Shown here: positions 1 through 64,000 of the stretch, one piece after another | Numbering within the stretch: the stretch's first letter is position 1 | Layout of the letters: each line of letters begins with the position of its first letter | Assembly (NCBI GenBank): GCA_041484665.1 | Contig: JBGPIA010000006.1 | Location: 96,001 to 160,000 of the forward strand | Source of the DNA: Candidatus Krumholzibacteriia bacterium | Lineage (GTDB): Bacteria; Krumholzibacteriota; Krumholzibacteriia; JAJRXK01 | Direction of reading: 5' to 3' | DNA: 64,000 nt | The notes under the pieces: generated by a model | The model's database searches: none | What the model was told of the DNA's origin: nothing | Seen by the model: the letters and a program-made list of their open reading frames with translations, nothing else | Program-made: the position numbers and the translations under genes

Positions 1-422
1 GTCGCCCTTCGCCAGCGGCGTGGCCACGGGCAGCTCGCGGGTGAACCCGAACCGCGACCGCTCGCCCGGCCGGCTCGTCGCGTGGAGGCTGCCCCCATGA
101 GCTCGACCAGCTGCTTGCTGATGGCAAGCCCCAGGCCAGTCCCCCCGTAGCGCCGCCTGCTGGAGGAATCGGCCTGGGTACAGCGCGTGAAGAGCTTGCC
201 CAGCACGTCGGGCGCGATCCCGCTGCCGGTGTTTTCGGGGGCCCTGCTGTTGGTTCCGATCAGACTGGCCTACAGACCCAGCTCACGCCCCAGGCGGTCC
301 CGGAACGTGGTGTAGTCGTAGGTCGTCGTGATCGGGCCCACCATCGCCAGGGCAAGGAACGCCGGTACGCCGATGATCCAGCGCAGCCTCTGGCGGATGG
401 GCAGATCCAGGAACGGCGTCAT
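1..422 (-). pseudogene. Degraded sensor histidine kinase (N-terminal TM stub joined to a frameshifted HATPase_c remnant)
   Basis: 422..270 encodes MTPFLDLPIRQRLRWII... (ATGA overlap with the YfiR stop) and ends in TAG. About 240..1 on the minus strand reads [48 protein letters not shown], then continues in another frame as [22 protein letters not shown]. Confidence 0.8.
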
Positions 423-1123
423 GGCATGGCCGCTTTGTCGGTGGGCCGCTCGTCGTAGACGTCCGCGAGGCTGAGCAGCTGTGCGGCCAGCTGCAGCGAG
501 CGGCGCCGCCCTTCGCTGATGTTGATCTCGAACCGGATCCGGTTGCCGACCCAGAACAGCCGGATGACGCCGCCGGTGTGGGCGAACGTCTCCAGCTCGG
601 ACACCAGGAGCAGCGGCTTGCCCTTGAGCGTGCGCGTCAGCTCGGGCCAGCGCTCCGCCTCGGAGCGGCATACATAGACGACCTGGCAACCGTCACAGGA
701 CTCCCCGGGATGGATACGGCGCGTAGCGATCGTGTGGCCATGGGCGCTGCGCCCGTCGATCGATTCGAGCGCGGGAGCGCCGGGGTCGTCCCCGACCAGC
801 CCGATCGTGAGCGGAGCGCTGGGAGACAGGACCTCCACTGGCCAGTCGGTGAAGCGGGCGAAGTTGTACAGCAGCGCGGCCTTGAGCTGCGCTTCGCCGT
901 CTGCGGCGTGGCCGGCGCGGGGAACCAGGAGCCCTCCCAGACCCGTGAGCGCCCACGAGAACGCGGCGCCCCACAGCAGTCCCTGACAGGACGCGCGGCG
1001 GGCCGCCCGGCACCAGCGCAGACGGCGCCTCTCCTCGACCGTGGATCCCGTGCCGATGCGCAACGTAGATCTGCCTCGATAGGTGGGACCCGCGAGATGT
1101 ACACGATCCCGCGCAGTGGGCAT
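419..1123 (-). CDS. YfiR/HmsC (DUF4154) family periplasmic protein
   Basis: Motifs EAQLKAALLYNFARFTDWP, LLVSE...GGVIRL and RIRFEIN...LLSLA. The start codon is uncertain. Confidence 0.88.
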   Translation of the reverse strand: MPTARDRVHLAGPTYRGRSTLRIGTGSTVEERRRLRWCRAARRASCQGLLWGAAFSWALTGLGGLLVPRAGHAADGEAQLKAALLYNFARFTDWPVEVLSPSAPLTIGLVGDDPGAPALESIDGRSAHGHTIATRRIHPGESCDGCQVVYVCRSEAERWPELTRTLKGKPLLLVSELETFAHTGGVIRLFWVGNRIRFEINISEGRRRSLQLAAQLLSLADVYDERPTDKAAMP

Positions 1124-1303
1124 CGGACTCACGCCCGGATCTCTTGAGCCCAGGAATGCCCGGCCATCGCGTTCTGCCTGCTCAAGTGGGAACGGGCCTG
1201 GGCCGATAGCCACGAGGAACCGGGTCGGTCCGTCGGGACACGGTCCTTGCTGCAAGTTGAGACCGCGCACGAAGGTCTGGGCCGGGGAAAGGTCAGGTGT
1301 CCC

Positions 1304-3502
1304 ATGCTGCGATCTGCTGCGGCTCACCGGTCGCGCGGCACGACCGTGACCAGCCGCGCCGGCCGCGGTCTTCGAAGCCGGAGGTGCCGCATCGCCCTGC
1401 GGGCGCTGCCCGTCCCGTTGGCCGCCATGCTCGCGCTTGGTTCGCCCGCCTCCACGCAGGCCGGAGACCCGCGGCCCAAAGACCCGCAGGCCGTGGATCC
1501 ACAAGCCGGGGACCCACAAACCGGCCGCCCACCGCAGGGCCATCCGCAAGGGAACCATCCCCCGGAGGGCCACCCACCGCAGGGCCAGGAACTGTTCGAG
1601 ATGAGCCTCCAGGACCTTCTTCAAGTGGAGGTCGTGTCCGGCGCATCGCGCTACGAGCAAAAGGTGACGCGGGCACCGGCGCCCGTGTCGATCGTCACCG
1701 CAGCCGAGATCCATGCGCTGGGCTACACGACCCTCGCGGAGGTGCTGGCGGGCGTGCGCGGCTTCTACGTTTCCTACGACCGCAACTACTCCTATGTCGG
1801 CAGTCGGGGCTTCAGCCCCCCTGGCGACTACAACACGCGGGTGTTGCTGCTGGTGGACGGACACCGCCTGAACGACAACGTCTACGACTCGGCGGCGCTG
1901 GGACCCGAGCTGCCTCTGGATCTGTCGGTGATCGACCGGATCGAGGTGATCCGCGGCCCGAGCAGCTCGCTCTACGGCGCGAGCGCCTTCTTCGCAGTCG
2001 TCAACATCATCACGCGCAATGGCGAGGCGGTTGGCGGAGTGCAGGCCGATCCCGCGGTGGGGAGTTTCGCTTCGGTGGCCAGCCCGGTGACCGTGGGCGG
2101 CCGGACGAAGGGCGGGCTGGAGTACATGGTCGAGGGCAGCCTCTACCGTAACCCCGGACCCGATCGGCTGTACTACCGGGAGTTCGACTCACCTGCCACC
2201 AACAACGGCTACGCGAACAATGCCGACGGGGAGCATGCGGAGCGCCTGTTCGGCAAGTTGCAGCGCGGTGGCTGGACGCTGAATGCATGCTGGGGCTCTC
2301 GCGAGAAGACCGTTCCCACCGGTTCGTACAAGACCGTTTTCAACGACGCCCGCAACGGGACCACCGATCAGCGCGGCTTCCTGGAGCTGGTGCGCGAATG
2401 GGCTCCGGCACCGGCGACACAGGCCCAAGCTCGGCTCCACTACGACCGCTATCGCTACGATGGGAGCTACGTGTACGACTTCGGCCAGAGTGGTGCGTCC
2501 GATCTGGTGATCAACCACGATGTGGCCGACGGCGAGTGGTGGGGGGCGGAGGCCCACATCGCGCGGGTGATGCGTGGGAAGCATCAGCTGTTGTGTGGCG
2601 CGGAGTTCGAGCACGACCTCCGGCAGGACCAGAAGAACTGGGATCGCGCCGTGTACCTGGACGACCATCGCACCGGCTGGAGAGCCGGCGCATACGCGCA
2701 GGGCGAGCTGGCCCTGCACGCGCGGTGGCTGCTCAATGTGGGGCTGCGGCAGGACGTCTACGAGAGCTTTGGGGGCACCACCAATCCGCGGGTGGCGCTG
2801 ATCCACTACCCGGCGCGTACCACGACAGTGAAGCTGCTCTATGGCCGCGCATTCCGCGCACCGAACGCCTACGAGCTCCACTACGACGACCTCGCGACCC
2901 AGAAGGCCAATCCCGCGCTGGGGCCGGAGAACATCGAGGCCGCCGAGGCTGTGCTCGAGCAAGGCATCGGCTCGCACGTGCGCACCACCGCGTCGGTCTT
3001 CCGCTACGCGACGCGCAACCTGATCTCTCTCTCGCAGGATCCCGCCGACAGCATGCTGATGTTCCACAATCTCGACCAGGTCCGGGCGTGGGGCGCGGAG
3101 ATGGAGCTGGAATCGCAATGGGCGGGTGGACTGCACGCTCGCGCGAGCTGGACCTGGCAGCAGAGCAAGAACGTGACGACAGATGCGCGCCTGGTGAATT
3201 CCCCCGCCCACCTGGTGCGAGCGGCGCTGATCGTGCCGCTGCCGGCCTCCGACGTGCTGGCTGGGCTCGAGTTGCGCTACACGAGTCAGCGCAGGACCGT
3301 GGCCGGCGGGCAGGTCCCAGGCTTCTTGCTTACCAACCTCACGCTGAGCCGTGGAACCTGGCAAAAGGGTTTCAGCGCCTCGCTAGGGGTGAAAAACCTC
3401 TTCAACATCGAGTACTCCGACCCCGCTTCGGAGGAGCAGGCGATGGAGTCGGTCCCGCAGGACGGCCGCACGTTCTGGGCAGGAGTGCGGCTCGGGTTGT
3501 AG
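1304..3502 (+). CDS. TonB-dependent receptor
   Basis: LFEMSLQDLLQVEV..SRYEQ N-terminus, plug motif IDRIEVIRGPSSSLYG, barrel end NLFN...GRTFWAGVRLGL. The start may be 1427. Confidence 0.93.
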   Translation: MLRSAAAHRSRGTTVTSRAGRGLRSRRCRIALRALPVPLAAMLALGSPASTQAGDPRPKDPQAVDPQAGDPQTGRPPQGHPQGNHPPEGHPPQGQELFEMSLQDLLQVEVVSGASRYEQKVTRAPAPVSIVTAAEIHALGYTTLAEVLAGVRGFYVSYDRNYSYVGSRGFSPPGDYNTRVLLLVDGHRLNDNVYDSAALGPELPLDLSVIDRIEVIRGPSSSLYGASAFFAVVNIITRNGEAVGGVQADPAVGSFASVASPVTVGGRTKGGLEYMVEGSLYRNPGPDRLYYREFDSPATNNGYANNADGEHAERLFGKLQRGGWTLNACWGSREKTVPTGSYKTVFNDARNGTTDQRGFLELVREWAPAPATQAQARLHYDRYRYDGSYVYDFGQSGASDLVINHDVADGEWWGAEAHIARVMRGKHQLLCGAEFEHDLRQDQKNWDRAVYLDDHRTGWRAGAYAQGELALHARWLLNVGLRQDVYESFGGTTNPRVALIHYPARTTTVKLLYGRAFRAPNAYELHYDDLATQKANPALGPENIEAAEAVLEQGIGSHVRTTASVFRYATRNLISLSQDPADSMLMFHNLDQVRAWGAEMELESQWAGGLHARASWTWQQSKNVTTDARLVNSPAHLVRAALIVPLPASDVLAGLELRYTSQRRTVAGGQVPGFLLTNLTLSRGTWQKGFSASLGVKNLFNIEYSDPASEEQAMESVPQDGRTFWAGVRLGL

Positions 3503-3837
3503 GCGTGCGGCGGCGCGGCGGAACGCGGTCATAGCTGCGGCCCCAGGACGGAACGTACGCGGCGCAGGGCCGCAACGCCGCGGGTGCCGATGGGACGTGA
3601 GCGCGCCTCCCGGGGCAGGAGACTACCGCGCGTTCACGCCTGCGCAGTGGATGATGCCGGGTCACAGCCCCAGGTGCTAGAATCGACCCACGCTGGCGCC
3701 ACCTCCTCGCTCCTTTCCCCCGAGCCGGAGCGTCTTTGCGACCCCCACGCCCACGCGGGCGCGCCATCCGCCTGTCTCGCGCCACCGGTGGTCCCCACTC
3801 GGGAGCGGCGCTCGTGCCTTTCGCCGCGTTCGCACTC

Positions 3838-5292
3838 ATGCGCGCACTCGCGTTCGCACTCGCGCGCGCACTCGCGGGCGCACTCGCGCTGGCCGCCACG
3901 CTCGCCGCGTGCGCCGAGCCTTCCGCTCCGACGACCGCACCGCCGCCGCCGGGCCCGCCGACGACTGCCGTCCTCACCGGACGCACGCTGCGCGCCGAGG
4001 ACGGCGTGGCCTACGGGCCGCTGCGCATCGTGCTGCTCAACGTCGAGACCCTCTCCATCGACGCGATCACGCGCAGCGACGGCGCGGGAGCGTTCCGTTT
4101 CGGCGATCTGGCGCCCGGACGCTACATGCCGGTCGTCTACGACTTCGAGCGCACCCTCTTCCACCTGCCGCAGACGCGGCTGGCGGTCGACGCCGCGGAG
4201 AGTCTCGACGTTTCACTGCCGCTGGCTCCGCTGGCAGCGGATCAGGGGATCGCCCTGGAAGGCCTCGTCGTCGACTCCCGCACTGGCCGGCCAGTCGCGG
4301 GCGCGATGGTCGACCTGGGATCGGTCGCGGGAGCGGTGGCTCCGTACCTCTCCAACCGCGTCGGGCTGTTCTCGGAGCTCTCCGGCCAGTCGGGCGGCCT
4401 CGACCAGATCACCGACGAGAATGGCGAGTTCCGCCTGTGGCCTGTCTACTTCCTGCCCAACCCCGACCCTACCACCTGGCCCAACGGATCGATCACGCCC
4501 GACCTGCTCGTGTCGCATCCCGGCTACCGCGGTTACCGGCGGCGCGGCTTCACACCGGAGAACATCCCCAACTACGACGACATCGCGCTGGAGCCCGGAG
4601 CGGACTCCTCGGCGGTGACCGGCCGGGTGGTCGATCTCGCGGGCCATCCGGTCGCGGGGCTGCGCGTGGGCCTGGAATGGACGCGTGGCGAGTTGCCGCG
4701 ATACGGCGCTGGCCAGCCAGCAGCGGGGAAACCGGGGCTACCGGGCCCAGGTGGGGCAACGCTCGTCAGCGGGCCCGGCGTGAAGACAGCCCCGGGCGGG
4801 CCGCTCGCCACGCCCACCGTGATCCTGCAGGGCGCAGTGGGAGTCACAGGAAGCGACGGCCGCTTCCGGATCGACGGCGTGCCGCAAGGTCACTTCAAGA
4901 TCATGCCGGGCTACCTGCCCGACGACGGTTGGGTGGGAGACTTCGGCGATCGGAGCGCCAACGTGGAGACCGCAGCGTCCGGAGAGGTTGACGCGGGCGA
5001 CGTGCCCGTGGTGCCGGCGATCGCGGCGCTCTCGCCCGCGGACGGCGATACGATCCGCGGGCCCCTGACGCTGTCATGGGCCGCAGCGGCGGGGGCGAGC
5101 GAGTACTGGTTGTTGATCGAGCCGCTGGGCCGCGAGGCTGTGCACCGGGGACCGCTCTACGCGACATCCCTCACGCCCACGCGCACCTCGCTGTTGCAAC
5201 CCGGTCTCTACCGCTGGCAAGTCTCGGCGATGGACGCGCGGGGCGAGATCGCGCGGGTGGAGCGATCGCGGATGTACGTCGTGCCGCGGTAG
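3838..5292 (+). CDS. Lipoprotein with carboxypeptidase-regulatory-like (Cna-B/transthyretin-like) repeats
   Basis: Lipobox LAAC; three G.V.D..G.PV.G / TD..G.F repeats; C-terminal Ig/Fn3-like segment (LSPADG...LSW...YRWQV). Confidence 0.7.
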   Translation: MRALAFALARALAGALALAATLAACAEPSAPTTAPPPPGPPTTAVLTGRTLRAEDGVAYGPLRIVLLNVETLSIDAITRSDGAGAFRFGDLAPGRYMPVVYDFERTLFHLPQTRLAVDAAESLDVSLPLAPLAADQGIALEGLVVDSRTGRPVAGAMVDLGSVAGAVAPYLSNRVGLFSELSGQSGGLDQITDENGEFRLWPVYFLPNPDPTTWPNGSITPDLLVSHPGYRGYRRRGFTPENIPNYDDIALEPGADSSAVTGRVVDLAGHPVAGLRVGLEWTRGELPRYGAGQPAAGKPGLPGPGGATLVSGPGVKTAPGGPLATPTVILQGAVGVTGSDGRFRIDGVPQGHFKIMPGYLPDDGWVGDFGDRSANVETAASGEVDAGDVPVVPAIAALSPADGDTIRGPLTLSWAAAAGASEYWLLIEPLGREAVHRGPLYATSLTPTRTSLLQPGLYRWQVSAMDARGEIARVERSRMYVVPR

Positions 5293-5311
5293 AGCGCGCG
5301 CGGGGGCGCCC

Positions 5312-6619
5312 TCAGTGGGCTGCCCCGTACGCCCGCGGGCGCGCGTTCCACAGCCGCAGCATGAGCACCGCGCCGATGCCTGAGAACCCGATCATGCTCG
5401 GGGCCCACGATCCCCAGCCGTAGCGGTCGAGCAGCAACCCCATCCCGAAGCCCACGAACGAGCCGCCAACGTACTGCATGCCGTCGAACATCCCCGCCGC
5501 GGTTGCCGCGGCGCGCTTGCCGCCGAAGTCCATCGAGGCGGTGCCGGACAGCATGGAGTGCACCATGGAAATGGCCAGCGAATTGAGGGTGAAGGCCCAG
5601 ATCACCGCATTGACGCTGGGCGCTCTCCAGATCAGGTACAGGCACCCGATCTGGAGTACGTAGCCAATGAACGCCACCGGCGGACGGCGAGCCTTGAACA
5701 CCCAGTCCGACAGCGTCCCGGCCACGAGCGCCCCGGCGATGCCGGCCAGCACGATGGCCATCGCGCCCTTCTGGAACACGGGATGGTCGACCTGCAGGTG
5801 CTGGGCTTCCTGCATGTAGCGCGGGAACCACTCCTCGAAGCCCTTGCGCACGAAGCCGGTGCAGAACTCCGCGCCGGCGATCGTGATGGCGATCGGGTTG
5901 GTGAACACCTTGCGCGCCACGTAGCGGAACGTGATGGCCTCGGTGTCGCCGCTGGTGGCGTCCTGCGGATCGAACTCCTCCAGCCCGGCGTCCTGGGGCG
6001 TATCGCGCACCACGAACCAGGTGAGCACGGCCATGATCGCCACCGCCACGGAAGGCAGGAAGAACTTCCACTGCCACGGCAGCGCCACCACCAGTGACGT
6101 GGTCATCAAGGCGAACACCGCCGCGCGCCCACCCTGGATCACCGAGCCGAAGATGGCCGAGAAGACACCGCGCTCGCTGACGTGGAACCAGCCCGAGTTG
6201 ACCTTGATCAGGGCCAGCGCGCTGTAGGACTGGAAGTACATGTTCAGCGTCCAGACCGTGGCCAGGTAGCCCAACAGGAGCCCTCCGGTCCCCAGGAAGC
6301 CCAGGTACGCTCCCAGCCCGAACGCGAGGTTGAAGATGCAGGCGCCGACGGCGCCCAAGAGCATCGCCTTGCGCCCGCCGAAGCGGTCGGCGAGCGGCCC
6401 GTTGAACAGCGCGGAGATGCCGTAGACCAGCGTGGCGGTCGAGATGATCGCCCCCACCTGGGCCTTGTTCCAGCCGTAGGCGTCGCTGAGCGCTTTGTTG
6501 GCGAAGCCGAAGTTGTAGCGAGCCATGTACATGGCCGCGTAGGTAATGCCCAGCACCAGCCAGTTCTGAGTGCGGCGGACGTGGAAGTCGCGCGAGTGGT
6601 TGGGGCGGGTGCGGTTCAC
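5312..6619 (-). CDS. MFS transporter, GlpT/UhpT (OPA)-like
   Basis: About 12 TM segments; YAAMYMARYNF, GPLADRFGGR, WFHVSERG and AATAAGMFDGMQYVG motifs. Confidence 0.9.
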   Translation of the reverse strand: MNRTRPNHSRDFHVRRTQNWLVLGITYAAMYMARYNFGFANKALSDAYGWNKAQVGAIISTATLVYGISALFNGPLADRFGGRKAMLLGAVGACIFNLAFGLGAYLGFLGTGGLLLGYLATVWTLNMYFQSYSALALIKVNSGWFHVSERGVFSAIFGSVIQGGRAAVFALMTTSLVVALPWQWKFFLPSVAVAIMAVLTWFVVRDTPQDAGLEEFDPQDATSGDTEAITFRYVARKVFTNPIAITIAGAEFCTGFVRKGFEEWFPRYMQEAQHLQVDHPVFQKGAMAIVLAGIAGALVAGTLSDWVFKARRPPVAFIGYVLQIGCLYLIWRAPSVNAVIWAFTLNSLAISMVHSMLSGTASMDFGGKRAAATAAGMFDGMQYVGGSFVGFGMGLLLDRYGWGSWAPSMIGFSGIGAVLMLRLWNARPRAYGAAH

Positions 6620-6819
6620 GGAGTGTTGGTCCGGAGGCCGGCGGCGGAGAGGCCCGGAGCCCAGGATCAGAAGCGCTTTGATCGCAAGCGTTTACCCGGG
6701 TAAACTGGCCGCCCGTCCACCCGGCGCTCTTCCCACGGGCACTGGCAAGCGGTGGGCATTGTACCCGCTGCGACTGGGGCTGGCTCCAAGAATCGGGGGT
6801 TGTCGCAGCCTCCGGCTGT

Positions 6820-7239
6820 CTACTCGTGGTACCCCGTCACCACCAGGAGGCAGCTCCCATCGGCGATGATCTCCAACCCGCGCTCGTGAGCGATCTGGAT
6901 CGCGCGCTCGCTCTCGGCGCCGGGTTGCAGCCAGACGATCTTCACGCCGGCATCGGCGGCCTCGGCCACGACCTTCTCGGTGACGGGCGGCGGCGTGATC
7001 ACCGAGATGCCGCGCACCTGCTTGGGCAGCGCCGCAAGGTCGGGGTAGGCTTTGAGCCCTTCGACCTCGGGCTCCTTGGGATTGATGGGGAATACCTCCA
7101 TCTTCTTCTGCTGGTAGGCACGCAGCACCTTGTTGCCGTACTTCTCGCGGTTGGAGGACGCGCCCACCACTGCCCAGGGGCCCTGCCTCAGGAAGTCTGC
7201 GATCAGCTCGCCGACGGGTCGCGGTGACAGCGGTGACAT
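6820..7239 (-). CDS. CoA-binding protein (YccU-like)
   Basis: AVVGASSNREKYG, PINPK and VWLQPGAES motifs. Confidence 0.9.
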   Translation of the reverse strand: MSPLSPRPVGELIADFLRQGPWAVVGASSNREKYGNKVLRAYQQKKMEVFPINPKEPEVEGLKAYPDLAALPKQVRGISVITPPPVTEKVVAEAADAGVKIVWLQPGAESERAIQIAHERGLEIIADGSCLLVVTGYHE

Positions 7240-7351
7240 CGGATCCTCCCTCGTGGTTCAGCCATGGGTCCGCCGGTCCGTCCGCTCGCCCGGAGATCGC
7301 CCTTCGCAGTTTCCCCCGGGGAAACCAGCCGGCCGGCTGCGGGCACCGGCC

Positions 7352-8065
7352 TCAGCCCAGCTCGATCACCAGCCGCTTGTTGCTGCGACCTTTGCTCATG
7401 TAATCCACCACGCGGATCGCGCCCACCTCCGAGGTGTTCGCGACGTGCGTGCCGCCGTCGGCCTGCAGGTCGAGCCCGACGATCTCCACGACGCGCACCT
7501 GCTGGATCGCCTCCGGCAGCAGGTTGACCTTGGTGCGGATCAGGTCGGGGATGGCGATAGCCTCCTCCCGCGGGAGGATTTTGACGCGCACGGCGCGCGC
7601 GGCGGTCACCTCGGCATTGGCACTGGCCTGGATGTCTTCGACCAGCGACTTCTCCATCTGCTCGATCTCGAAATCCATGCGCGCTCTGCCCGGCTCCATG
7701 TTCCCGCCGGTGACCTGGGCGCGGAAGCGCAGCCAGACGACGCCGCTCAAGATATGCAGCGCAGTGTGGGTGCGCATGAGCAGGTAGCGGCGATCCCAGT
7801 CCAGCGCGCAGTGGAGCATCTTGCCCACTGGCGGGCGCTGCGGCTCTTTCACCAGGTGCACCAGGTGGTCTCCGTCGCGGCGCAGGCCGGTGATCGTGTA
7901 GATCTCGCCGTAGGGGTCGGCGCAGCGGCCGCTGTCGGCAGGCTGGCCGCCGCCGCCCGGGTAGAACGCCGTCTGGTCGAGCACGAAGCCATCCTGCGTC
8001 ACCGCGCGGGTGGTGCCTTCGAAGGCGCGCAGGTAGCTGTCGGTCTGGTAGAGGAGCTCGGTCAT
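7352..8065 (-). CDS. alaX: Free-standing alanyl-tRNA editing protein AlaX
   Basis: LDQTAFYPGGGGQPAD, MRTHTALH (HxxxH) and QADGGTHV. The Cys of the CGGTH motif is replaced by Asp. Confidence 0.92.
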   Translation of the reverse strand: MTELLYQTDSYLRAFEGTTRAVTQDGFVLDQTAFYPGGGGQPADSGRCADPYGEIYTITGLRRDGDHLVHLVKEPQRPPVGKMLHCALDWDRRYLLMRTHTALHILSGVVWLRFRAQVTGGNMEPGRARMDFEIEQMEKSLVEDIQASANAEVTAARAVRVKILPREEAIAIPDLIRTKVNLLPEAIQQVRVVEIVGLDLQADGGTHVANTSEVGAIRVVDYMSKGRSNKRLVIELG

Positions 8066-8276
8066 GGGATCTCTGCAGCAGGCGCGGCGGGCGGGCTGCA
8101 ATGCGGGGGCGGTGAGGGTCCCCGGCTCGGCGCGTGGGCCTCACCGCGCGGCGCGCGTCCCTGTCCCGGTCCGCCCGGCGCTCGCTGCGCAGTCTACCAC
8201 GGGAGCGGCCGTGGGACCCGCGCCGGGGAGCGTCGCAGCCGCGTCGGACGCCCGTGAGCGGCCGCGCGGCTCGCCG

Positions 8277-9839
8277 CTACTTCTTCTTCTGGGACTGCTC
8301 GAGAGCCATGTAGAAGGTCCCATTCCCGCGCTGGACCAAGAGCAGCAGCGAGGCCTCGGCGTCCTCCTTCGCGGAGCGGTCCACGGCCTCCTGCAGGTTC
8401 CGGACGGTGGAGACCGCATCGTGGTTCACCTCGAGGATCACGTCGCCTGCGCGCAAGCCGGCCCGCGACGCCGCTGAATGCGGCGCCACCTGCGTCACCA
8501 CGACGCCGCTCGCCCCGCGTGGCAGCTCGAAGCGGCGCGTCAGATCGCTGTTGATGGTCTGCACGTTCACGCCGTCGAGGACCGCTTCTCCCTGGTCGGG
8601 CGCCCCGCGCGATGCGCGCGCCAGCGCCTGCTCGCTGGGCAGCTCGCCGAGCTTGACCTCGATCTGGCGGGGCCGACCCTCGCGCAAGACGTCGAGGTTC
8701 ACCCGGCTGCCGGGCGAGGTGTGGGCGATCTCGGTGCGGAACACCGCGTAGGAGTCCACTTTCTTGCCGTCGAGGCCCACGATCACGTCGCCACGCTTGA
8801 GGCCTGCCGCCTCGGCTGGGCTGTCCTTCACCACGTCACCCACCAGCGCGCCGTTGGTCGTCTGAAGCTTGAGCGTGCGCGCCAGCGAGGGGTTGATCCC
8901 CTGGATCGACACGCCCAACCAGCCGCGCACGACCTTGCCTTTGTCGCGCAAGTCCTCCATGACCTTCACGGCCAGCTTCGATGGGATGGCGAAGCCGACG
9001 CCCTGGCTCCCGCCGCTGCGGGTCACGATGGCCGAGTTGACGCCGATCATCTCGCCGCGCAGGTTCACCAGCGCCCCACCGGAGTTGCCGGGATTGATGG
9101 CGGCGTCGGTTTGGATGAAATCCTCGTAATCGACCAGGCCGGTGCCGGCGCGTCCGCGGGCGCTGACGATCCCCATCGATACCGACTCCTGCAAGCCGAA
9201 CGGGCTGCCGACGGCCAGCACGACCTCGCCGATGCGCATCGCATCGCTGTCGCCGACCTTGATCGGCGTCAGATCCTTCGCATCCACCTTCAGCAATGCC
9301 ACGTCGCTGGCCTCGTCGGCCCCGATGACCTTGGCAACGAAGTTGCGGCCGTCCTTGAGCGAGACCGTCACCTCCTTCGAGTCGCTCACCACGTGGTTGT
9401 TGGTGAGGATGTAGCCGTCCGCGCTGATGATGACTCCCGAGCCGAGGCTCTGCTCGGTCGGCTCCCGACCCGGGTTGTTGTCGTTGTTATCGTTGTTGTC
9501 ATCGTTGTCGTTGTTGTCGTCCCTGCCGGGAGGCATCTGGAAGAAGCGGCGCAGGAGCGGGTCGTTGAACGGCCCGAGTTGCCCGCTGTCCATGTGGACA
9601 CGCTTCTCGCTGGAGACGTTGACGACGCTGGGGACGACCGCCTCGGCGACGTCGGCGATCGTTGCGAGATCCTTGACGGGCGTGTCGGCGCCGCGCAGCG
9701 CGCTGGTGGCGCTCTCGTGCGTGGCGGCCGCCGCCTGCCCCGCGGGAGCGCTGGGCCGCAGCAGCAGCAGCGCCGCGGCGAGCAGGGCAGCCCCGAGGAT
9801 CGTCACCGGCAGAGCGCGACGCTCACGAATGCGGAACAT
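8277..9839 (-). CDS. DegP/DegQ (HtrA) serine endoprotease with two PDZ domains
   Basis: Signal peptide; GSGVII, TNNHV, DVALLK, IQTDAAINPGNSGGAL; two PDZ domains. Confidence 0.95.
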   Translation of the reverse strand: MFRIRERRALPVTILGAALLAAALLLLRPSAPAGQAAAATHESATSALRGADTPVKDLATIADVAEAVVPSVVNVSSEKRVHMDSGQLGPFNDPLLRRFFQMPPGRDDNNDNDDNNDNNDNNPGREPTEQSLGSGVIISADGYILTNNHVVSDSKEVTVSLKDGRNFVAKVIGADEASDVALLKVDAKDLTPIKVGDSDAMRIGEVVLAVGSPFGLQESVSMGIVSARGRAGTGLVDYEDFIQTDAAINPGNSGGALVNLRGEMIGVNSAIVTRSGGSQGVGFAIPSKLAVKVMEDLRDKGKVVRGWLGVSIQGINPSLARTLKLQTTNGALVGDVVKDSPAEAAGLKRGDVIVGLDGKKVDSYAVFRTEIAHTSPGSRVNLDVLREGRPRQIEVKLGELPSEQALARASRGAPDQGEAVLDGVNVQTINSDLTRRFELPRGASGVVVTQVAPHSAASRAGLRAGDVILEVNHDAVSTVRNLQEAVDRSAKEDAEASLLLLVQRGNGTFYMALEQSQKKK

Positions 9840-10137
9840 GATCTTTGCCTCCTGCCCCGCGGTGTGGGGCGCCTCACGTGCGACCGGAATCTTCTCGCTG
9901 CAGCAGACCGAACCCCGGCGCGGCCGGGACCATGCAACAGCTAGCGGCTTGAACGCGCTCGGAAGGGGGGAGTTCCGCCCGCTGCCCCGGCGGCGTCGGG
10001 CCATTCCAGGCGGACCCGAACGGAGTCGAATAGGAGACCCGCTGCCCCGATCGCGCGGGCCAAGGCCGTGCCGATCTGGCAGCCCGGTGCCCCGCGGGTG
10101 CGGGCCAAGGCCAAGCGGATCCAGCCGGTGACGACCA

Positions 10138-10245
10138 CGCCGCTTCGGCGCATTCGCCCGGCGCATCGGCCGGCCCACCGCTTCGGCGCTCCGGTCCGGC
10201 CCACCGCTTCGGCGTACCGGTCCGGCGCACAACTTCGGCGCATCG
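10138..10245. repeat. Short degenerate intergenic repeat (CTTCGGCG core, 4 copies; CCGGCCCACCGCTTCGGCG twice)
   Basis: Read directly between degP and the HAD gene. Confidence 0.55.
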
Positions 10246-10266
10246 GCCCGTTCGCGCGCGCGGCGA

Positions 10267-11049
10267 TCAGGCGGAGAGCTCCAGCCAGCCGAAGTGCCGC
10301 AGTCCCTCCAGCACTCCCTTGGCGCCGTCCATCTGCACCATGAACACGTTGTGGAAGCGGCGCGACTCGCTCACCAGCTCGGAGGGCGCGTGGGGGAAGA
10401 CTACGCCTCGCCAGCCGCGGCCGAAGAGGTTCACGTCGCCGTGCGCCTCGCCGAAGGCCAGCACCTGGGTCGGCGCGATGTTCTCCTGGACAATGTAGCG
10501 GCCCAGCGTCGAGCCCTTGTCGACGCCGAACGGAAGCACATCGAGACGCCCCAGCCCGCGCTCCTGGACCTGGCAGCCGATCTCGTCGGCCTTCTTGCGC
10601 GCTTCGCCCAAGGTGGGCGGGGTGTCGTACTGGAAGCCCTGCCGGCAGGGTGCGTTGTCGTCCAGCGGGCGCAGGGTCGTGATCGGCTTCATGGCGCGGA
10701 TCACGGCGTCCTTGCCGGGCCACAGCTGGATGATGTTGCGCTGCAGCGGCTCGATGGTTCCGGTGCCGTCGCCCTTGAGCGCGGTTGTCCCGGAGTCGGC
10801 CATCAGCATGTGGGGCACGGTGAGCCCGGCGTCGGCGGCCAGATGGATGAGAGCCTCGGCGCTCTCGTGGCTCATGTACACGATCCGAAGGGGATGTTGC
10901 GCGGCGCCGAGCATCTCCACCAGCTGGCGGCGCTCATCGGGGAAGGTCTCCACGAAGCTGGCGTCGAGGTCGAGGGCTAGGAGCAGGGGACGAGTCAGGG
11001 CGTACGTCGACATCGGAGTCTCGTTGGTGATAATTGCTTTGTCCTCCAC
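10267..11049 (-). CDS. HAD-IIB family hydrolase, sucrose-phosphate-phosphatase-like, with degenerate motifs
   Basis: LALDLDAS (motif I), LDVLPFGVDKG, FGEAHGDVNLF (motif IV), GVLEGLRHFG. Confidence 0.75.
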   Translation of the reverse strand: MEDKAIITNETPMSTYALTRPLLLALDLDASFVETFPDERRQLVEMLGAAQHPLRIVYMSHESAEALIHLAADAGLTVPHMLMADSGTTALKGDGTGTIEPLQRNIIQLWPGKDAVIRAMKPITTLRPLDDNAPCRQGFQYDTPPTLGEARKKADEIGCQVQERGLGRLDVLPFGVDKGSTLGRYIVQENIAPTQVLAFGEAHGDVNLFGRGWRGVVFPHAPSELVSESRRFHNVFMVQMDGAKGVLEGLRHFGWLELSA

Positions 11050-11292
11050 GTTGATCGCACCCCGGCCTCGGTTCGATCCGCGCGAGGAGCGACATGCATT
11101 TGGGTTTGTTCCGGGCGCCACCAGGCCCAGCGGCGCAGCACTCGGTGGGTGGGATGGATCTCCGCCACAGACGGCGGCCCCGGCGTTCTGGGGCCAACGC
11201 GCGCGCACAAGCCAGCGCCCTAAGCTAGGTGCGGGGGCGGCGCCGCGCAACAGCGATGGAGGGCCTCGCGACCGCCGGCGGTGCGCCCGGCC

Positions 11293-12447
11293 TCAGCTAC
11301 CCGCGCCCGCCGCGGCTTCGCCCCCACCACCGTTGGTCGCCAGACCGTGCAGCAGACGCCAGCGTGCCACCCATGCCTCGCGCTGCCGCAGCACGCTTGC
11401 GCGGTCGTAGAAGGCCGTGGCCTCCGGCGCGAGCGCGCCCTGCGAGAGGTAGCTGGGCGGCTGCACATCGCCGCGCAGCGGAACTCGCATGCCCACGCTG
11501 GCCTGGATCTCCGCCGCCTTCCGGCCGACCAGGAACCGCACCAACGCGTGGCACGATTCGGGATCGCGCGCACCCAGCAGGATGCTGACGCCGCCGACCT
11601 CGTAGCCGGTCTGCTCGGGGATGCGCAGCGACACCGGTAGGCGCTCGCGCTCGATGCGTCGCAGGACGTCGTGGGCCCAGCCCACGCCGAGATCCATCGC
11701 ACCCGCAGCCACTCGCGCCACGGGGATCTCCGAGCGGGCCTCATAGCGTACCCCGTTCTCCCGCAGGAGCTCCATGTACTCCCACCCACGCTCGGGGTCG
11801 GTCTGGCGCAAGAGCTGGGTCGCCAGGAAGACGAGTCCTCCACCCGACTGGTCGGGCGAGGGGATCGCCACCCGGCCCTTCCACCGCGGGTTGATCAGGG
11901 TCAGCCACTCGGGAGGATTGGCCTGGAGATCGGGCAACGGCCGGTAGACCAGGCACAGGTATCCCAGGTAGAGGGGCGTCCAGTGGCCGATGGGGTCATC
12001 GTAGCGAGTGACGCGCGCCGGGTCCGGCGGCGGCGTGAAGCGCTCGAGCTTCCCCGTCTTCGCCAGCTCCTCGTGGATCTCGACGGTCCCGCCCAGCAGC
12101 ACGTCAGGATGGATCCGCCCCTGGGAGATCCACTCCACCGTGCTCTGCGCTCCCCCTGCGAATGGGTCGATGTCGCAGAGGATTCCGGTCTCCCGCGTGA
12201 AGGCCTCAGCCAGGGCGCGACTGGTCTCCTCGTCGAGCACCGAGACCACGCGGACGCGGCGGACGTCAGGGCCGGCCGGCGGCTGCCAGACCGCAATGGG
12301 GACGGCCGTGAGGGCGATCCCGGTCACCCACACCCAGCGCAAAGCCCGGGAGCGGCGCGCCGTGGGTGTGTTGCGCAGCGCCCAGGTCAAAGCGCCCAGG
12401 GCGAGCCCCAGAACGGTCTGCAGCACCAGGATCGCACGGAACGTCAC
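11293..12447 (-). CDS. ABC-type substrate-binding protein (Fe3+/thiamine/AfuA-like) with two N-terminal TM helices
   Basis: PEWLTLINPRWKGRVAIPSPDQSG, GWEYMELL, IPEQTGYEVGGVSIL; two hydrophobic segments at the N-terminus. Confidence 0.8.
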   Translation of the reverse strand: MTFRAILVLQTVLGLALGALTWALRNTPTARRSRALRWVWVTGIALTAVPIAVWQPPAGPDVRRVRVVSVLDEETSRALAEAFTRETGILCDIDPFAGGAQSTVEWISQGRIHPDVLLGGTVEIHEELAKTGKLERFTPPPDPARVTRYDDPIGHWTPLYLGYLCLVYRPLPDLQANPPEWLTLINPRWKGRVAIPSPDQSGGGLVFLATQLLRQTDPERGWEYMELLRENGVRYEARSEIPVARVAAGAMDLGVGWAHDVLRRIERERLPVSLRIPEQTGYEVGGVSILLGARDPESCHALVRFLVGRKAAEIQASVGMRVPLRGDVQPPSYLSQGALAPEATAFYDRASVLRQREAWVARWRLLHGLATNGGGGEAAAGAGS

Positions 12448-12681
12448 GGACGGCTCGCTTCAAAGAAGGCACGGGCAGGGCTGCGGGCACGCTTCGCGGC
12501 ACAGCGAAGAAGAGTAGGCGCCGGGAGGCCGGACGGGCAAGCGCGGGCCGTCGGTGTGGGCCGTTGGTGGGTGCGCGCCGCGCCGGGGGACACCAAGGAA
12601 TTGTGTGAAGTCCCGGCCCCCAGGTGACGATCCCTAGGCACGCACGAGTCCAGGAACCCATGACCTGGGAGGATTTCGACC

Positions 12682-13863
12682 ATGGTGAACCGACTCGGGA
12701 CCGACGGGCGGTACGAGGCGCTCATGCGAGCGATGCACCGCTCGGGCACCCACTCGGCGATCCGCAGGGCGGCTGCCGCCCGAGCGGAGCAGCCGGGCTC
12801 GGGTACCGCGCCGTCGCGGGAGATCCCCGCCGCAGATGCGATCCGGAGCTTTGGGGGGGCCGCAGTCCTCACCACGCGCAGGCCGCACGCGGTGAGCCCC
12901 GCGACTGTCCAGACGCAGCCCGGAAAGCCGCTCGATACCCTGCCGACGACCCCCGTGACCGACCAGCCGTCCGCTCTGACCGAGGTGGGCGACGAGACGA
13001 CCCCCTGGGGCAGCAACGGCTTCTCGGTGGCCCTCGAGCTGCGGATCCGCATCCAGCTCAACTTGCCGCCGCCGTCGGCAACGGCGACTGCGGCCCCTGC
13101 GCCGACGCTCCCGTCCGGTGGAGACACGCCGGCAACCTTGCCGAGTCAACCGCCCGAGGCCACGCTGCCGAGCAGCCAGCCGGGCGCCCAGCCCGGCACC
13201 CAACCGGACACGCCGACCAACACCCAGCCGGGGACCACCAACACCGACCTGCAGCGGCAGCTCAAGCTCGAGCTGCGCAGCGTCGGCAAGGAGGTCCGGG
13301 CCGCACTGCGCGACCTGCTCCACAGCAGGGATCTGTCGGCCGACGCGCGGACCCAGATCCGGGAGCTGGCCAAGCAGTTCCGCCGCGACGTGCGCGACGC
13401 TCTCAGCAATGCCAGCCAGAACGATCAGTTCGACCCGGACGCATTGATGGCGGGAGTGCGCCAGGCGCTGGACACGCTGGTGAACGGTCTGCAGACGCTG
13501 GCCACCCAGCTGTCGGGCGGCAGCGGGACTGATCAGCCCGGTGCCCAGCAGCCCCCAACCGGCCAGCAGCCGGCGCCGAGCCAACCTCCGGTGACCACGG
13601 GCGACACACCCACGATCATCCCGGTGACGCCGCCGCGGCTGCAACCCGGCGATCCGCCGTGGATCGTCCCCGTCACTCCGCCGCGGCTGCAACCCGGCGA
13701 TCCGCCGTGGATCGTCCCCGTCACTCCGCCGCGGCTGCAACCCGGCTTCCTGGCGGGCCTGCTGCCGATTGCCGTTGCGCAGCTCCAGCCCGGGCAGTTG
13801 GCCGCGGGGTACTCGTTCCAGTACAACATCCAGATCCAGGGACGCTTGGAACTCTACGCCTGA
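12682..13863 (+). CDS. Pro/Thr/Gln-rich hypothetical protein with a central helical domain
   Basis: 393-aa ORF with RBS GGAGG upstream; low-complexity flanks around a predicted helical segment. Confidence 0.65.
   Translation: MVNRLGTDGRYEALMRAMHRSGTHSAIRRAAAARAEQPGSGTAPSREIPAADAIRSFGGAAVLTTRRPHAVSPATVQTQPGKPLDTLPTTPVTDQPSALTEVGDETTPWGSNGFSVALELRIRIQLNLPPPSATATAAPAPTLPSGGDTPATLPSQPPEATLPSSQPGAQPGTQPDTPTNTQPGTTNTDLQRQLKLELRSVGKEVRAALRDLLHSRDLSADARTQIRELAKQFRRDVRDALSNASQNDQFDPDALMAGVRQALDTLVNGLQTLATQLSGGSGTDQPGAQQPPTGQQPAPSQPPVTTGDTPTIIPVTPPRLQPGDPPWIVPVTPPRLQPGDPPWIVPVTPPRLQPGFLAGLLPIAVAQLQPGQLAAGYSFQYNIQIQGRLELYA
13621..13746 (+). repeat. 48-bp coding tandem repeat (PRLQPGDPPWIVPVTP, about 2.5 copies)
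   Basis: Identical units at 13633-13680 and 13681-13728, plus partial copies. Confidence 0.9.
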
Positions 13864-13953
13864 AGCTTCACACCGCGCTGATGGGCGGAGCCGCAATCGC
13901 CGGGTCCGGGCTCAAGAGCCCGGGCCCGGCGGGCAGCCGTGGAGATCGACCCT

Positions 13954-14376
<423 letters not shown>

Positions 14377-14607
14377 CGCTCCCACCTCCGCCGCCCCCGC
14401 ACGCGGACGTCTCGCCAGCGCCCGGCCGCCTGCCAGACCCAACATTGCGCCGCGCGAGGGGCGGGCCTTTTTTTGTCCCGTCGCGCGCCCGGTCCCGCCC
14501 GCGGGCGTGACCCCGTCGCGGGTTGGCATTAGACTTGGGGGTTGTCGCGCTCGCACCGCCCCCGCGCGATGCCGGCAGCACCTGCCACGCGCAAAGGAGA
14601 CTGCTCC

Positions 14608-15900
14608 ATGGCTGAAGTCGCCAAGCTCGTCATCGACGGGAAGACCTACGAGCTGCCCATCGTCATCGGGACCGAAGGGGAGCGTGCGATCGACATCTCC
14701 AAGCTGCGCGCCACTGCCGGGTGCATCACCTTGGACACGGGCTACGCCAATACGGGGTGCTGCATCAGCTCGATCACGTTCATCGACGGGGACAAGGGCA
14801 TCCTGCGCTATCGCGGTTATCCCATCGAGGAGCTGGCGGAGAAGAGCACCTTCCTCGAGACAGCCTACCTGCTGCTGCACGGGGAGCTGCCGACGAAGGC
14901 GCAGCTGGAGAAGTTCAGCGACCTCATCACGCATCACACCATGGTGCACGAGGACATCATCCGGAACCTGTTCCGGGGCTTTCCCAAGAGCGCGCATCCG
15001 ATGGCCGTGACGGCCTCCGTGGTGGGCGCGCTGTCGACGTTCTACCAGGATTCCCTCGATCCCATGGATCCCGAGCAGGTGGGGATCTCGATGATCCGCC
15101 TGATCGCCAAGGTCTCGACCATCGCGGCCTACGCGTACAAGTACAGCATCGGGCAGCCGTTCAACTACCCGCAGAACCGGCTCACGTACCCAGAGAACAT
15201 CCTGCACATGATGTTCGCCACGCCGGCCGAGCGTTACGACGTGCACCCAGTGCTGGCCCGCGCCGTGGACGTGCTGCTGATCCTCCACGCCGACCACGAG
15301 CAGAACTGCTCCACGAGCACGATGCGCATGGTGGGCTCGTCGCAGGCCAACATCTACGCGTCGGTGTCCGCTGCGATCAACGCGCTGTGGGGCCCGCTGC
15401 ACGGCGGCGCCAACCAGGCGGTGATCGAGATGCTGCAGGGGATCTCCGACAACGAGGGCAGCGCGCGCGGGTTCCTGGATCGCTGCAAGGACCAGAACGA
15501 CACCACGCGGCTTATGGGCTTCGGCCACCGCGTCTACAAGAACTTCGACCCCCGCGCCCGCATTCTCAAGGAGATGACCCGTTCGGTGCTAGATGCGGTG
15601 GGCCGTTCGACGCGGCTGCTGGACATCGCGGTCGAGCTGGAGGAGATGGCGCTGCACGACGAGTATTTCGTGAAGCGCAAGCTCTACCCCAACGTCGATT
15701 TCTACAGCGGCATCATCTATCAGACGCTGGGCATCCCGGTGAACATGTTCACGGTGTTCTTCGCGCTGGGCCGGCTGCCGGGGTGGGTCTCCCACTGGAT
15801 CGAGCAGAACATGGACTCCAACACCAAGATCGGCCGGCCGCGCCAGGTCTACATGGGGTCCCGCGAGCGCCGCTACGCGCCCATCCAGGCGCGCGGCTGA
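14608..15900 (+). CDS. gltA: Citrate synthase (type II)
   Basis: GILRYRGYPIE, HADHEQNCST, GPLHGGAN, GFGHRVYKNFDPR, YPNVDFYSG; RBS AAAGGAG. Confidence 0.97.
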   Translation: MAEVAKLVIDGKTYELPIVIGTEGERAIDISKLRATAGCITLDTGYANTGCCISSITFIDGDKGILRYRGYPIEELAEKSTFLETAYLLLHGELPTKAQLEKFSDLITHHTMVHEDIIRNLFRGFPKSAHPMAVTASVVGALSTFYQDSLDPMDPEQVGISMIRLIAKVSTIAAYAYKYSIGQPFNYPQNRLTYPENILHMMFATPAERYDVHPVLARAVDVLLILHADHEQNCSTSTMRMVGSSQANIYASVSAAINALWGPLHGGANQAVIEMLQGISDNEGSARGFLDRCKDQNDTTRLMGFGHRVYKNFDPRARILKEMTRSVLDAVGRSTRLLDIAVELEEMALHDEYFVKRKLYPNVDFYSGIIYQTLGIPVNMFTVFFALGRLPGWVSHWIEQNMDSNTKIGRPRQVYMGSRERRYAPIQARG

Positions 15901-15964
15901 TTTCGCGCTGCGCGGTGCCGGGTGACGCCTTCGCCAAGTGACGCCGGTGGGCGCGACCGCCGGC

Positions 15965-17728
15965 TCACCGGCTTCTGGCCTGAGCCACCGCCTCGCTCAG
16001 TGCCCGCGTCCACTCCCCCTGCGGCTCCTGCCGCTCGTACGCCCGCAGCAGCTCCTCGGCCGCGGGCAGGTCCCCGCGGTCCAGCGCGATCTGCGCACGG
16101 TCGTAGAGCGCGCGCAGGTAGTGCGGCGAGGACTCCGGAACGTCCTTCAGGCTGCACTCAGCCGCGTCCAGCAGCGCGCGGCGTGCGCGTGGGTCGGCCA
16201 CTTCCTGGGCCTGCTCCCGAGAGACGATCGCTCGACCGATGAGGGCCTCGGGATCGCGGGGATCGATCGCCACCGCGCGATTGTAGGACTCCGCGGCCAG
16301 TGCCAACCGGCCGTGCGTCAGCCGGAGGTGCCCCAAGACGTCCAGGAGCTGGACGCGGTCGCCGCCGCGAGCCCGCGCCAGCTGCTGCACCAGGTCCCGC
16401 TCCACTTGCTCGTAACGCGCCTGCGCGGCCGGATCGATGGGAACCACCGCGGTCCGACGCAGGGGACCGGGCAACTCGGGCCGCAGGGTCTGGGCGAGGC
16501 GCAGTGGGCTGTCCAGCGCCCGCGGCATCAGAGTGCCCGCCTCCAATAACGCGTCGCGGATCGCGGCTTCCACGTCGTCACGCTGGCGGTGCAGGCACAG
16601 CGCGAGAGCCGCAGCCAGTGCGAGCAGCAGGCCCGCCGCGATCCCGGCGGTCCATGCGGGTCGCCGCGACAAGCGCGCGCGCATCCCGCGCCCCGCTCCG
16701 CCTGCCACTGGCTGCGCGGGCGACGCAATCGAAGCGGTCGGCGCGGGCGGCGCAATCGAAGCGGTCGGTGCGCTCTGCGCGGCCGCGCGGGCGAGGATTC
16801 CTTCCAGACGCTCCTGCGCCGGAGCAGGGAAGCGCGCCGCGTAGTCGGCGAGCTCCTGGGCGGTCGGTGGCGCCCCCACCAGCTTGGACCAGAGGCGCAG
16901 CGTGCGGCGGCACTCCGCGCAGCGTGTCAGGTGGGAGATGCGCCGGTCGCGCTCCGCAGCGGAGAGCTCGCCGGCCAGGAAGCGTAGCGCGTCTTCGTCG
17001 CCGCCCCAGTGCTCCGGCGGGAATTCCGGGCCACCCGGATCGGGGCCGCCGGGGTCGAGGTCGCGCGAGCGCGCGCCGGGCCCGCCGAAGCTCCGCTGCA
17101 TCACGCCCCTGGCTTTAGCCAGCACCTTCTCGACGCCCCCACGTGACAGGTTGGTCCAGCCACCGTCAGCGATCTCCTGGGCCGACATCTCGCCCAGCCA
17201 GGCCAGCTGGCAGATGAGGATGTCGCGCTCGCACTCCGGCCGCCCGTGCCAGACTCTCCGCAGCTCGCGCTCGAAACGCTCGCGCCATTCGTCGTTGATC
17301 ACCGACTGCAGCGGATCTGGCTGGGGATCCGAGATGTTCTCCAACACGCGCTCCTGCGCCTGCGCGTCCGGCATGCGCACGACGCGGGGCCGGGACTGCG
17401 CCGACTGCCGGCGCATCAGATCGGTCAAGGCGCGCCGCGCCGTCAGCGCGAGGTATCTCTTGAATACCTGCTCGTCGCGTGCCCGGAACCGCAGGAGGGC
17501 CGCGCGATCGTCGCGCAGCAGCTTCACCCAGGTCTCGATGCAGACGTCAGCGATGTCGACGTCTCCGTTGGACAGCAGATACCCGCCGCGCGAGGCGCGC
17601 TGGAGCACGGTGAAGATGTGCGGATCGTAGGTCCGGTACATCTGGTACCACGCTTTCCGATCGTCGGCGGACGCGGCACACCGGGCAAGCAGCTCGGCGA
17701 AGGGCAGCGGGTCAGGCAGGGGAGGCAT
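15965..17728 (-). CDS. ECF-type sigma factor fused to a zf-HC2-like anti-sigma domain, a TM helix and TPRs
   Basis: Sigma2-like DIADVCIETWVKLL...FKRYLALTARRALTDLMRR; sigma4-like MSAQEIA..LSRGGVEKVLAKAR; ZAS-like HLTRCAECR; TM AGIAAGLLLALAAALALCL; TPR-like C-terminus (YNRAVAIDPRDPEALIGRA). Confidence 0.82.
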   Translation of the reverse strand: MPPLPDPLPFAELLARCAASADDRKAWYQMYRTYDPHIFTVLQRASRGGYLLSNGDVDIADVCIETWVKLLRDDRAALLRFRARDEQVFKRYLALTARRALTDLMRRQSAQSRPRVVRMPDAQAQERVLENISDPQPDPLQSVINDEWRERFERELRRVWHGRPECERDILICQLAWLGEMSAQEIADGGWTNLSRGGVEKVLAKARGVMQRSFGGPGARSRDLDPGGPDPGGPEFPPEHWGGDEDALRFLAGELSAAERDRRISHLTRCAECRRTLRLWSKLVGAPPTAQELADYAARFPAPAQERLEGILARAAAQSAPTASIAPPAPTASIASPAQPVAGGAGRGMRARLSRRPAWTAGIAAGLLLALAAALALCLHRQRDDVEAAIRDALLEAGTLMPRALDSPLRLAQTLRPELPGPLRRTAVVPIDPAAQARYEQVERDLVQQLARARGGDRVQLLDVLGHLRLTHGRLALAAESYNRAVAIDPRDPEALIGRAIVSREQAQEVADPRARRALLDAAECSLKDVPESSPHYLRALYDRAQIALDRGDLPAAEELLRAYERQEPQGEWTRALSEAVAQARSR

Positions 17729-18049
17729 CTTCGGGGGCGCGCAGTGAGCGATGACCGCGTGCGTTCCCGAGTATGGCACAACCCGACGTTCCTGGCGCCG
17801 GAAGGTCCCGGTGTGGACCAGCCCGCCTGCGGCCGTCCCTAGCCAATAGAGACGCAGGAATGGGGGGATCTCCCCCCTGGAAATCGGAGCTACAATCGCC
17901 CGCGGGCGGTTGTCCCGACGATTCCGGCGCCCGCCCCGAGCACCCGGGCGCACGCCCACGCCGGTTTTCCGGTTCCGTTGGAGGACGATTCCATCCGCCG
18001 CGATCCCGCAGTGTCGCCCCGCGGTCCGCGCGCCCGCTCGTCGCCCCGC

Positions 18050-21000
18050 ATGCTCACGGCGGGCGCCGTGGGCGCGGTGATGCTCGCGGCCGGCGGCCTC
18101 CTGCTCACGCTCCAGGCCCGCCGCGCGGCGCCACCGACCCCCCCCGCGCTGAGCGCCGCGCTGCCGCTGCCGCCCTACATCGACGGTCCGCTGCCACCGG
18201 GCTTGCCGGAGCCTACGACCGGGGCCCCGGCCAGCCCTGATGAGCTACAGGGCCTGCTCGCCCTGCACGCGGAGGGCCTCACGCGCCGTCCATCGGACGT
18301 CGGGCTGCGCGTGCGGACGATCGCGCTGGAGCTGGCGCTGGACCTCCCCGACGCGGCGCTGCGCGACGCGCTCGAAGCGCCCGCCCACGATCCCCGGCTG
18401 GCATTCCTGGAAGCCGGGTCGCGCCTGCGGGGGGCGCCGCGCGTGGACGATCCGCTGGACGAGGAGGATCAGCTGCGGCGGGCCACCCGTGCGCTCGCCC
18501 CCTTGCGCGCGCTGTCCGCCTTTCGGCTGCCGGCCGACGTGCTGCGGGCACGGATTGCCTGCAGGCTCGGCGAGGCCGGGCCGGCGGACTCGCTGCTGGC
18601 CTTCGTCCCCGCTTCGGCGGAGGGCTGGCGCGCGCGCCTGCAGGCTGCAGCGCTGCAGACGGGGCTGGGAAACCGCACCGCCTGGAGAGACCAGTTCGTC
18701 CTGCGCGAGAGCTCGGCCGATACCGCTGCGATGCGCGCGCTCGCCCGCGGCTGGCAGCTCAATTTCGTGCGCTGTTTGCAGGCCGACCTGGATACGGCCT
18801 GGAACCGGACGTTTGCGGAGGATCTTGCGGCACGCGACTCGATCGTCGCGCGCGTGCGGCGCCTCGCCGGCGAGCTGGGCACGCCGGCCGGCCTGTGCAA
18901 CGGCGTGCTCTCGGAGGCAGACCAGCTGGTGGCGTTTCCGCGCGCGCAGCTCCCGCGCGCACGCCGGCTGGACGCCACCTTCCGGCGGCTGATCGAGCTG
19001 ATCAACCCCCCGGCGGGCAAAGTACCCAGCGCGGCGAGCTACGACTCGGTCCTGGTGCTGACCCCGGCGGCGCTGGCGGACGCGGCGGCGCTGGGGTGGA
19101 AGCGACGCGCGTTCGATCTGCATTGGGCGCGCGCCATGGCCCTGGACGGGCTTGACCGCCCGGCCGACGCCCTGGACGAAGCGCGCGCGATGGGCGCCCT
19201 GGCGCGTGCGGCGAACGACCCCGCGATGGCCTGGGCGACCGCACGATGGGTCCACTCCGCGGCGTCGAACATCGGACGCTTGCAGGAAGCGCTCGACGCA
19301 CTGGCCGACTTGCAGCGGCTCGACGCGGCTTGGCAGTTCGACGCAGCGACCGTGAGCCGGGGCAATGGCTTTCTGCGGTTTCAGCTGGGGGACCTGCGCG
19401 GAGCCTTCGAATACTGGGCGCTCGGCTACCGCGACGCGCGTCGCCAGGGGGCCGTGGATGCGATCGTGAGCAATCTCGAGAATCTCGCGTTCGCGTCCCT
19501 CGCTCTGGGCCGCCCCCAGAAGGCAATGGCGTACGCCGGCGAAGCGATCGAGACAGCACAGGGTCCCCGTGCGCAGCGGTTGCCGCCGAACCGCAAGAAG
19601 AGCGTGCACACCACCGCAGCGTACGCCCGCGTCGACCTCGGCGTCGCGGTGGCGCAGCAGCCGGGCGGCGACCTCGCCCCGTTGCGGGCAGCGATCGACA
19701 CCTGCGAGGCGAGCCCCGTCGGGCGCGCCGCCGTCGAGGGGCGAATGATCCTGGCGCGGCTGCTGAGCGCGCGCGGCGCTCAGGCGCAGGCGCAGTCCGA
19801 GGCGGCGCAGGCGCGGGCGCGCGCCGAGGCCGTCGACGCAGCCGACCTTGTGTGGCGCGCCACCGCGGTGCATGGCGAAGTATGCGCTGCGAGCGGCCGG
19901 GTGCAGGAAGCCGCGGCCGACTTCGAGCACGCGCTGGGCGAAGTGGAAGCGCTGCGGGGTTCCCTGGTGAAGCGTGACGAGCGTACGGTCCTGCTGCTCT
20001 CAGCGCGGGAGCTGGCCGACCGCTACATCGCGCTGGAAGCCGACGGTCTCAAAGACGCGGCGGCGGCATACGTCATCGACGAACGCTCCCGCGAGCACCG
20101 ACTCCGCGAGCAAGCGGGGCCCGCCGCCGCGGCAGCGCCGTGGCAATCCGAGCGTGCCCGCACGCTGGACGAGGTGGCCAATACGCTTCGCGACGGCGGG
20201 TTGCTCGTGCAGTTCCGCGTCGAGGACTCCCGCGTTCGCCTGTGGGCGGCGACGCGCCGGGAGCGCACGGCAGCAACCGTGACCATCGCCAAGGTCGAGC
20301 TGGACAGCCTCGTCACCGAGTGGCTGGCGGCCATCGAGGGGGGATCGAGCAGCTCGATCGCGGGGATCCTCGGGGACCGGCTGTTGGGGCCGATCGCCAC
20401 GTGGGTCGAGCCGGCACGCGACCTGGTGATCGTACCCGATGGCGCGCTGTGTCGGGTGCCGTTTGCGCTGCTGCGCCTGGATGGCCGCCGCCTGCTGGAG
20501 GACCACGTCGTGCGGTACGGGATCAGCGGGACCACCCAGGTGTCCCTCGCGCAGCGACGCGCGGGCAAAGGGGGGCGCACCACGACGGTCGCACCGCGGG
20601 TGCTGGCCGTGGGTTACGGCGGCAGCTGGGGTGAGGGCGGCGAAGGCACTCCCGCCGCGCCGCGCGCCACGGCGGCGCCCATGCTGCCCTTCGCGGAGCG
20701 CGAGGTGGCGGCCGTCGCCGCACTCGCTCCCGGCTCGGTCCTGCTCACCGGCACGCTGGCTTGCCCCTCGCGCACCCTCACCGCCCTTCCGCGCGCGACC
20801 CACCTTCACATCGCCGCGCACAGCGGCGTGGACCTGGTCGGCCGGCCATTTCTGCTGCTCGCCTCCGATCCGGCCAGGCTGGGGGGGGGCGACGGCGCGG
20901 CCGGCGGCGCAGGCGGCGGCGGCAACGGCGCCGGGGGGGTGCGCGTGACGGCACAGGAGATCGCGCGTTGGCCTCTGGCCGGGGTACGGCTGGTGACGCT

Positions 21001-21382
21001 CTCGGCCTGCTCCACCGCTCCCGCGCCCGGCGACGGCCGCGTCCTCGCTACAGGCGCGGCTTCGCGTGCGACCGGAGCCTCCGCGATGAGCGCCGCCGGG
21101 GCCGCGGGCGCGCCGGACTTGGAGCTGGCCACAACCGCCGGCGGAGTCACTGGCCTGGGTGCCGCAATCTTCCTAGGGGGGGCCGGAGCTCTGATTGCGT
21201 CTCTATGGGATGTCGAGGATGCCTCGACGCTGGATTTGATGCAGCTCCTGTATGCGTCGCTGCTCACTGAGGGAGCCGACCCGGCGGAGGCGCTGCGGAC
21301 CGCACAGCTCCAGCTCGCGCGCCGGGACAGTCCTCCGCTGCCCGAGCGCGCGTGGGGCGCTTTCTGCGCCTACGGTCCATGA
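18050..21382 (+). CDS. TPR-CHAT (caspase/HetF-like) protease
   Basis: Helical/TPR N-terminal region; CHAT motifs LVIVPDGALCRVPFALL, HLHIAAHS (His), LVTLSACST (Cys), IASLWDVED, WGAF; N-terminal hydrophobic segment. Confidence 0.9.
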   Translation: MLTAGAVGAVMLAAGGLLLTLQARRAAPPTPPALSAALPLPPYIDGPLPPGLPEPTTGAPASPDELQGLLALHAEGLTRRPSDVGLRVRTIALELALDLPDAALRDALEAPAHDPRLAFLEAGSRLRGAPRVDDPLDEEDQLRRATRALAPLRALSAFRLPADVLRARIACRLGEAGPADSLLAFVPASAEGWRARLQAAALQTGLGNRTAWRDQFVLRESSADTAAMRALARGWQLNFVRCLQADLDTAWNRTFAEDLAARDSIVARVRRLAGELGTPAGLCNGVLSEADQLVAFPRAQLPRARRLDATFRRLIELINPPAGKVPSAASYDSVLVLTPAALADAAALGWKRRAFDLHWARAMALDGLDRPADALDEARAMGALARAANDPAMAWATARWVHSAASNIGRLQEALDALADLQRLDAAWQFDAATVSRGNGFLRFQLGDLRGAFEYWALGYRDARRQGAVDAIVSNLENLAFASLALGRPQKAMAYAGEAIETAQGPRAQRLPPNRKKSVHTTAAYARVDLGVAVAQQPGGDLAPLRAAIDTCEASPVGRAAVEGRMILARLLSARGAQAQAQSEAAQARARAEAVDAADLVWRATAVHGEVCAASGRVQEAAADFEHALGEVEALRGSLVKRDERTVLLLSARELADRYIALEADGLKDAAAAYVIDERSREHRLREQAGPAAAAAPWQSERARTLDEVANTLRDGGLLVQFRVEDSRVRLWAATRRERTAATVTIAKVELDSLVTEWLAAIEGGSSSSIAGILGDRLLGPIATWVEPARDLVIVPDGALCRVPFALLRLDGRRLLEDHVVRYGISGTTQVSLAQRRAGKGGRTTTVAPRVLAVGYGGSWGEGGEGTPAAPRATAAPMLPFAEREVAAVAALAPGSVLLTGTLACPSRTLTALPRATHLHIAAHSGVDLVGRPFLLLASDPARLGGGDGAAGGAGGGGNGAGGVRVTAQEIARWPLAGVRLVTLSACSTAPAPGDGRVLATGAASRATGASAMSAAGAAGAPDLELATTAGGVTGLGAAIFLGGAGALIASLWDVEDASTLDLMQLLYASLLTEGADPAEALRTAQLQLARRDSPPLPERAWGAFCAYGP

Positions 21383-21505
21383 GGGAGGGGTCCCCCTCCA
21401 GGGGGCCTTTCGGCATGGAGGGATCCATCCGGGAGGCCCCCGCCGCTTCGGCTTTGGCGCGGTGCACACCCCAGGACGGGCCCGCCGCGCTCCGGGAGGT
21501 CCTCC

Positions 21506-22096
21506 GTGTCCAACAACGTTGTCATCGAAGTCGGCAAGATCTCCATCTTGCAGGCTGGCCTGCTCACACCGCCCGACTTGCCCCAGAGCTACGACCGCGA
21601 CAAGGTCGTGCTGCTGGTGATGAACGATCCAGCAGACGTGCGCTACGAGGTCTACGCGGGCACGCGCAGCGTGAGCATCAAGCCGGGTGACGAGGCTGGG
21701 GACTGCTGCCTCATCGCCACCGCCCCGGGCCTTCCCCTCGGCAGGCGCGCCCTGCTCTACCCGAGCCGCTTGATCGGTCACCAGGAGTTCGGGCACTCCT
21801 GGCCGACGGAGTGGTTCCAGTCTGCAGGCGCCAGCGTGCCCGACGGGCCGTATCGCACGGCCTTTGGTTTGGTCGCCGACGACTACGCCTGGAGCTGGAG
21901 CGACGATAACGGTCTGCCCACCTACAACGTGGCGATGCCCCTGGGCACCCGCGTCTTCAAGGTCGTGCGCAGCGCCCAGTCCGGTGGCGCGGATGACGTC
22001 ACCGAAGTGCTCGCCGGCCAGTCCATCGATAGCATCCGCCTGGTGCGCGGCAGCGGCCCCCTACAGAACAACGGAGGGGAGCCCTGGCCTCCCTGA
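21506..22096 (+). CDS. Hypothetical protein (196 aa) between the CHAT and S8 genes
   Basis: GTG start with GGAGGT RBS; coding-like GC3 bias; no recognised family. Confidence 0.75.
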   Translation: MSNNVVIEVGKISILQAGLLTPPDLPQSYDRDKVVLLVMNDPADVRYEVYAGTRSVSIKPGDEAGDCCLIATAPGLPLGRRALLYPSRLIGHQEFGHSWPTEWFQSAGASVPDGPYRTAFGLVADDYAWSWSDDNGLPTYNVAMPLGTRVFKVVRSAQSGGADDVTEVLAGQSIDSIRLVRGSGPLQNNGGEPWPP

Positions 22097-22122
22097 ACGA
22101 TCCTAACGGTCGCGAGAAGTCC

Positions 22123-23661
22123 GTGGCCTCGGGCGCCCGGTCGCCCGAGGCCGCGCAAACTGCCCAGATCGAGGTGGCCGTGCTCGCGGAGCTGGACCCG
22201 CGCGTGCTGCCCGATCCGCGCACGGCCCAGGACATCCGCGAGCGCGCCCACCAGCGGGCGCAGGTCGCGCGCGCGGTCGCCGACATGCGCGCGGCGCTCG
22301 AGCCCCGTCTGCTCGCCTCGATCGGCGCACAGATCACCGCGGGCCTATCGTTGGCGCCCGTGCTCGCAGTGCGTCTACCCGCGGGCCTCCCGCCGAAGGT
22401 GGCCCTGGACGAGCTCGCGCGGCAGCCGGGGATCCTCGCGGTGGATGTGCGCTCGCTGCTGCTGCGACAGCCTCATGCATCGCCTGGCCACACCGACCTC
22501 CCACCAGCCCCGGCAGCCTCCAGCGAATTCCCCAGCGATGGCCCCACCACCGCCCTGCCCCCACTGGTGGGAATCGTCGAGCTCGGACGCCCCGACCTCA
22601 CGCACCCTCAGCTGGAAGCCTCGGCGCGGCCGTGGAGCGAGTCGGGGCGGCGCCGCCTGCGTAGCCTGGGAGACCCCGTGGTCCACCCGCACGCCACCGC
22701 TGTGGTCGCGGCCCTGCTCGCCTCGACGAGCGACGATGCCTTCGACGTGCTCTGCTACAGCCTGCCGCGTGACCGCCGCCAGCTCGCGTGGTTGTCGGCG
22801 CTGGACGAGCTGATCGCCAGAGGCGCGAGCGTCATCAACCTGAGCTTCGGGGTGTGGCCGGACGACCTGGAGGACGGCTGGGGCCTGCTGGAGCGGGGCA
22901 TCGAGGTCTTGTGCGCGCTGCACGGGGTCACCGTCGTCGCCTCCGCCGGCAACGGCTCGCGTGACCGCGCCGAGCTGCACCAGGTGCGCGTGCCGGCGCG
23001 CGATCCCGCGGTGTTGGCGGTGGGCGGTGTGATCGAGGAGGGAAGCGGGTTGTCTGCGTTCGAGCGCGGGTGCGCCAGCAAGGACGGCAAGCCCGAGCTG
23101 GCAGCCGTGGCGAACCATCCGTTCGGGGAAACGGCGGGCACGTCGATGGCAGCGCCGCGCGTGACGAAGATCGTGGCCGAGGCAATGGGCCAGGTGCGCC
23201 AGGCGGCGCACCGGCCCGAGCTGGCGCGGGCGCTCGTGCTCGCAGCCTGCGAAGCCGGGCCGCGCGACCCCCATGGCAGCGATGGACCAGTCGGGCACAG
23301 CACGGGATTGGGCATCCCGGCGCGGGCGCGGTTGCAGGAGATCTGCCGGCGCGGCTGGTTCGCGTGGGGCACAGGAAACGGGCTGGTCCCTCTGCCCCCC
23401 GATCGCTCCGAGAGCGGAGGCGAGCTGCGCGCCGTGCTCTGCTGGCAACCGCGGGGGCTCGACGAGCTGCTCGGGCAGCAGCAACCGCGCCCCGCGGTCT
23501 CGCTGGCGCTGCACCTGGTCGATGCGACGGGGCATCTCGTGGCCCAGGCGCGGGCCTACGCCGCTTGGGCGCCGCTGGTTACGCGGCGGCCGGCTGCGGG
23601 ATCGCTGCGCGTGCAGTCGGCGGGAATTCCGTGGGGCTTGGCCTGGTGGTACGAGCGCTGA
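22123..23661 (+). CDS. S8 (subtilase) family serine peptidase, no evident signal peptide
   Basis: VGIVELG (Glu at the Asp position), HPHATAV, VINLSFG, ASAGNG, GTSMAAP. Confidence 0.88.
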   Translation: MASGARSPEAAQTAQIEVAVLAELDPRVLPDPRTAQDIRERAHQRAQVARAVADMRAALEPRLLASIGAQITAGLSLAPVLAVRLPAGLPPKVALDELARQPGILAVDVRSLLLRQPHASPGHTDLPPAPAASSEFPSDGPTTALPPLVGIVELGRPDLTHPQLEASARPWSESGRRRLRSLGDPVVHPHATAVVAALLASTSDDAFDVLCYSLPRDRRQLAWLSALDELIARGASVINLSFGVWPDDLEDGWGLLERGIEVLCALHGVTVVASAGNGSRDRAELHQVRVPARDPAVLAVGGVIEEGSGLSAFERGCASKDGKPELAAVANHPFGETAGTSMAAPRVTKIVAEAMGQVRQAAHRPELARALVLAACEAGPRDPHGSDGPVGHSTGLGIPARARLQEICRRGWFAWGTGNGLVPLPPDRSESGGELRAVLCWQPRGLDELLGQQQPRPAVSLALHLVDATGHLVAQARAYAAWAPLVTRRPAAGSLRVQSAGIPWGLAWWYER

Positions 23662-23709
23662 GCGTGGGGGGGGGGGGCGAAATGCGCGGAGCGGTCGTGG
23701 AGGGTGCGC

Positions 23710-25239
23710 TCAGGGCGCCGCGGCCAACAGCTCCTGCAGCGCCGCGGCCAGACGCGTCCGGTCCAGCGTGAACTGGCCGGGACGCTGCTCGACCCACTCG
23801 GTGCGGCTGGCGACCCGGCCAGCGGCGCTGCGACCCTGCTCGAGGTCCTTGATCGTGACCTTGCCCGAGCGCGCCTCGTCGGACCCCAGGATCACCGCAT
23901 AGGGAATGCCCCAATAGCTGGCGTAGCGTAACTGCTCGCCCAGCCGTGACGCGGGCTCCAGCCAGAGCTCTGCACGCAGCCCCGCAGCGCGCAGCTCGCG
24001 CACGATGGATTGGCACTCGGCGAGCAGCGCGCGGTCCATCACCGTCACCAGCACCTGCGTGACGCCGGCGCGCTGCGCCTGCCCCTGCCGCTCGCGCGGG
24101 TGCTCGAGCGCCGCTAAGAGCCGATCCACGCCGATGCTGGCGCCCACGCCCGCAATCGCCTCGCCCGAGAAGCGCGAGACCAGCTCGTCGTAGCGGCCGC
24201 CGCCCATGATGCTGCCGAATTCCGGCAACGCGTCGAGCGTCGCCTCGAAGATGGGCCCGGTGTAGTAGTCCATGCCGCGCGCCAGCTTGGGGGCGAAGCG
24301 GATACGCGCGCCCGCGCCCGGGGTGGCGCGACTCGCGGCTGCGAACGCGCCCGGGGGCGCGCTTGCGCCAGAGGCTTCGCCCGCTGCCCCACCGGTCGCC
24401 ACTCCCCCGCCCATCGCAGTCAGGTGGCGCCGCAGCTCGTCGATCTCCGCGAGCGCAACCTGGGCCTGTGGCACGGCCGAGAGCAGCGCGCGCGCCTGCT
24501 CGACTCTGTCCTCGTCGCTGACGGCCTCGATGCGCAGGAAGTCGGCCAGCGCCTCGATCTGCGCGGCGGGCAGGCCGACACCCTCGATGCGCGCACCGGA
24601 CTCCTCGTCCACGCGACCCGCGCCCAGCTCGGCGCGCACGCCGTCCAGACCGATCTTGTCTTCCTTGTCGATGACGCGGATGACGGCCGTCGCGAGAGCC
24701 GGTGGCACGCCAGCGCGGCGCAGCGCACCGTTGAGGATGCCGCGATGGTTCCAGCGGATCGTGTGATCGGGCAGCCCCAAGGCCCCCAGGCTCTCCCCCA
24801 TCGCGAGCAGGATCTCCGCGTCGGCCAGCATCGAGCGCGTGCCCACGGTGTCGATGTCGAACTGGAGGAACTCGCGGAAGCGGCCGGCGCCGGGCTTGTC
24901 CACGCGGAAGACGGGGCCGATCTGGTAGCGCTTGAACGGGCGGCGCAGCTCCGGGTTGGCGGCCACGAAGCGCGCCAGCGGCACCGTCAGGTCGAAGCGC
25001 AGGCCGAGATCGATCTCATCCTCGGCATGGCGCCAGCTGTAGATGCGCGCGGCCGTCTCGCCGGCTTTGGCCCCGACGAGCACGTCGCGCAGCTCGAGGA
25101 TGGGGGTTTCCAGCGGCTGGAAGCCGTAGCGCTCGAACACGCCGCGAATCGTCTCGACCATGGCGGCGCGCCGCACAAGGGTGGCGCCGACGATGTCGCG
25201 CATCCCCTTGGCCAGACGCGGCTCGATATGATCGGTCAT
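23710..25239 (-). CDS. hisS: Histidine--tRNA ligase
   Basis: LRFDLTVPLAR, GRFREFLQFDID, LARGMDYYTG, GGGRYD, C-terminal anticodon-binding domain. Confidence 0.96.
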   Translation of the reverse strand: MTDHIEPRLAKGMRDIVGATLVRRAAMVETIRGVFERYGFQPLETPILELRDVLVGAKAGETAARIYSWRHAEDEIDLGLRFDLTVPLARFVAANPELRRPFKRYQIGPVFRVDKPGAGRFREFLQFDIDTVGTRSMLADAEILLAMGESLGALGLPDHTIRWNHRGILNGALRRAGVPPALATAVIRVIDKEDKIGLDGVRAELGAGRVDEESGARIEGVGLPAAQIEALADFLRIEAVSDEDRVEQARALLSAVPQAQVALAEIDELRRHLTAMGGGVATGGAAGEASGASAPPGAFAAASRATPGAGARIRFAPKLARGMDYYTGPIFEATLDALPEFGSIMGGGRYDELVSRFSGEAIAGVGASIGVDRLLAALEHPRERQGQAQRAGVTQVLVTVMDRALLAECQSIVRELRAAGLRAELWLEPASRLGEQLRYASYWGIPYAVILGSDEARSGKVTIKDLEQGRSAAGRVASRTEWVEQRPGQFTLDRTRLAAALQELLAAAP

Positions 25240-25343
25240 GGGCTCAGGGGGCCGCCGGGCGGCCCGGGTTCACCGAAACGACGGCGTGAGGGAACCGACG
25301 AAGGGGCGGCGGCGGGCACGCCCGGATCCACGAGCGGAAAGGG

Positions 25344-25420
25344 TGGTACTGGCGGATGGATTTGAACCATCGACCCCCAGATCCACAGTCTGGTGCTCTA
25401 GCCAACTGAGCTACGCCAGC
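25344..25420 (-). tRNA. tRNA-His (GTG), CCA encoded
   Basis: GCTGGCGTAGCTCAGTTGGCTAGAGCACCAGACTGTGGATCTGGGGGTCGATGGTTCAAATCCATCCGCCAGTACCA folds as a cloverleaf with anticodon GTG. Confidence 0.96.
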
Positions 25421-25435
25421 ACGCAACGAACAAAT

Positions 25436-25465
25436 AAGCTAACTGCCTGGCGGAAAAGGTGTCAA
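25436..25465 (-). promoter_or_regulatory. Sigma70-type promoter for tRNA-His (probably also hisS)
   Basis: Minus strand TTGACA-18 nt-TAGCTT, ending 15 nt upstream of the tRNA. Confidence 0.7.
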
Positions 25466-25502
25466 CCCCGGCGGGTCCCGGGGGCCCGGCCTCTGGCAGG
25501 CC

Positions 25503-26654
25503 TCAGCCCTGCCGCCCGAACTGCGGGAAGGCTGGCGTGATCACGCGGTCGCGTTGCAGGAAGATGAAGTGGTCGAAATAGTAGTGGATCAGCAGGCACG
25601 ACAGGACCACCGAGTAGAATGCGAAGAAGTGCTGATCCTGGTAGACGTGCCCGTAGAGGATCATGGGGACCACCGGCCCCGTAGCGAACGCCCCCAGCCG
25701 CTGCACGATCCCCAGCACCCCCAGGAACGCCACTCCCGCCGCCAGGGTGAACCCCAGGCAGAAGGCGTAGAGCCTCCAGCCGCGGCTGGAGACGCGCGTC
25801 ACCACTGGTGAGCCGATCATCCCCTTGCGCGCCCGCATCTGGTTGAGGAAGAGCACGAGCGCCAGGTACTGGAAGGAGTGCCAGGTGTTGAGGCCCTGGA
25901 ACGCCACATCGAGGTTGTCGACCATCGGGGTGACGAACAGGAGCACCGCCGACAGCCCCACCAGCAACGTCTTGGGCCCGTGGAAGAGCCCGCGCCGGAC
26001 CTCCCAGACGCTGCGTGCGATGAAGGCGATCAGGAAGGCGACGAACGCGATCCACACCGGGATCGGCACCCAGCTCTGCTTGAGGAAGCTGGGGAACAGC
26101 AGCACGCGCCCGCCGGTGACGAATTGGCCGTGGATGAGCTTGCCGACCGAGATCGGATAGAGGGCCGTGAAAATCAGCCCGTAGTCGATGAGCTTGCCGG
26201 TCCAGGTCCATCCGCGGGGGTCCTTCATCCTATAAGCGTCCGTGACGTACGCGAGCTGGTGGATGACGTGGACCGACGCCCAGAAGAAGAAGAACGTGAC
26301 GAGCAGCGTCAGGTTCAGGATCGCCAGCGTGACGATCAAGGGCGGCAGCAGGAGCGCGCCCCAGGTATAGCGCGGATACCGCCTGCGGAAGCGCGGCTCC
26401 ATGAAGGTCATCGTGTAGGTGGCAAACAGATGCGGCCCGCCGATGAGCATCGTGACGGCGAGGTCGACGTAGATGTTCTTCTGCAGGGCGGCCTTGGCCA
26501 GCCAGGGGAAGAGGACCAGCACGGCCGAGAACGTGATGAACAGGAGGTCGTAGCCCGGGCTTACCAGCCATAGCGCGCGGCGCTCCTGCTGGACGGACGC
26601 CTCGGCACGCGCCGATGGCGCGAGGCCGGTGGAGGGCAATGCGTATCCGGTCAT
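25503..26654 (-). CDS. Polytopic membrane protein with intramembrane His motifs
   Basis: About 9-10 TM segments; GGPHLFATY, WASVHVIHQ, TWHSFQYL, LIHYYFDHFIF. Confidence 0.75.
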   Translation of the reverse strand: MTGYALPSTGLAPSARAEASVQQERRALWLVSPGYDLLFITFSAVLVLFPWLAKAALQKNIYVDLAVTMLIGGPHLFATYTMTFMEPRFRRRYPRYTWGALLLPPLIVTLAILNLTLLVTFFFFWASVHVIHQLAYVTDAYRMKDPRGWTWTGKLIDYGLIFTALYPISVGKLIHGQFVTGGRVLLFPSFLKQSWVPIPVWIAFVAFLIAFIARSVWEVRRGLFHGPKTLLVGLSAVLLFVTPMVDNLDVAFQGLNTWHSFQYLALVLFLNQMRARKGMIGSPVVTRVSSRGWRLYAFCLGFTLAAGVAFLGVLGIVQRLGAFATGPVVPMILYGHVYQDQHFFAFYSVVLSCLLIHYYFDHFIFLQRDRVITPAFPQFGRQG

Positions 26655-27028
26655 CGTCGCCGCTTCTGCCCGAGGCTCTCGAAACGTGATCCGCGCAGCC
26701 AGCGCAAGTCTGGAAGTCTGATCGAGGATGGAGAGGGCCGCCGTCCCCCCTTCCCCCGGAGTCGTTCCCCAGGCGTCTTTCCCCAGGCCTTCCTTCCCCG
26801 ATGCTTCCAAGTGTGCCCACCATAGTTGGATCACCCCGCCCGCTCTGCCAATCGTTTTTCGCTGCGATGCGCTGAAGGCAGCCCCGGCGCCGGCCAGTTT
26901 CTGACCAGAGAACCCCGCGGCGCGCAGCAAACTCGGACCGCACGGGGTCACGCTCTGCGCGTGCGTGGGCGCGTCGCGCGCTCAGGGTTCAGGGCGCGGG
27001 GCTCAAAGCCGGGCGTGGGGCGCAGGGC

Positions 27029-28483
27029 TCAGGGCCGCCGGAGGACCATCAACCGGATCTCGGTCATCTCCTCCATCGCGAACCGTACGCCCTCGCGACC
27101 GAGGCCGCTGAGCTTCACGCCACCGTAGGGCATGTGGTCCACGCGCCACGACGGGACCTCTCCGATCAGGACGCCGCCCACCTCCAGCACGTCCCACGCG
27201 CGGTGGGCCTTGTAGATGTCGCGCGTGAAGACGCCGGCCTGCAACCCGTAGACGCCGTCGTTGACCTGGGCGAGGGCCTGCTCGAAATCAGAGAAGCGTG
27301 AAAGAACCGCCACGGGACCGAAGGCCTCGTGGGTGCAGATCTTCTCGTCGGGTGGCACGTCCTCCAGGAGCGTCGCCTCCAGCAGCACGCCGCGGCGGCC
27401 ACCGCCGCACAGCACGCGCGCCCCGCGCGCCGTGGCTGCGGCAATCCACTGCTCCAGGCGGATCGCGTCGCCCTCGGTGATGAGTGGGCCCAGGAAGTTC
27501 TCCTCCTGCATCGGATCGCCCAGCTTCAGCGCGCGAGTTGCGGTCACGAGCTTGGCGCGGAACGCGTCGTAGACCGCCGCGTGCACGAGGATGCGCTGCA
27601 CGCCGATGCAGCTTTGCCCCGACTGGTAGAACGCCCCGAACACTATGCGCGCGACGGCATCGTCGAGATCCGCGTCGGCGTCCACGACCACGGCGGCGTT
27701 GCCCCCCAGCTCCAGCACGACCTTCTTGCGCCCGGCGCGCGCCTTCAGCTCCCAGCCCACCTCGGGCGATCCGGTGAAGCTGAGCAGCTTCAAGCGCTCA
27801 TCGGTGGTGAACAGGCCCGCCCCGTCGCGGCGGCATGGCAGGATGGAGAAGGCGCCTGCGGGCAGCTCGGTCTCGGCCAGCACCTCGCCGATGAGCAGCG
27901 CACCCACCGGCGTGAGGCTGGCGGGTTTGAGCACGAATGGGCAGCCCGCGGCGATCGCGGGGGCGATCTTGTGGGCGGCCAGATTCAGCGGAAAGTTGAA
28001 CGGCGAGATGAACGAGCAGGGCCCCACCGGCACGCGCTTCCACATTCCGGTGTAGCCGCGGGCGCGCGGGCCGATGTCCAGCGGCAGCACCTCGCCCACC
28101 ATGCGCGTCGACTCCTCGGCGGCGACGCGAAAGGTGTCGATCAGGCGCGTGACCTCGCCGCGGCTGTCCCGGATGGGCTTGCCCGCCTCGATGCAAAGCG
28201 TCTGCGCCAGCTCCTCCGCGCGCTCCCGGAATCGGTCGGCGCAGTGCTGCAGCGCGCGCTGTCGCTCGTAGGCCGGCAGCTCGCGCATCGGACCGGCCGC
28301 GGCCACCGCCGCGGCGATGGCCGTATCGATCATGGCCGGATCGGCCAACGCGACGCGCGTGGCCACTTCCCCGGTGAATTTGTCGTGCACCGGGAGGTCG
28401 CGGTTCGCCGCGACGGGTCTGCTGCCGACGTAGCACGGATACGCGTCGCGCAGCACGGCATGGCGGCTCGAGCGCGGCATCAT
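27029..28483 (-). CDS. Aldehyde dehydrogenase family protein
   Basis: SPFNFPLNL, LKPAS, SFTGS, LELGGN, GQSCI, EAFGPV, PYGGVKLSGLGREG. Confidence 0.95.
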   Translation of the reverse strand: MMPRSSRHAVLRDAYPCYVGSRPVAANRDLPVHDKFTGEVATRVALADPAMIDTAIAAAVAAAGPMRELPAYERQRALQHCADRFRERAEELAQTLCIEAGKPIRDSRGEVTRLIDTFRVAAEESTRMVGEVLPLDIGPRARGYTGMWKRVPVGPCSFISPFNFPLNLAAHKIAPAIAAGCPFVLKPASLTPVGALLIGEVLAETELPAGAFSILPCRRDGAGLFTTDERLKLLSFTGSPEVGWELKARAGRKKVVLELGGNAAVVVDADADLDDAVARIVFGAFYQSGQSCIGVQRILVHAAVYDAFRAKLVTATRALKLGDPMQEENFLGPLITEGDAIRLEQWIAAATARGARVLCGGGRRGVLLEATLLEDVPPDEKICTHEAFGPVAVLSRFSDFEQALAQVNDGVYGLQAGVFTRDIYKAHRAWDVLEVGGVLIGEVPSWRVDHMPYGGVKLSGLGREGVRFAMEEMTEIRLMVLRRP

Positions 28484-28863
28484 CCACCTCCGTGGCTTTC
28501 TCGCGCCCCACCGCGCGAGCGCAAAGCCGTCTGGGTTCCCCCCTCCCTTGGGTCATCCGCGGGTCCGCCCGCGGGACCCCCCCGGACCCCCCGTGGGCCC
28601 TCCCGCGCACCCTCCGGCGCGCCCTCCGGCGGGGCCTGCGGCGGGGCTCGCTCATCTCTCGGCATTCCAGGGTCCAGGGCAGGTTCTCACGTCTACAGCG
28701 GGTCGGCCAGCCCGGCCTACGGGAAGGTCACATTTGCAGACTTGCGCCCCGGGGCGTCACAGGGACATCATGACGATCGGCTCCGACGACAGCAGAATCT
28801 CCGACCAGCTCGCGCGAATCCCATGCGCGAAGCGGCCGGGCGCGCCCGATCCCGGGAGGTCAC

Positions 28864-31800
28864 GTGATGACGTGGACGCTCCGGGCTCGCAGCGGGCGAC
28901 GCGTGTGGCACGCGCTGCTTGCATTGCTGGGAGCCCTTCTCCTGCTCGCTCTTGCTTCGACGCGTACCCGCGCCGGCCTCTCGCCCATCCAGGACGCTCT
29001 CGCGATCGTCCTCGACCCGGCCACCGGACAGCACGTGGGCCAGGCCGCACCCAACGTCCCGTTCAATGTGTACGTCGTGGCCGACAGCCTCGGCGGCACC
29101 GAGATGAGCGCCTGCCAGCTCGGCGTCGAGATCGACCCGCGCTTCTACATCGTCAGCAAGACCTTCCATCCGCAGGTCGTCTTCGTCGACGAGTACGTTC
29201 CGGGTGACTTCTATCTGGGCTTCGGCAGGCCGCTGGGCAACTGGCAGCAGCCCAAGATCCTGATCACGCTGAGCTTGATGTTGAAGTCCGAGTACGCCGG
29301 GGCCAACGACCTCCGGGTGAGCCTGCGCCCGCACACCACCGGGCAGCCCTTGCGCTGGGCGTGGTTTCCCGGGACGTCGTTCTGGTACGACTTCGTCGAC
29401 GCGGGCGGTGCGGTGCTGAATCCCTCCGGACCGCAGATCACCACGTTCGCCGCCGGGCCGCGCTGGCTGGTCGAGGCGCGGCCGCTGCTGCTGGAGTGGG
29501 GCACGTACAACGCGAGCACGGTGCTGCTGGACGGGCAAGCCGTCGATGCACAGGGCAGCCTGCGTCTGACCCCGGCCGCCTCGACCACGTATACCCTGCA
29601 GGTTGATCCGGGCGGCGCCGCGCTGGAGCGGAGCGTCTCGGTCGAGGTCGTGCGCCAGCCGCGCATCCTGGAGTTCAGCGCCAATCCCCCGCATCCGGCG
29701 ATCGGGGACACCGTCCAGATCCAGTGGGAGGTGCGCGGCGCGGATGAGGTGCGCCTCCAGCCGGGCAACGTCACCGTCGGGCCCATCAGCGCGCTGCAGC
29801 AGGTGCTGGTGAGCCCCACGCAGTTCGTGCTGGCCGCCCAAAATGAGTGGGGGCAGTCGATCGAGGTGCTGGAGTTCGGCTTCAGCGGCCTGCCGGTCAT
29901 CGAGGAGCTGCGTGCCGAGCCGGTCCCGGTGGACCGCAACGCGCCCGCTACGCTGACCTGGCGCGTCACCAACGCCGTCGACGTACGGATCGAGCCCGGC
30001 CTGGTCTCGGTGCCGGCCTACGGGCAAGTGCAGGTGCCCACGGATCACACCGTGACGTACACCATGACCGCCTCCAACGCCGAGGGGACCGTCGACCGGG
30101 AGGTCGAGCTGACGGTGATCCCGGTACGGATCGCGGCGTTCATCGCGGCGTCTCCGCGGGTGTTCCCGGGCGCCGCCGCGCACCTGGTCTACGATCTGCG
30201 CAACGCAACCAGTGCCTGGATCGAACCAGGCGGCCTGCCGATTACTCCGCCGGAGGGGACGATCAGGGTGGTCCCGCCCGCCGACTCCACTTTGTACGTT
30301 CTGCACGCCACCGACGGTGAGACCGAGGTCCGCGCGCAGCAGCTGGTGCGGTGGAAGCCGCCTACGATCACCCAGTTCACCTGGTCCCCTAGCACATGGT
30401 ATGGCGTGAGCGGCGTTCCCTATGGCGGTGAGGCTGAGTTCTACTGGAACATCGATGGGGCGACCTCCGTGCGTCTGGATCCCGGCATCGGCCAGGTAAG
30501 CACCACCACCGGCAGGCAGACCGTGCGCGTCATCGCTTCGGTCACCTACACGCTGACCGCTTCCAACGCGCAGGGCACGGCGACGGAGTCGCGGACGGTA
30601 GCGCCGTCCAAGCCCGTGGTGCGCTTGAGCCTCCCGGGCGGCGCTCCGAACTGGGGAGCACAGTACTCGCTTGCTGCGTCCGCCGACAACGTCACGGGGG
30701 TGCGGCTCACGCCGCGTCCCCCGAGCCCGATCATCGTCGGTGGCCCGCTCTGGTCAGCGACGATCACGGCCCGGGCCGACAGCGTGACGACCTGGAGGCT
30801 GGTCGGGACAACGCCCGTGGACTCCGCATCGGTCACGTTGACGGTCACGCCCGCGGGGGGCCCCGTCACCACTCTTACTACGGTCCCTGCCTGGATCCCG
30901 GAGGGCGGCAGCAGTGTGCTCTCCTGGTCGGCCGCGCTGGCGGATTCGGTGCTGATCGAGCCGTTGCATCTGCGCAGCCGCTCACTGACGGGCCAGGTCA
31001 CGGTCAGCCCGCTGGGCTCCACCACCTATACGCTGCGGGTTTACTTCCGCGACATCGTCATCGCCAACACCGCAACGGTCACCGTCCAGCGGCCGATGGT
31101 GAGCCTCACTGCGGTCCCCGCTAGTCCGCTGGAAGGGGCGCTGTACCGTCTGGAAGTGCGCATCGCCTGGGCGGCGGGCGCACGACTGGATCCCACGCCC
31201 GGTGTGATCCAGCCGCGGAACTGGGATATCAATGAGCGTGCGGATGTTACCACGACGTGGCGCCTGGCAGCCTGGAGCGCCGGGGACACGGCGCGAACCA
31301 CACTGACCGTCGTGCCTATGATCGCACCGCCCACGATCAAGCGCTGGGCGGCGTCGCCCAGCGTCATCGCTCCCGGCGACTCGGCCACGTTGTCGTGGGA
31401 TGTCGCCCCTTGCGACTCGATCCGCATCAAGCCCATCAACGTCCACAGCACCGCGAAGACCGGGACCGCGCGCGTTGCGCCGAATCAGACCACGGTGTAC
31501 ACGCTCTTTGCGTATCGCGGTCCATACACGGTGCAGGCACAGACGACTGTCGCGATCAGCCTGCCCGCGATCCAGGTATTCCGCGCCGATCCCGCCACGA
31601 TCCACCGCGGAGAGAGCGCGACGCTGCGCTGGACCGTCGTTCCTCCGCAAGCGCAGGTCGTGCTGGTGGATCACGGCACGGTGGCCGCCACGGACAGCCT
31701 GCGGGTCACTCCGTTCAACACCACCGACTATATCCTGCGCGCGACCTACCTGGCCATGCAGGTCCAGCGCGGCGTGCACGTGGAGGTGACCGAGCCCGGA

Positions 31801-32814
31801 CCGCCCACTGAGGAGCTCCGGCTGGTCTCCGACCCCGTGACGCTTCATTCGTCTATCGACAACATCGTGCCGTGGGTGCCGTTCGACGTCTACGCGGTGG
31901 CGGTGCATCCGTCCGCGCCCACCGCGGCGTTCGGCCTGCGCGTGGAGTGGCCACCCTGCTTCGTGCTTGAATCGGTGGACCTCCCGCATGGCGGCCTCAA
32001 CTTCGCGCACGCTCCCGATTACATCGTGGGATTTAGCGACTGCGCGCCCGCCGACTCGGTGCTGGTCCTGGCGCGCTGGACGCTGGTGCCCGTCAGCGCT
32101 CCCGGGGACTCGTGCCTCGATCACGCGCACGTCGTGGAGCCCGGACCACCCGCGGTCACCGGTAATTTCGCGCTGGAGTCCTGTAGTACCTACACCCTGC
32201 GTCCATTCACCACCGTGCACGGGATCACGCTCGCGGCATCGGGAGGCACGATCCATCCGCAGGAGCTGCGCGCGGTGGAGCTGTCGGCAGAGCCACTGGC
32301 CGCAGCGATCGCCGTCCGGTGGCGCGTGGACTCCACGCTGCCGCTCTGGGGTCTGGATCTGTACCGCAGTGCGCAAGGCGGCCCTTTCCTGCCGCGGACC
32401 GCGCTGTCGGGCGTCGCGGGATCCTGGATCGACGCGGACGTCACCGTGGGGATCGAATACCGCTACCGCCTCATTGCACGCACCGAGCGCGGAGGCCGCT
32501 GGAGCGGGACGGCGACGGTCATTGCGGTGGACGGATTCGCCACACGGCTGTTGGCCAACGTGCCCAACCCGTTCAATCCGATGACGGAGATCCAGTTCGA
32601 GGTCGGGGCGCCGGGCCGGGCCGAGCTGGCGATCTTCGATCTCGCGGGCCGGCGAGTCCGCGCCGTGGCGCTGGATCTGCCCCAGGCCGGGCGATCCTCG
32701 TGGACCTGGAACGGCCTCGATGACCGCGCCGTCCCCGTCGGCAGCGGAGTGTACGTCGTGCGCCTGGACTCGCCGATCGGAGCGGACACCCGGCGCATCG
32801 CCCTGATCCGCTGA
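28864..32814 (+). CDS. Large secreted protein: about 10 tandem Ig/PKD-like repeats flanked by two related domains, C-terminal FlgD-Ig domain
   Basis: Signal peptide; repeated P.I..F.A.P...L.W...TTYTL modules; PFNVYVVA and PFDVYAVA domains; C-terminal NVPNPFNP...WNGLDD..GSGVY. Confidence 0.85.
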   Translation: MMTWTLRARSGRRVWHALLALLGALLLLALASTRTRAGLSPIQDALAIVLDPATGQHVGQAAPNVPFNVYVVADSLGGTEMSACQLGVEIDPRFYIVSKTFHPQVVFVDEYVPGDFYLGFGRPLGNWQQPKILITLSLMLKSEYAGANDLRVSLRPHTTGQPLRWAWFPGTSFWYDFVDAGGAVLNPSGPQITTFAAGPRWLVEARPLLLEWGTYNASTVLLDGQAVDAQGSLRLTPAASTTYTLQVDPGGAALERSVSVEVVRQPRILEFSANPPHPAIGDTVQIQWEVRGADEVRLQPGNVTVGPISALQQVLVSPTQFVLAAQNEWGQSIEVLEFGFSGLPVIEELRAEPVPVDRNAPATLTWRVTNAVDVRIEPGLVSVPAYGQVQVPTDHTVTYTMTASNAEGTVDREVELTVIPVRIAAFIAASPRVFPGAAAHLVYDLRNATSAWIEPGGLPITPPEGTIRVVPPADSTLYVLHATDGETEVRAQQLVRWKPPTITQFTWSPSTWYGVSGVPYGGEAEFYWNIDGATSVRLDPGIGQVSTTTGRQTVRVIASVTYTLTASNAQGTATESRTVAPSKPVVRLSLPGGAPNWGAQYSLAASADNVTGVRLTPRPPSPIIVGGPLWSATITARADSVTTWRLVGTTPVDSASVTLTVTPAGGPVTTLTTVPAWIPEGGSSVLSWSAALADSVLIEPLHLRSRSLTGQVTVSPLGSTTYTLRVYFRDIVIANTATVTVQRPMVSLTAVPASPLEGALYRLEVRIAWAAGARLDPTPGVIQPRNWDINERADVTTTWRLAAWSAGDTARTTLTVVPMIAPPTIKRWAASPSVIAPGDSATLSWDVAPCDSIRIKPINVHSTAKTGTARVAPNQTTVYTLFAYRGPYTVQAQTTVAISLPAIQVFRADPATIHRGESATLRWTVVPPQAQVVLVDHGTVAATDSLRVTPFNTTDYILRATYLAMQVQRGVHVEVTEPGPPTEELRLVSDPVTLHSSIDNIVPWVPFDVYAVAVHPSAPTAAFGLRVEWPPCFVLESVDLPHGGLNFAHAPDYIVGFSDCAPADSVLVLARWTLVPVSAPGDSCLDHAHVVEPGPPAVTGNFALESCSTYTLRPFTTVHGITLAASGGTIHPQELRAVELSAEPLAAAIAVRWRVDSTLPLWGLDLYRSAQGGPFLPRTALSGVAGSWIDADVTVGIEYRYRLIARTERGGRWSGTATVIAVDGFATRLLANVPNPFNPMTEIQFEVGAPGRAELAIFDLAGRRVRAVALDLPQAGRSSWTWNGLDDRAVPVGSGVYVVRLDSPIGADTRRIALIR

Positions 32815-33117
32815 TATGGAACGACCCTAGGACTGCGAGGCGGTCGTTCCATACTGACGAGCGCGGGCATCAGGGCATGCGGGCGCCCCCGCGGAGACGC
32901 GGGGACGTGTGGGGGCGCCGGGCGCGCGGGGAGCGCGCCCGCGCCCCCGTCGGACTGCGAGAGTGGAGCTGTGGCCCTGCGCCCGGCCCCTGGTCCAGGG
33001 CGGCGGAGTGGGGTACACTCGGCCCTGTCCTGAGCGGCTGCTCTTCCCCGCTTCTCCCTCCTTGGCGGCTGGAAGGGACGCCTCCGCGCGTGTCCCCCAA
33101 CACAGACAGAGGACGCC

Positions 33118-34071
33118 ATGCACCGTGCCGATCGCACCACTGGAATTCGCCATGGCGGCGCCGCGCTGCGCGCGACCGCCGCGTTCCTGACCCTCGTCGC
33201 CATCCTGACCGCAGCCGTCGTCCCGCAACCGGCACGTGCGGTCGCGATTGGATTCATCGAGCGCTTCCAGTCATCCGGAGTCGCGGGCTTTCTGTCGGGA
33301 AGCACCCTCTCCAATCCGGGAACGGGTGGCGCCGACGGCGCCGGGGATGGCTACCTGCTGGTGGCGACCGCGCCGCCCCTCAATTACTTCCTCGGCGCGT
33401 TCAACACCGCTCCGAGGTATGCCGGCAATCTGGTGGCCGCCGGGATCACGCGGATGCGGCTCAAGCTCAAGGACGTCGGACCCACGCAGGCCATGGAGAT
33501 CCATGTGACCGTCGGCACCAGCGTGAACCGTTGGCAGTACAACGTGGGATTCGTGCCGACGCCCAGCGCGTGGACCACCTTCGAGGCAGACCTCACCGAC
33601 AGCACAAGGTGGACGCAATTCATCAATCTGGTGCCGGGCACGTTCACGCAGGCCAAGCAGACCCACGACCGCTTCCACTTCCGGCACGATACGGCGCCGT
33701 ATACGTTTTTTGCCGACTCGATCGTGGCCGACGTGGGCGTAGACGACGTCGAGATGCTCAACGCGTTGAGCGACGCGCCGCCCTCGCCCTCGACCCGTGG
33801 GCTGGCGCTGAGCGTTGCGCCCAACCCCTTCAACCCGCGCGCCACGATCGCCTTCAGCCTGCCGGAGCCTGCCAACGTGCGGCTGGAGGTGTATGATGCG
33901 GCGGGGCGCAAGGTGCGCACCCTGCTGGCGGAGCAGCGCGCAGCCGGCGACCAGTCGATGCACTGGGATGGCCGCGACGACGCAGGGCGGCCGGCGGCCT
34001 CGGGCAGTTACCTGGTCCGTCTGCAAGCGGGGCAGCTCGTTTTGCAAGCGAAGGCGACTCTGCTGCAGTAG
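33118..34071 (+). CDS. Secreted protein with C-terminal FlgD-Ig domain
   Basis: Signal peptide (..QPARA); APNPFNP...WDGRDDAGRPAASGSY; RBS GAGGA. Confidence 0.85.
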   Translation: MHRADRTTGIRHGGAALRATAAFLTLVAILTAAVVPQPARAVAIGFIERFQSSGVAGFLSGSTLSNPGTGGADGAGDGYLLVATAPPLNYFLGAFNTAPRYAGNLVAAGITRMRLKLKDVGPTQAMEIHVTVGTSVNRWQYNVGFVPTPSAWTTFEADLTDSTRWTQFINLVPGTFTQAKQTHDRFHFRHDTAPYTFFADSIVADVGVDDVEMLNALSDAPPSPSTRGLALSVAPNPFNPRATIAFSLPEPANVRLEVYDAAGRKVRTLLAEQRAAGDQSMHWDGRDDAGRPAASGSYLVRLQAGQLVLQAKATLLQ

Positions 34072-34268
34072 GCTGCAGTCGCAGGAAACGCGTGGTCGCA
34101 GCGCTTGGCCCGGTGTCGGCGCGTGCCGGCGCGCGCTGATTCGTGCAGGTGTGCGCTACCCGGAACAGGCACGCGCCGGCATGAGACAGGCGCTCGGCGG
34201 CACGGGACAGCCGTGTGTCGGCACGAGTCAGACATGCGCCGTCACTTCGGACCTGGGATGGGGGGACG

Positions 34269-34553
34269 ATGCTTCGGAGCTTCTGGACCGTCTTCGCAGC
34301 GCTGTTTCTGGCGGAGCTGGGCGACAAGACCCAGCTCGCCGTTCTCGCCTTCGCGTCGAGCTCCTCGCGGTGGATCGTCTTCGCGGCGGCATCGCTCGCG
34401 CTCACGGCATCCACGGGGCTCGCCGTGCTGGTGGGACGGGCGCTGGGCACAGTCGTGCCCGCCGCGTGGCTACGCGTCGGCGCCGCCGCACTGTTCCTGG
34501 TGGTGGGCGCCGTCACGCTGATCGACGCGTTACCTGAGGCGTTGAGGCGCTGA
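34269..34553 (+). CDS. TMEM165/GDT1 (UPF0016) family, half-size single-repeat protein
   Basis: AELGDKTQL signature; 3 TM segments; 94 aa. Confidence 0.9.
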   Translation: MLRSFWTVFAALFLAELGDKTQLAVLAFASSSSRWIVFAAASLALTASTGLAVLVGRALGTVVPAAWLRVGAAALFLVVGAVTLIDALPEALRR

Positions 34554-34581
34554 CCGCTCGGCGCATCGGGCGTTTCCGGCG

Positions 34582-34671
34582 CTCGCAGCATTCGCAGTGT
34601 TCGCACTGTTCGAAGCGTTCGAGGCATTCGCAGCGTTCGTGGCGTTCGCGGTGTTCGCGGTGTTGGCGGCA
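34582..34671. repeat. 9-bp intergenic tandem repeat (TTCGCRGYR-like), 10 units
   Basis: ctcgcagca ttcgcagtg ttcgcactg ttcgaagcg ttcgaggca ttcgcagcg ttcgtggcg ttcgcggtg ttcgcggtg ttggcggca. Confidence 0.85.
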
Positions 34672-34703
34672 ATCCGGTCGCTCAACCCCTGGAGGCGCTT
34701 GCA

Positions 34704-37037
34704 GTGAGAAGACTCGCCGCTCTCTTCGCTGGGTCGGCCTCTGTCGCTCTCTGCGCGGCGATGTGCGCGCTGGCAGTCCCTCCGGCGCGGGCCGGCGATG
34801 GACCGGCCACCGGACTGGACGCGGCACTCCAGAACACCCTCGCCGGCCTCGACCCCGACGCGGTGCCCACCGGCATCCTCTACGACCGGGTGCTGCCGAT
34901 GTCGGGCCTCGCGCAACACAGCGGCCAGGCGGCCGAACGGCCTGTCACCGCGGGAGAGTGGCGGCAGATGCTCTTCGAGCTCACCCGCGCTTCGCGCGTC
35001 GTTGCAGGATGGCCGGTCGTGGACCAGTTGCGCGAGGAGGCGCGGGCGGCGCGCACCGACGGAATCGTCCCCTTGGCAGTGCTGGACGTCGCCTACAGCC
35101 GGATCCGACCGGACGCGATGGAAAGGGGCCTGCTCTACCGGGAAGGCGCGCAGCTTCGCCCCACCCCTGGCCTCCCACAGCGCGAGCTGTACGTGCAAGC
35201 GCGGGCGTTTGCCGCCGCCGCGCTCGTGGAGGAAGCCTATGCTGGAGCCCAGGTCGCCTTCGTGCTGCCGCAGCGCCTCTACGTGGGCGATGGCACTGCC
35301 CTGGGGAGCGCGCCGGCCGTCGGCAATCCTACGGGTTCGGAAGAGGCGCGCCCGCGCATCGCGCGCATCGAGCTCGACGCCGCCGACGGGCGCGGATGGC
35401 GGCCGCTGCGCTGGAGCGAGCCGGCCGTCGTTCGCTACAGCACGACTGGCAGCAAGAGGCTGCGGCTGCGGGTGACGCGCGCGGATGGCGCTGTGTTGCA
35501 GAGCGCGTTCGTCTTCGTGGTGCGGACCCTGGTGACGCCTCCGCCGACTGCGACCTGGCCGCTGACCGCCACCAGCGCGTATCAGGGCGTCTACGGCACG
35601 GGGCAGGCCTACGTTTACCTGGCGGACGGTCACGCCACGGTGACCAACCCCGTGGTCGCCGTGGAGGGATTCGATCTCGACAACACGATGAACTGGCCCG
35701 AGTTGTATGCGCTTCTGAACCAGGAGGGCCTGCTCGAGACGCTGCGGGCGGACGGCTACGACGCGGTCGTGCTCAACTTCACCGAGTCGACCGATTTCAT
35801 TCAACGCAACGCCATGGTGCTGGTGGAGCTGATCCAGGAGGTGCAGGCCGCGGCCGGCGCGCACGACCTGGCGGTGGTCGGCGCGAGCATGGGCGGGTTG
35901 GTCGCGCGGTACGCGCTGGCCTACATGGAGACGCACGGGCAGGTCGATCACGTTCGCAACTTCATCTCGTTCGACGGAGCGCAGGGCGGTGCCAACATTC
36001 CGCTGGGGCTGCAGTACTGGCTGGACTTCTTCAAGGGTCAGTCGACCGAGGCTGCCCACCTGCTCGGCCGCCTCGACACGCCGGCCGCGCGGCAGATGCT
36101 CGTGTATCATCACACCAGTCTGCCCGGAACGACGGGCCAGAGCGATGCCCTGCGCGGCTCTCTGCAGGCTGACCTCGCCGCGGTGGGCGATTGGCCCCAG
36201 GCGTCGCGCAAGGTCGGCGTTGCCAACGGCAGCGGCGCCCGTGCCGACCAGGGGTACGGCGCGGGGGCCCAGCTCATCTCGTACGAGTACACGAGCTTCC
36301 TGGTGAATATCACCGGCAACGTGTGGGCCGTTCCCAGCGCGGCGAGCCTGCGGATCTTCCAGGGGATCATCGATGTGATCTGGCCGTTCCCGGACAGCTC
36401 GATGTCGGCTACTGTCACCGGCACGCGCCCGTGGGACAACGCGCCGGGCGGTTACCGCGCGTCCATGGCGCAGATGGACACCACGAGCGTTCCGTATGGG
36501 GACATCGTGGCGCTGCACGACAACCACTGCTTCATCCCCACCATCAGCGCGCTCGCCCTGGCCACCGACGATCCGTTCTTCGATATCGCCGGCGCTCCCG
36601 ATCTGCTCGCGCTGACGCCGTTTGACGCGGTCTATTTCCCGGCGGCCAACCAGGAGCACGTCACGGTGACGCCGGAGAATCGCGACTGGCTGCTGGCGGA
36701 GATCCGCCGCGCGCCGACCGCGGTTCCGATCGGTCCGATCGTCACAGCCGCACTCCCAACGCGGCCCGTGCTGTATGGCAGCTACCCCAATCCGTTCAAT
36801 CCCAGCACTACGCTGCGCTTCAGCGTGCCGACCGCCGGCCCGGTGCAGCTTTCGATCTACGACGCGCGGGGGCAGCGGGTCGCGACGCTGGTGGACGAAG
36901 TGGTTTCCGGGGGTGTGCATGAGCTGGTGTGGCGCGGAGTGGACGATCGCGGGCGAGCCGTGGCGTCGGGGGTCTACCGGACGGTGCTGCGGGCGACCCA
37001 GGGGGAGGCGACGCGATCGCTCGCGGTGGTGCGGTGA
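34704..37037 (+). CDS. Secreted alpha/beta hydrolase (lipase/esterase-like) with C-terminal FlgD-Ig domain
   Basis: Signal peptide; VEGFD, VVGASMGGLVARYAL (GxSxG), HCFIPTISAL; YPNPFNP...WRGVDD..ASGVY. Confidence 0.88.
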   Translation: MRRLAALFAGSASVALCAAMCALAVPPARAGDGPATGLDAALQNTLAGLDPDAVPTGILYDRVLPMSGLAQHSGQAAERPVTAGEWRQMLFELTRASRVVAGWPVVDQLREEARAARTDGIVPLAVLDVAYSRIRPDAMERGLLYREGAQLRPTPGLPQRELYVQARAFAAAALVEEAYAGAQVAFVLPQRLYVGDGTALGSAPAVGNPTGSEEARPRIARIELDAADGRGWRPLRWSEPAVVRYSTTGSKRLRLRVTRADGAVLQSAFVFVVRTLVTPPPTATWPLTATSAYQGVYGTGQAYVYLADGHATVTNPVVAVEGFDLDNTMNWPELYALLNQEGLLETLRADGYDAVVLNFTESTDFIQRNAMVLVELIQEVQAAAGAHDLAVVGASMGGLVARYALAYMETHGQVDHVRNFISFDGAQGGANIPLGLQYWLDFFKGQSTEAAHLLGRLDTPAARQMLVYHHTSLPGTTGQSDALRGSLQADLAAVGDWPQASRKVGVANGSGARADQGYGAGAQLISYEYTSFLVNITGNVWAVPSAASLRIFQGIIDVIWPFPDSSMSATVTGTRPWDNAPGGYRASMAQMDTTSVPYGDIVALHDNHCFIPTISALALATDDPFFDIAGAPDLLALTPFDAVYFPAANQEHVTVTPENRDWLLAEIRRAPTAVPIGPIVTAALPTRPVLYGSYPNPFNPSTTLRFSVPTAGPVQLSIYDARGQRVATLVDEVVSGGVHELVWRGVDDRGRAVASGVYRTVLRATQGEATRSLAVVR

Positions 37038-37038
37038 G

Positions 37039-37248
37039 GTGGAGGGCGGCGGGGCGCTCGTGGCCTGCGTGGTGATGCCGGCACGGGCAGCGTACGTTGT
37101 ACGCTGGCTCGTGATGGATGGCTGTGGCCCCGTACAGACCTGCGGTGCTTCCTACACCCTGACCACCACAATCGGCCAGTCGCAGGCGGGGATGCTGGGC
37201 GGGGCTGCGGCCGATGGTATTGCGATCGACGCCGAAGCTCGAGGATGA
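37039..37248 (+). pseudogene. Truncated or degenerate small secreted protein of the W..DGGG..YTL..TIGQ..AG type
   Basis: ARAAYVVRWLVMDGCGPVQTCGASYTLTTTIGQSQAGMLGG followed by an early stop. Confidence 0.4.
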
Positions 37249-37264
37249 CTTTCGGCCGCAGCCG

Positions 37265-40200
37265 TCAGCGCGCCAGCACCACCTTGCGCACGTCCGTCAC
37301 GTCACGGCCCTGCAGGCGCACCGCGTAGACACCGCTGGCCACGGCGGCGCCGCGGTCGTCGGTCCCGTCCCAAACCACTTGCTGCCGGCCGGCGGGGCGG
37401 GTCCCGGACACGAGCGTCGCCACACGTTCGCCGCGCAAGGTGAAGATCGCCAACGTGACATCCTCCGCAGCGGCCAGATCGAATTCGATGGTCGTGCGTG
37501 GGTTGAAGGGGTTGGGATGGACCGCCGCAAGAGCCGTGACCCGCGGCGCAGGCGCGCCCCCCGCCACGTCCGTGGCACCGGAGGAGACCACTAGTTGGTA
37601 GGTGCCCACCAGCGGCAGGTCGGTGGCGCTGCTCTTCCAGACCGCGATGGCGTACGAACCCGCGGTTGAGATGGTCAGACGAGCGGACTCGTCCATGCCG
37701 GGTCCATAGATGTCCTGCAGGCCCTCGGCTACCGCAGTGCTCTTGCTCTGGAACGGCTGGTCAGCGGGGTGCACGGTCATGCCCCAGTTGACCGACCCGG
37801 CGATGTTGATCAGACGCACGTCAAAGGCGCCGATCGGAAAGTAGATTTCGTACAGATCCAGGATGCGTCCCGCCGGCAGCGTGGCCGGCGGCGTAAGCGT
37901 CGCCGGCGCCGTTCCCAGGGTGACCGAGGGCACGTACTCCGCGACGTAGTTGGTCGTTCCAGTAGGCGGCTCGGCGGAGGTCATCCCCACTTCGAACGCG
38001 CGCGGCACGGTGATGCGCTCGTCGACGAGTACGTAGTCGGAGCGATTGATCCCCCACAACGAAGAGCGCAGCGGACTGGCGAAACCACTCTTGGCACCGG
38101 TGCTGCGCTCGTGCAGGTGGACGTCGACATCGCCCGCCAGGGGCATGATGGCGACCGCGCCCCAGTAGCCGTTCCCGGAGGCGTTCCCTTTCACGATCGG
38201 TGTGCGCAAGCCGTCGCAGTCGAACCAGAGCACCTCGCCGGTCGTGACCTGCGACCATCCGCCGGTCCGCGAGCCGGGTGCCCCACGCGACACGGGAGTC
38301 CGCGCAGCGAGCACGGATGGCGTCCAGACCCACTGCTGCCCGTTGGTGTTGTTCGACTCGTCCAGCTCCAGGACTCCATTCCCGGGGTCGGCCAGCATCG
38401 CCAGGGTGTGCCGGCCGCCCGGGATGGTCCAGGCAGTCGTCCAGTTGAGCCAGTTCGAGGAGTGTGGGAAGGCCGAGTCCCAGTAGAGCCACCAGCCGTA
38501 GACCCCGTCGAGGTAGAGGTTCGTGAAAAAGGCGGGCGCCACGGCCGGGCTCTCGTTGCGCACGACGACGTTGAAATAGGTCGACGCCACGTCTCCCGGC
38601 AGTGACCCGGGCTGCGGCACGGAGAGCAGAGTGCCGCTGGGCGTCGGCTCTGGCACCAAGGGCGCGTACCACCCTGGGAAGCCAATCGTGCTGGCCTGGT
38701 AATCGGGCGGCGTCGTCCGCACGCTCATCGAGAGGGTGAAGGGCGCCGTGCCGTTCACCGGATCGCGGGAGAGCGCCAGGCAGTAGAACCCGGCTGTGCC
38801 GGCGGAGACATCCAGGTGCACCGCCGTGCCCGGGGTCACGGCCGCGATGGCCGTGGCGGACGAGAGGCCGCCGGTGGTGAAGCCCTGGTCGTACCACGCG
38901 GCGTAGACCGGCTGCGTCGCCGTCGCTTCCAATGCCAGCGCCGCCGTGACCGGTCCCGGCCCGGGCACGTAGATCTCCCAGAGCTTCAGCATCTCGCCCT
39001 GGCCGAACGCCGTCGCGCCGGAGGCGTTGAACGGCATCTCGGCATTGCCCACCTGGAGCACGCGGGAGTCGCTGCTGCCACCGCTGTAGTTCTCGACCGC
39101 CACGTCCCAGGCGCCCCAGCCCATGGTGTTGCTGTTGACGATCAGCGCGTCCAGCATGCCGCGATTGTGGGCCGAGAACCCGTAGTACGAGGCATCGTAC
39201 CCGCTGGTGCCGCCGCCGGATGCGGGGTAGAGGAACAGATCGTAGTCGTCATTGTTGTCCACCGCTCCGCCCACCAACGCGGTCCACCACGTGACGGGCG
39301 AGTACTGCACCGCGTCGCTGTTGAACCACAGCGGAGATCCGTCAATCACCCAATCCCAGCCCGCGACCCGATTTGGCGGAGCGGCGCGGGAGATCGGCAC
39401 GCCGGCGCCGATGGGAGAGGCCGACCAAGCGTACTGGTGCGCCCACGTGTTGTTGTACTCGTTGCCTTCGGCAATCAGATTGGTTTGATCGTGCCGCACA
39501 CCCAGCGTGTGCCGGCCACCGCGCACGAGGAAGGGGCCGCCATTGTTCCAGCGATAGGGCGTGAACCCAGCGGTCGGTGGCACCAGCGCGCCGGTGGTGT
39601 AAGTGCCGTCGACGTAGATGCCCACCCCGAACCACGATGACGCGGGCAGATCGCCGAAATTGTATCCAGCGACATTGACCCACGTCCCTTCGGGGTCCCC
39701 TTCGTACGCCGGGTGGTTCCCGGGCAGCGACGCGGGCCAGCTGACCGACCCCCACTGCGCGTTGGGGAGCGGGCTGGGGACGACCGCGCCGTACCAATCG
39801 AAGGGGAGATTCCACCCCAGGTCCGCAGGCTCGGGCGGCCGGATGGTCACCGGCCCATACGTGGCATAGTTGGGGCTCCAGCGTCCGGCCCGATCGACCG
39901 CGCGGATGGTGAACCAGTACGCGCCGGCGGGCATGATGCCGCTGTGCCACCCGCCCACGTCGCCGATCTCCGCGGTCTGGTCCGGCGGAGTCAGGCTGAG
40001 CGCGAGCACCACACTGTAGCCACCGATGCCCGAACAATCATCCGGAGCACGCTGCCACGAGAAATCTACGTAGGGGTTCGCGCAGTTGAAGCAGAGGTCG
40101 TGGCTGGGACAGGCCAACGCGGTCGCCACGCCGGGGGGAAACTGGTCCAGCTCGTAGCCGTTGTTCTTGGCGGTCGCCCAGAGCTGCTCGGTGCGCTGTG

Positions 40201-41842
40201 GCCAGCGGGCCCGGAACTTGTTGAAGAAGTCAGCGGGATTCGTCGGCGCGTCCCAACCCACCAGGTTGAAGATATCCTGGGCACCCAGGGCCAGCTCGTC
40301 CATCCCCGCTGGCTGTGCAGGTTCGTCGTCCTGGTTGGAGTCAGAGATATCCAGCAGCGCGGCCGTGAACGGCCCCTCGGTGATCCACGGGTCGTGCAAT
40401 GTCCCGTCGCTGCAGTTCTGGAGGCTCTCGTAGGAATCGGCCGGGTTGAACCGCGGCAACGGCGTCAGACCGTAGTCGGGCGCGAACGAGCTCCAGATCA
40501 CCTCTGCGACCCAGGACGGGAAGCCCTCGTTGAAGGCGTCGTGATTCGTCTCACGGCACCACGCGCAGTGTCCGCAATACTGGAACGGCCACCAGTCGTA
40601 GAAGGCGGTGTCGCAGATGCCGTTGCAGTAGTCCGGCGAGTTCAAGATCGCGAAGTTGTTCACGAAGTGGTGCCCGTACTCGTGGATGTACGTGAACTCG
40701 TCCCAGGTGCGCTGGGTGCTGATGTGGATCTCCTCGAAGAGGTCGTTGTAGTACGCCCCGTTGTCCCCGCTCGCCCACTGCACGTCGACCTGCGGAACGT
40801 TGCGTCCCTGGTCGACCAGGATGTATCGCCACGCCCGCGTGATGTCGGTCTGGATGCTCAACGGCGGCATGCGGTTGGGGTTGTCGGGCAGCACCCAGCC
40901 GACGTCGAGGAAGCTGCCGCCGTAGTCGCCCCAGGTGCCGGTTTCGTAGGTGTAGTCAGTCTCGAGGACGTCATCGGTCTGGGTCTGTACCACGGCTGTA
41001 TCGGTCTCGAAGTCCACGTAGATGTCCGGCTGACCGTCGCAGGTCCAGCAGGGGTCCCAGTCGAACTGGATGGAGAAGTAACCGTTGGGGTCGGTGGCCT
41101 GCGAGCCCAGCAGCTCGTCGCAGCACCAGTCGTCGTCGTAGACACGTGCGGCGGCGCCGTCCACGCCAACCACCTGTCCATCGGGCCGGCGGTACGTGAA
41201 GCGCCCCTGCACGGTGATGCGGCGGCTGCGCTCGGGGAGCGGGGGGTCGTTGGGATCCTCCAGACCCTCGGGCCGCACCACGCCCGGGCGCGGGTCCTTC
41301 GGCGGCGGGGGCGCCGCGGGCAGCGGCGCGATGGGACGGCTGTGGTCGATTCCCGGAAACGGAATGAGGGCTCCCTCGGGCAGCTGGACCAGGCGCCCCG
41401 GTTCGCGCAACTGGCGGAAACTCTCCTCGGATAGATGGAAGACCTTCTGGTACGGCCGACCGCCCACGTCGAGCTGGACCACCAGCGGCTCGTTGGGATC
41501 GAGCACATCCACGGCGAAGGGAACGCGCAGCGTCCCGCCCGCAGACATCTTCGCAACCGGCGGCAGCTGAAGCACCGGATTGCGCCAGCCCTTCGATGGC
41601 GCGATCTGGAGGTTCGTGAGCTCCGGGACCTTCGCGGGCGCCTCTCGGGTGATGATCTCCAGCACCCCCGCGTAGTGCTGGCCCGCGCGTGCCGGTTGGG
41701 GATCGCCTCCGAAGCGCACCTTGATCGGCGGCCCGACGGTGGCTCGGCAGGGGCACGCCGCGGCGAGCGTCCCCAGCACCATGCTGCAGACTGCCACGTG
41801 TCGCGGGGTCCAGCCATTGGGGTGGAGGCGAGCTGGGAACAT
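37265..41842 (-). CDS. Large secreted zinc metallopeptidase-like protein with a duplicated module and C-terminal FlgD-Ig domain
   Basis: Signal peptide; HEYGH...AFNEG (gluzincin-like); two copies of WY..VP...GGRHTL...E..NN..W; HPNPFNP...WDGTDD..ASGVY. Confidence 0.85.
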   Translation of the reverse strand: MFPARLHPNGWTPRHVAVCSMVLGTLAAACPCRATVGPPIKVRFGGDPQPARAGQHYAGVLEIITREAPAKVPELTNLQIAPSKGWRNPVLQLPPVAKMSAGGTLRVPFAVDVLDPNEPLVVQLDVGGRPYQKVFHLSEESFRQLREPGRLVQLPEGALIPFPGIDHSRPIAPLPAAPPPPKDPRPGVVRPEGLEDPNDPPLPERSRRITVQGRFTYRRPDGQVVGVDGAAARVYDDDWCCDELLGSQATDPNGYFSIQFDWDPCWTCDGQPDIYVDFETDTAVVQTQTDDVLETDYTYETGTWGDYGGSFLDVGWVLPDNPNRMPPLSIQTDITRAWRYILVDQGRNVPQVDVQWASGDNGAYYNDLFEEIHISTQRTWDEFTYIHEYGHHFVNNFAILNSPDYCNGICDTAFYDWWPFQYCGHCAWCRETNHDAFNEGFPSWVAEVIWSSFAPDYGLTPLPRFNPADSYESLQNCSDGTLHDPWITEGPFTAALLDISDSNQDDEPAQPAGMDELALGAQDIFNLVGWDAPTNPADFFNKFRARWPQRTEQLWATAKNNGYELDQFPPGVATALACPSHDLCFNCANPYVDFSWQRAPDDCSGIGGYSVVLALSLTPPDQTAEIGDVGGWHSGIMPAGAYWFTIRAVDRAGRWSPNYATYGPVTIRPPEPADLGWNLPFDWYGAVVPSPLPNAQWGSVSWPASLPGNHPAYEGDPEGTWVNVAGYNFGDLPASSWFGVGIYVDGTYTTGALVPPTAGFTPYRWNNGGPFLVRGGRHTLGVRHDQTNLIAEGNEYNNTWAHQYAWSASPIGAGVPISRAAPPNRVAGWDWVIDGSPLWFNSDAVQYSPVTWWTALVGGAVDNNDDYDLFLYPASGGGTSGYDASYYGFSAHNRGMLDALIVNSNTMGWGAWDVAVENYSGGSSDSRVLQVGNAEMPFNASGATAFGQGEMLKLWEIYVPGPGPVTAALALEATATQPVYAAWYDQGFTTGGLSSATAIAAVTPGTAVHLDVSAGTAGFYCLALSRDPVNGTAPFTLSMSVRTTPPDYQASTIGFPGWYAPLVPEPTPSGTLLSVPQPGSLPGDVASTYFNVVVRNESPAVAPAFFTNLYLDGVYGWWLYWDSAFPHSSNWLNWTTAWTIPGGRHTLAMLADPGNGVLELDESNNTNGQQWVWTPSVLAARTPVSRGAPGSRTGGWSQVTTGEVLWFDCDGLRTPIVKGNASGNGYWGAVAIMPLAGDVDVHLHERSTGAKSGFASPLRSSLWGINRSDYVLVDERITVPRAFEVGMTSAEPPTGTTNYVAEYVPSVTLGTAPATLTPPATLPAGRILDLYEIYFPIGAFDVRLINIAGSVNWGMTVHPADQPFQSKSTAVAEGLQDIYGPGMDESARLTISTAGSYAIAVWKSSATDLPLVGTYQLVVSSGATDVAGGAPAPRVTALAAVHPNPFNPRTTIEFDLAAAEDVTLAIFTLRGERVATLVSGTRPAGRQQVVWDGTDDRGAAVASGVYAVRLQGRDVTDVRKVVLAR

Positions 41843-42227
41843 GGGCGGCTCCTCGGCGTGCGGTTGCGGATCGTGGATCCGACCAAGGCGTTCGGGCCAG
41901 CGGGGGGTCCCCGTTCCGGGTCGGGGACGTACGACCCAGTGGCGCTGGCGCCCGGCGTCGATGGGCGCCCTGACCCCTTAACGCCAATCCGCAGCCGACC
42001 GAACAGCCCTCTGCTGCTGCCCTTCTCCCGCGATCCCGGTCCGAGGTAACTCTTGAACTGCGGGAGGGTCCCGGTCGTCGTGGAGCTCGACCTCACCTGG
42101 TACTGGGCCAATGCTCGCGGGGCTTCCGCCCGCCGCCGCCGGAAACTGCCCAGCCAAAGTCACGTATCAGGAGCCTGGAGTCAGGTCCAGGAATGCGCCG
42201 TCAGACACTTGACGGGGGGCCGCCCCA

Positions 42228-42788
42228 TCAGAGAAGTGGATCGACCGCACGCCCTGGGCGGGGGCCCCGCCGTGACAGCTCGGCGGAGGTGAGTGCTGCC
42301 TCCCGGTGCAGCGCGTGAGATGCGTCGAGCTGGACGGCGAAGTCCATGTAGAGGCCGTACATCCCGACGCGCGCAACGGTGCCTGCCGCCACGTCGCCGA
42401 TGCAGACCGGTTGGCCGATCTTGGCGCGGAGCTCTCCGTTTGCCGGAGGTTGCAGCCGGAGCAAGGCGCCCGTCGCGCTCACGTTGACCAGCGTAGCCCT
42501 GTAGGGCTGGCCATTCACCCTCACCTGCAGCGGCGCGTTCGCCTTGGAGCGAGCCGCGCGCCGGCGCTCGAAGAGGAAGCGCGGCGGTGCAGTCTCCGGC
42601 GAGAACGCGACCTCGAAAAAGCCGCTTTCGCGCCGACGCGCGACCAAGGCGACTCGGGCGATCGCCGCGACCGCACCGCCGGTTGCGCCGAGGCGGCGCA
42701 ATTTCGTCTTGGATGTGCCGGCATGGACCGCCAGGAACAGCCCGGCGGCGACGGCGGTTGCGGCCAGACCCCAAGCCGACGGTTTCAT
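42228..42788 (-). CDS. Membrane-anchored PilZ-domain protein
   Basis: ERRRAAR (RxxxR) and NVSATG (D/NxSxxG); hydrophobic N-terminus. Confidence 0.8.
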   Translation of the reverse strand: MKPSAWGLAATAVAAGLFLAVHAGTSKTKLRRLGATGGAVAAIARVALVARRRESGFFEVAFSPETAPPRFLFERRRAARSKANAPLQVRVNGQPYRATLVNVSATGALLRLQPPANGELRAKIGQPVCIGDVAAGTVARVGMYGLYMDFAVQLDASHALHREAALTSAELSRRGPRPGRAVDPLL

Positions 42789-43273
42789 ACTTTGCCTCCG
42801 CCGGCGCCCGGCGCGCGCCGGTGCAGCTTCGTGGCCAGCCCCGCGCCGGCGCGCGCCGCCGTGCCGCCGAACCAAGCAGCCAGCGCCGTACAGAACCCGA
42901 ACGTGCCCACGAAGAAGACCACGTAGGCCGCGCTCCCTTGCAGGAAGCACCCTGCAGCGAGAGCCACGCAGGCGGCGGCGAAGCCCCAAGCTTGTCCGGC
43001 GCGGCGTGCGTGGACCTCGCGCATCCACTCGTCCAGCACCGGCCGGACGACGGTCTCGTAGTATCGCAGATTCATCGCATTGAGACGCTCGGCGGCCACC
43101 AGGTCAGCGTCGTCCAGATGCGTCCCCAGGACGCGGCGGTTGATCTCGTCGGGCGCGATGGGCAACAGCTTCTCGACGGCCCGCATTTCTTCCAGGAAGG
43201 GCCGTTCGAGGACGGTGGTGGTGCCGCCTTCCGCCGCAGATCCACCGCCACCGCGTAAACGTCGCAGCTTCAC
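42785..43273 (-). CDS. Hypothetical protein with two C-terminal TM helices
   Basis: GTG start after GGGGAG; ATGA overlap with the PilZ gene. Confidence 0.6.
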   Translation of the reverse strand: MKLRRLRGGGGSAAEGGTTTVLERPFLEEMRAVEKLLPIAPDEINRRVLGTHLDDADLVAAERLNAMNLRYYETVVRPVLDEWMREVHARRAGQAWGFAAACVALAAGCFLQGSAAYVVFFVGTFGFCTALAAWFGGTAARAGAGLATKLHRRAPGAGGGKV

Positions 43274-43799
43274 GTCGTACTCCCCGGGCTGCGTGGAGGG
43301 GGACCACGGCCGCAAGGATGGAGGGGCTCGCCCAGGGCGCAGCAGATCGCGTGCCGCGGCGCGGCGCGGCAATCCACGTAGCGATCCGAAGCGCGCGGCC
43401 CCCGCGCTCAGGGCGCGGTGTCGCTGCGGGCTGTGCGCGATGGAGCTCTGCGCGAGGAGCTGCGACGCCGTGCACCTGCTCTCCCGCCCCGGGATCAACG
43501 ATGCGAGCAAGCAGGTCTGAATCATCGATTGCAAGTCTGGCGAGACCGGCGCAGCGAGCGGCCGATTTCGCGACCTCGGGCAATGACTCCACGAGCCTGA
43601 GCATACAGGGATGTCTAGGGAGTCTGTGGATCGACACTCGGGCTGACGCCGTAGGCTCGAGCCATCTCGTACGTGCTTCACGGCGAACCATGTGAAATAT
43701 TGACGGGCGGCTGGTGCCATTGACGCGGGCCGTCCCCGTATCTATATGACATCCATACCGACCTGCAGTCCGATGCACCGATGCCCTCGGTGCGAAACC

Positions 43800-44153
43800 A
43801 TGAGGACGTCCATGGGACTTGGCATCACCATCGTGGCCGGATTGGCCCTGCTGCTCCATCTGCCGGCGCATCCGGCGCTCGCGCAATCGCCCTCACCGCA
43901 TGTGCCGGCGCATGCGGTTCTAGGAACGATCCACGCGCTCGGCGCAGACGATGGCAGCGTGGAGCTGATCACCGGCGTCGGCCACGCCCTCCGATTGGTC
44001 CAAATCAAGGTGGAACCGAAGACGCGCGTCGAGAGCGGTGGCACAACGCTCCACCTGCGCGACCTGCAGTGCGGCGACATCGTGCGCGCCGAGTGCCTGG
44101 CCACCGGGACCGGCCACGTGGCGACCTTCATCGAACGGGTGCACCGGCCATGA
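43800..44153 (+). CDS. Small secreted protein, OB-fold-like
   Basis: Signal peptide (..HPALA); LRDLQCGDIVRAE motif; ATGA overlap with the next gene. Confidence 0.65.
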   Translation: MRTSMGLGITIVAGLALLLHLPAHPALAQSPSPHVPAHAVLGTIHALGADDGSVELITGVGHALRLVQIKVEPKTRVESGGTTLHLRDLQCGDIVRAECLATGTGHVATFIERVHRP

Positions 44154-45313
44154 GTCGAGCGCCCTTGAGCCCTTGCATCGCGGTGTTGGTCGGCGCCGCT
44201 TTGGTGGCGTCGGCGTGCAGCCGGCCGCTGTTGCCCGGTGACCCGGTGCGCGGTTTGACGCGCGAGGAGCGCACGCGCTTCGAGCGTGGCCGCGCGGTCT
44301 TCGACAGCGTGTTCACCGCTGCGAACGGTCTGGGCCCCTTGTTCAACGCCCCCAGCTGCGGCGAGTGCCACGAGGCGCCGGTGCCCGGTGGGTCCGGGGA
44401 CGAGGTCGAGGAGCATGCGACTGCGTCCGGTGCCGACGGGGCGTGCGATCCTCTGGTCGAATTCGGTGGTTTCGTTTTCCAACAGCATGCGACGCCCGCG
44501 CTGACAGCTGCGCTGGGGATCGACCGCGAGCCGCTGCCGGCGCAGGCGACGACAGTGGGCCACCGGACGACGCCCGTCTTGTTCGGCCGCGGCTTACTCG
44601 ATGCGGTGCCCGACTCGGTGATCCTCGCCTACGCTGACCCGGACGATCGCAACCACGATGGAATCTCCGGGCGAGCCAATCGCTTCTTTGACGGGCGGCT
44701 GGGCCGCTTTGGGCGCAAGGCCCTGGTCCCCACGCTGCGCGAGTTCAACGACGGGGCTTTCGTGATCGAGATGGGTGTGACGAATCCCGCGGTGCCGACG
44801 GAGGAGACAGTGGGAGGACGGCCGCTGCCCGCTGGCGTCGACCCAGCGCCAGACCCCGAACTCACGGAGGAGGCGGCCGAGCTAGCGGATACGTTCGTGC
44901 GCCTGCTGGCGCCGCCGACGCCGCTCAAGGCGTCCCGCGCAGCGCGGCGGGGACGCGGGCTCTTCTCGCGCATCGGCTGCTCGGCCTGCCACATGCCGAC
45001 GCTCGTTACGGGGGAGGCGCCGATCGCCGCTCTGCGCCACAAGAAGGTCGCGGCCTACACCGACCTGCTGCTCCACGATCTGGGACCTACGCTGGGCGAC
45101 ATCTGCCTGGGTCTTGCGACGCCCACCGAGTTCCGGACCGAGCCGTTGCTCGGCCTGCGCAGCGCACAGAGCTTCCTCCACGATGGGCGCGCGGCGACAC
45201 CGGAAGCGGCGATCGAGCTTCATGGTGGCGAGGCGACCGCTGCCCGCGATCGATTCACCGCCCTCAGCGCATACGACCGGGCGGCGTTGATCGCATTCCT
45301 GAGAACGCTCTAG
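44150..45313 (+). CDS. Di-heme oxidoreductase (DHOR-like) lipoprotein
   Basis: Lipobox LVASAC; GLGPLFNAPSCGECH, DPDDRNHDGISGR, GRFGRKA, CSACH, YTDLLLHDLG, FLHDGRA. Confidence 0.9.
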   Translation: MSRAPLSPCIAVLVGAALVASACSRPLLPGDPVRGLTREERTRFERGRAVFDSVFTAANGLGPLFNAPSCGECHEAPVPGGSGDEVEEHATASGADGACDPLVEFGGFVFQQHATPALTAALGIDREPLPAQATTVGHRTTPVLFGRGLLDAVPDSVILAYADPDDRNHDGISGRANRFFDGRLGRFGRKALVPTLREFNDGAFVIEMGVTNPAVPTEETVGGRPLPAGVDPAPDPELTEEAAELADTFVRLLAPPTPLKASRAARRGRGLFSRIGCSACHMPTLVTGEAPIAALRHKKVAAYTDLLLHDLGPTLGDICLGLATPTEFRTEPLLGLRSAQSFLHDGRAATPEAAIELHGGEATAARDRFTALSAYDRAALIAFLRTL

Positions 45314-45669
45314 GCCGGCGCGGGTTTGGCGGCGAACTGGCCGATCGCCTCGCGGGCACCACGGGCGCAGGCTCCACGCGCACGGCACCCGACGACCGCT
45401 GTCCAACCGGCAGTTGGGGAAGGCTCTGGCGGCGTGTCTACGAACTGGACCCCGATTCGCCGGACCCAACCGGGTGGCAGTCTCATGCCGCAGTCGCGGG
45501 TGTCACCTCTCGAAGCCGAGCACGGGCTCCAGCCACTCGATCATCAGCTGAGTGCTTTCCTTCGAGACCGGTATGGGATCGGCATCGTGCGCCGGGTCCG
45601 TAGTGGCAGCCCTGAAGTGATTCGTGCCCGCGACCGTGCGAATCGTCACCCCGGCGCCGGCGCCGCGCC

Positions 45670-47928
45670 TCACCGCAGAACGGCGAGCTTGCTCGTCTTC
45701 GCAGAGCGGCCGCTCGCGACGTGCAGCAGATAGATGCCGCCGGCGACCCCCACGCGCTCGTCGTCGCGCCCATCCCAGGTCACCACGTGCTCGCCCGCTG
45801 CTTGCTGTCCGGCGAGCAGTCGCCGCACGCGGCGTCCCTTCAGGTCGAAGATGTCCACGGTCACGCTGCCGGCGCGCGCCAGGGCGTAGTGGATCGCACC
45901 CGGCGCCAGGAACGGAGTCGCGTGGCCGATCCAGCGCACGTCGCTCTCCTCGTTCGCGCCTCGGATGTCGTCACCCACCCCGGTCACGTCCTTGCGCCAA
46001 CCGAGCGTCGGATCGGTATCCGTGTCGGTGGAGACGCCGGGCGTGACGTACGAGTCGGGCGGATTCGCCGATTCCAGGGAGCCTCGGCCATCGGCCATGT
46101 CCAGCCCGGTCTCCAGGCCCAGCACGCCGTCGATCTGCGAGACGAGCGCCGCGTCCAGCGCATGCACGAAGTACAACTTCCCGGGGATCACGCCGCGCCC
46201 CTGCGCGACCGCCACGTGCGGGCCCAGTGACGGCACCGGCTCAAAGCGTACCCGGGCCTCGTCATGGGCCGGGCTCTCCTCCGGCAGATAGAGGAACGCT
46301 CCGCCGGGCGCAAACTTGTCCACGAGCCCGATGTCGACATCGGTCTGCAACCCGCCGACGTTCACACCGTTGACGATTTCGAAGAACAGGGGCTCGAGGT
46401 CGGGCGGCGTATGGGCGAACAGGACGCTCGCGTCGCCATTGGCGTCCTTCGTCACCGGCGTGTACAGCCGATTCGCGGTGAGAGCACCGGCCGTGATCGA
46501 GACCCACAGCGGGTCGACCGAGCGCGGGAATCCCCAGCCCGGTCCCAGAAAGCTCGAGAGCGCCAGGAAGTCCGACACCTGGCCGTTGACCGGACTCATC
46601 GCAAAGAGCGATCCCTCTCCCGCGGCCGTCTCCATCGGCACGACCACGTACTTCTCCCAGCGTACCGGCTCCACGCCCACCTCGAAGCCCGCCACGACGA
46701 GCCCGGGGTTGCGGACAAGATCCTCCGCGTGCGCCATGAGCGCACCGGTCGCGGGATCGAGCAACAGGACGTCGGCGTCGCTACCGGCCGCGTTCTCCAC
46801 GGCGACGACCAGCCGGTTCACCCCGGCCACGCCGCACAGTGGCACCACATCCACACCCTTCTCGTAGCCGGGAATCGTCACTCCCTGCCCGCCGCCGTCG
46901 ACCGAGTACACCCACTGCGCGACGCCGTCCTCATCTAGCAGGTAGAGATCCGAATCGTCGCCTGGCCCCTCTTGCGGCACGAGGATCGACCGATGCGCCA
47001 GGCCGCACTGGCCGCCGAGGTACAATGCGATGTCCACGTCGGTCTCGTATCCGGGGAACCGGGTGGGATGGCCCCCGGCGGCAGTGTTGAGGTCGCGCAC
47101 GCTGATCACGCCCGGGTGGAGCAGCGGTGGGAGGTCGCCCCCCACATGGTCCGACTCGAAATCGATCAGCAGGAGGTTGGCCCCAGCCGCGGACTGCACC
47201 GGCAGAGCGAGCCTCACGCTGGTACTCGTCCGGTAGGCGACCGGATCCACTGCGTCGGGGAGCCCGGGGAGCCAGTCGACCTGCGCTGTACCTGCGCATC
47301 CGGCCCGCCCGTCGGTGGAGACCAGCAGGCAGCTCCCCCAGTCGCCGTCGCTCGACTCCGCGTCGACGACCACGATGCCGCGCACCGCTTGGTTCTCGCT
47401 CGCCAGCGGGAAAAAGAGCAGCGCGTCCGGATAGTCGGAGATCACGCCGTCAATGTCGGGCTTGAAGCCCAGATCGCCGAGCGCGATGTCGACTTGTCCC
47501 AGCACGGCTCCGCTGGAGTCCAGCTGCAGCACGAGCAGCTTGGCCAGGTCGCCATCCTCGGACTCGGTTGGCACGAACGCGAACGTGTTCCCCGCGTGGT
47601 CCGTGAACACGATCGGGTCGACTCCATTCTCGAAGCCGAGCGTGGGAATCACCACGGGGTCGTTCAGGTTCAGCGGCTGGCCGGTGGCGGCATCCAGGTC
47701 GATGATGGTCAGCTGCGCGCTCGAGCCGTCTTCCGCCTCTTCGGGCACCAGGAGGAACTCGCGATTGGGCGCTACGACCAGGTCGACGTCGTCCTCGAAA
47801 CCCAGGGTGGTCAGGAAGGAGGCGGCGTGCCCAGCGGGCGCGGTGGCCGTGGCGACGAGCACGAGCAGCGCGAGGAATCCACACGTGCCGCGCGCTCGGG
47901 TGGGTCGTGGGGTCTGGCCCTTTCTCAT
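45670..47928 (-). CDS. Secreted repeat protein (probable beta-propeller) with C-terminal FlgD-Ig domain
   Basis: Signal peptide; ten G[FYL]xxx[VIL][DE] repeats; IFDLKGRRVRRL..WDGRDD..GGIY. Confidence 0.8.
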   Translation of the reverse strand: MRKGQTPRPTRARGTCGFLALLVLVATATAPAGHAASFLTTLGFEDDVDLVVAPNREFLLVPEEAEDGSSAQLTIIDLDAATGQPLNLNDPVVIPTLGFENGVDPIVFTDHAGNTFAFVPTESEDGDLAKLLVLQLDSSGAVLGQVDIALGDLGFKPDIDGVISDYPDALLFFPLASENQAVRGIVVVDAESSDGDWGSCLLVSTDGRAGCAGTAQVDWLPGLPDAVDPVAYRTSTSVRLALPVQSAAGANLLLIDFESDHVGGDLPPLLHPGVISVRDLNTAAGGHPTRFPGYETDVDIALYLGGQCGLAHRSILVPQEGPGDDSDLYLLDEDGVAQWVYSVDGGGQGVTIPGYEKGVDVVPLCGVAGVNRLVVAVENAAGSDADVLLLDPATGALMAHAEDLVRNPGLVVAGFEVGVEPVRWEKYVVVPMETAAGEGSLFAMSPVNGQVSDFLALSSFLGPGWGFPRSVDPLWVSITAGALTANRLYTPVTKDANGDASVLFAHTPPDLEPLFFEIVNGVNVGGLQTDVDIGLVDKFAPGGAFLYLPEESPAHDEARVRFEPVPSLGPHVAVAQGRGVIPGKLYFVHALDAALVSQIDGVLGLETGLDMADGRGSLESANPPDSYVTPGVSTDTDTDPTLGWRKDVTGVGDDIRGANEESDVRWIGHATPFLAPGAIHYALARAGSVTVDIFDLKGRRVRRLLAGQQAAGEHVVTWDGRDDERVGVAGGIYLLHVASGRSAKTSKLAVLR

Positions 47929-48414
47929 GGCCGATGCTCCTTCTTTGGGGGATGACGTCGCCGGGAAGCAGGCGCTCGAGGCGACGTCCCCACAGCCCTG
48001 CGGCACAACTGAGCGTGCGCGGCCCGCTACGCGCATCCGGAACACGACGCGAGTGCGGCAGGAAGTTGCACCAGACCGATGGTAAGGGGGCATTGGCGGG
48101 CCCGCGGTACAGCAGGCCGAGCGTCACCGGGGGAGCCCAGCGCGCGGCGGGCGCGTGGCAGCCGGGGTCTACTTCCTACGCTTCACCACGGCAGCGTGGG
48201 GCAAGACGCTGCGCGTTATGCTCGCCAAGTGAGCGGACGTGGGGATCCTGTCTGATGTGCCGCTCCCGCCTGCGCTGGTTCGGCCTCCCTGGCGCATCCG
48301 GGCGGGCGCAAGGAAACGAAAACCCACAGGAACGACGCTTCGCGGGAGCGTCGCACGGTGGGCAAGCGCGTTGTACACCGTGGAGTCTTGGGGTACGATC
48401 TAAGCACGGCGCGC

Positions 48415-48448
48415 ACGGAGCTCCACACTGACGGAGCTCCACACTGAC
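48415..48448. repeat. 16-bp perfect tandem duplication ACGGAGCTCCACACTG in a divergent intergenic region
   Basis: Copies at 48415-48430 and 48431-48446. Confidence 0.8.
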
Positions 48449-48582
48449 CATGTGCGTTGCGCCTCCGCTGCGCTCCGTCCGCGCCTTCTCGATGGCCGCC
48501 GGCACGACCGCGCCGGCGGCCTGCGCTTTGTTCGATCGTCGTTCTCATTCGCGAGCGATCGCGAAAGGCTGGAAGGAACGTC

Positions 48583-49566
48583 ATGAATTGTTCACGCGCA
48601 AGAATGGTCGCCGCATCGAGTGTCATGGTGGCACCGCTGTTGCTCATCGCTGCGTTCGCAGTTCCTGCGTTCGCCCAGCAGAAGTCGAAGAGCCCGCACT
48701 TCGCCAAGCCCATCGACTCCGTGGAATACGTCGCCAAGTCGACGATCGCCGAGCTGGAGCCCAACGGCTCGACTGCGACAGCGAGTGGTCCGCTGACCAA
48801 TGGCGATGCCGGCACGGGGGTGTTGCCCATCTCGACCGACATCGACTTCTGGATTCTCAATGTGACCGCGACGGGCATCTGGAGCATCGGGACCAACCCC
48901 GGACCATCTCCCGCAATCGGGGGGACAATCGTGCAGCTGTGGGATAGTTCCCATGTGATCGCCTTCGACTACTTATGCGGTCCTGGCGACTATTCTCTGA
49001 TCGCCTACAATTTCACGGCCACGGGCATCTACTATGTTGCCGTGCGAAGCGGAGGCCTATTTGATTCCTACCCAGGCAACTACGAGCTGAACGTCAACGG
49101 GCCGGTGGCGCCGCCCGCCAACGAATCCTGCGCAACCGTCATCGCTGTTCCTTTTGTCGGGAGCTACTCGGCGACCATCAACATGGACGTGGCAACCAAC
49201 GACTACAGCCCGCCCCTGACTGGCTGCACAGGCTATGACGCAATCGGGGGGGACGTCGTCTATGCCGTGACGCTGACAGCGGGTCAGGAGATCACGGTGG
49301 AGTGGGATCCGGTGTACTTCGACGCCTCGTTGTACGTCGTGACGAACTGCGCAGACCTCGCTGGGACGTGCGTCGCTGGGTCGGACGCCGGCACGGACGG
49401 CGACCCCGAGACGGTCACGTTCCAGAATACGACCGGCGTCATTACCACGTACTACATCATCTGCGACTCCTACTTTTGCTCCGGCGGCAACGGAACTTTG
49501 ACGATCCAGTCCGCGGTGGCCGACGGCGCGCGGAGCTGGGGCGCTACCAAAGCACTCTATCGTTAG
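48583..49566 (+). CDS. Secreted protein with pre-peptidase C-terminal (PPC)-like domains and a SWGxxK tail
   Basis: Signal peptide; ELEPNG..DIDFW, GIYYVAV, GGDVVYAV; ends SWGATKALYR. Confidence 0.8.
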   Translation: MNCSRARMVAASSVMVAPLLLIAAFAVPAFAQQKSKSPHFAKPIDSVEYVAKSTIAELEPNGSTATASGPLTNGDAGTGVLPISTDIDFWILNVTATGIWSIGTNPGPSPAIGGTIVQLWDSSHVIAFDYLCGPGDYSLIAYNFTATGIYYVAVRSGGLFDSYPGNYELNVNGPVAPPANESCATVIAVPFVGSYSATINMDVATNDYSPPLTGCTGYDAIGGDVVYAVTLTAGQEITVEWDPVYFDASLYVVTNCADLAGTCVAGSDAGTDGDPETVTFQNTTGVITTYYIICDSYFCSGGNGTLTIQSAVADGARSWGATKALYR

Positions 49567-49712
49567 GTCGGGATACGTATAGCCCTTCACGCCGAAGCCG
49601 CGCAGCGAGCTCCTGCCGATCGCGCGGGACTGGAGTGCCGCGAGTAGCGGGCGTCGCGGCTCCTGAGCGGACGCCCGCGTCCCCCAGGCCGGCTTGAGCT
49701 CCGGCCAGCCCC

Positions 49713-52700
49713 TCAATCCACCGGCTGCAGCGGGCGCGCCACGATCGGCGGCGCCGGGGCAAGGTCCCTCGGGTCCTTGGCGATCTCACCCATCAGCCGG
49801 TCGATGGCGTCGTCGAGCTGCGCGTCCTGGCCGTGCAGGAAGCCGTCGGGCCCAAGGTCCAGCTCGACGTCGGGATCGACGCCGTGGCCCTCGATGATCC
49901 AGGCCTTGCCTTGCGGGTCCCAGCCGCCGAACTCGGGTTCGGTGATCATGCCCCCATCGCGCAGCGGCTTGTCGCCACGGATCCCGATCCAGCCGCCCCA
50001 GGTGCGCGTACCGATCACCGGCCCCAGACCGAACTGTTTAAAGCCGAGCGCCAGCGTCTCGCAGTCGCTGCCGCCCTGGCGGTTGATCAGGCAAGCCAGA
50101 TAACCATGGAACGCGTGCGAGGGTGTCGTGTCGATGTTGCCGTAGCGCGTACCCCCGACCGCCAGGATCTTGCGATCGAGGTGTGCCAGGATCATCGGCG
50201 CCACGGAGCCTCCGTGGTTCCAGCGATCGTCCACGATCAAGGCGCGCTTGCGCCACTGCGGCGGGTAGTCGCGCGCGAACTGCCGCAGACCCAGGCCGCC
50301 CATGTCGTAGAGGTGCAGGTAGCCGATCTGTCCGTGGCTCTTGCGGTCCACGTAGTCGCGCGTTTCGCGGATCCAGGTGGCGTAGCGGACCGGCGTGTCG
50401 TTGGCCAACGCCTCGACGACGACGCGTCGCGCGCCCTCCAGCTTCGGCGCGTCGTTGATCGACAGCTCGACCGCCTGCTTGGCGCGGTTGGCGAGCCGCT
50501 TCAGGTAGTCCTCGCCCTTCACGAGCGCCTTGCCGTCGATGGCCACCAGCCACTGTCCCGGCTTCACGTGCAGGTCGGGCCGGGCCAGCGGTGAGCTCCA
50601 CCGAGGGTCGGGATAGTCGCCACGATAGATCTTGCGGATCTTCCAGAAGCCACTGGCGGCGTCGAAGTCGAGGTCGGCGGCGAGCAGGCCCGTGCCCACC
50701 TGCTTGCCGTGGCGCAGATCACCGCCCCAGTGGTAGGCGTGACCGACATTCAGCTCGCCGAACATCTCGCCCAGCATGTCCTCGAGGTCATCGCGCGAGG
50801 AGATGCGCGTCGTGAGCGGGCCGTACTGCTTCCACACGCCGTCCCAGTCCACGCCGTGCATCTTGGCGTCGTAAAAGAAATCACGCTGCAAGCGCCACGC
50901 CTCATGGAACATCTGTGCCCACTCCGCGCGCGGGTCGATGCGCAGCGACCAGCCGGAGAGATCGATCTTGGCCTCCTTCGCAGCGTCGTCCTTCGGCGCC
51001 TCGGTGGCACCGGCCTCGAGGCGTGTGAATCCGTCCTTGGTCTGGTAGACGAGTACTTTGCCGTTGCCCGAAACCTGGTAGGCGAGCACGCCGGAGGTGA
51101 CGGTGCTCACCTTCTCCTTCTCGAAGTCGTAGGTCTGCAGCTCGGCACCGGGGCTCTCGTTCGTGTCGGCGTCGTGCGGCATCAGGCCGCGGGAGCTGGC
51201 GTTCAGCCAGTGCAGCTTGCCGTCGATGGCGCGCAGGTCGTCGTAGTTGCCGGGATCCACCGGCACCTCCACGAGGCGATCCGCCAGCCCTTCGAAATCG
51301 ATTCGGATCGGCCCGACGGGCGTATCGTCCTGGTCGCCCTTCTTGTCGGCAGTCGCCTTGTCCTGCTCCTTCTTCTCTCCCTTCTTGGCGTCGTGCTTCT
51401 TGTCGTCGCTGGCGCCGACGGGGTCGGTGTCGCCGCGCGCGCCGAATGGCAGGGTGCCGTCGTCCTGGAGCGCCACGACGCACGGAAGCGTGGCGTTGTC
51501 CAGAATAAAGCGTGCTTCGAAGCGGTCGGGATACGGGTTGATGAAACGATCCGACAGGTAGTACAGGTACTTGCCTTTCAGATCCCATGCCGGGGAGAAC
51601 GTGTTGACCATCGGGTCGCTGGCCGCGTACGAAGCCTTGGCCTGCGCATCCCAGATGCGCACCTGCGTGAACAGATTCTCGAGGACTGCGACGTAGGCGA
51701 GGTAGCGGCTGTCCGGCGACCAGGCGTAATGTGAGATCTCCCACTTGCCTTCGTCGACGGGGGTGGCGTTGCCGCTCGCCACGTCGGTCACGTAGAGCCT
51801 GTACTTCTCGTCTCCCCAGGCCAGCCGCTTGCCGTCAAGCGACCAGGCCGGCGCGAAGTGCCAGCCACTGGGCTGCTTGCCCAGCTGCCTGGGCGCCGCG
51901 CCGTTGTCGGCGGCGTGCAGGAAGAGCTGCTCCTCGCCGTCCTGCTCAGTCCAGGTGGCGATCGTTTTGCCGTCCGGCGCGAAAGCGGGGAACTGCGTGC
52001 GGGCGCTGCTGCTCTCGGTGATGCGGCGGATCAGCCCCTTCTTGTGCGTGCGCGCCACGAACACGTCGCCGCGGGTCTCGATCGCGATGCGCTCGCCGTC
52101 CTTGGAGAGCGACCAACCTCCCAGGTTCGCCGTGGGATCCACGAAGCGCTCACGCAGCTGCAGGCGGTCGCTGGGAAGCTGGATCGGCAGCTGTTCGTTG
52201 CGGCCGGTGGCCAGATCGTACACCCAGATGTCCATCTTGTGCTGATAGACGATCTTGCCGCCGCCCATAGCGGGCCAGCGCACGTCGTAGTCGGCGAAAT
52301 GGGTCAGGCGCTGTACGTCGCTCCCGTCCGGCTTCATCGATGCGAGGTTTGGCCGTCCCCAGCGATCGGTGACGAAGTAGATGCGCCCGTCCTGCGCCCA
52401 CATCGGGAACGCGTCCTTGCCTTCCCAGTGCGTCACCTCGTCGAAAGCGAGGGGGTCGAGCTTGCCGACCCAGATGTCCTCGGCGCGGCCGCCCTTGTAA
52501 CGCTTCCAGTTGTGGAACTCCAGTCCGAACTTCTGCAGCGCCAGACGCTGCCCACCCGGCTCGAAGCTGATCCATGCCGCAGGCTCCAGCGGGATCATCT
52601 GCGGGATGCCCCCCTGCGGAAACAGCGTGTACGTGCGGAAGTCCCCATGCGGGTGGTCGCGGCGGCTGCGGAACAGGATCTTGCCATCCGCTGTCCAGCC

Positions 52701-53060
52701 GATGGTCTGATCGGAAGCCGGATGGAAGGTGAGCCTGACCGGCTCACCGCCCGCGGACGGCATCAGGTAGACATCGTCGTTGCCCTCGTACTGCGCGGTG
52801 AACGCGATCCAGCGCCCGTCCGGCGAAACGCACGGGAAGCGCTCGTCGCCCTCGTACGCCGTGAGGCGCACGGCGACGCCTCCGGCCAGCGGGACCTTCC
52901 ATAGGTCGCCCTCCGAGGCGAAGACGATCATGCCCCCACCGATTCCGGGGTAGCGGTAGAAGCCGTCCGGCAGAGCCGGAGGCTCTGCGGCATCGGCTTG
53001 CGGGATCGCAAGGGAGAGTGCCACGAGCGAGGCGAGGGCGATCAGGCTGGCGACCTTCAT
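49713..53060 (-). CDS. Tricorn protease homologue (S41 family)
   Basis: Signal peptide; PD40 propeller repeats, PDZ-like region, DDRWNHGG, GGSDCE, GTRTWGG, EGHGVDPD. Confidence 0.93.
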   Translation of the reverse strand: MKVASLIALASLVALSLAIPQADAAEPPALPDGFYRYPGIGGGMIVFASEGDLWKVPLAGGVAVRLTAYEGDERFPCVSPDGRWIAFTAQYEGNDDVYLMPSAGGEPVRLTFHPASDQTIGWTADGKILFRSRRDHPHGDFRTYTLFPQGGIPQMIPLEPAAWISFEPGGQRLALQKFGLEFHNWKRYKGGRAEDIWVGKLDPLAFDEVTHWEGKDAFPMWAQDGRIYFVTDRWGRPNLASMKPDGSDVQRLTHFADYDVRWPAMGGGKIVYQHKMDIWVYDLATGRNEQLPIQLPSDRLQLRERFVDPTANLGGWSLSKDGERIAIETRGDVFVARTHKKGLIRRITESSSARTQFPAFAPDGKTIATWTEQDGEEQLFLHAADNGAAPRQLGKQPSGWHFAPAWSLDGKRLAWGDEKYRLYVTDVASGNATPVDEGKWEISHYAWSPDSRYLAYVAVLENLFTQVRIWDAQAKASYAASDPMVNTFSPAWDLKGKYLYYLSDRFINPYPDRFEARFILDNATLPCVVALQDDGTLPFGARGDTDPVGASDDKKHDAKKGEKKEQDKATADKKGDQDDTPVGPIRIDFEGLADRLVEVPVDPGNYDDLRAIDGKLHWLNASSRGLMPHDADTNESPGAELQTYDFEKEKVSTVTSGVLAYQVSGNGKVLVYQTKDGFTRLEAGATEAPKDDAAKEAKIDLSGWSLRIDPRAEWAQMFHEAWRLQRDFFYDAKMHGVDWDGVWKQYGPLTTRISSRDDLEDMLGEMFGELNVGHAYHWGGDLRHGKQVGTGLLAADLDFDAASGFWKIRKIYRGDYPDPRWSSPLARPDLHVKPGQWLVAIDGKALVKGEDYLKRLANRAKQAVELSINDAPKLEGARRVVVEALANDTPVRYATWIRETRDYVDRKSHGQIGYLHLYDMGGLGLRQFARDYPPQWRKRALIVDDRWNHGGSVAPMILAHLDRKILAVGGTRYGNIDTTPSHAFHGYLACLINRQGGSDCETLALGFKQFGLGPVIGTRTWGGWIGIRGDKPLRDGGMITEPEFGGWDPQGKAWIIEGHGVDPDVELDLGPDGFLHGQDAQLDDAIDRLMGEIAKDPRDLAPAPPIVARPLQPVD

Positions 53061-53263
53061 GGGTGTTCCTCCGGAGGTGGTTCCAGTTGAGCAAGATGTT
53101 CATACGCCATCGGCTGGTTGCGAGCAACCGGTTACCCCCATTGCGCGCACGGGAATCCGATCCAGATGTTGGCTACGTCGCCAGATCCGCCGCTCGGCAG
53201 TAGGGCGAGAGGTCGAGCGCTGCGGCCTGCTGCAACGGCTGTTGGCCCCGCGCTGGGTCGCTG

Positions 53264-53361
53264 GGTGAGATGGAAAGCGGGAGGCGGGGGACGGCAGGCG
53301 GAAGGCGCGAGGTGGCGGGTGAAACGCGTGAGGCGGCAGGCGGACGGCGCCAGGCGGCGGC
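53264..53361. repeat. Degenerate heptamer tandem repeat (CGGNAGG-like, about 14 units)
   Basis: tggaaag cgggagg cggggga cggcagg cggaagg cgcgagg tggcggg tgaaacg cgtgagg cggcagg cggacgg cgccagg. Confidence 0.65.
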
Positions 53362-53520
53362 GGCGGACAAGAGGCAAGACCGGTCAGCACCGGCGCTTAT
53401 TGCGTCCTCGGTTCGCCCCCCTCTGGATTTCGGCGGGATCGAGCAGCACGGCCCCCGCTTTGGACCACCGAGTCCAACCCGGCGGAACAGCCGCACCCTG
53501 CCCCAGCGTTCCGGTGTCCG

Positions 53521-54291
53521 CTACTCGCCTGGACCAAATAGCGACTTCACACGCCCCCAGCTGGACTGCTGACTGGGCAGCGGAGACGCCGCGGAGACCT
53601 CCACCACAAGATCCTGGAAGTCATCGTCGGTTGCTCCCCAGGCGGGTACATCCGAGATGGCGCTGCCGTAGTCCAGGTCCTCCCACGCGAGCACGAACGT
53701 CGGAATGCCGTCGCGCAGACGCGTGATGTTGTAGACGAGACACTGCGGATCTCCATCGATCGGTCCGTGCAAGGCCGCGGACCCGTCTGGCCCGATGTCA
53801 TTGTAGTGGCGGTTCGTGAAGAACATCTCCGACCCGGTTGCGTCCCGTGAATGTGCCTGGCCGTCCGGGTTGAGGTAGAACCCAAAGCGGGTCACTCCCG
53901 ATGGAAACGTCACGTAGGCTGTTGCGCCCTTGATCAGCCGGCTACTGAAGATTGCCCCGTCATCGACTCCGTCGATGACGGGCCTCGCGAAGGTCTCCTG
54001 GTACCAACCGAACACGTTGGCCTCGCGGTAGCTGGCAAGCTCGCGGATCACCAAGCCATGCACGCCCGCGTCCTGCCAGTAGAACGGATCCGCATCGCCC
54101 GGCTTGAATCCTATGTAGTCGGTCCCGGCGTTGATCGTACCAACGCCGTACTCCGCGTCCAGCACATCCTGCAAGGAGACTCCGTCCCATGAAGTGCCCC
54201 ACACGACAACGAATGAGGCATGGGCGAGCGGTGGCACCAGAGCGACGAGCACCGCGGCGATCGGTGCAACAACTGTAGCCATGCGATTCAT
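53521..54291 (-). CDS. Secreted protein (DUF4114-like D-D-F-x-D-L-V-V domain) with a SWGxxK tail
   Basis: Signal peptide; NVFGWY, FGFYL, LAWEDL, DDDFQDLVVEV; ends SSWGRVKSLFGPGE. Confidence 0.75.
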   Translation of the reverse strand: MNRMATVVAPIAAVLVALVPPLAHASFVVVWGTSWDGVSLQDVLDAEYGVGTINAGTDYIGFKPGDADPFYWQDAGVHGLVIRELASYREANVFGWYQETFARPVIDGVDDGAIFSSRLIKGATAYVTFPSGVTRFGFYLNPDGQAHSRDATGSEMFFTNRHYNDIGPDGSAALHGPIDGDPQCLVYNITRLRDGIPTFVLAWEDLDYGSAISDVPAWGATDDDFQDLVVEVSAASPLPSQQSSWGRVKSLFGPGE

Positions 54292-54798
54292 TCTTCCCTC
54301 CAAAGGAACGTGGCAGGATGCAAAGCCCCAGGCTGCGCAGACGATCCACATCCCCGCACCATGCGTGCAGGGTCGACGATTTCCAATTGTATCATGGGAG
54401 GGTGACGCGCAACCGCGGTGGTGTCGCGCACGCGGAGGATGGGCGTCCAACTCCGCGCTGCTCACCCCGCGCGGCTGCCCTACTTCACGCAACGACGCGC
54501 CGTCACGGGATTCTTCTCGGTCGAATCCGAAACAACCGAGGACAATCGGCCATCCCCCGCCGCAAACAGCCCTCCCCCGACGCGCGGCGGAACCGCGACG
54601 CCCTTCCGCTCGACCGCCGCGCCTGGAGGCGAGCGCACCACCGTGGGCGGTCGCGTTGGAGTGGCTACGGTGGAATGGATCCTGGAGATCTACCGGAGGT
54701 GAATGGCCCGCGGCCTGGGATCGGTCGCGGGCCCTCGACCACCGCTCGACCTCCGACCCCTGCGAGCGGTGCGAAGGGAAGGCGAGCCATGGCGTGGC

Positions 54799-56703
54799 TC
54801 AGATGCCGTAACGCTCCAGCAACTGCGTCTCCACGTAACGCCGCTGCGCATCCGTAGTCGCGATGCCATAGATCTGCAGGTCAGCCATCTGCAGCGAGAT
54901 GTTGTCGATTGGCCATCCGTTCTTGGCACCGATGCCGATGCTCGCTCCCGTGAACACCTCGAGCGGCGCGGTGATCGACGCATCGTGAGCGCGTTGGAGT
55001 CCATTGATGTAGATCGTCAGCCCATCGGTCTGCGAGAAGCGAAACGTGAACACCTGGTACTGGTCGTAAACGGGCCGCACCGTCATTGCCGTGAGCGTAG
55101 CGCTGCCACCGTGGGACACCGACACCGTGTTGTCGTTCGGAAAGCCGATGCGCAGCACCTGGTTCTGGACGTCTCCATCGCCCCACAGCCAGTACATCTC
55201 GAGGTTGTTGCCCGGCTGGTCCAGGCGCTTGACCACCGCGAAGATGGTGTAGTCGGTGTCGCGCATCGGCGTTCCGGAGATGCGCATCGAGCCTGTCGAG
55301 TAGGTTGCATCGTACTGAAACGACACGATCGGTTGGCCGTTGAGCTGACCGGTCAGATAGAGACCCGCAACCTGCGGACCACCGAATGCTGGTGCGGCGT
55401 CGCGATCGGCATGCCCTAGCAAGTCAGCCCATCGAGTGGCGCCGCGCGCACCGGAGTAGCTGACCGTACTCACGCCGTGATCGGCGCGGTACCAGGCGAT
55501 CCCCCGCTTCAGCGACTGACCGATCGGTGTGCAGTCCACCACATCGTAACTCGTGGCGACCTTCACCTTCAGCTGCTTCTCGGGATGGGCCGCGGCATTC
55601 ACGGTGTAGCTGAGCGGCTGGCCCGTGGTGATCGTTCCGCCCAACCGGATGAACAGCTCGAGGTCCGCGAAATTACCCATCAACGCCGAGCCGGCGAGGT
55701 CCGCCCGACCGCCGATGGCGTAGCCACCGACTTCTACCGAGCTCAGCTCGCTGATGTACTTCACGTCTGCACCGATACCACCGCTGGCGATCGCTCCGCT
55801 GAAGCTCGCGTCGATGGACGCCTCGATCTCCTGTACCGAGTCTGTCGACTGGATCAGCAGGTAGAAGATCCGCCCGTAGGTGACGCTCGACACGTAGGCC
55901 GCCGGATTGCCCGGGCCCACGTACTGGCTCAACTGCACCGCGGTCACGCTCGGCGCGAAAAAGCTCGCCGGATCGGTCGGCTGCTCGAACGCGATGGTGT
56001 AGTAGCTCTGCGTCAGCTTGACCAGGAAACGGTTGTACGCGACGTCGCTGGCATAGCGGAAGCTGCCCTGGATGTCCGTCGTCAGGTTGTTGTAGTTGGC
56101 GCGGATCGCGACACCGAGCTGCTCGCGCGAGCTGATGCGCTGCATGGTATAGGTCGTGCGCGCTGGCAGATCGCCCGGGTTGGCGGCGATGATCTGGTTC
56201 ATCGCGTCGTAGACGCTGCCCAGGCTCACCACGTCGAGCTGGCGGCTGGCCGAGCTGGCGCCGTTGACCAGGGTGATCACGATCCGGCCATTGCCACGGG
56301 CGACCGGGATGGAGGTCGGAGTCGCGTGGTCGAGGGTGGAGCCCTGCAAGAGGTTTCCGGGGAAGATGATCTGGCTGTTGGGGTCGAATTGCGGGTAGTC
56401 GGAGTAGCCCTCGATCAGATCGACGGTGTGGCGCGTGCAGAAATACTGGTCCACGCCGCTGCCGCTGGTGAACTCCTCGGGCGGGGACTCGGTGTGGCTG
56501 GGCACCACGTCCTGAAACTCCCCGCCCGAATTGAGAACGGCGGTGAGCTCGCCAGGGGGGCCGCCGGTGCCGCCACCGCCCGGAGCAGTGGGGTCGTCAC
56601 CGCTGCAGGCGGCGAGGAAAAGGAGGGACAGCATCGCGACGCCGATCATCCCCCAATGGGTCGATCGCGCTGCCGTCTGCGAGAGGGAACGGGTGGTGTG
56701 CAT
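54799..56703 (-). CDS. Thiol-activated/cholesterol-dependent cytolysin-like (CDCL) lipoprotein with a C-terminal LamG/ConA-like domain
   Basis: Lipobox LAAC; IFPGNLLQG, QSYYTI, SFF...YVSSVTYGRIFYL, GQPLSYT; C-terminal AWYRAD..IYING..IYG. Confidence 0.85.
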   Translation of the reverse strand: MHTTRSLSQTAARSTHWGMIGVAMLSLLFLAACSGDDPTAPGGGGTGGPPGELTAVLNSGGEFQDVVPSHTESPPEEFTSGSGVDQYFCTRHTVDLIEGYSDYPQFDPNSQIIFPGNLLQGSTLDHATPTSIPVARGNGRIVITLVNGASSASRQLDVVSLGSVYDAMNQIIAANPGDLPARTTYTMQRISSREQLGVAIRANYNNLTTDIQGSFRYASDVAYNRFLVKLTQSYYTIAFEQPTDPASFFAPSVTAVQLSQYVGPGNPAAYVSSVTYGRIFYLLIQSTDSVQEIEASIDASFSGAIASGGIGADVKYISELSSVEVGGYAIGGRADLAGSALMGNFADLELFIRLGGTITTGQPLSYTVNAAAHPEKQLKVKVATSYDVVDCTPIGQSLKRGIAWYRADHGVSTVSYSGARGATRWADLLGHADRDAAPAFGGPQVAGLYLTGQLNGQPIVSFQYDATYSTGSMRISGTPMRDTDYTIFAVVKRLDQPGNNLEMYWLWGDGDVQNQVLRIGFPNDNTVSVSHGGSATLTAMTVRPVYDQYQVFTFRFSQTDGLTIYINGLQRAHDASITAPLEVFTGASIGIGAKNGWPIDNISLQMADLQIYGIATTDAQRRYVETQLLERYGI

Positions 56704-57059
56704 GGTTCGGTCTCCAGGTCGGAGGTTCAAGAGGCTTCGAATGGAGATGCGGATTCGCCGACCGGAACGCGCAACGACGGTCTCGCCGGCCCAGGGTCCG
56801 GGCCGCGCCGGTCACGGAAACTGTTCTGTCCCAACGTATTGCTGGAGGGTCAGTTCTCACGGCGATCGGCGCCGCGGCGCCTGGCCCGCGGGGCTCCACG
56901 GCGGCCTGCGGGATGACCAGAGGCGCAGCATCGCCGTTGGAGGGAGCGGGGTCGGCTGGACTACCGTGGACCCGAGTGTCGAGCGGTTGTTTCGTGCGAT
57001 GTGCTCTGCCGTGACCTCGACCTTGAGCCCTGGCGCTCCAACCAGTGGTGGCCTCCATC

Positions 57060-57380
57060 ATGGAAGGGAAGGTTTGGAGCCTGTCTCTTCGGTCGCACCT
57101 CGCCTGAGAACAGCACTGGGCGTGGTGCGGCCGAACCCATTCAACGCCATCGCCCAGATCGACTTCTCCCTCGCGCATCGAGGGCGCATCGATCTGGCCA
57201 TCCACAACGTTCGCGGGTAGTGGGTGCGATCCATCCTTGGAGAGGCGCTGGACCCAGATCAGCATCTCGCCGTGTGGGACGGTCGCTCGAGCTTGGGGTG
57301 TCAGGTAGCGAGCGGAGTGTACGTTCTCCAACTCCGCACGGATGGGCAGATCCAAACTTCGCGGCTGACACTCGTCAAGC
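57060..57380 (+). pseudogene. Orphan FlgD-Ig C-terminal domain remnant with an in-frame TAG
   Basis: RPNPFNAIAQIDFSL..IHNVRG*WVRSIL..WDGRSSLGCQVASGVYVLQL; stop at 57218-57220. Confidence 0.8.
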
Positions 57381-57404
57381 GAGAGACCTACCACTGCAGT
57401 GGGC

Positions 57405-57614
57405 ATGCGACGCAAAGTCCGACGGCATCTGCGTGGCGCTCTGGCGCTCGGCGTCGCGTTGGGCCTGGCGGCGTTGATCGACACCGGCGCATCGTCGGGC
57501 GCCGTTTGGATCGTAGCCAAGGACGGCAGCGGTCGAATCTAGACCATCCGACCCGCTGTCGACGCTGCTGCTGAGGGAGACGCGATCGCCATCAAGCCAG
57601 GGAAGTACACCTGA
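57405..57614 (+). pseudogene. Remnant of a secreted pectin-lyase-fold (beta-helix) protein N-terminus
   Basis: MRRKVRR..signal..AVWIVAKDGSGRI*TIRPAVDAAAEGDAIAIKPGKYT*; TAG at 57540-57542. Not in the ORF track. Confidence 0.7.
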
Positions 57615-58707
57615 AGCGACGGTCTTTCCGCTGGACGACTTCCAGCCCGGCCGGACGCCGGGGGGCCGGGGGGGCGCCGATCAGATGCCGGTTGTCGGGA
57701 CCGAGTCCACGACCGTCAGAACTGGCACGGGTTGACGAGAGGAGTCATCGAGCGGCGGTCCTGGGTCACGAGGAGGGTCCATTCTCGTTCTTCCTCTCCA
57801 ACGTGGACCGATTGCCAGGCGTATTTGGGGAAGACTCTGTGGCTGATACACGAGGAGCGAAGCGGCCCAGAGGGAGAGGCAAGCGATTACGTAGTTCGGA
57901 GGCGGGGTCTCGCCAACGTGCCTCCACTCGCCCACCTTCGCGGTCGATCCCCGCGCAATCATCCCCGGGATCAGCCACGCATATTGAAGCCGATCATCTT
58001 ACCCAAGCCTTTCCGCCCGTAGCGTGATCTGGGTCTCGTTCCGGCCGAACAGGCGGCTCACTCCAACCGGCTCTATGATCTGTTGACCGCACCTCACGAC
58101 CAAGGAGAGGCTCAACAGAGTTGTCCTCACGGTTGGCGCAGGCATATGGCTCTACCGCATTTCGATCTCAGAACATCGAGGAAAGCTGGGCCGCGCACCA
58201 CATCGACGCCTGGACCCGCGTAGAATCGTATAGGATGAGGAACCTTCCAGGTCTCCGGCTTCGAATTCAAGATTGCGAATATGCCTTCGACAAGTTTTGC
58301 CATCGCCTTATCGTCGCGCGAGTTGGAAGTTATGCAGTCAGACCAAACGACCGCGTTGGCCTCCAAGCTGCAGAATAAGCGCACGCGGTAGGTCGAGCAC
58401 GGAATCCTTCCCCCCTCCCGTCTGATGGCGTGATCACCACGCTCTCGGGAAGCGCCCCTGCAAAGCCCGAACAGTCTCGACGTGAAGATGGCGCCGCAAT
58501 ACAGCGATTGCGGCGCTCTTTCCCGCGCTCAGGCTCGCCGCGAGAGGATGGTAGGGAGAGGGGTCCCCGTGCCCCGCGCGCCCGGGGTTACGGCTAAGGC
58601 CGGCCGGCGGTGAGCCGATAACATCGGAAGCGGCGGGCGCCGCGTTGTGCCCCAGCCAGGGGCCGCGAGAGCCGGGAGACCCTGCCCGCCGGCGAGGAGA
58701 TCGCACC

Positions 58708-59565
58708 GTGGGTGTCCTGTTGGGCGTGGCGGCCGCAATCTGCTGGGGGCTGGGTGACTTCCTCATCACGCACCTCACGCGCCGTATCGGGACGACCCGC
58801 GCCCTGATCTCCATCCAGGTCGCCAGCCTCCTAGCCTGGATGCTGCTGCTGCTCATCCGCCCTTCGCCCCCGGGCGGCACACCGCTCGTCTGGGCGATCG
58901 TTGTCGGCACGGCCATCTGCCACGTGCTTGGTCTGCTCTTCGTCTACCGCGCGTTTGAGATTGGTACACTTTCCATCGTATCCCCCATCTCGGCCGGCTT
59001 CGCGGTGGTCACGGCCGTGCTTTCGCTCGCGATGGGAGAGCGCCCCCCGGCGGCGGCCCTGGGTGGTGCGGGGCTCCTGATCGTGGGCGTCTTGCTGGCA
59101 ACGCGATCTGCGGGGGGGCCTTCGCAGCAGCGACCGAGTTGGACGGGAGTTCCCGAGGCCGTGCTCAGCGCGCTGGCCTTCGGCACGATGTTCTGGCTCT
59201 TCTATTTCTTCGTCGAGCCGAAGGTCGGTTACGCCTGGCCCTTGATCCTGCTGAAGACGATGGCGGTCAGCGGTTCGCTTCTGGCGTACGCTTCGAGGCG
59301 CCGCCGGGAGGAGGGGCAGAGATTCGCCCTCGGGCCAGGAGTGGTCTTGCTCGCCGTTGGGGCGGCAGCCGCCGACACCCTTGCGTGGCTCGCCTACATC
59401 CGGGGAATGGGCTCCACCTATGCCACGATCGTGACGGCGGTTGCTTCGCTGTTCAGCGTCGTCACAGTGCTCCTGGCTTGGAAGTTCCTCCGCGAGCGCC
59501 TCGCGGTCCACCAGTGGGCGGGCGTCGCCGCAATCCTGCTGGGGATTCTCCTGGTCAGCTCCTAG
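58708..59565 (+). CDS. DMT/EamA family transporter
   Basis: About 10 TM segments in two repeats; YRAFEIGTLSIVSPI and FLRERL..QWAG. Confidence 0.9.
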   Translation: MGVLLGVAAAICWGLGDFLITHLTRRIGTTRALISIQVASLLAWMLLLLIRPSPPGGTPLVWAIVVGTAICHVLGLLFVYRAFEIGTLSIVSPISAGFAVVTAVLSLAMGERPPAAALGGAGLLIVGVLLATRSAGGPSQQRPSWTGVPEAVLSALAFGTMFWLFYFFVEPKVGYAWPLILLKTMAVSGSLLAYASRRRREEGQRFALGPGVVLLAVGAAAADTLAWLAYIRGMGSTYATIVTAVASLFSVVTVLLAWKFLRERLAVHQWAGVAAILLGILLVSS

Positions 59566-59817
59566 CCCCGCCGCAAACCGGCAGTGATTGCCGTGGCTCA
59601 CCCGAACGCAGGCGCCCCTGGATCTCGCGGCATTCGGACCCGCCCGCTGCCGTGCCCCGCGCAACCGGCGGCAGGCCGCTCCGGGGGACTCCCGCCGGGC
59701 CTCAAGTTCTCCCTCGAGTTTGCCGATATGTCCTCCGACACGGGGCCCGCGCGCGGCGCCCGCGGCGCCCGCATGCGCCTGCACACCTGCATCGCCAGCG
59801 GAGGAGGGCTCCCCCTC

Positions 59818-60696
59818 ATGAACGGACGTCGACAGCTGATTCCGACGCTTCTCGCTTGCACCACGCTGCTCCTTGCCAGGGCCCCGGCTCTCGCCACCGA
59901 GATCCCCAGCGACCCGGTCATCCAGCCCGCACCGACCGCCGAGGTACCGGGCGACCCGACCGGGTCAGCTGCCGCAACACCCCGGGCCGCGGCTGCGCAA
60001 GCCACCTCAGCAGCCGGCGATCAGCCCGACAAGTTGGCGGGGGAGCGCCCAGCCCAGCCCGCAGCGTTGCATTGGCTCACCGTGGACTGGGACGCCTCGC
60101 TGGCGTCCAAGTACCTGTTCCAGGGGATCGACTACAGCGACGGCAAGCCAGTGCTCCAGCCGGAGGTCACGGTTTCCGTGAGATCCTTCTCGGCCATCCT
60201 GTGGGTCAATCACGACCTCCACACGCAGCAGCCCAACGAGGTGGATCTCTTCCTCCAGTACAACGTTGGAATCCCGCGGCTCGACCTCACGACGGGGTAT
60301 GCGCGCAATCACTACCCCCACCGCGAAGGGTGGGATCCCTCGCAGGAAGTCTACCTCGATCTGTCCTGCGACGCCCCACTGAGCCCCTCGCTAAGCGTCC
60401 ATTACGATTTCGACGCCGGGAAGGGGAGTTACTCCACGCTCTCCCTCGACCGCGAGGTTCCCAATCCTCTGCGAACCATGTCCGCCGGGCTGAAGCTCTA
60501 CTACCAGAACAACTACTACGAGGCCACGGGCTTCCCGTCCCTCGAGCTCCATATCGGCACCGAGCAGGCCATCGGCCCGTTCAAGATCACCCCCTCGATG
60601 TCGCGCTTCATCACCTGGCCGAACGGAGGCTTCCGAGACGAGAACGCGGTGTCGGCCACCTGGTATCTCGCGGTCAACGTCGCCCAGACCTTCTGA
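59818..60696 (+). CDS. Outer-membrane beta-barrel protein (TIGR02001/Gcw_chp-like)
   Basis: Signal peptide; ASKYLFQGIDY..PVLQP, EVDLFLQY; alternating beta-strand pattern; terminal Phe. Confidence 0.75.
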   Translation: MNGRRQLIPTLLACTTLLLARAPALATEIPSDPVIQPAPTAEVPGDPTGSAAATPRAAAAQATSAAGDQPDKLAGERPAQPAALHWLTVDWDASLASKYLFQGIDYSDGKPVLQPEVTVSVRSFSAILWVNHDLHTQQPNEVDLFLQYNVGIPRLDLTTGYARNHYPHREGWDPSQEVYLDLSCDAPLSPSLSVHYDFDAGKGSYSTLSLDREVPNPLRTMSAGLKLYYQNNYYEATGFPSLELHIGTEQAIGPFKITPSMSRFITWPNGGFRDENAVSATWYLAVNVAQTF

Positions 60697-60710
60697 GACG
60701 GGCGCGACTT

Positions 60711-62342
60711 ATGTCACCGGCCACCGATGAGAGGCCCCGGAAGACGCCCTACGTCGTGGCGACGGGGTTCACGACGGCGTGCCTCGGGGACGAGCGCACC
60801 CTGCGCGAGTTCGTAGTCGGCGACCACGTCATGAACAAGATCCTCGCCAAGGGGGAAAACGCTGTCCTCTATCTCATCAACGACAGCTACGATCCCCTCA
60901 CCCCTCGGCAGCTGCGGGTGGGCGTTAACAAGGACGAGAAGCTATTCGGGCAGTTCGAGCCCTACTGCGGACGCCCGATTGCCGAGATCCCCGACCCATT
61001 CGGCTGCCACCAGAGCTACGCGCAGCACTTCGCCCGCGCGTTGCTGCGGCGCCTGCACGCGCTGGACATCCACCCAGTACTGGTGAACTCCTACGAGTCC
61101 TACGAGAAGGGTCACTACGCCGGATTCGTATCCTCGACCATCGCGAGCTATCACAGGATTCAGGAGATGCTCGCAGCGCGATTTCCACGCTACACGATGC
61201 GCAACCTGTTCCGGCCGCAGTGCCCGAAGTGCCGGTGCATCGACGCGACCAACGTTCGCGCAGTCGAGGGTCTTGCGCTCCGCTTCGACTGCGATCGGTG
61301 CGGGACGACGACGAGCGAGGAGTTCCCTGCGGTCCGAGGCAAGCTCAGCTGGAAGCTCGACTGCGCGGCGCGATGGAACCTCTACGGCATCGACATGGAG
61401 ACCTTCTCGAAGTCCCACATCGCGGAACTGGGGACGTTCGAGATCTCCCGGTTCATGTCGCTCAACTTCTACGGGAGCAAGGTACCGACGATCGTGAAGT
61501 ACGGAAGCGTGAAGATCCAGCGCGAGCTTTCCTACAAACTCCTGGAGATTCTGCCCCCGAAGATCTTCAAGCGGCTGTTCGTCTCCAACCTGGGCCGCGA
61601 TCTCGAACTGAACCGTGACTCGGTCGAAAGCTTCTGCCACAAGTTTGCGGTCAGGCCAGGGCTAAGTTACGTGGACTACGTTCGCCGCGAGCTGCCCCAC
61701 CGTGCGCTACACGAGAACAGACCGGCCGGGCCAGACTCGGGATCCCAGGCGCTGCCGGACACGGCCATTTCCGACGATGCGCTGGTGTCCTTCGGCAACC
61801 AATTCTCCCGCTTCTACTACTCCAAGGACTATGGACTGCGCTTCCCCGACTCCGGGACAATCGCGTCGGCCAACCAGGCCGCCGCGCAGACGGCCCGGCG
61901 CTGGATCCAGCGCGCGCTGACGATCCGCGAGGGTGTCACCGACACGCGCAAGAACGCTCACGCTCTCATCAAGTCGTTCTTGCTCGCGGAGGACAGTGCG
62001 CCCCACGTGTTCCAGTACCTGCGGCGGCTGTTCGGCCAGACCGAGGGGCCCAGTATCACGACTCTGTTGTCTACCCTTCCGCGCGAGTACTTGACGACGG
62101 TCACGCTGCTGTTGGCTGGATACGACGGAATCGTCGAGTGCGCCGAGACCTGGAGCGCTGGGTCCCCGAACGGCAGCCCGATCGCGCCCGGGGCGGGGGC
62201 GGTGGCCGGGCTCCTGAGCTGCGTCCAGGAGCTGGCGGCATCAGGCGTCGATGCGGATCTCGCGTCGGCGACCGATACGGCGTCGAGTTCTCCCTCCAGC
62301 CCGACCCCCGCTCTGCCCGCCACCTCAGCTCCACTTCGGTAG
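60711..62342 (+). CDS. Class I lysyl-tRNA synthetase-like protein lacking HIGH and KMSKS motifs
   Basis: LysRS1 hallmarks: NDSYDPL, GRPIAEIPDPFGCHQSYAQHF, YEKGHY, CPKC/CDRC, GKLSWKLDCAARW, and C-terminal FQYLRRLFGQTEGPS. Confidence 0.85.
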   Translation: MSPATDERPRKTPYVVATGFTTACLGDERTLREFVVGDHVMNKILAKGENAVLYLINDSYDPLTPRQLRVGVNKDEKLFGQFEPYCGRPIAEIPDPFGCHQSYAQHFARALLRRLHALDIHPVLVNSYESYEKGHYAGFVSSTIASYHRIQEMLAARFPRYTMRNLFRPQCPKCRCIDATNVRAVEGLALRFDCDRCGTTTSEEFPAVRGKLSWKLDCAARWNLYGIDMETFSKSHIAELGTFEISRFMSLNFYGSKVPTIVKYGSVKIQRELSYKLLEILPPKIFKRLFVSNLGRDLELNRDSVESFCHKFAVRPGLSYVDYVRRELPHRALHENRPAGPDSGSQALPDTAISDDALVSFGNQFSRFYYSKDYGLRFPDSGTIASANQAAAQTARRWIQRALTIREGVTDTRKNAHALIKSFLLAEDSAPHVFQYLRRLFGQTEGPSITTLLSTLPREYLTTVTLLLAGYDGIVECAETWSAGSPNGSPIAPGAGAVAGLLSCVQELAASGVDADLASATDTASSSPSSPTPALPATSAPLR

Positions 62343-62352
62343 GAGGCGAATC

Positions 62353-63207
62353 ATGAAACGAGCGATGTTTCGATCCTTCCCGTTTGCGCTCGCGGCGCTC
62401 CTTGTGCCGCTCGCAACTCTCAGCATCCTAGCTGGATGCCGGACGCGCGGCGAGCCGGCGAGCCGCGCCGACAAGCATGACGACTCACTAGCCAGAGTCC
62501 AGCGCGCCGGCGTCCTTCTCTGGGGCGCGGACGTGGTGGGCGGCGTGCCCTACGTGTACGAAGACCCCCACCGGCCGGACACCTACATCGGGTTCGAGAT
62601 GACGATCGCGCAGGCGATCGCCGATGGGCTCGGAGTCCAGCTCAAGCTCGTCATCAAGGCGTGGGATACGCTGATCCCGGAACTCCAGCGTGGGTCTTTC
62701 GACTTAGCCATGAATGGGATCGAAGACACCGAGGACCGCGACAAGATCGTCCTGTTCTCAGAGCCCTACTTCGTTTACGCGCAGCAGCTGACGGTCCGCA
62801 AGAACACGTCGGGGATCGCGTCGCTCGACGACCTCAGGGACAAGCGGGTGGCCACGCTCTCGGGAACGGCCGCAGAGGACATTTTGCGGCAGACCGCCGG
62901 GGTCCAGATCGTCACTAACCCCGAGATCATCTACAGCTACCGCGACCTCGAGGAAGGGAAGGTGGAGGCCGTACTCCTGGACACCCCGATCGCGGCGGCC
63001 TACGGAGCCGCAAACCCCAAGCTCCAGAATGTCGGGCAGTCGTTCGGGGAGGGGCGCTACGTGATTGCGTTTCGCAAGGAGGACAAGAGTCTCCGGGACG
63101 CGATTGATCGGGTGCTCCAAAGTCTGAAGCAGAACGGCGAGCTCAAGCGGATCTACGAGCGCTGGGGAATCATGGACCAGCACCAGGCACAGATCGGGAT
63201 TCTCTGA
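62353..63207 (+). CDS. Polar amino-acid ABC transporter substrate-binding lipoprotein (SBP family 3)
   Basis: RBS AGGAGG; lipobox LAGC; WDTLIPELQRGSFD, FSEPY, GELKRIYERWGI. Confidence 0.92.
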   Translation: MKRAMFRSFPFALAALLVPLATLSILAGCRTRGEPASRADKHDDSLARVQRAGVLLWGADVVGGVPYVYEDPHRPDTYIGFEMTIAQAIADGLGVQLKLVIKAWDTLIPELQRGSFDLAMNGIEDTEDRDKIVLFSEPYFVYAQQLTVRKNTSGIASLDDLRDKRVATLSGTAAEDILRQTAGVQIVTNPEIIYSYRDLEEGKVEAVLLDTPIAAAYGAANPKLQNVGQSFGEGRYVIAFRKEDKSLRDAIDRVLQSLKQNGELKRIYERWGIMDQHQAQIGIL

Positions 63208-64000
63208 TGAGCGCTCGTGCAAACCTTGTGGGCGAGATGACGCGAGAGATGGGCGCGGCGTACGAGGTGATCTCGCCCGTCACGGGTACGACCCTCGATC
63301 GCGTGGCGCTGCTCGGCAAGGAGGAGATCGCCGCACTCCTCGCGCGACTGTCGGGACCGCCGAAACCATTGGCCCACAGGGAGGTCTTCGCGTTCCTCCA
63401 CCGTTTTCGGGAACAGCTCGTGGCCCACCGGGATGTCTTACTCGAGCGAACGGTCTTCGAGACCGGCTTCACCGGCAGGGATTGCTCGGAAATGGTCGAC
63501 GGGGCCGTCGAATTCTTGAAGGACTTCGAAACCTACGCCCATGATCAGTCATCCCGGAGCCAGGTCATCCGGCACTCGTACTCCACCCTGAGCCAGCGGG
63601 ACATGCGGATCACCGACCGGCCCTTCCGCTGTGTGGCCGCGGTCGTTCCCCAGAACGCCTCGCTCACGCTGGGCATCACGATCATCGCGTCGGCACTCTA
63701 TGCAGGGTCGCGAATCGTCCTGCGCCCCTCCTTGCAGTGTGCTTCTACCGGCGCCCTGCTGGCGGACATCGTGCGCGAGAGCGATCCACCCTGGGCATTC
63801 GTCGAGATCGTGAACAGCCTAGCCTCAGACTTCCTGGATGCCTGCTTGGCATCGGACTCAGTAGATCTGATCCACTACATCGGGAGCAACCAGTACGCCC
63901 TCCCGGTGTTCCAGCAAGCCTTTGCGGCCGGAAAGATCTGCCTGCTCGACGGTCAGGGGAACGGCCTGCTCTACCTCGACCGCACGTTCCCCCAGGAAAC
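63207..64000 (+). CDS. Divergent aldehyde-dehydrogenase-superfamily protein (partial; runs off the window, not in the ORF track)
   Basis: ATG overlaps the SBP stop (TGATG). Translation contains YEVISPVTG, ETG, PQNAS, AGSRIVLRPS, HYIGS and DGQGNG. Confidence 0.8.
   Translation, partial: MSARANLVGEMTREMGAAYEVISPVTGTTLDRVALLGKEEIAALLARLSGPPKPLAHREVFAFLHRFREQLVAHRDVLLERTVFETGFTGRDCSEMVDGAVEFLKDFETYAHDQSSRSQVIRHSYSTLSQRDMRITDRPFRCVAAVVPQNASLTLGITIIASALYAGSRIVLRPSLQCASTGALLADIVRESDPPWAFVEIVNSLASDFLDACLASDSVDLIHYIGSNQYALPVFQQAFAAGKICLLDGQGNGLLYLDRTFPQE

Follow-up and report, generated by a model that had tools for sequence, protein, structure and literature searches.

The four-gene block lying between gltA and hisS in Candidatus Krumholzibacteriia bacterium (JAJRXK01) is, on balance, predicted from its sequence to be a trans-envelope, protease-gated sigma switch, whose output, a gene pair for a 196-aa protein and an S8 subtilase, would be transcribed from a promoter-like element embedded in the coding sequence of the adjoining TPR-CHAT protease. 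By analogy, the block is best read as a split version of the proteolysis switches typified by DdvA/DdvS and IutY. What is new is the element upstream of the sigma gene and its second copy within the 3' end of the CHAT coding region; the association of a sigma factor with a subtilase and a TPR-CHAT protein is already known as the ECF54 context.

An earlier note on this DNA had placed four open reading frames between gltA and hisS, and all four were confirmed (Table 1): a sigma fusion, a divergent TPR-CHAT gene, the 196-aa gene and the S8 gene. The block is found in the same order in seven of the 208 genomes of the phylum, all from one family of Ca. Krumholzibacteriota; these carriers are kin belonging to three genera, and several of the search profiles were built from the same seven loci. 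Full-length versions of the sigma fusion, the S8 and the 196-aa protein are confined to these genomes, with only partial, weak matches elsewhere. The earlier note had named a failure of the genes to co-occur elsewhere as grounds against its proposal; their co-occurrence exceeds chance, since six of the family's nine other genomes keep both order and orientation, with the block occupying two different places on the chromosome. Nor is the block one of a kind within its genome, which has 24 CHAT matches (23 over the cut-off), with at least eight other full-length CHAT genes adjoining genes for ECF sigmas and TM anti-sigmas. Apart from chance matches, all that a repeat search recovered was a 27-nt tandem duplication within the sigma gene.

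Table 1. Features of the block and its surroundings in the window, i.e. the whole stretch of DNA analyzed; residue numbers of the sigma fusion refer to the 664-aa ORF and not to the 587-aa protein.
Feature	Position	Strand	Remarks
Window (source DNA)	JBGPIA010000006.1, 96,001-160,000	forward	64,000 nt; GCA_041484665.1
gltA	14542-15900		PF00285; one flank of the block
Four-gene block	15965..23661		between gltA and hisS
ECF sigma fusion	15965..17728	-	587 aa from ATG 17728; orthologs 32-35% identical
Periplasmic linker motif PLRLxQ...E..G-x-x-R-[G/R], residues 485-502	16454..16507	-	from ortholog alignment
TM helix, residues 438-456	16592..16648	-	from hydropathy
GGPGARS, residues 292-298	17066..17086	-	between sigma4 and anti-sigma domain; invariant in 6/6
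ECF-type promoter-like element 1	17847..17876	-	points at the sigma gene
TPR-CHAT protease	18011..21382	+	ORF open from TTG 17978; likely start GTG 18011
Promoter-like element 2	21176..21205	+	inside CHAT codons ~1066-1076, ~300 nt before the 196-aa gene
196-aa protein	21506..22096	+	mostly beta; no recognized family; without signal peptide
S8 subtilase	22123..23661	+	signal-less; PF00082 E 4e-14, 53 bits vs 21.8
hisS	23710-25239		PF13393; other flank of the block

The genomic setting bears on an alternative that we regard as improbable, namely that the block is an anti-phage or conflict module, in which an attack would be sensed and the S8 and the 196-aa protein, together with a C14 caspase and a papain-like enzyme of this genome, would then harm the infected cell; such a role would be compatible with a sigma switch. 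In its favor are the CBASS-CRISPR island controlled by DdvS/DdvA (PMC11506125), the occurrence in this genome of the promoter-like motif described below ahead of genes for C14 and papain-like proteases, and PADLOC matches to subtilases at the block, which are weak (E 8e-7) and accompanied by no specific match. However, the gltA-hisS placement is shared with a second genus, the block displays no GC anomaly, the 196-aa protein is unmatched in phage and plasmid collections and has no recognized TM or toxin domain, and the paralogous CHAT modules of this genome adjoin genes for secreted proteins. A defence role is thus unsupported, and the designation "conflict locus" given in the earlier note finds little to sustain it. 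Its claim of CRISPR-independence stands: RAMP was found in none of the ten genomes of the family, whereas five of the 14 controls were positive.

The sigma fusion joins in one chain sigma2 and sigma4 domains, the GGPGARS linker, an anti-sigma domain, one TM helix, a periplasmic linker and TPRs, and thus agrees with the earlier description of a membrane-tethered ECF sigma. TIGR02937 matches over its cut-off (49 bits vs 42.9; sigma2 and sigma4 only), the PF04542 match falls below cut-off, and that of zf-HC2 is weak. Its start is most likely ATG 17728, rather than the previously favored GTG 17959, because the database gene call gives 587 aa and the orthologs begin there. Its relatives are from Krumholzibacteriota; homolog searches with this protein and with the S8, each scoring the best 8000 candidates, added no distant members. 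The zinc motif HxxxCxxC of the anti-sigma domain is present here and in one other carrier (G002), and is lost in four of the six aligned orthologs. The TM helix has a mean hydropathy of 2.0-2.5 over 19 residues in all six, with K/R richer before it than after. GGPGARS is a candidate release or degradation-stop point, and the linker motif at R501 a candidate CHAT cleavage site: P485, L486, R487, L488, Q490, E495, G498 and R501 are invariant in 6/6, and G-x-x-R-G is also kept in a seventh, frameshifted copy. As a discriminator among the anti-sigmas of this genome the R-G motif was discarded; in a hand-picked comparison (10 vs 8) a post-TM R-G was present in four of the eight candidates without a nearby CHAT.

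The protease presumed to act on this linker has a clear CHAT domain (PF12770, E 7e-37, 127.9 bits vs a cut-off of 24), with the intact His/Cys dyad reported earlier. H948 (20819-21) and C1011 (21008-10) are invariant in 7/7 orthologs at 25-32% identity, and the dyad is present in all 17 aligned CHAT domains of this genome, which argues for catalysis. By hydropathy, its N-terminus is signal-like in all seven, with a hydrophobic h-region at residues 34-45; hence, the TPR-CHAT protein is likely to be periplasmic, beside the post-membrane linker of the sigma fusion. The closest solved structure to the CHAT profile of this genome is that of DdvA (8rot, E 1e-11); solved CHATs were missed by a single-sequence PDB search and found with a profile of paralogs. 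The P1-Arg-binding Asp of separase (D2151 of C. thermophilum) maps to L1085 by an indirect alignment via K670 of Csx29, with the invariant D1081 lying four residues before it; thus, Arg specificity of this CHAT lacks structural support of the separase type. A 35-residue insert after C1011, inspected by eye as a potential substrate-mimic loop, does not contain the linker motif and was set aside.

The missing S1 Asp is one reason for considering that the TPR-CHAT protein might not cleave at all but instead sense or cap the TPR tail of the sigma fusion, with a housekeeping protease of the Prc or DegS type cutting at site 1. Others are that CHAT cleavage is only proposed for DdvA (PMC11506125), and that the site-1 cut in IutY is made by Prc (PMC5411451). 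Nevertheless, the invariance of both the dyad and the linker motif makes this decidedly improbable, and we favor CHAT, with some confidence, as the site-1 enzyme acting on the sigma linker.

The sigma gene is preceded by element 1, of the form GGGGGA[AG]-N13-YGCGTCY(YTA): upstream of this gene GGA-N16-CGTC is found in six of the seven genomes and its N15 variant in the remaining one, with 0.04 expected per region. Among the 40 sigma70_r2 loci of this genome only this sigma has the element upstream, the sigma genes of the other CHAT-linked modules being devoid of it, and autoregulation through element 1 is predicted. Element 2 is exact in all five genomes of the sister genus, has one mismatch here and is absent in G002. 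In the copy here, GGG replaces GGA in the -35 half, and the -10 half includes the rare codons ATT/TCT/CTA. Its region is the lowest-GC3 12-codon window of the entire CHAT alignment (0.51 vs 0.77), with a synonymous-shuffle P of 0.002-0.005 per genome. In the sister genus it is kept even though synonymous sites are near-saturated (codon identity 0.35-0.47 in nine of ten pairs), and the TTA codon it requires is the sole TTA of the CHAT gene in three of the five genomes. This element, conserved within coding sequence close to the active site, divides the cassette into an input side (CHAT and sigma) and an output side (196-aa protein and S8), and marks the latter pair as transcriptional output; thus, both are likely to be products of sigma activity and not CHAT substrates. 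A sigma70 consensus scan returned 0 promoters, and none was found for the CHAT gene itself.

Genome-wide, the tight motif has eight sites against 0.88 expected (0-3 at other spacers), seven of which precede a gene in the same orientation; these sites had already been seen when the motif was defined, and their recovery is partly circular. Beyond the block, it precedes genes for the C14 caspase, a papain-family (C1A) protease, both signal-less, and several secreted proteins. The C14 caspase of this set occurs in none of nine relatives, and these additional regulon genes are not common to the relatives, in which the other tight-motif sites (4 + 1) are mostly within ORFs, one preceding a membrane gene. 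The loose motif RGGARN14KCGTCY proved too frequent genome-wide to be informative. The looser motif was likewise in excess at a spacer of 13 (11 vs ~3), mostly within ORFs, and this was taken as noise.

GGAA..CGTC-like promoters are common among ECFs. With 40 sigma70_r2 matches in this genome, and 0-2 tight-motif sites even in non-carrier genomes, the element might be read by another ECF sigma, which would make the block a member of a larger regulon and not a self-contained loop. We hold this to be very unlikely given that the element is peculiar to this one sigma gene and that the extended motif is found in six of the 208 genomes, all carriers, and in 0/201 non-carriers. That the sigma of the block itself reads the element is, by contrast, highly probable.

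A search of 1.84 billion representatives gives 13 clusters for the 196-aa family at 50% identity. Its AF2 model (pLDDT 88.6, pTM 0.87; last two blocks 68 and 55) makes it a confidently modeled target for structure determination, and a flexible C-terminal tail, G..Q..PP, is present in all 17 rows that have a C-terminus. The protein has no Pfam match, and Foldseek finds nothing at E<=0.001 in either PDB or BFVD; the best VIA Z against 48,161 chains is 2.8 (57 residues), and no usable ESM Atlas match was obtained for two family members. These empty searches do not establish that the fold is new. No gasdermin was among the fold matches listed, and a family beyond those listed is possible. An internal duplication (hhalign prob 0.3%) and a ubiquitin-like GG end (the last GG is lost in several members) were both rejected.

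The S8 consists of a propeptide-like N-domain (~14-113), absent from two of seven orthologs, a catalytic domain (E153/H190/N277/S341) and a C-terminal beta domain (~413-511). The earlier note was right about its His and Ser, H190 and S341 being invariant in 7/7; the site as a whole is non-canonical, with Asp in four orthologs and Glu in three (Glu153 replacing the catalytic Asp here), Asn in two, and the full D/H/N/S set in none of the seven. The nearest folds for the whole model are Tk-SP and KP-43 (Foldseek prob 1.0), whereas by sequence the best relatives of known structure are cyanobactin N-terminal proteases (3zxx, 4h6v and 4h6w; E 1e-16 to 1e-15), with subtilisin BPN' behind them (E 2e-8). 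A complex prediction of the S8 (residues 120-512) with the 196-aa protein scored 0.00 and counts neither for nor against an interaction. Tentatively, the two may form a processing pair of narrow specificity, whose target would be the tail of the 196-aa protein or else the sigma itself. The proposal that CHAT directly matures the 196-aa protein, as the earlier note suggested, or activates the S8, in the manner of Csx29-Csx30 or of SAVED-CHAT and PCaspase, draws on the adjacency and shared direction of the three genes and on a precedent for CHAT-started protease cascades (bioRxiv 2023.06.23.546230), but is remote, as CHAT is predicted in another compartment and the embedded element gives the 196-aa-S8 pair separate transcriptional control.

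The closest parallel is DdvS/DdvA of Myxococcus xanthus (PMC11506125, PMC6061681; 8rot), where likewise an ECF sigma is held by a zinc-type TM anti-sigma and a TPR-CHAT with a His/Cys dyad is placed outside the cytoplasm near the post-TM linker, as predicted here by hydropathy. In DdvA the periplasmic TPR-CHAT is turned towards the TM linker, and DdvA without TPR-CHAT is degraded by RseP (PMC11506125); an RseP-type M50 protease is available in all ten genomes of the Krumholzibacteriota family. However, in DdvA the TPR-CHAT is fused to the TM anti-sigma, whereas here the two are encoded by separate, divergent genes in 7/7, the sigma is fused to an anti-sigma with its own TPR tail, the output is the 196-aa protein and S8, and the motif sites do not precede CRISPR/CBASS genes. 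The single-chain arrangement of sigma, anti-sigma domain, TM and outer domain is shared with IutY (ECF243) and ECF48/52/53 (PMC5411451, PMC8999054); proteolytic activation has been demonstrated for fused IutY, with Prc and RseP freeing it (PMC5411451). The block differs from these in its TPR outer domain, in a dedicated CHAT gene replacing Prc and the TonB receptor, and in not being from Actinobacteria. The actinobacterial ECF54 context (PMC7826278, PMC8999054) likewise groups a subtilase, a TPR-CHAT and a small partner gene around an ECF sigma, and proteolytic control is proposed for it; ECF54, however, is without an anti-sigma and has a carboxypeptidase-regulatory-like +1 gene, whereas here the sigma is membrane-tethered and fused, the N-terminus of CHAT is signal-like and the small gene is unmatched in Pfam. 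Type III-E Csx29-Csx30-CASP-sigma and SAVED-CHAT/PCaspase (PMC9729208, bioRxiv 2023.06.23.546230) share a CHAT-sigma link and a nearby second protease, but operate in the cytoplasm, where CRISPR RNA or cOA gates them; RAMP genes were found in none of the ten family genomes. Finally, PatA/PagA (3zxx, 4h6v, 4h6w) resemble the S8 as its best solved sequence matches and in being signal-less; the S8 differs in its non-canonical site, the lack of cyanobactin genes and a TIGR03895 (PatA/PatG) score of 32.7 bits, far under the 421-bit cut-off.

Under the preferred reading of a protease-gated switch, a signal would activate the exported CHAT through its TPRs. CHAT would then cut the periplasmic linker of the sigma fusion, probably at or near G-x-x-R501, although assignment to that precise bond is rather doubtful. 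RseP would follow with a cut in the membrane, and cytoplasmic proteolysis would trim the anti-sigma domain to about GGPGARS. The freed sigma would transcribe its own gene and the 196-aa-S8 pair from the two element copies, with the 196-aa protein and the non-canonical cytoplasmic S8 as the conserved output. Proteolytic release of the sigma, as envisaged in the earlier note, is therefore retained as the likeliest mechanism that the sequences suggest.

Since the presumed enzyme and its substrate are encoded by different genes, sigma and anti-sigma form a single chain and the predicted promoter occurs at two places, the switch should be rebuildable from two genes and a reporter. The embedded-promoter test could extend to similar sigma/CHAT cassettes. 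A more speculative extension, with little probability in our estimate, is a peptide autoinduction loop built on the caspase-like CHAT: the sigma would induce a possibly new all-beta precursor, the PatA-like protease would clip its ~14-residue G..Q..PP tail, and the peptide, or protein from lysed kin, would bind the TPRs of CHAT and drive more sigma release. If true, the promoter of the output would be written into the coding sequence of the protease itself.

The four-gene block proposed in the earlier note is real: all its ORFs were located between gltA and hisS, with the gene for the sigma fusion (ECF sigma, anti-sigma domain, TM helix and TPRs in one chain) divergent from those for TPR-CHAT, a 196-aa protein and an S8 peptidase, and with a GC content of 70-76% similar to that of the flanks. 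The sigma gene probably starts at ATG 17728, because the database call is 587 aa, orthologues align from that position and a longer ORF would overlap the promoter-like element upstream. The genes also co-occur elsewhere, as their reading as a unit implied: the order of the CHAT, 196-aa and S8 orthologues is conserved in 6/9 other family genomes, all of Ca. Krumholzibacteriota, and the sigma fusion is divergent in every one of the six. The gltA-hisS location is retained in one genus, and the block lies elsewhere in five genomes of another. Across 208 genomes of the phylum the 196-aa protein is found in seven, and the sigma and S8 profiles match in 24 and 19 respectively, full-length only in the same seven; since the profiles derive from these carriers, their high scores there are by construction, and the informative part is the absence of full-length matches from the other 201 genomes, many of them incomplete, where the remaining matches are partial (E>=4e-12 for sigma, E>=1.5e-9 for S8).

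Features of the block, its surroundings and related loci (window positions unless a contig or locus is named; G000 is the window's genome)
Feature	Location	Strand	Remark
Sigma fusion	15965-17728	-	divergent
Promoter-like element	17847-17876	-	upstream of sigma gene
TPR-CHAT	18011-21382	+	
Ala/Gly insert	21008-21150		35 residues, directly after C1011
Promoter-like element	21176-21205	+	inside CHAT gene
CHAT-196-aa gap	21383-21505		124 nt
196-aa ORF	21506-22096	+	
S8 peptidase	22123-23661	+	
Paralogous modules, G000	C17:43189-48241; C11:46052-51864; C46:1787-6088; C1:650677-655278; C22:24668-31596		examples
C14 caspase and C1A genes, G000	C10:139631-140633; C19:54952-56107		signal-less, same motif before each
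Looser motif, G000	C1:220318		84 nt upstream of ClpB-like gene
Sigma frameshift, relative's locus	L015:6540-6570	-	just past R-G linker motif
Low-complexity ORF	12682-13863	+	393 aa
tRNA-His	25344-25420	-	immediately upstream of hisS
DegP-like and tricorn-like proteases, three large FlgD-Ig-ended proteins	8277-10232; 49713-53060; 28864-32814; 37265-41842; 45670-48093		
Cytolysin-family ORF	54799-56730	-	

Both the membrane-tethered sigma and the intact CHAT dyad of the earlier note are borne out: the fusion scores above the TIGR02937 cut-off and has one predicted TM helix, followed by an invariant linker, PLRLxQ..E..G-x-x-R501 (664-aa ORF numbering), and then TPRs, while H948/C1011 of CHAT is invariant in 7/7. 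GGPGARS is likewise invariant in the sigma fusions, and the anti-sigma domain has HxxxCxxC in 2/6 aligned orthologues, an alignment that excludes one frameshifted copy, either an assembly error or a natural truncation. All seven CHAT N-termini are hydrophobic and signal-like by hydropathy. Among the orthologues only the window's CHAT has the Ala/Gly insert, and only it has a Gly insert of ~19 residues before C1011.

We propose that CHAT would act as a site-1 protease on the sigma fusion, that RseP and cytoplasmic trimming would then free the sigma, and that this would transcribe its own gene and 196-aa-S8; an M50 protease is present in 10/10 family genomes. Two observations count against Arg specificity of the CHAT: the separase S1 Asp position (PMC9729208, PMC10317155) aligns to L1085, and R-G occurs in 4/8 anti-sigma candidates without a CHAT link. 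A defence role, as in the conflict locus of the earlier note, is possible but unsupported. Direct action of CHAT on the 196-aa protein, one form that the proteolytic maturation suggested there could take, is unlikely because the predicted compartments differ.

Transcription by the freed sigma would involve GGA-N16-CGTC, found ~110-150 nt upstream of sigma in 6/7 genomes (N15 in the seventh; 0.04 expected per region), which we take, by its likeness to -35/-10 consensus forms, to be a putative ECF-type promoter. A pattern search recovered a second copy within the CHAT 3' end on the 196-aa-S8 strand, exact in 5/5 genomes of the sister genus; the window's copy departs from the motif at one -35 position, and the relative G002 lacks the copy. 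GC3 across the CHAT alignment reaches its minimum at this copy (0.51 vs 0.77). The copy needs rare codons in the window's CHAT (TCT 1/53 Ser, CTA 3/147 Leu, ATT 2/24 Ile) and TTA in relatives, and has P 0.002-0.005 per genome by synonymous shuffling; synonymous sites are near saturation in 9/10 sister-genus pairs. In G000 the tight motif has 8 sites vs 0.88 expected (other spacers give 0-3), and only the block's sigma among 40 sigma loci has it upstream. Seven of the eight precede a co-oriented gene: the block's sigma, a C14 caspase (not found in nine relatives), a papain-family C1A protease, three secreted/lipoprotein genes and a small membrane protein. An extended form occurs in 6/208 genomes, every one a carrier. 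The motif was refined after these sites were seen and their recovery is partly circular; the non-circular part is that a coding site in one genus shares the motif with a non-coding site in another. A housekeeping-type TTGAC-N18-A...T lies ~95-100 nt before the sigma match in the relatives' loci L030, L031 and L033-L037; it lies downstream of the ECF-type element, is conserved within the sister genus and was not seen in the window. The CHAT-196-aa gap contains hairpins (z -2.1) and compares with ~30 nt in relatives.

The 196-aa protein belongs to 13 clusters among 1.84 billion representatives, the 10 looked up being named only 'hypothetical protein'. Its model is confident and mostly-beta with a less confident tail. 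Conservation is higher in the tail (0.62) than in the body (0.46), and the tail ends in G..Q..PP in 17/17 rows with a C-terminus. The S8 His and Ser noted earlier are kept in 7/7, with Asp (four) or Glu (three) at the acid position, the oxyanion Asn in 2/7, and a complete canonical site in 0/7; the pro-domain is missing in 2/7, and hydropathy found no signal peptide. Among solved structures the S8 profile finds the cyanobactin N-terminal proteases first (E 1e-16) and subtilisins next (2e-8), and the model predicts pro-like, catalytic and C-terminal beta domains, nearest by fold to Tk-SP and KP-43. The S8 may have little activity or none; we favour a narrow processing role, with the sigma or the tail of the 196-aa protein as substrate.

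In G000, CHAT is matched 24 times and at least eight further sigma/TM anti-sigma/CHAT modules are present, so the input half of the block is a recurring design; these paralogous modules pair an ECF sigma and TM anti-sigma with a signal-bearing TPR-CHAT, and most adjoin secreted proteins. The closest known systems include DdvS/DdvA (PMC11506125, PMC6061681), the fused sigmas IutY (PMC5411451) and ECF48/52/53 (PMC8999054), and the ECF54 gene context (PMC7826278, PMC8999054); protease cascades started by CHAT offer a comparison (bioRxiv 2023.06.23.546230). Our literature search found no publication on this arrangement; subscription journals or supplements may contain one.

Elsewhere in the window, the 393-aa ORF has a Pro-rich repeat of ~16 residues in three copies and zero Pfam matches over cut-off. 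The cytolysin-family ORF combines a thiol-activated cytolysin family match with a laminin G domain, surprising for an environmental lineage.

Follow-up and report, generated by a model that had tools for sequence, protein, structure and literature searches.

What becomes of a lysyl-tRNA synthetase once the parts with which it would handle ATP have disappeared? The question is raised by a gene within a tightly packed run on the forward strand of the window (the whole stretch of 64,000 nucleotides that was analysed), whose product, P0001, had been described in a sequence-only reading as a paralogue of class I lysyl-tRNA synthetase (LysRS1), colinear with that enzyme throughout. This was confirmed, and P0001 is a full-length homologue of the archaeal-type enzyme. 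The Pfam domain tRNA-synt_1f (PF01921) is matched with 148.4 bits against a gathering cut-off of 27, the match covering only residues 10-271 on profile positions 20-279 of 360, and the top PDB sequence match is the LysRS1 of P. horikoshii (1irx_A, E 3e-20). The AF2 model (pLDDT 83.9) was superposed by VIA-align on the same chain, residues 9..469 on 17..523, with a Z score of 30.1 and 434 aligned residues, and contains the full LysRS1 architecture, namely a Rossmann fold with a zinc insertion, an SC fold and a helical C-terminal domain. The score for the NCBIfam equivalog TIGR00467 (lysS_arch), 127.2 bits, lies below its cut-off of 147.55, and a look-up in the ESM Atlas returned clusters named by PF01921 only. 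Structural matches listed by Foldseek and VIA comprise LysRS1, BshC, CysRS, GluRS, MshC, ArgRS and MetRS; glutamyl-tRNA reductase (GluTR) and the cyclodipeptide synthases (CDPSs) are absent among these listed matches, an absence that does not amount to exclusion.

The C-terminal helical domain is modelled with a pLDDT of mostly 82-95 and is conserved as a fold, since the whole chain superposes on 1irx_A. Retention of the anticodon-binding domain, as had been claimed earlier, therefore stands for the fold and for the terminal G446-P447 (with GPS replacing GPR), but not for the sequence, which is only about 12% identical to that of canonical LysRS1 (0.119). The tail that follows has block-mean pLDDT values of 30-66, falling below 50 in residues 476-493 and 512-543, and is unaligned among homologues. 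Contigs from four other sediment metagenome runs cover positions 60711-62342 with the same letters throughout and 0 indels, so that an assembly error was rejected as the origin of this sequence.

Table 1. Features of the paralogue gene and of the genes around it. Positions are those of the window unless a locus is named.
Feature	Position	Strand	Basis
EamA-family (DMT) membrane transporter, first gene of the forward run	58645..59565	+	Pfam EamA, 71.7 bits
Outer-membrane protein, Gcw_chp/TorF-family putative porin	59584..60696	+	PF09694, TIGR02001
Class I LysRS paralogue P0001, 543 aa	60711..62342	+	Stop-free translation of the ORF
Former HIGH site, residues 17-34, ATGFTTACLGDERTLREF	60759..60812	+	HMMER alignment to 1irx_A
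Two CxxC zinc knuckles (C171, C174, C194, C197)	61221..61301	+	Alignment
LysRS1 core motif, residues 210-237, GKLSWKLDCAARWN...ETFSKSH	61338..61421	+	Alignments
Site of the deleted KMSKS loop, residues 262-284, VKYGSVKIQRELSYKLLEILPPK	61494..61562	+	119-sequence alignment
C-terminal helical domain with the LysRS1/GluRS anticodon-binding fold, residues 352-470, ending in GQTEGPSITTLL	61764..62120	+	
Low-complexity, non-conserved tail, residues 476-543	62136..62339	+	pLDDT and homologue alignment
Lipoprotein-type periplasmic binding protein, polar amino-acid family (SBP_bac_3)	62353..63207	+	Pfam, 113.5 bits
Dedicated ALDH-like enzyme, 483 aa	63207..64000, continuing past the window to L007:10658 (G000:C6:160658)	+	Pfam Aldedh
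HAMP histidine kinase	L007:10673-12589, beyond the window		
Receiver-GAF-HisKA-HATPase protein	L007:12600-14420, beyond the window		

Loss of the HIGH motif and deletion of the KMSKS loop had both been read from the sequence, and both were confirmed by alignment. In the HMMER alignment to 1IRX, residues H35-V36-G37-N38 are faced by D27-E28-R29-T30 of P0001, so that the HIGH signature (HxGN/H) is missing. Among 65 canonical LysRS1 sequences the HIGH His is found in 95% and the Gly in 97%, and in their place Asp and Arg occur in 100% of paralogue clades G1 and G2. The KMSKS loop (xMSxSxG, between a Tyr and 'LE..PP') was assessed by aligning 119 full-length sequences with MAFFT (54 paralogues and 65 canonical LysRS1); it is present in the 65 canonical rows and replaced by a gap in all 54 paralogue rows, where P0001 reads 'VKYGSVKI--QR--ELSY--KLLEILPPK'. 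A further loss, absent from the list made in the sequence-only reading, concerns the canonical 'GKDH', which is 'SKSH' in P0001: its Asp, present in 82% of canonical LysRS1, has become Ser here and is Ala, Ser or Asn in the paralogue clades. These proteins are thus shown to form a LysRS paralogue family devoid of all three recognisable ATP-site signatures, namely HIGH, the KMSKS loop and the GKDH Asp.

The former HIGH site has not drifted. Within the 24 sequences of clade G1, to which P0001 belongs and whose overall identity is 44-58%, 12 of the 18 residues near this site are invariant (A17, T18, G19, T21, G26, D27, E28, R29, L31, R32, E33 and F34), and the new G-D-E-R-x-L-R-E-F segment presumably lines what used to be the ATP site. 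The residues that had been listed as retained are indeed in place: G19, T21 and E33 (facing G27, T29 and E41 of 1IRX), W214, H236, Y264 and the four zinc cysteines, the latter being invariant in the G1 alignment, at least 92% conserved in all three paralogue clades and 92-97% in canonical LysRS1. The core motif also keeps K211, R221, W222, E230 and K234, its canonical W218 being Cys. Out of 52 columns conserved at 80% or more in canonical LysRS1, 29 are kept in G1, among them G19, D58, D61, W214, R221, W222, E230, H236, Y264 and the four Cys. Some of these are positions that published work on LysRS1 and other class I enzymes leads us to take as the lysine pocket, and the role of the GKDH Asp was assumed on the same footing; a literature search for a paper on LysRS1 pocket residues returned nothing relevant. 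We infer that the amino-acid pocket of clade G1 still accepts lysine or a lysyl group. The claim of a preserved lysine pocket is accordingly supported for G1, where the assumed positions are invariant. In the more distant clades G2 and G3 a Tyr takes the place of the pocket His and the Tyr before the loop is variable, so that lysine may be the pocket ligand in clade G1 only.

The same motif losses are shared by no fewer than 54 full-length relatives, which fall into three clades (G1, G2 and G3), so that the lineage-specific decay against which the collection of homologues had been advised does not apply. In a tree computed without the motif columns, paralogues and canonical LysRS1 are split on a single branch with a support of 100. 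The catalytic domain retains 55% mean pairwise identity across phyla, and the family ranges over at least six bacterial phyla and archaeal-type contigs. Clade G3 loci were drawn from a metagenome scan with a 3-sequence alignment, and only two of the six loci recovered were true G3. Taken as a whole, the family is shown to be a conserved, single-origin offshoot of class I LysRS that has kept the LysRS1 fold from end to end. Decay to a pseudogene was rejected on account of the losses common to the relatives, the invariant HIGH-site segment and the single branch. As had been anticipated, the genome carries a separate housekeeping enzyme, a class II lysS scoring 573 bits, above cut-off (G000:C2:348369-349811), and class II lysS genes above cut-off were likewise found in five of five other paralogue-host genomes; in the host and in each of these five the paralogue is the sole strong PF01921 match. 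These observations support the view that P0001 is a paralogue and not the housekeeping LysRS of the cell.

Two genes downstream of the paralogue lies an aldehyde dehydrogenase-like (ALDH-like) gene whose product matches Pfam Aldedh (PF00171) over its full length with 198.3 bits. No NCBIfam equivalog is reached (best 118.9 bits against a cut-off of 650), which leaves it outside any named, characterised ALDH subfamily; its nearest sequence relatives are lactaldehyde, phosphonoacetaldehyde and succinate-semialdehyde dehydrogenases, and the partners in clade G3 have an additional weak match to the LuxC acyl-CoA reductase. The catalytic Cys (C282 here) occurs in all 24 paralogue-associated enzymes, the oxyanion-hole Asn is present, and in MAFFT and BLASTP comparisons the general-base position is occupied by Asp in 22/22 G1/G2 partners and by Glu in 2/2 G3 partners, so that a suspected loss of the general-base Glu was discarded. 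Judged by these residues, the partner looks catalytic. Derived PWGG and FGPxxW motifs are found in 24/24 associated enzymes and in none of 11 generic ALDHs, from which a DGxGNG motif seen in the partner is also absent.

The association between the two genes is strict. The ALDH-like gene falls inside the fetched locus at 39 of 48 paralogue genome loci, and among the exceptions all five genomes checked carry one copy elsewhere (448-696 bits). A profile of the subfamily scores 709.8 bits in the host genome, and in 40 relatives without the paralogue the subfamily was not found, the best profile score there being 162 bits; in the genomes examined it occurs only alongside the paralogue. In clade G3, which is of archaeal type, the ALDH-like gene is the next gene to the paralogue in both loci, with no signalling genes there. 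The paralogue family is thus shown to be coupled strictly to one dedicated ALDH-like subfamily. A complex prediction for paralogue residues 1-475 with the ALDH-like enzyme, each with its own alignment, gave a score of 0.00, which is no answer and speaks neither for nor against binding.

The remaining neighbours are those of a transport and signalling cassette, in the order EamA transporter, porin, paralogue, amino-acid-type binding protein, ALDH-like enzyme, sensor kinase and response regulator. In the window its genes are closely spaced or overlapping: the porin gene ends 14 nt before the paralogue, the AGGAGG ribosome site of the binding-protein gene overlaps the paralogue stop codon, and the stop of the binding-protein gene shares nucleotides with the start of the ALDH-like gene. 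Scans of the forward strand for promoters and terminators gave nothing above shuffled expectation. The synteny is kept across Nitrospirota, Eisenbacteria and Gammaproteobacteria. By tblastn, EamA relatives were found in 20 of 48 related loci; the binding protein has counterparts of 62-71% identity in 19 of 48, directly downstream every time, and its nearest neighbours in the PDB are AncQR, an Arg-binding protein and GlnH. Relatives of the putative porin, itself assigned by scores under the cut-off (PF09694 22.9 bits, TIGR02001 22 bits), stand directly upstream in 11 of 48, and at type B loci an unrelated-looking outer-membrane-type protein with a signal peptide (C6) adjoins the paralogue, in 15 cases. 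In clade G1 the output of the receiver-GAF protein varies, from HisKA-HATPase here to GGDEF-EAL in L009, and in clade G2 the paralogue comes after a membrane GGDEF-HD-GYP protein. Type B loci also carry a GntF-like amine N-methyltransferase (94.7 bits, cut-off 60) together with EamA, and at one locus (L056) a zinc alcohol dehydrogenase follows; dehydrogenase, methyltransferase and EamA transporter would all be in keeping with a product that is a small amine or aldehyde. A tRNA scan of the window and 50 loci yielded a single tRNA-Lys (L039) plus three calls located within coding regions or next to them, and thus no dedicated tRNA is conserved near the paralogue.

Because the ATP-binding parts are gone, an ALDH-like enzyme is the partner and the operon is one of signalling, P0001 probably has a job outside protein synthesis, and probably one that is previously undescribed. 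A literature search, to which most subscription papers were out of reach, found no described family of LysRS-I paralogues, in line with the earlier statement that none was known, and no LysRS-I paralogue was found in the passages of the AARS Online paper that were covered. The coupling with the ALDH-like enzyme and the signalling cassette, which the sequence-only reading had missed, form the strongest clue, and they shift the interpretation from a lysyl transferase with an unknown acceptor to a hand-over, in either direction, between the paralogue and a Cys-dependent NAD(P) enzyme.

The preferred explanation, tentatively suggested as a possibility rather than a probability, is that the Cys of the ALDH-like enzyme receives from the paralogue a lysyl group whose probable source is Lys-tRNA, giving rise to a lysine-derived aldehyde or signal. 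Since activation of lysine by the paralogue itself is proposed to be impossible, it would take lysine that has already been activated elsewhere, the most likely donor being Lys-tRNA(Lys) charged by the class II LysRS of the host; such a supplier exists in this genome and in the five others. Lys-tRNA(Lys) would be gripped through the retained tRNA-synthetase architecture and its lysyl ester presented to the catalytic cysteine of the partner, where the lysyl-thioester could be reduced by NAD(P)H to a lysine aldehyde, following the logic of GluTR and LuxC. This aldehyde might then be cyclised or further processed. With the genes of the host genome, the product would leave the cell through the EamA transporter and the porin and be sensed by the adjacent amino-acid-type binding protein together with the HAMP kinase and the receiver-GAF-kinase protein, in which case the seven genes would represent a self-contained, horizontally moving cassette for making and sensing a signal. 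Its fullest version, in which paralogue and ALDH-like enzyme constitute a two-protein aminoacyl-tRNA reductase whose product, or a cyclised or methylated derivative, is the signal of a mobile make, export and sense cassette with kinase or c-di-GMP outputs in bacteria, we consider unlikely. Against the use of tRNA are the low identity of the C-terminal domain (about 12%) and the lack of a conserved tRNA gene in 50 loci.

The main rival to this hand-over of a lysyl group, itself doubtful, is a ligand-sensing pseudoenzyme, which would bind lysine, a lysine-like metabolite or tRNA(Lys), charged or uncharged, and inform the kinase or c-di-GMP proteins, the ligand being produced or removed by the ALDH-like enzyme. 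A protein without an ATP site yet with a conserved pocket would suit such a role, as would the position of the G1 paralogue amid the binding protein, the HAMP kinase and a receiver-GAF protein of variable output, and that of the G2 paralogue behind its GGDEF-HD-GYP protein. Among the 120 homologues listed, one (P0022) has an EAL domain at its C-terminus, as is usual where a sensor is joined to its output; it is the only fusion seen, and no longer fused forms (952-2715 aa) were found at E <= 1e-20, which is weak evidence. A signalling role is hence suggested by the c-di-GMP and kinase neighbours and the EAL fusion, and this counts against the hand-over reading. On the other hand, the G3 pair stands without signalling genes in two of two loci, implying that the conserved core is metabolic; the invariant charged D-E-R that replaces HIGH resembles a working site more than a filled-in cavity; and the mere sensing of lysine has no obvious need for a C-terminal domain of about 120 residues and zinc knuckles.

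An oxidising partner, which we also hold to be doubtful, would run the chemistry in the opposite direction. The ALDH-like enzyme would convert an amino-aldehyde to a thioester for which the paralogue gives the acceptor, either bound lysine (with an N-acyl-lysine-type product) or a tRNA 3' end; alternatively, the paralogue would be the Lys-tRNA-dependent lysyl transferase proposed in the sequence-only reading, acting onto a small molecule made or consumed by the ALDH-like enzyme. Since the partner is nearest in sequence to hydrolytic, oxidising ALDHs and retains both the Cys and an acidic residue at the base position, turning an aldehyde into an acid would come to it no less naturally than the reduction. 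The adjacent binding protein, of an alpha-amino-acid-binding family, suits a lysine modified on its side chain, and the strict co-occurrence of the two genes speaks for this reading as much as for the hand-over. According to the abstract of one published account (PMC6331615), a single natural-product pathway can employ both an aaRS-like enzyme and an aldehyde dehydrogenase. However, the conserved core includes no identifiable acceptor or aldehyde source, and the divergent C-terminal domain and lack of a conserved tRNA gene weigh on this explanation as they do on the hand-over of a lysyl group, from which sequence data cannot tell it apart. Finally, P0001 might still function as a lysyl-tRNA synthetase whose ATP site is unorthodox, or be a pseudogene in decay. 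This would account for the Pfam LysRS1 match and the full-length fold, but is highly improbable in view of HIGH, KMSKS and the GKDH Asp missing in 54/54 members examined, the score below the TIGR00467 cut-off, the class II LysRS in the genome, the strong purifying conservation (55% identity in the catalytic domain) with a single origin, and a reading frame found unbroken in each of four independent metagenome assemblies.

Time and again, paralogues of tRNA synthetases have proved to be new enzymes, for example in tRNA and EF-P modification and in mycothiol and cyclodipeptide synthesis; we know of none that derives from class I LysRS. What is new here is the coupling of a LysRS paralogue to a dedicated ALDH-like subfamily, which provides a clear and testable partner. 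If Lys-tRNA is used, the charged-tRNA pool of translation would be linked in a new way to the synthesis of small molecules or signals; a two-protein aminoacyl-tRNA reductase, if real, would be built from parts entirely unlike those of GluTR; and a sensor would add a new kind of input domain to kinase and c-di-GMP signalling. With either reading, database entries now called 'lysine--tRNA ligase' or 'hypothetical' would have to be renamed in their thousands.

In comparison with known systems, the paralogue resembles LysRS1 (1IRX, PF01921, TIGR00467) in its whole-chain fold, the zinc knuckles, the GKLxW(K/R)xD..RW core and the C-terminal GP, and differs from it in the absence of HIGH, the KMSKS loop and the GKDH Asp, in the Cys at W218, in its separate clade, in its coexistence with a class II LysRS and in being linked to an ALDH-like gene instead of translation genes. 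Its partner shares with the ALDH superfamily (PF00171) the catalytic Cys, the oxyanion Asn and the acidic base position, and is set apart by PWGG, FGPxxW and DGxGNG and by having no NCBIfam equivalog. The reuse of a synthetase scaffold outside translation is common to GluQRS/YadB, EpmA/PoxA, HisZ, MshC and BshC, all of which are aaRS paralogues in non-translational roles, and BshC (4wbd, Z 19.6) and MshC (3c8z, Z 15.6) are among the structural matches of P0001; activation in GluQRS, EpmA and MshC still depends on ATP, and HisZ serves as a regulatory subunit. To our knowledge, none of these is derived from LysRS1 or paired with an ALDH. In their mode of action, GluTR, the CDPSs and SbzA may be the closest analogues of the proposed mechanism, as they use pre-charged aa-tRNA, the aminoacyl ester being the donor without any ATP step. 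P0001 does not appear to be a member of these families. CDPSs are small single-domain proteins resembling TyrRS and TrpRS, unlike the paralogue. In GluTR, the only enzyme that we know to reduce a charged tRNA to an amino-aldehyde, NADPH reduces a cysteine thioester, and this enzyme, of unrelated fold, possesses its own Cys and NADPH domain, whereas here the same tasks would be divided between two separate proteins.

Genome searches show that P0001, the class I lysyl-tRNA synthetase (LysRS1) paralogue, is not the LysRS of its cell and that its family is non-translational. The host genome (5.45 Mb, 93.65% complete) carries the separate lysS that the sequence-only reading had proposed looking for, a class II gene scoring 573 bits and over its cut-off, and P0001 is its only real PF01921 match; likewise, all five other host genomes checked possess a class II lysS and have the paralogue as sole real match to this profile. 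P0001 (543 aa) matches Pfam tRNA-synt_1f with 148 bits, covering profile positions 20-279 of 360 only, and does not reach the NCBIfam lysS_arch equivalog (127.2 bits vs a cut-off of 147.55). Among solved structures, P. horikoshii LysRS1 (1irx_A, E 3e-20) is closest to it in sequence. An AlphaFold2 model from 24 input homologues is confident (pLDDT 83.9, pTM 0.77), apart from disorder at residues 1-5 and 337-349 and in the tail that begins at 476, and superposes on 1irx_A along the whole chain (Foldseek E 2.9e-21; VIA-align of 9..469 on 17..523, Z 30.1, 434 residues aligned), followed in the VIA-align ranking by BshC (Z 19.6) and then CysRS, GluRS and MshC (Z about 15-17). Profile match and superposition bear out the colinearity with LysRS1 suggested earlier, and the proposed replacement of HIGH is equally evident, as D27-E28-R29-T30 lie opposite the tetrad H35-V36-G37-N38 in the alignment to 1irx_A, where G19, T21 and E33 lie opposite G27, T29 and E41. 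These unusual motifs are not assembly errors, because the gene recurs with 0 substitutions and 0 indels on contigs from four further sediment metagenome runs.

A word-indexed search with P0001 returned 162 matches, the best 120 of which have 45-64% identity and are mostly unnamed or 'hypothetical', and an exhaustive representative search returned 546 at E <= 1e-3, including 53 at E <= 1e-30. The alignment comprised 119 full-length sequences (440-600 aa, shorter and longer rows excluded), namely P0001, every fourth of 118 close matches and, from P0121 on, the complete set of 88 full-length representatives. In 65 rows the motifs are canonical (HxGN/H, xMSxSxG, GKDH), whereas HIGH, the KMSKS loop and the GKDH Asp are all missing from the other 54; the loop deletion is thus confirmed in every aligned paralogue, and the homologues sharing the motif loss that the sequence-only reading had asked for do exist. 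The Asp, which in the class I GxDH motif contacts the ATP ribose, is a third ATP-site loss besides HIGH and KMSKS. Three clades were distinguished: G1 (34 rows, GDER[TS]LREF, including P0001), G2 (12 rows, GDERNLRE[FY]) and G3 (8 rows, low G+C, ADNQLREF). In an unrooted FastTree computed after dropping both motif regions, one branch separates all canonical rows from the paralogue rows (support 100; G1 99, G1+G2 99), a topology consistent with a single origin of the paralogue family. Decay of P0001 was rejected, since the same losses are shared by all 54 rows in three clades. The family is shown to have had its ATP site systematically removed and to be under purifying selection.

Among the 52 canonical columns conserved at >= 80%, G1 retains 29, G2 22 and G3 21. 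Losses in G1 comprise both HIGH positions, the preceding PSG, R64, W218 (an invariant Cys instead), the G233 and D235 of the GKDH motif and, in the loop, Ser and Gly; retained are G19, D58, D61, the PxxxxPxP stretch, H106, F107, Y131, K211, L212, W214, R221, W222, E230, K234, H236, Y264, P283, G446-P447 and the four zinc Cys, in agreement with the two zinc knuckles described earlier. The lysine pocket, which we take to be lined by G27, T29, E41, W218, H240 and Y268 of 1IRX, had been described as kept; this is confined to G1, because in G2 and G3 the H236 position is Tyr and the Y264 position is variable. Retention of the anticodon-binding domain likewise holds in part, as its fold superposes on 1irx_A but the C-terminal domain is only about 12% identical in sequence to canonical enzymes. 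Mean pairwise identity within G1 is 34% in this domain and 55% in the catalytic domain, a ratio near that of canonical enzymes (26% and 37%). No description of a LysRS-I paralogue was found in a full-text literature search reaching mostly outside subscription journals, or in passages of the AARS Online paper, in line with the earlier remark that no described family matches P0001.

The paralogue has been shown to be strictly coupled to a dedicated Cys-type aldehyde-dehydrogenase-like (ALDH-like) enzyme. When the window neighbours were compared by tblastn with 48 related loci, the ALDH-like gene was matched in 39, EamA in 20, the binding protein in 19, the HAMP kinase in 18, the receiver-GAF protein in 17 and the porin in 11. 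The nine loci without an ALDH-like gene include several short contigs and a doubtful family member (L055), and each of the five genomes searched from these nine (5/5) carries one elsewhere (448-696 bits). The catalytic Cys and an acidic residue at the position of the general base (Asp in 22 from G1/G2, Glu in 2 from G3) are kept in 24/24 associated ALDH-likes, all of which possess the PWGG and FGPxxW motifs, vs 0/11 correctly framed generic ALDHs (20 regions fetched, 9 with wrong-frame ORFs left uncounted). ORF clustering revealed two gene orders: type A (G1), with (EamA) porin, paralogue, binding protein, ALDH-like, HAMP kinase and receiver-GAF-output; and type B (G2), in which one strand carries ALDH-like, EamA and a GntF-like N-methyltransferase, facing on the opposite strand a GGDEF-HD-GYP membrane protein, the paralogue and a protein of outer-membrane type. 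In 11 type B loci, EamA and the signalling gene flank a methyltransferase of the NNMT/PNMT/TEMT family, that of L036 scoring 94.7 bits with the guanitoxin GntF N-methyltransferase model (cut-off 60). A metagenome scan with G3 sequences yielded two true G3 loci, L056 and L057, which appear archaeal from the genes around them (SepRS-like, wyosine synthesis, LysRS1); both have an ALDH directly after the paralogue (PF00171 220-242 bits, weak LuxC match) and neither has a signalling gene, and an alcohol dehydrogenase is adjacent in G3. Directly upstream of the paralogue, both loci encode a conserved 273-300 aa protein (38% identity between the two loci). Its GS...DxD-like stretch and its weak match to NTP_transf_2 (E 0.0048, below cut-off) make it a candidate third partner, of nucleotidyltransferase fold, in G3. 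The canonical LysRS1 gene on L056 appears split, one ORF having the HIGH region ('HIGR') and the other beginning at profile position 94; possible causes are a frameshift, a misassembly or a gene that is truly split. From the co-occurrence and the loci without signalling genes, the conserved core is therefore the paralogue/ALDH-like pair, and signalling genes are clade-specific additions.

Coordinates of the features discussed (window positions unless a fetched locus is named)
Feature	Position	Strand	Remark
LysRS1 paralogue (P0001)	60711-62342	+
ALDH-like gene	from 63207	+	runs past window end
Thiol_cytolysin ORF	54799-56811 (L007:799-2811)	-	670 aa
Kinase-TPR gene	L007:17104-19776	+	890 aa; past window end
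Methyltransferase, type B	L036:3774-4577	-
G3 upstream protein	L056:809-1711	+
G3 upstream protein	L057:7091-7912	+
Apparently split LysRS1	L056:6510-8116	-
HIGH-region ORF	L056:7937-8116		59 aa
Second ORF	L056:6510-7853		447 aa

In the window, 14 nt separate the end of the porin gene from the paralogue. The paralogue's stop codon, TAG, overlaps AGGAGG, the ribosome site of the binding-protein gene, whose own stop overlaps the ALDH-like start; a + strand scan, itself weak evidence, found no terminator-like site from EamA to the end of the receiver-GAF-kinase gene. The binding protein, the most conserved of the cassette (62-71% identity across phyla), belongs to the polar amino-acid family, with AncQR, Arg-binding and Gln-binding proteins as nearest solved chains. 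The paralogue has a patchy distribution that resembles horizontal spread: the 48 loci span Nitrospirota, Eisenbacteria, Gammaproteobacteria, Abditibacteriota, Armatimonadota and Chloroflexales, and a search of 40 relatives of the host genome, 9 from its family and 31 from its class, found no paralogue at E <= 1e-30. With the profile of the ALDH-like subfamily the host reaches 709.8 bits and these relatives at best 162. The lower G+C of positions 60001-64000 (0.63-0.64; rest of the window 0.64-0.75), together with cassette absence from the 40 relatives, fits horizontal acquisition. Elsewhere in L007, the window's own locus, an ORF with a Thiol_cytolysin match (100.6 bits, residues 130-406) and a C-terminal Laminin_G_3 domain encodes a cholesterol-dependent-cytolysin-like protein in this sediment bacterium, and some 2.7 kb past the downstream end of the cassette lies a gene for a Ser/Thr protein kinase to which a long TPR array is fused.

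We infer that P0001 would bind lysine or a lysyl group and that paralogue and ALDH-like enzyme act in one pathway. A sensor role for the paralogue fits the signalling gene context and a single fusion, P0022 (763 aa), one of the 120 matches listed, in which the paralogue carries a C-terminal EAL (c-di-GMP phosphodiesterase) domain. A tentative proposal, by analogy, is that Lys-tRNA from the class II enzyme would serve as pre-activated lysine source, putatively held by the paralogue, which would pass the lysyl group on to the cysteine of the ALDH-like enzyme, where it would be reduced with NAD(P)H to an amino-aldehyde. The small amine product might be further processed by the alcohol dehydrogenase (G3) or the amine methyltransferase (G2), and exported and sensed through EamA (G2) or, in G1, through the porin, the binding protein and the two-component system. 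The nearest sequence relatives of the ALDH-like partner are oxidising ALDHs, which counts against this reductive use of Lys-tRNA, as does the fit of a sensor role noted above. Glutamyl-tRNA reductase and LuxC, both established biochemistry, would provide the parallel for the reduction proposed here.
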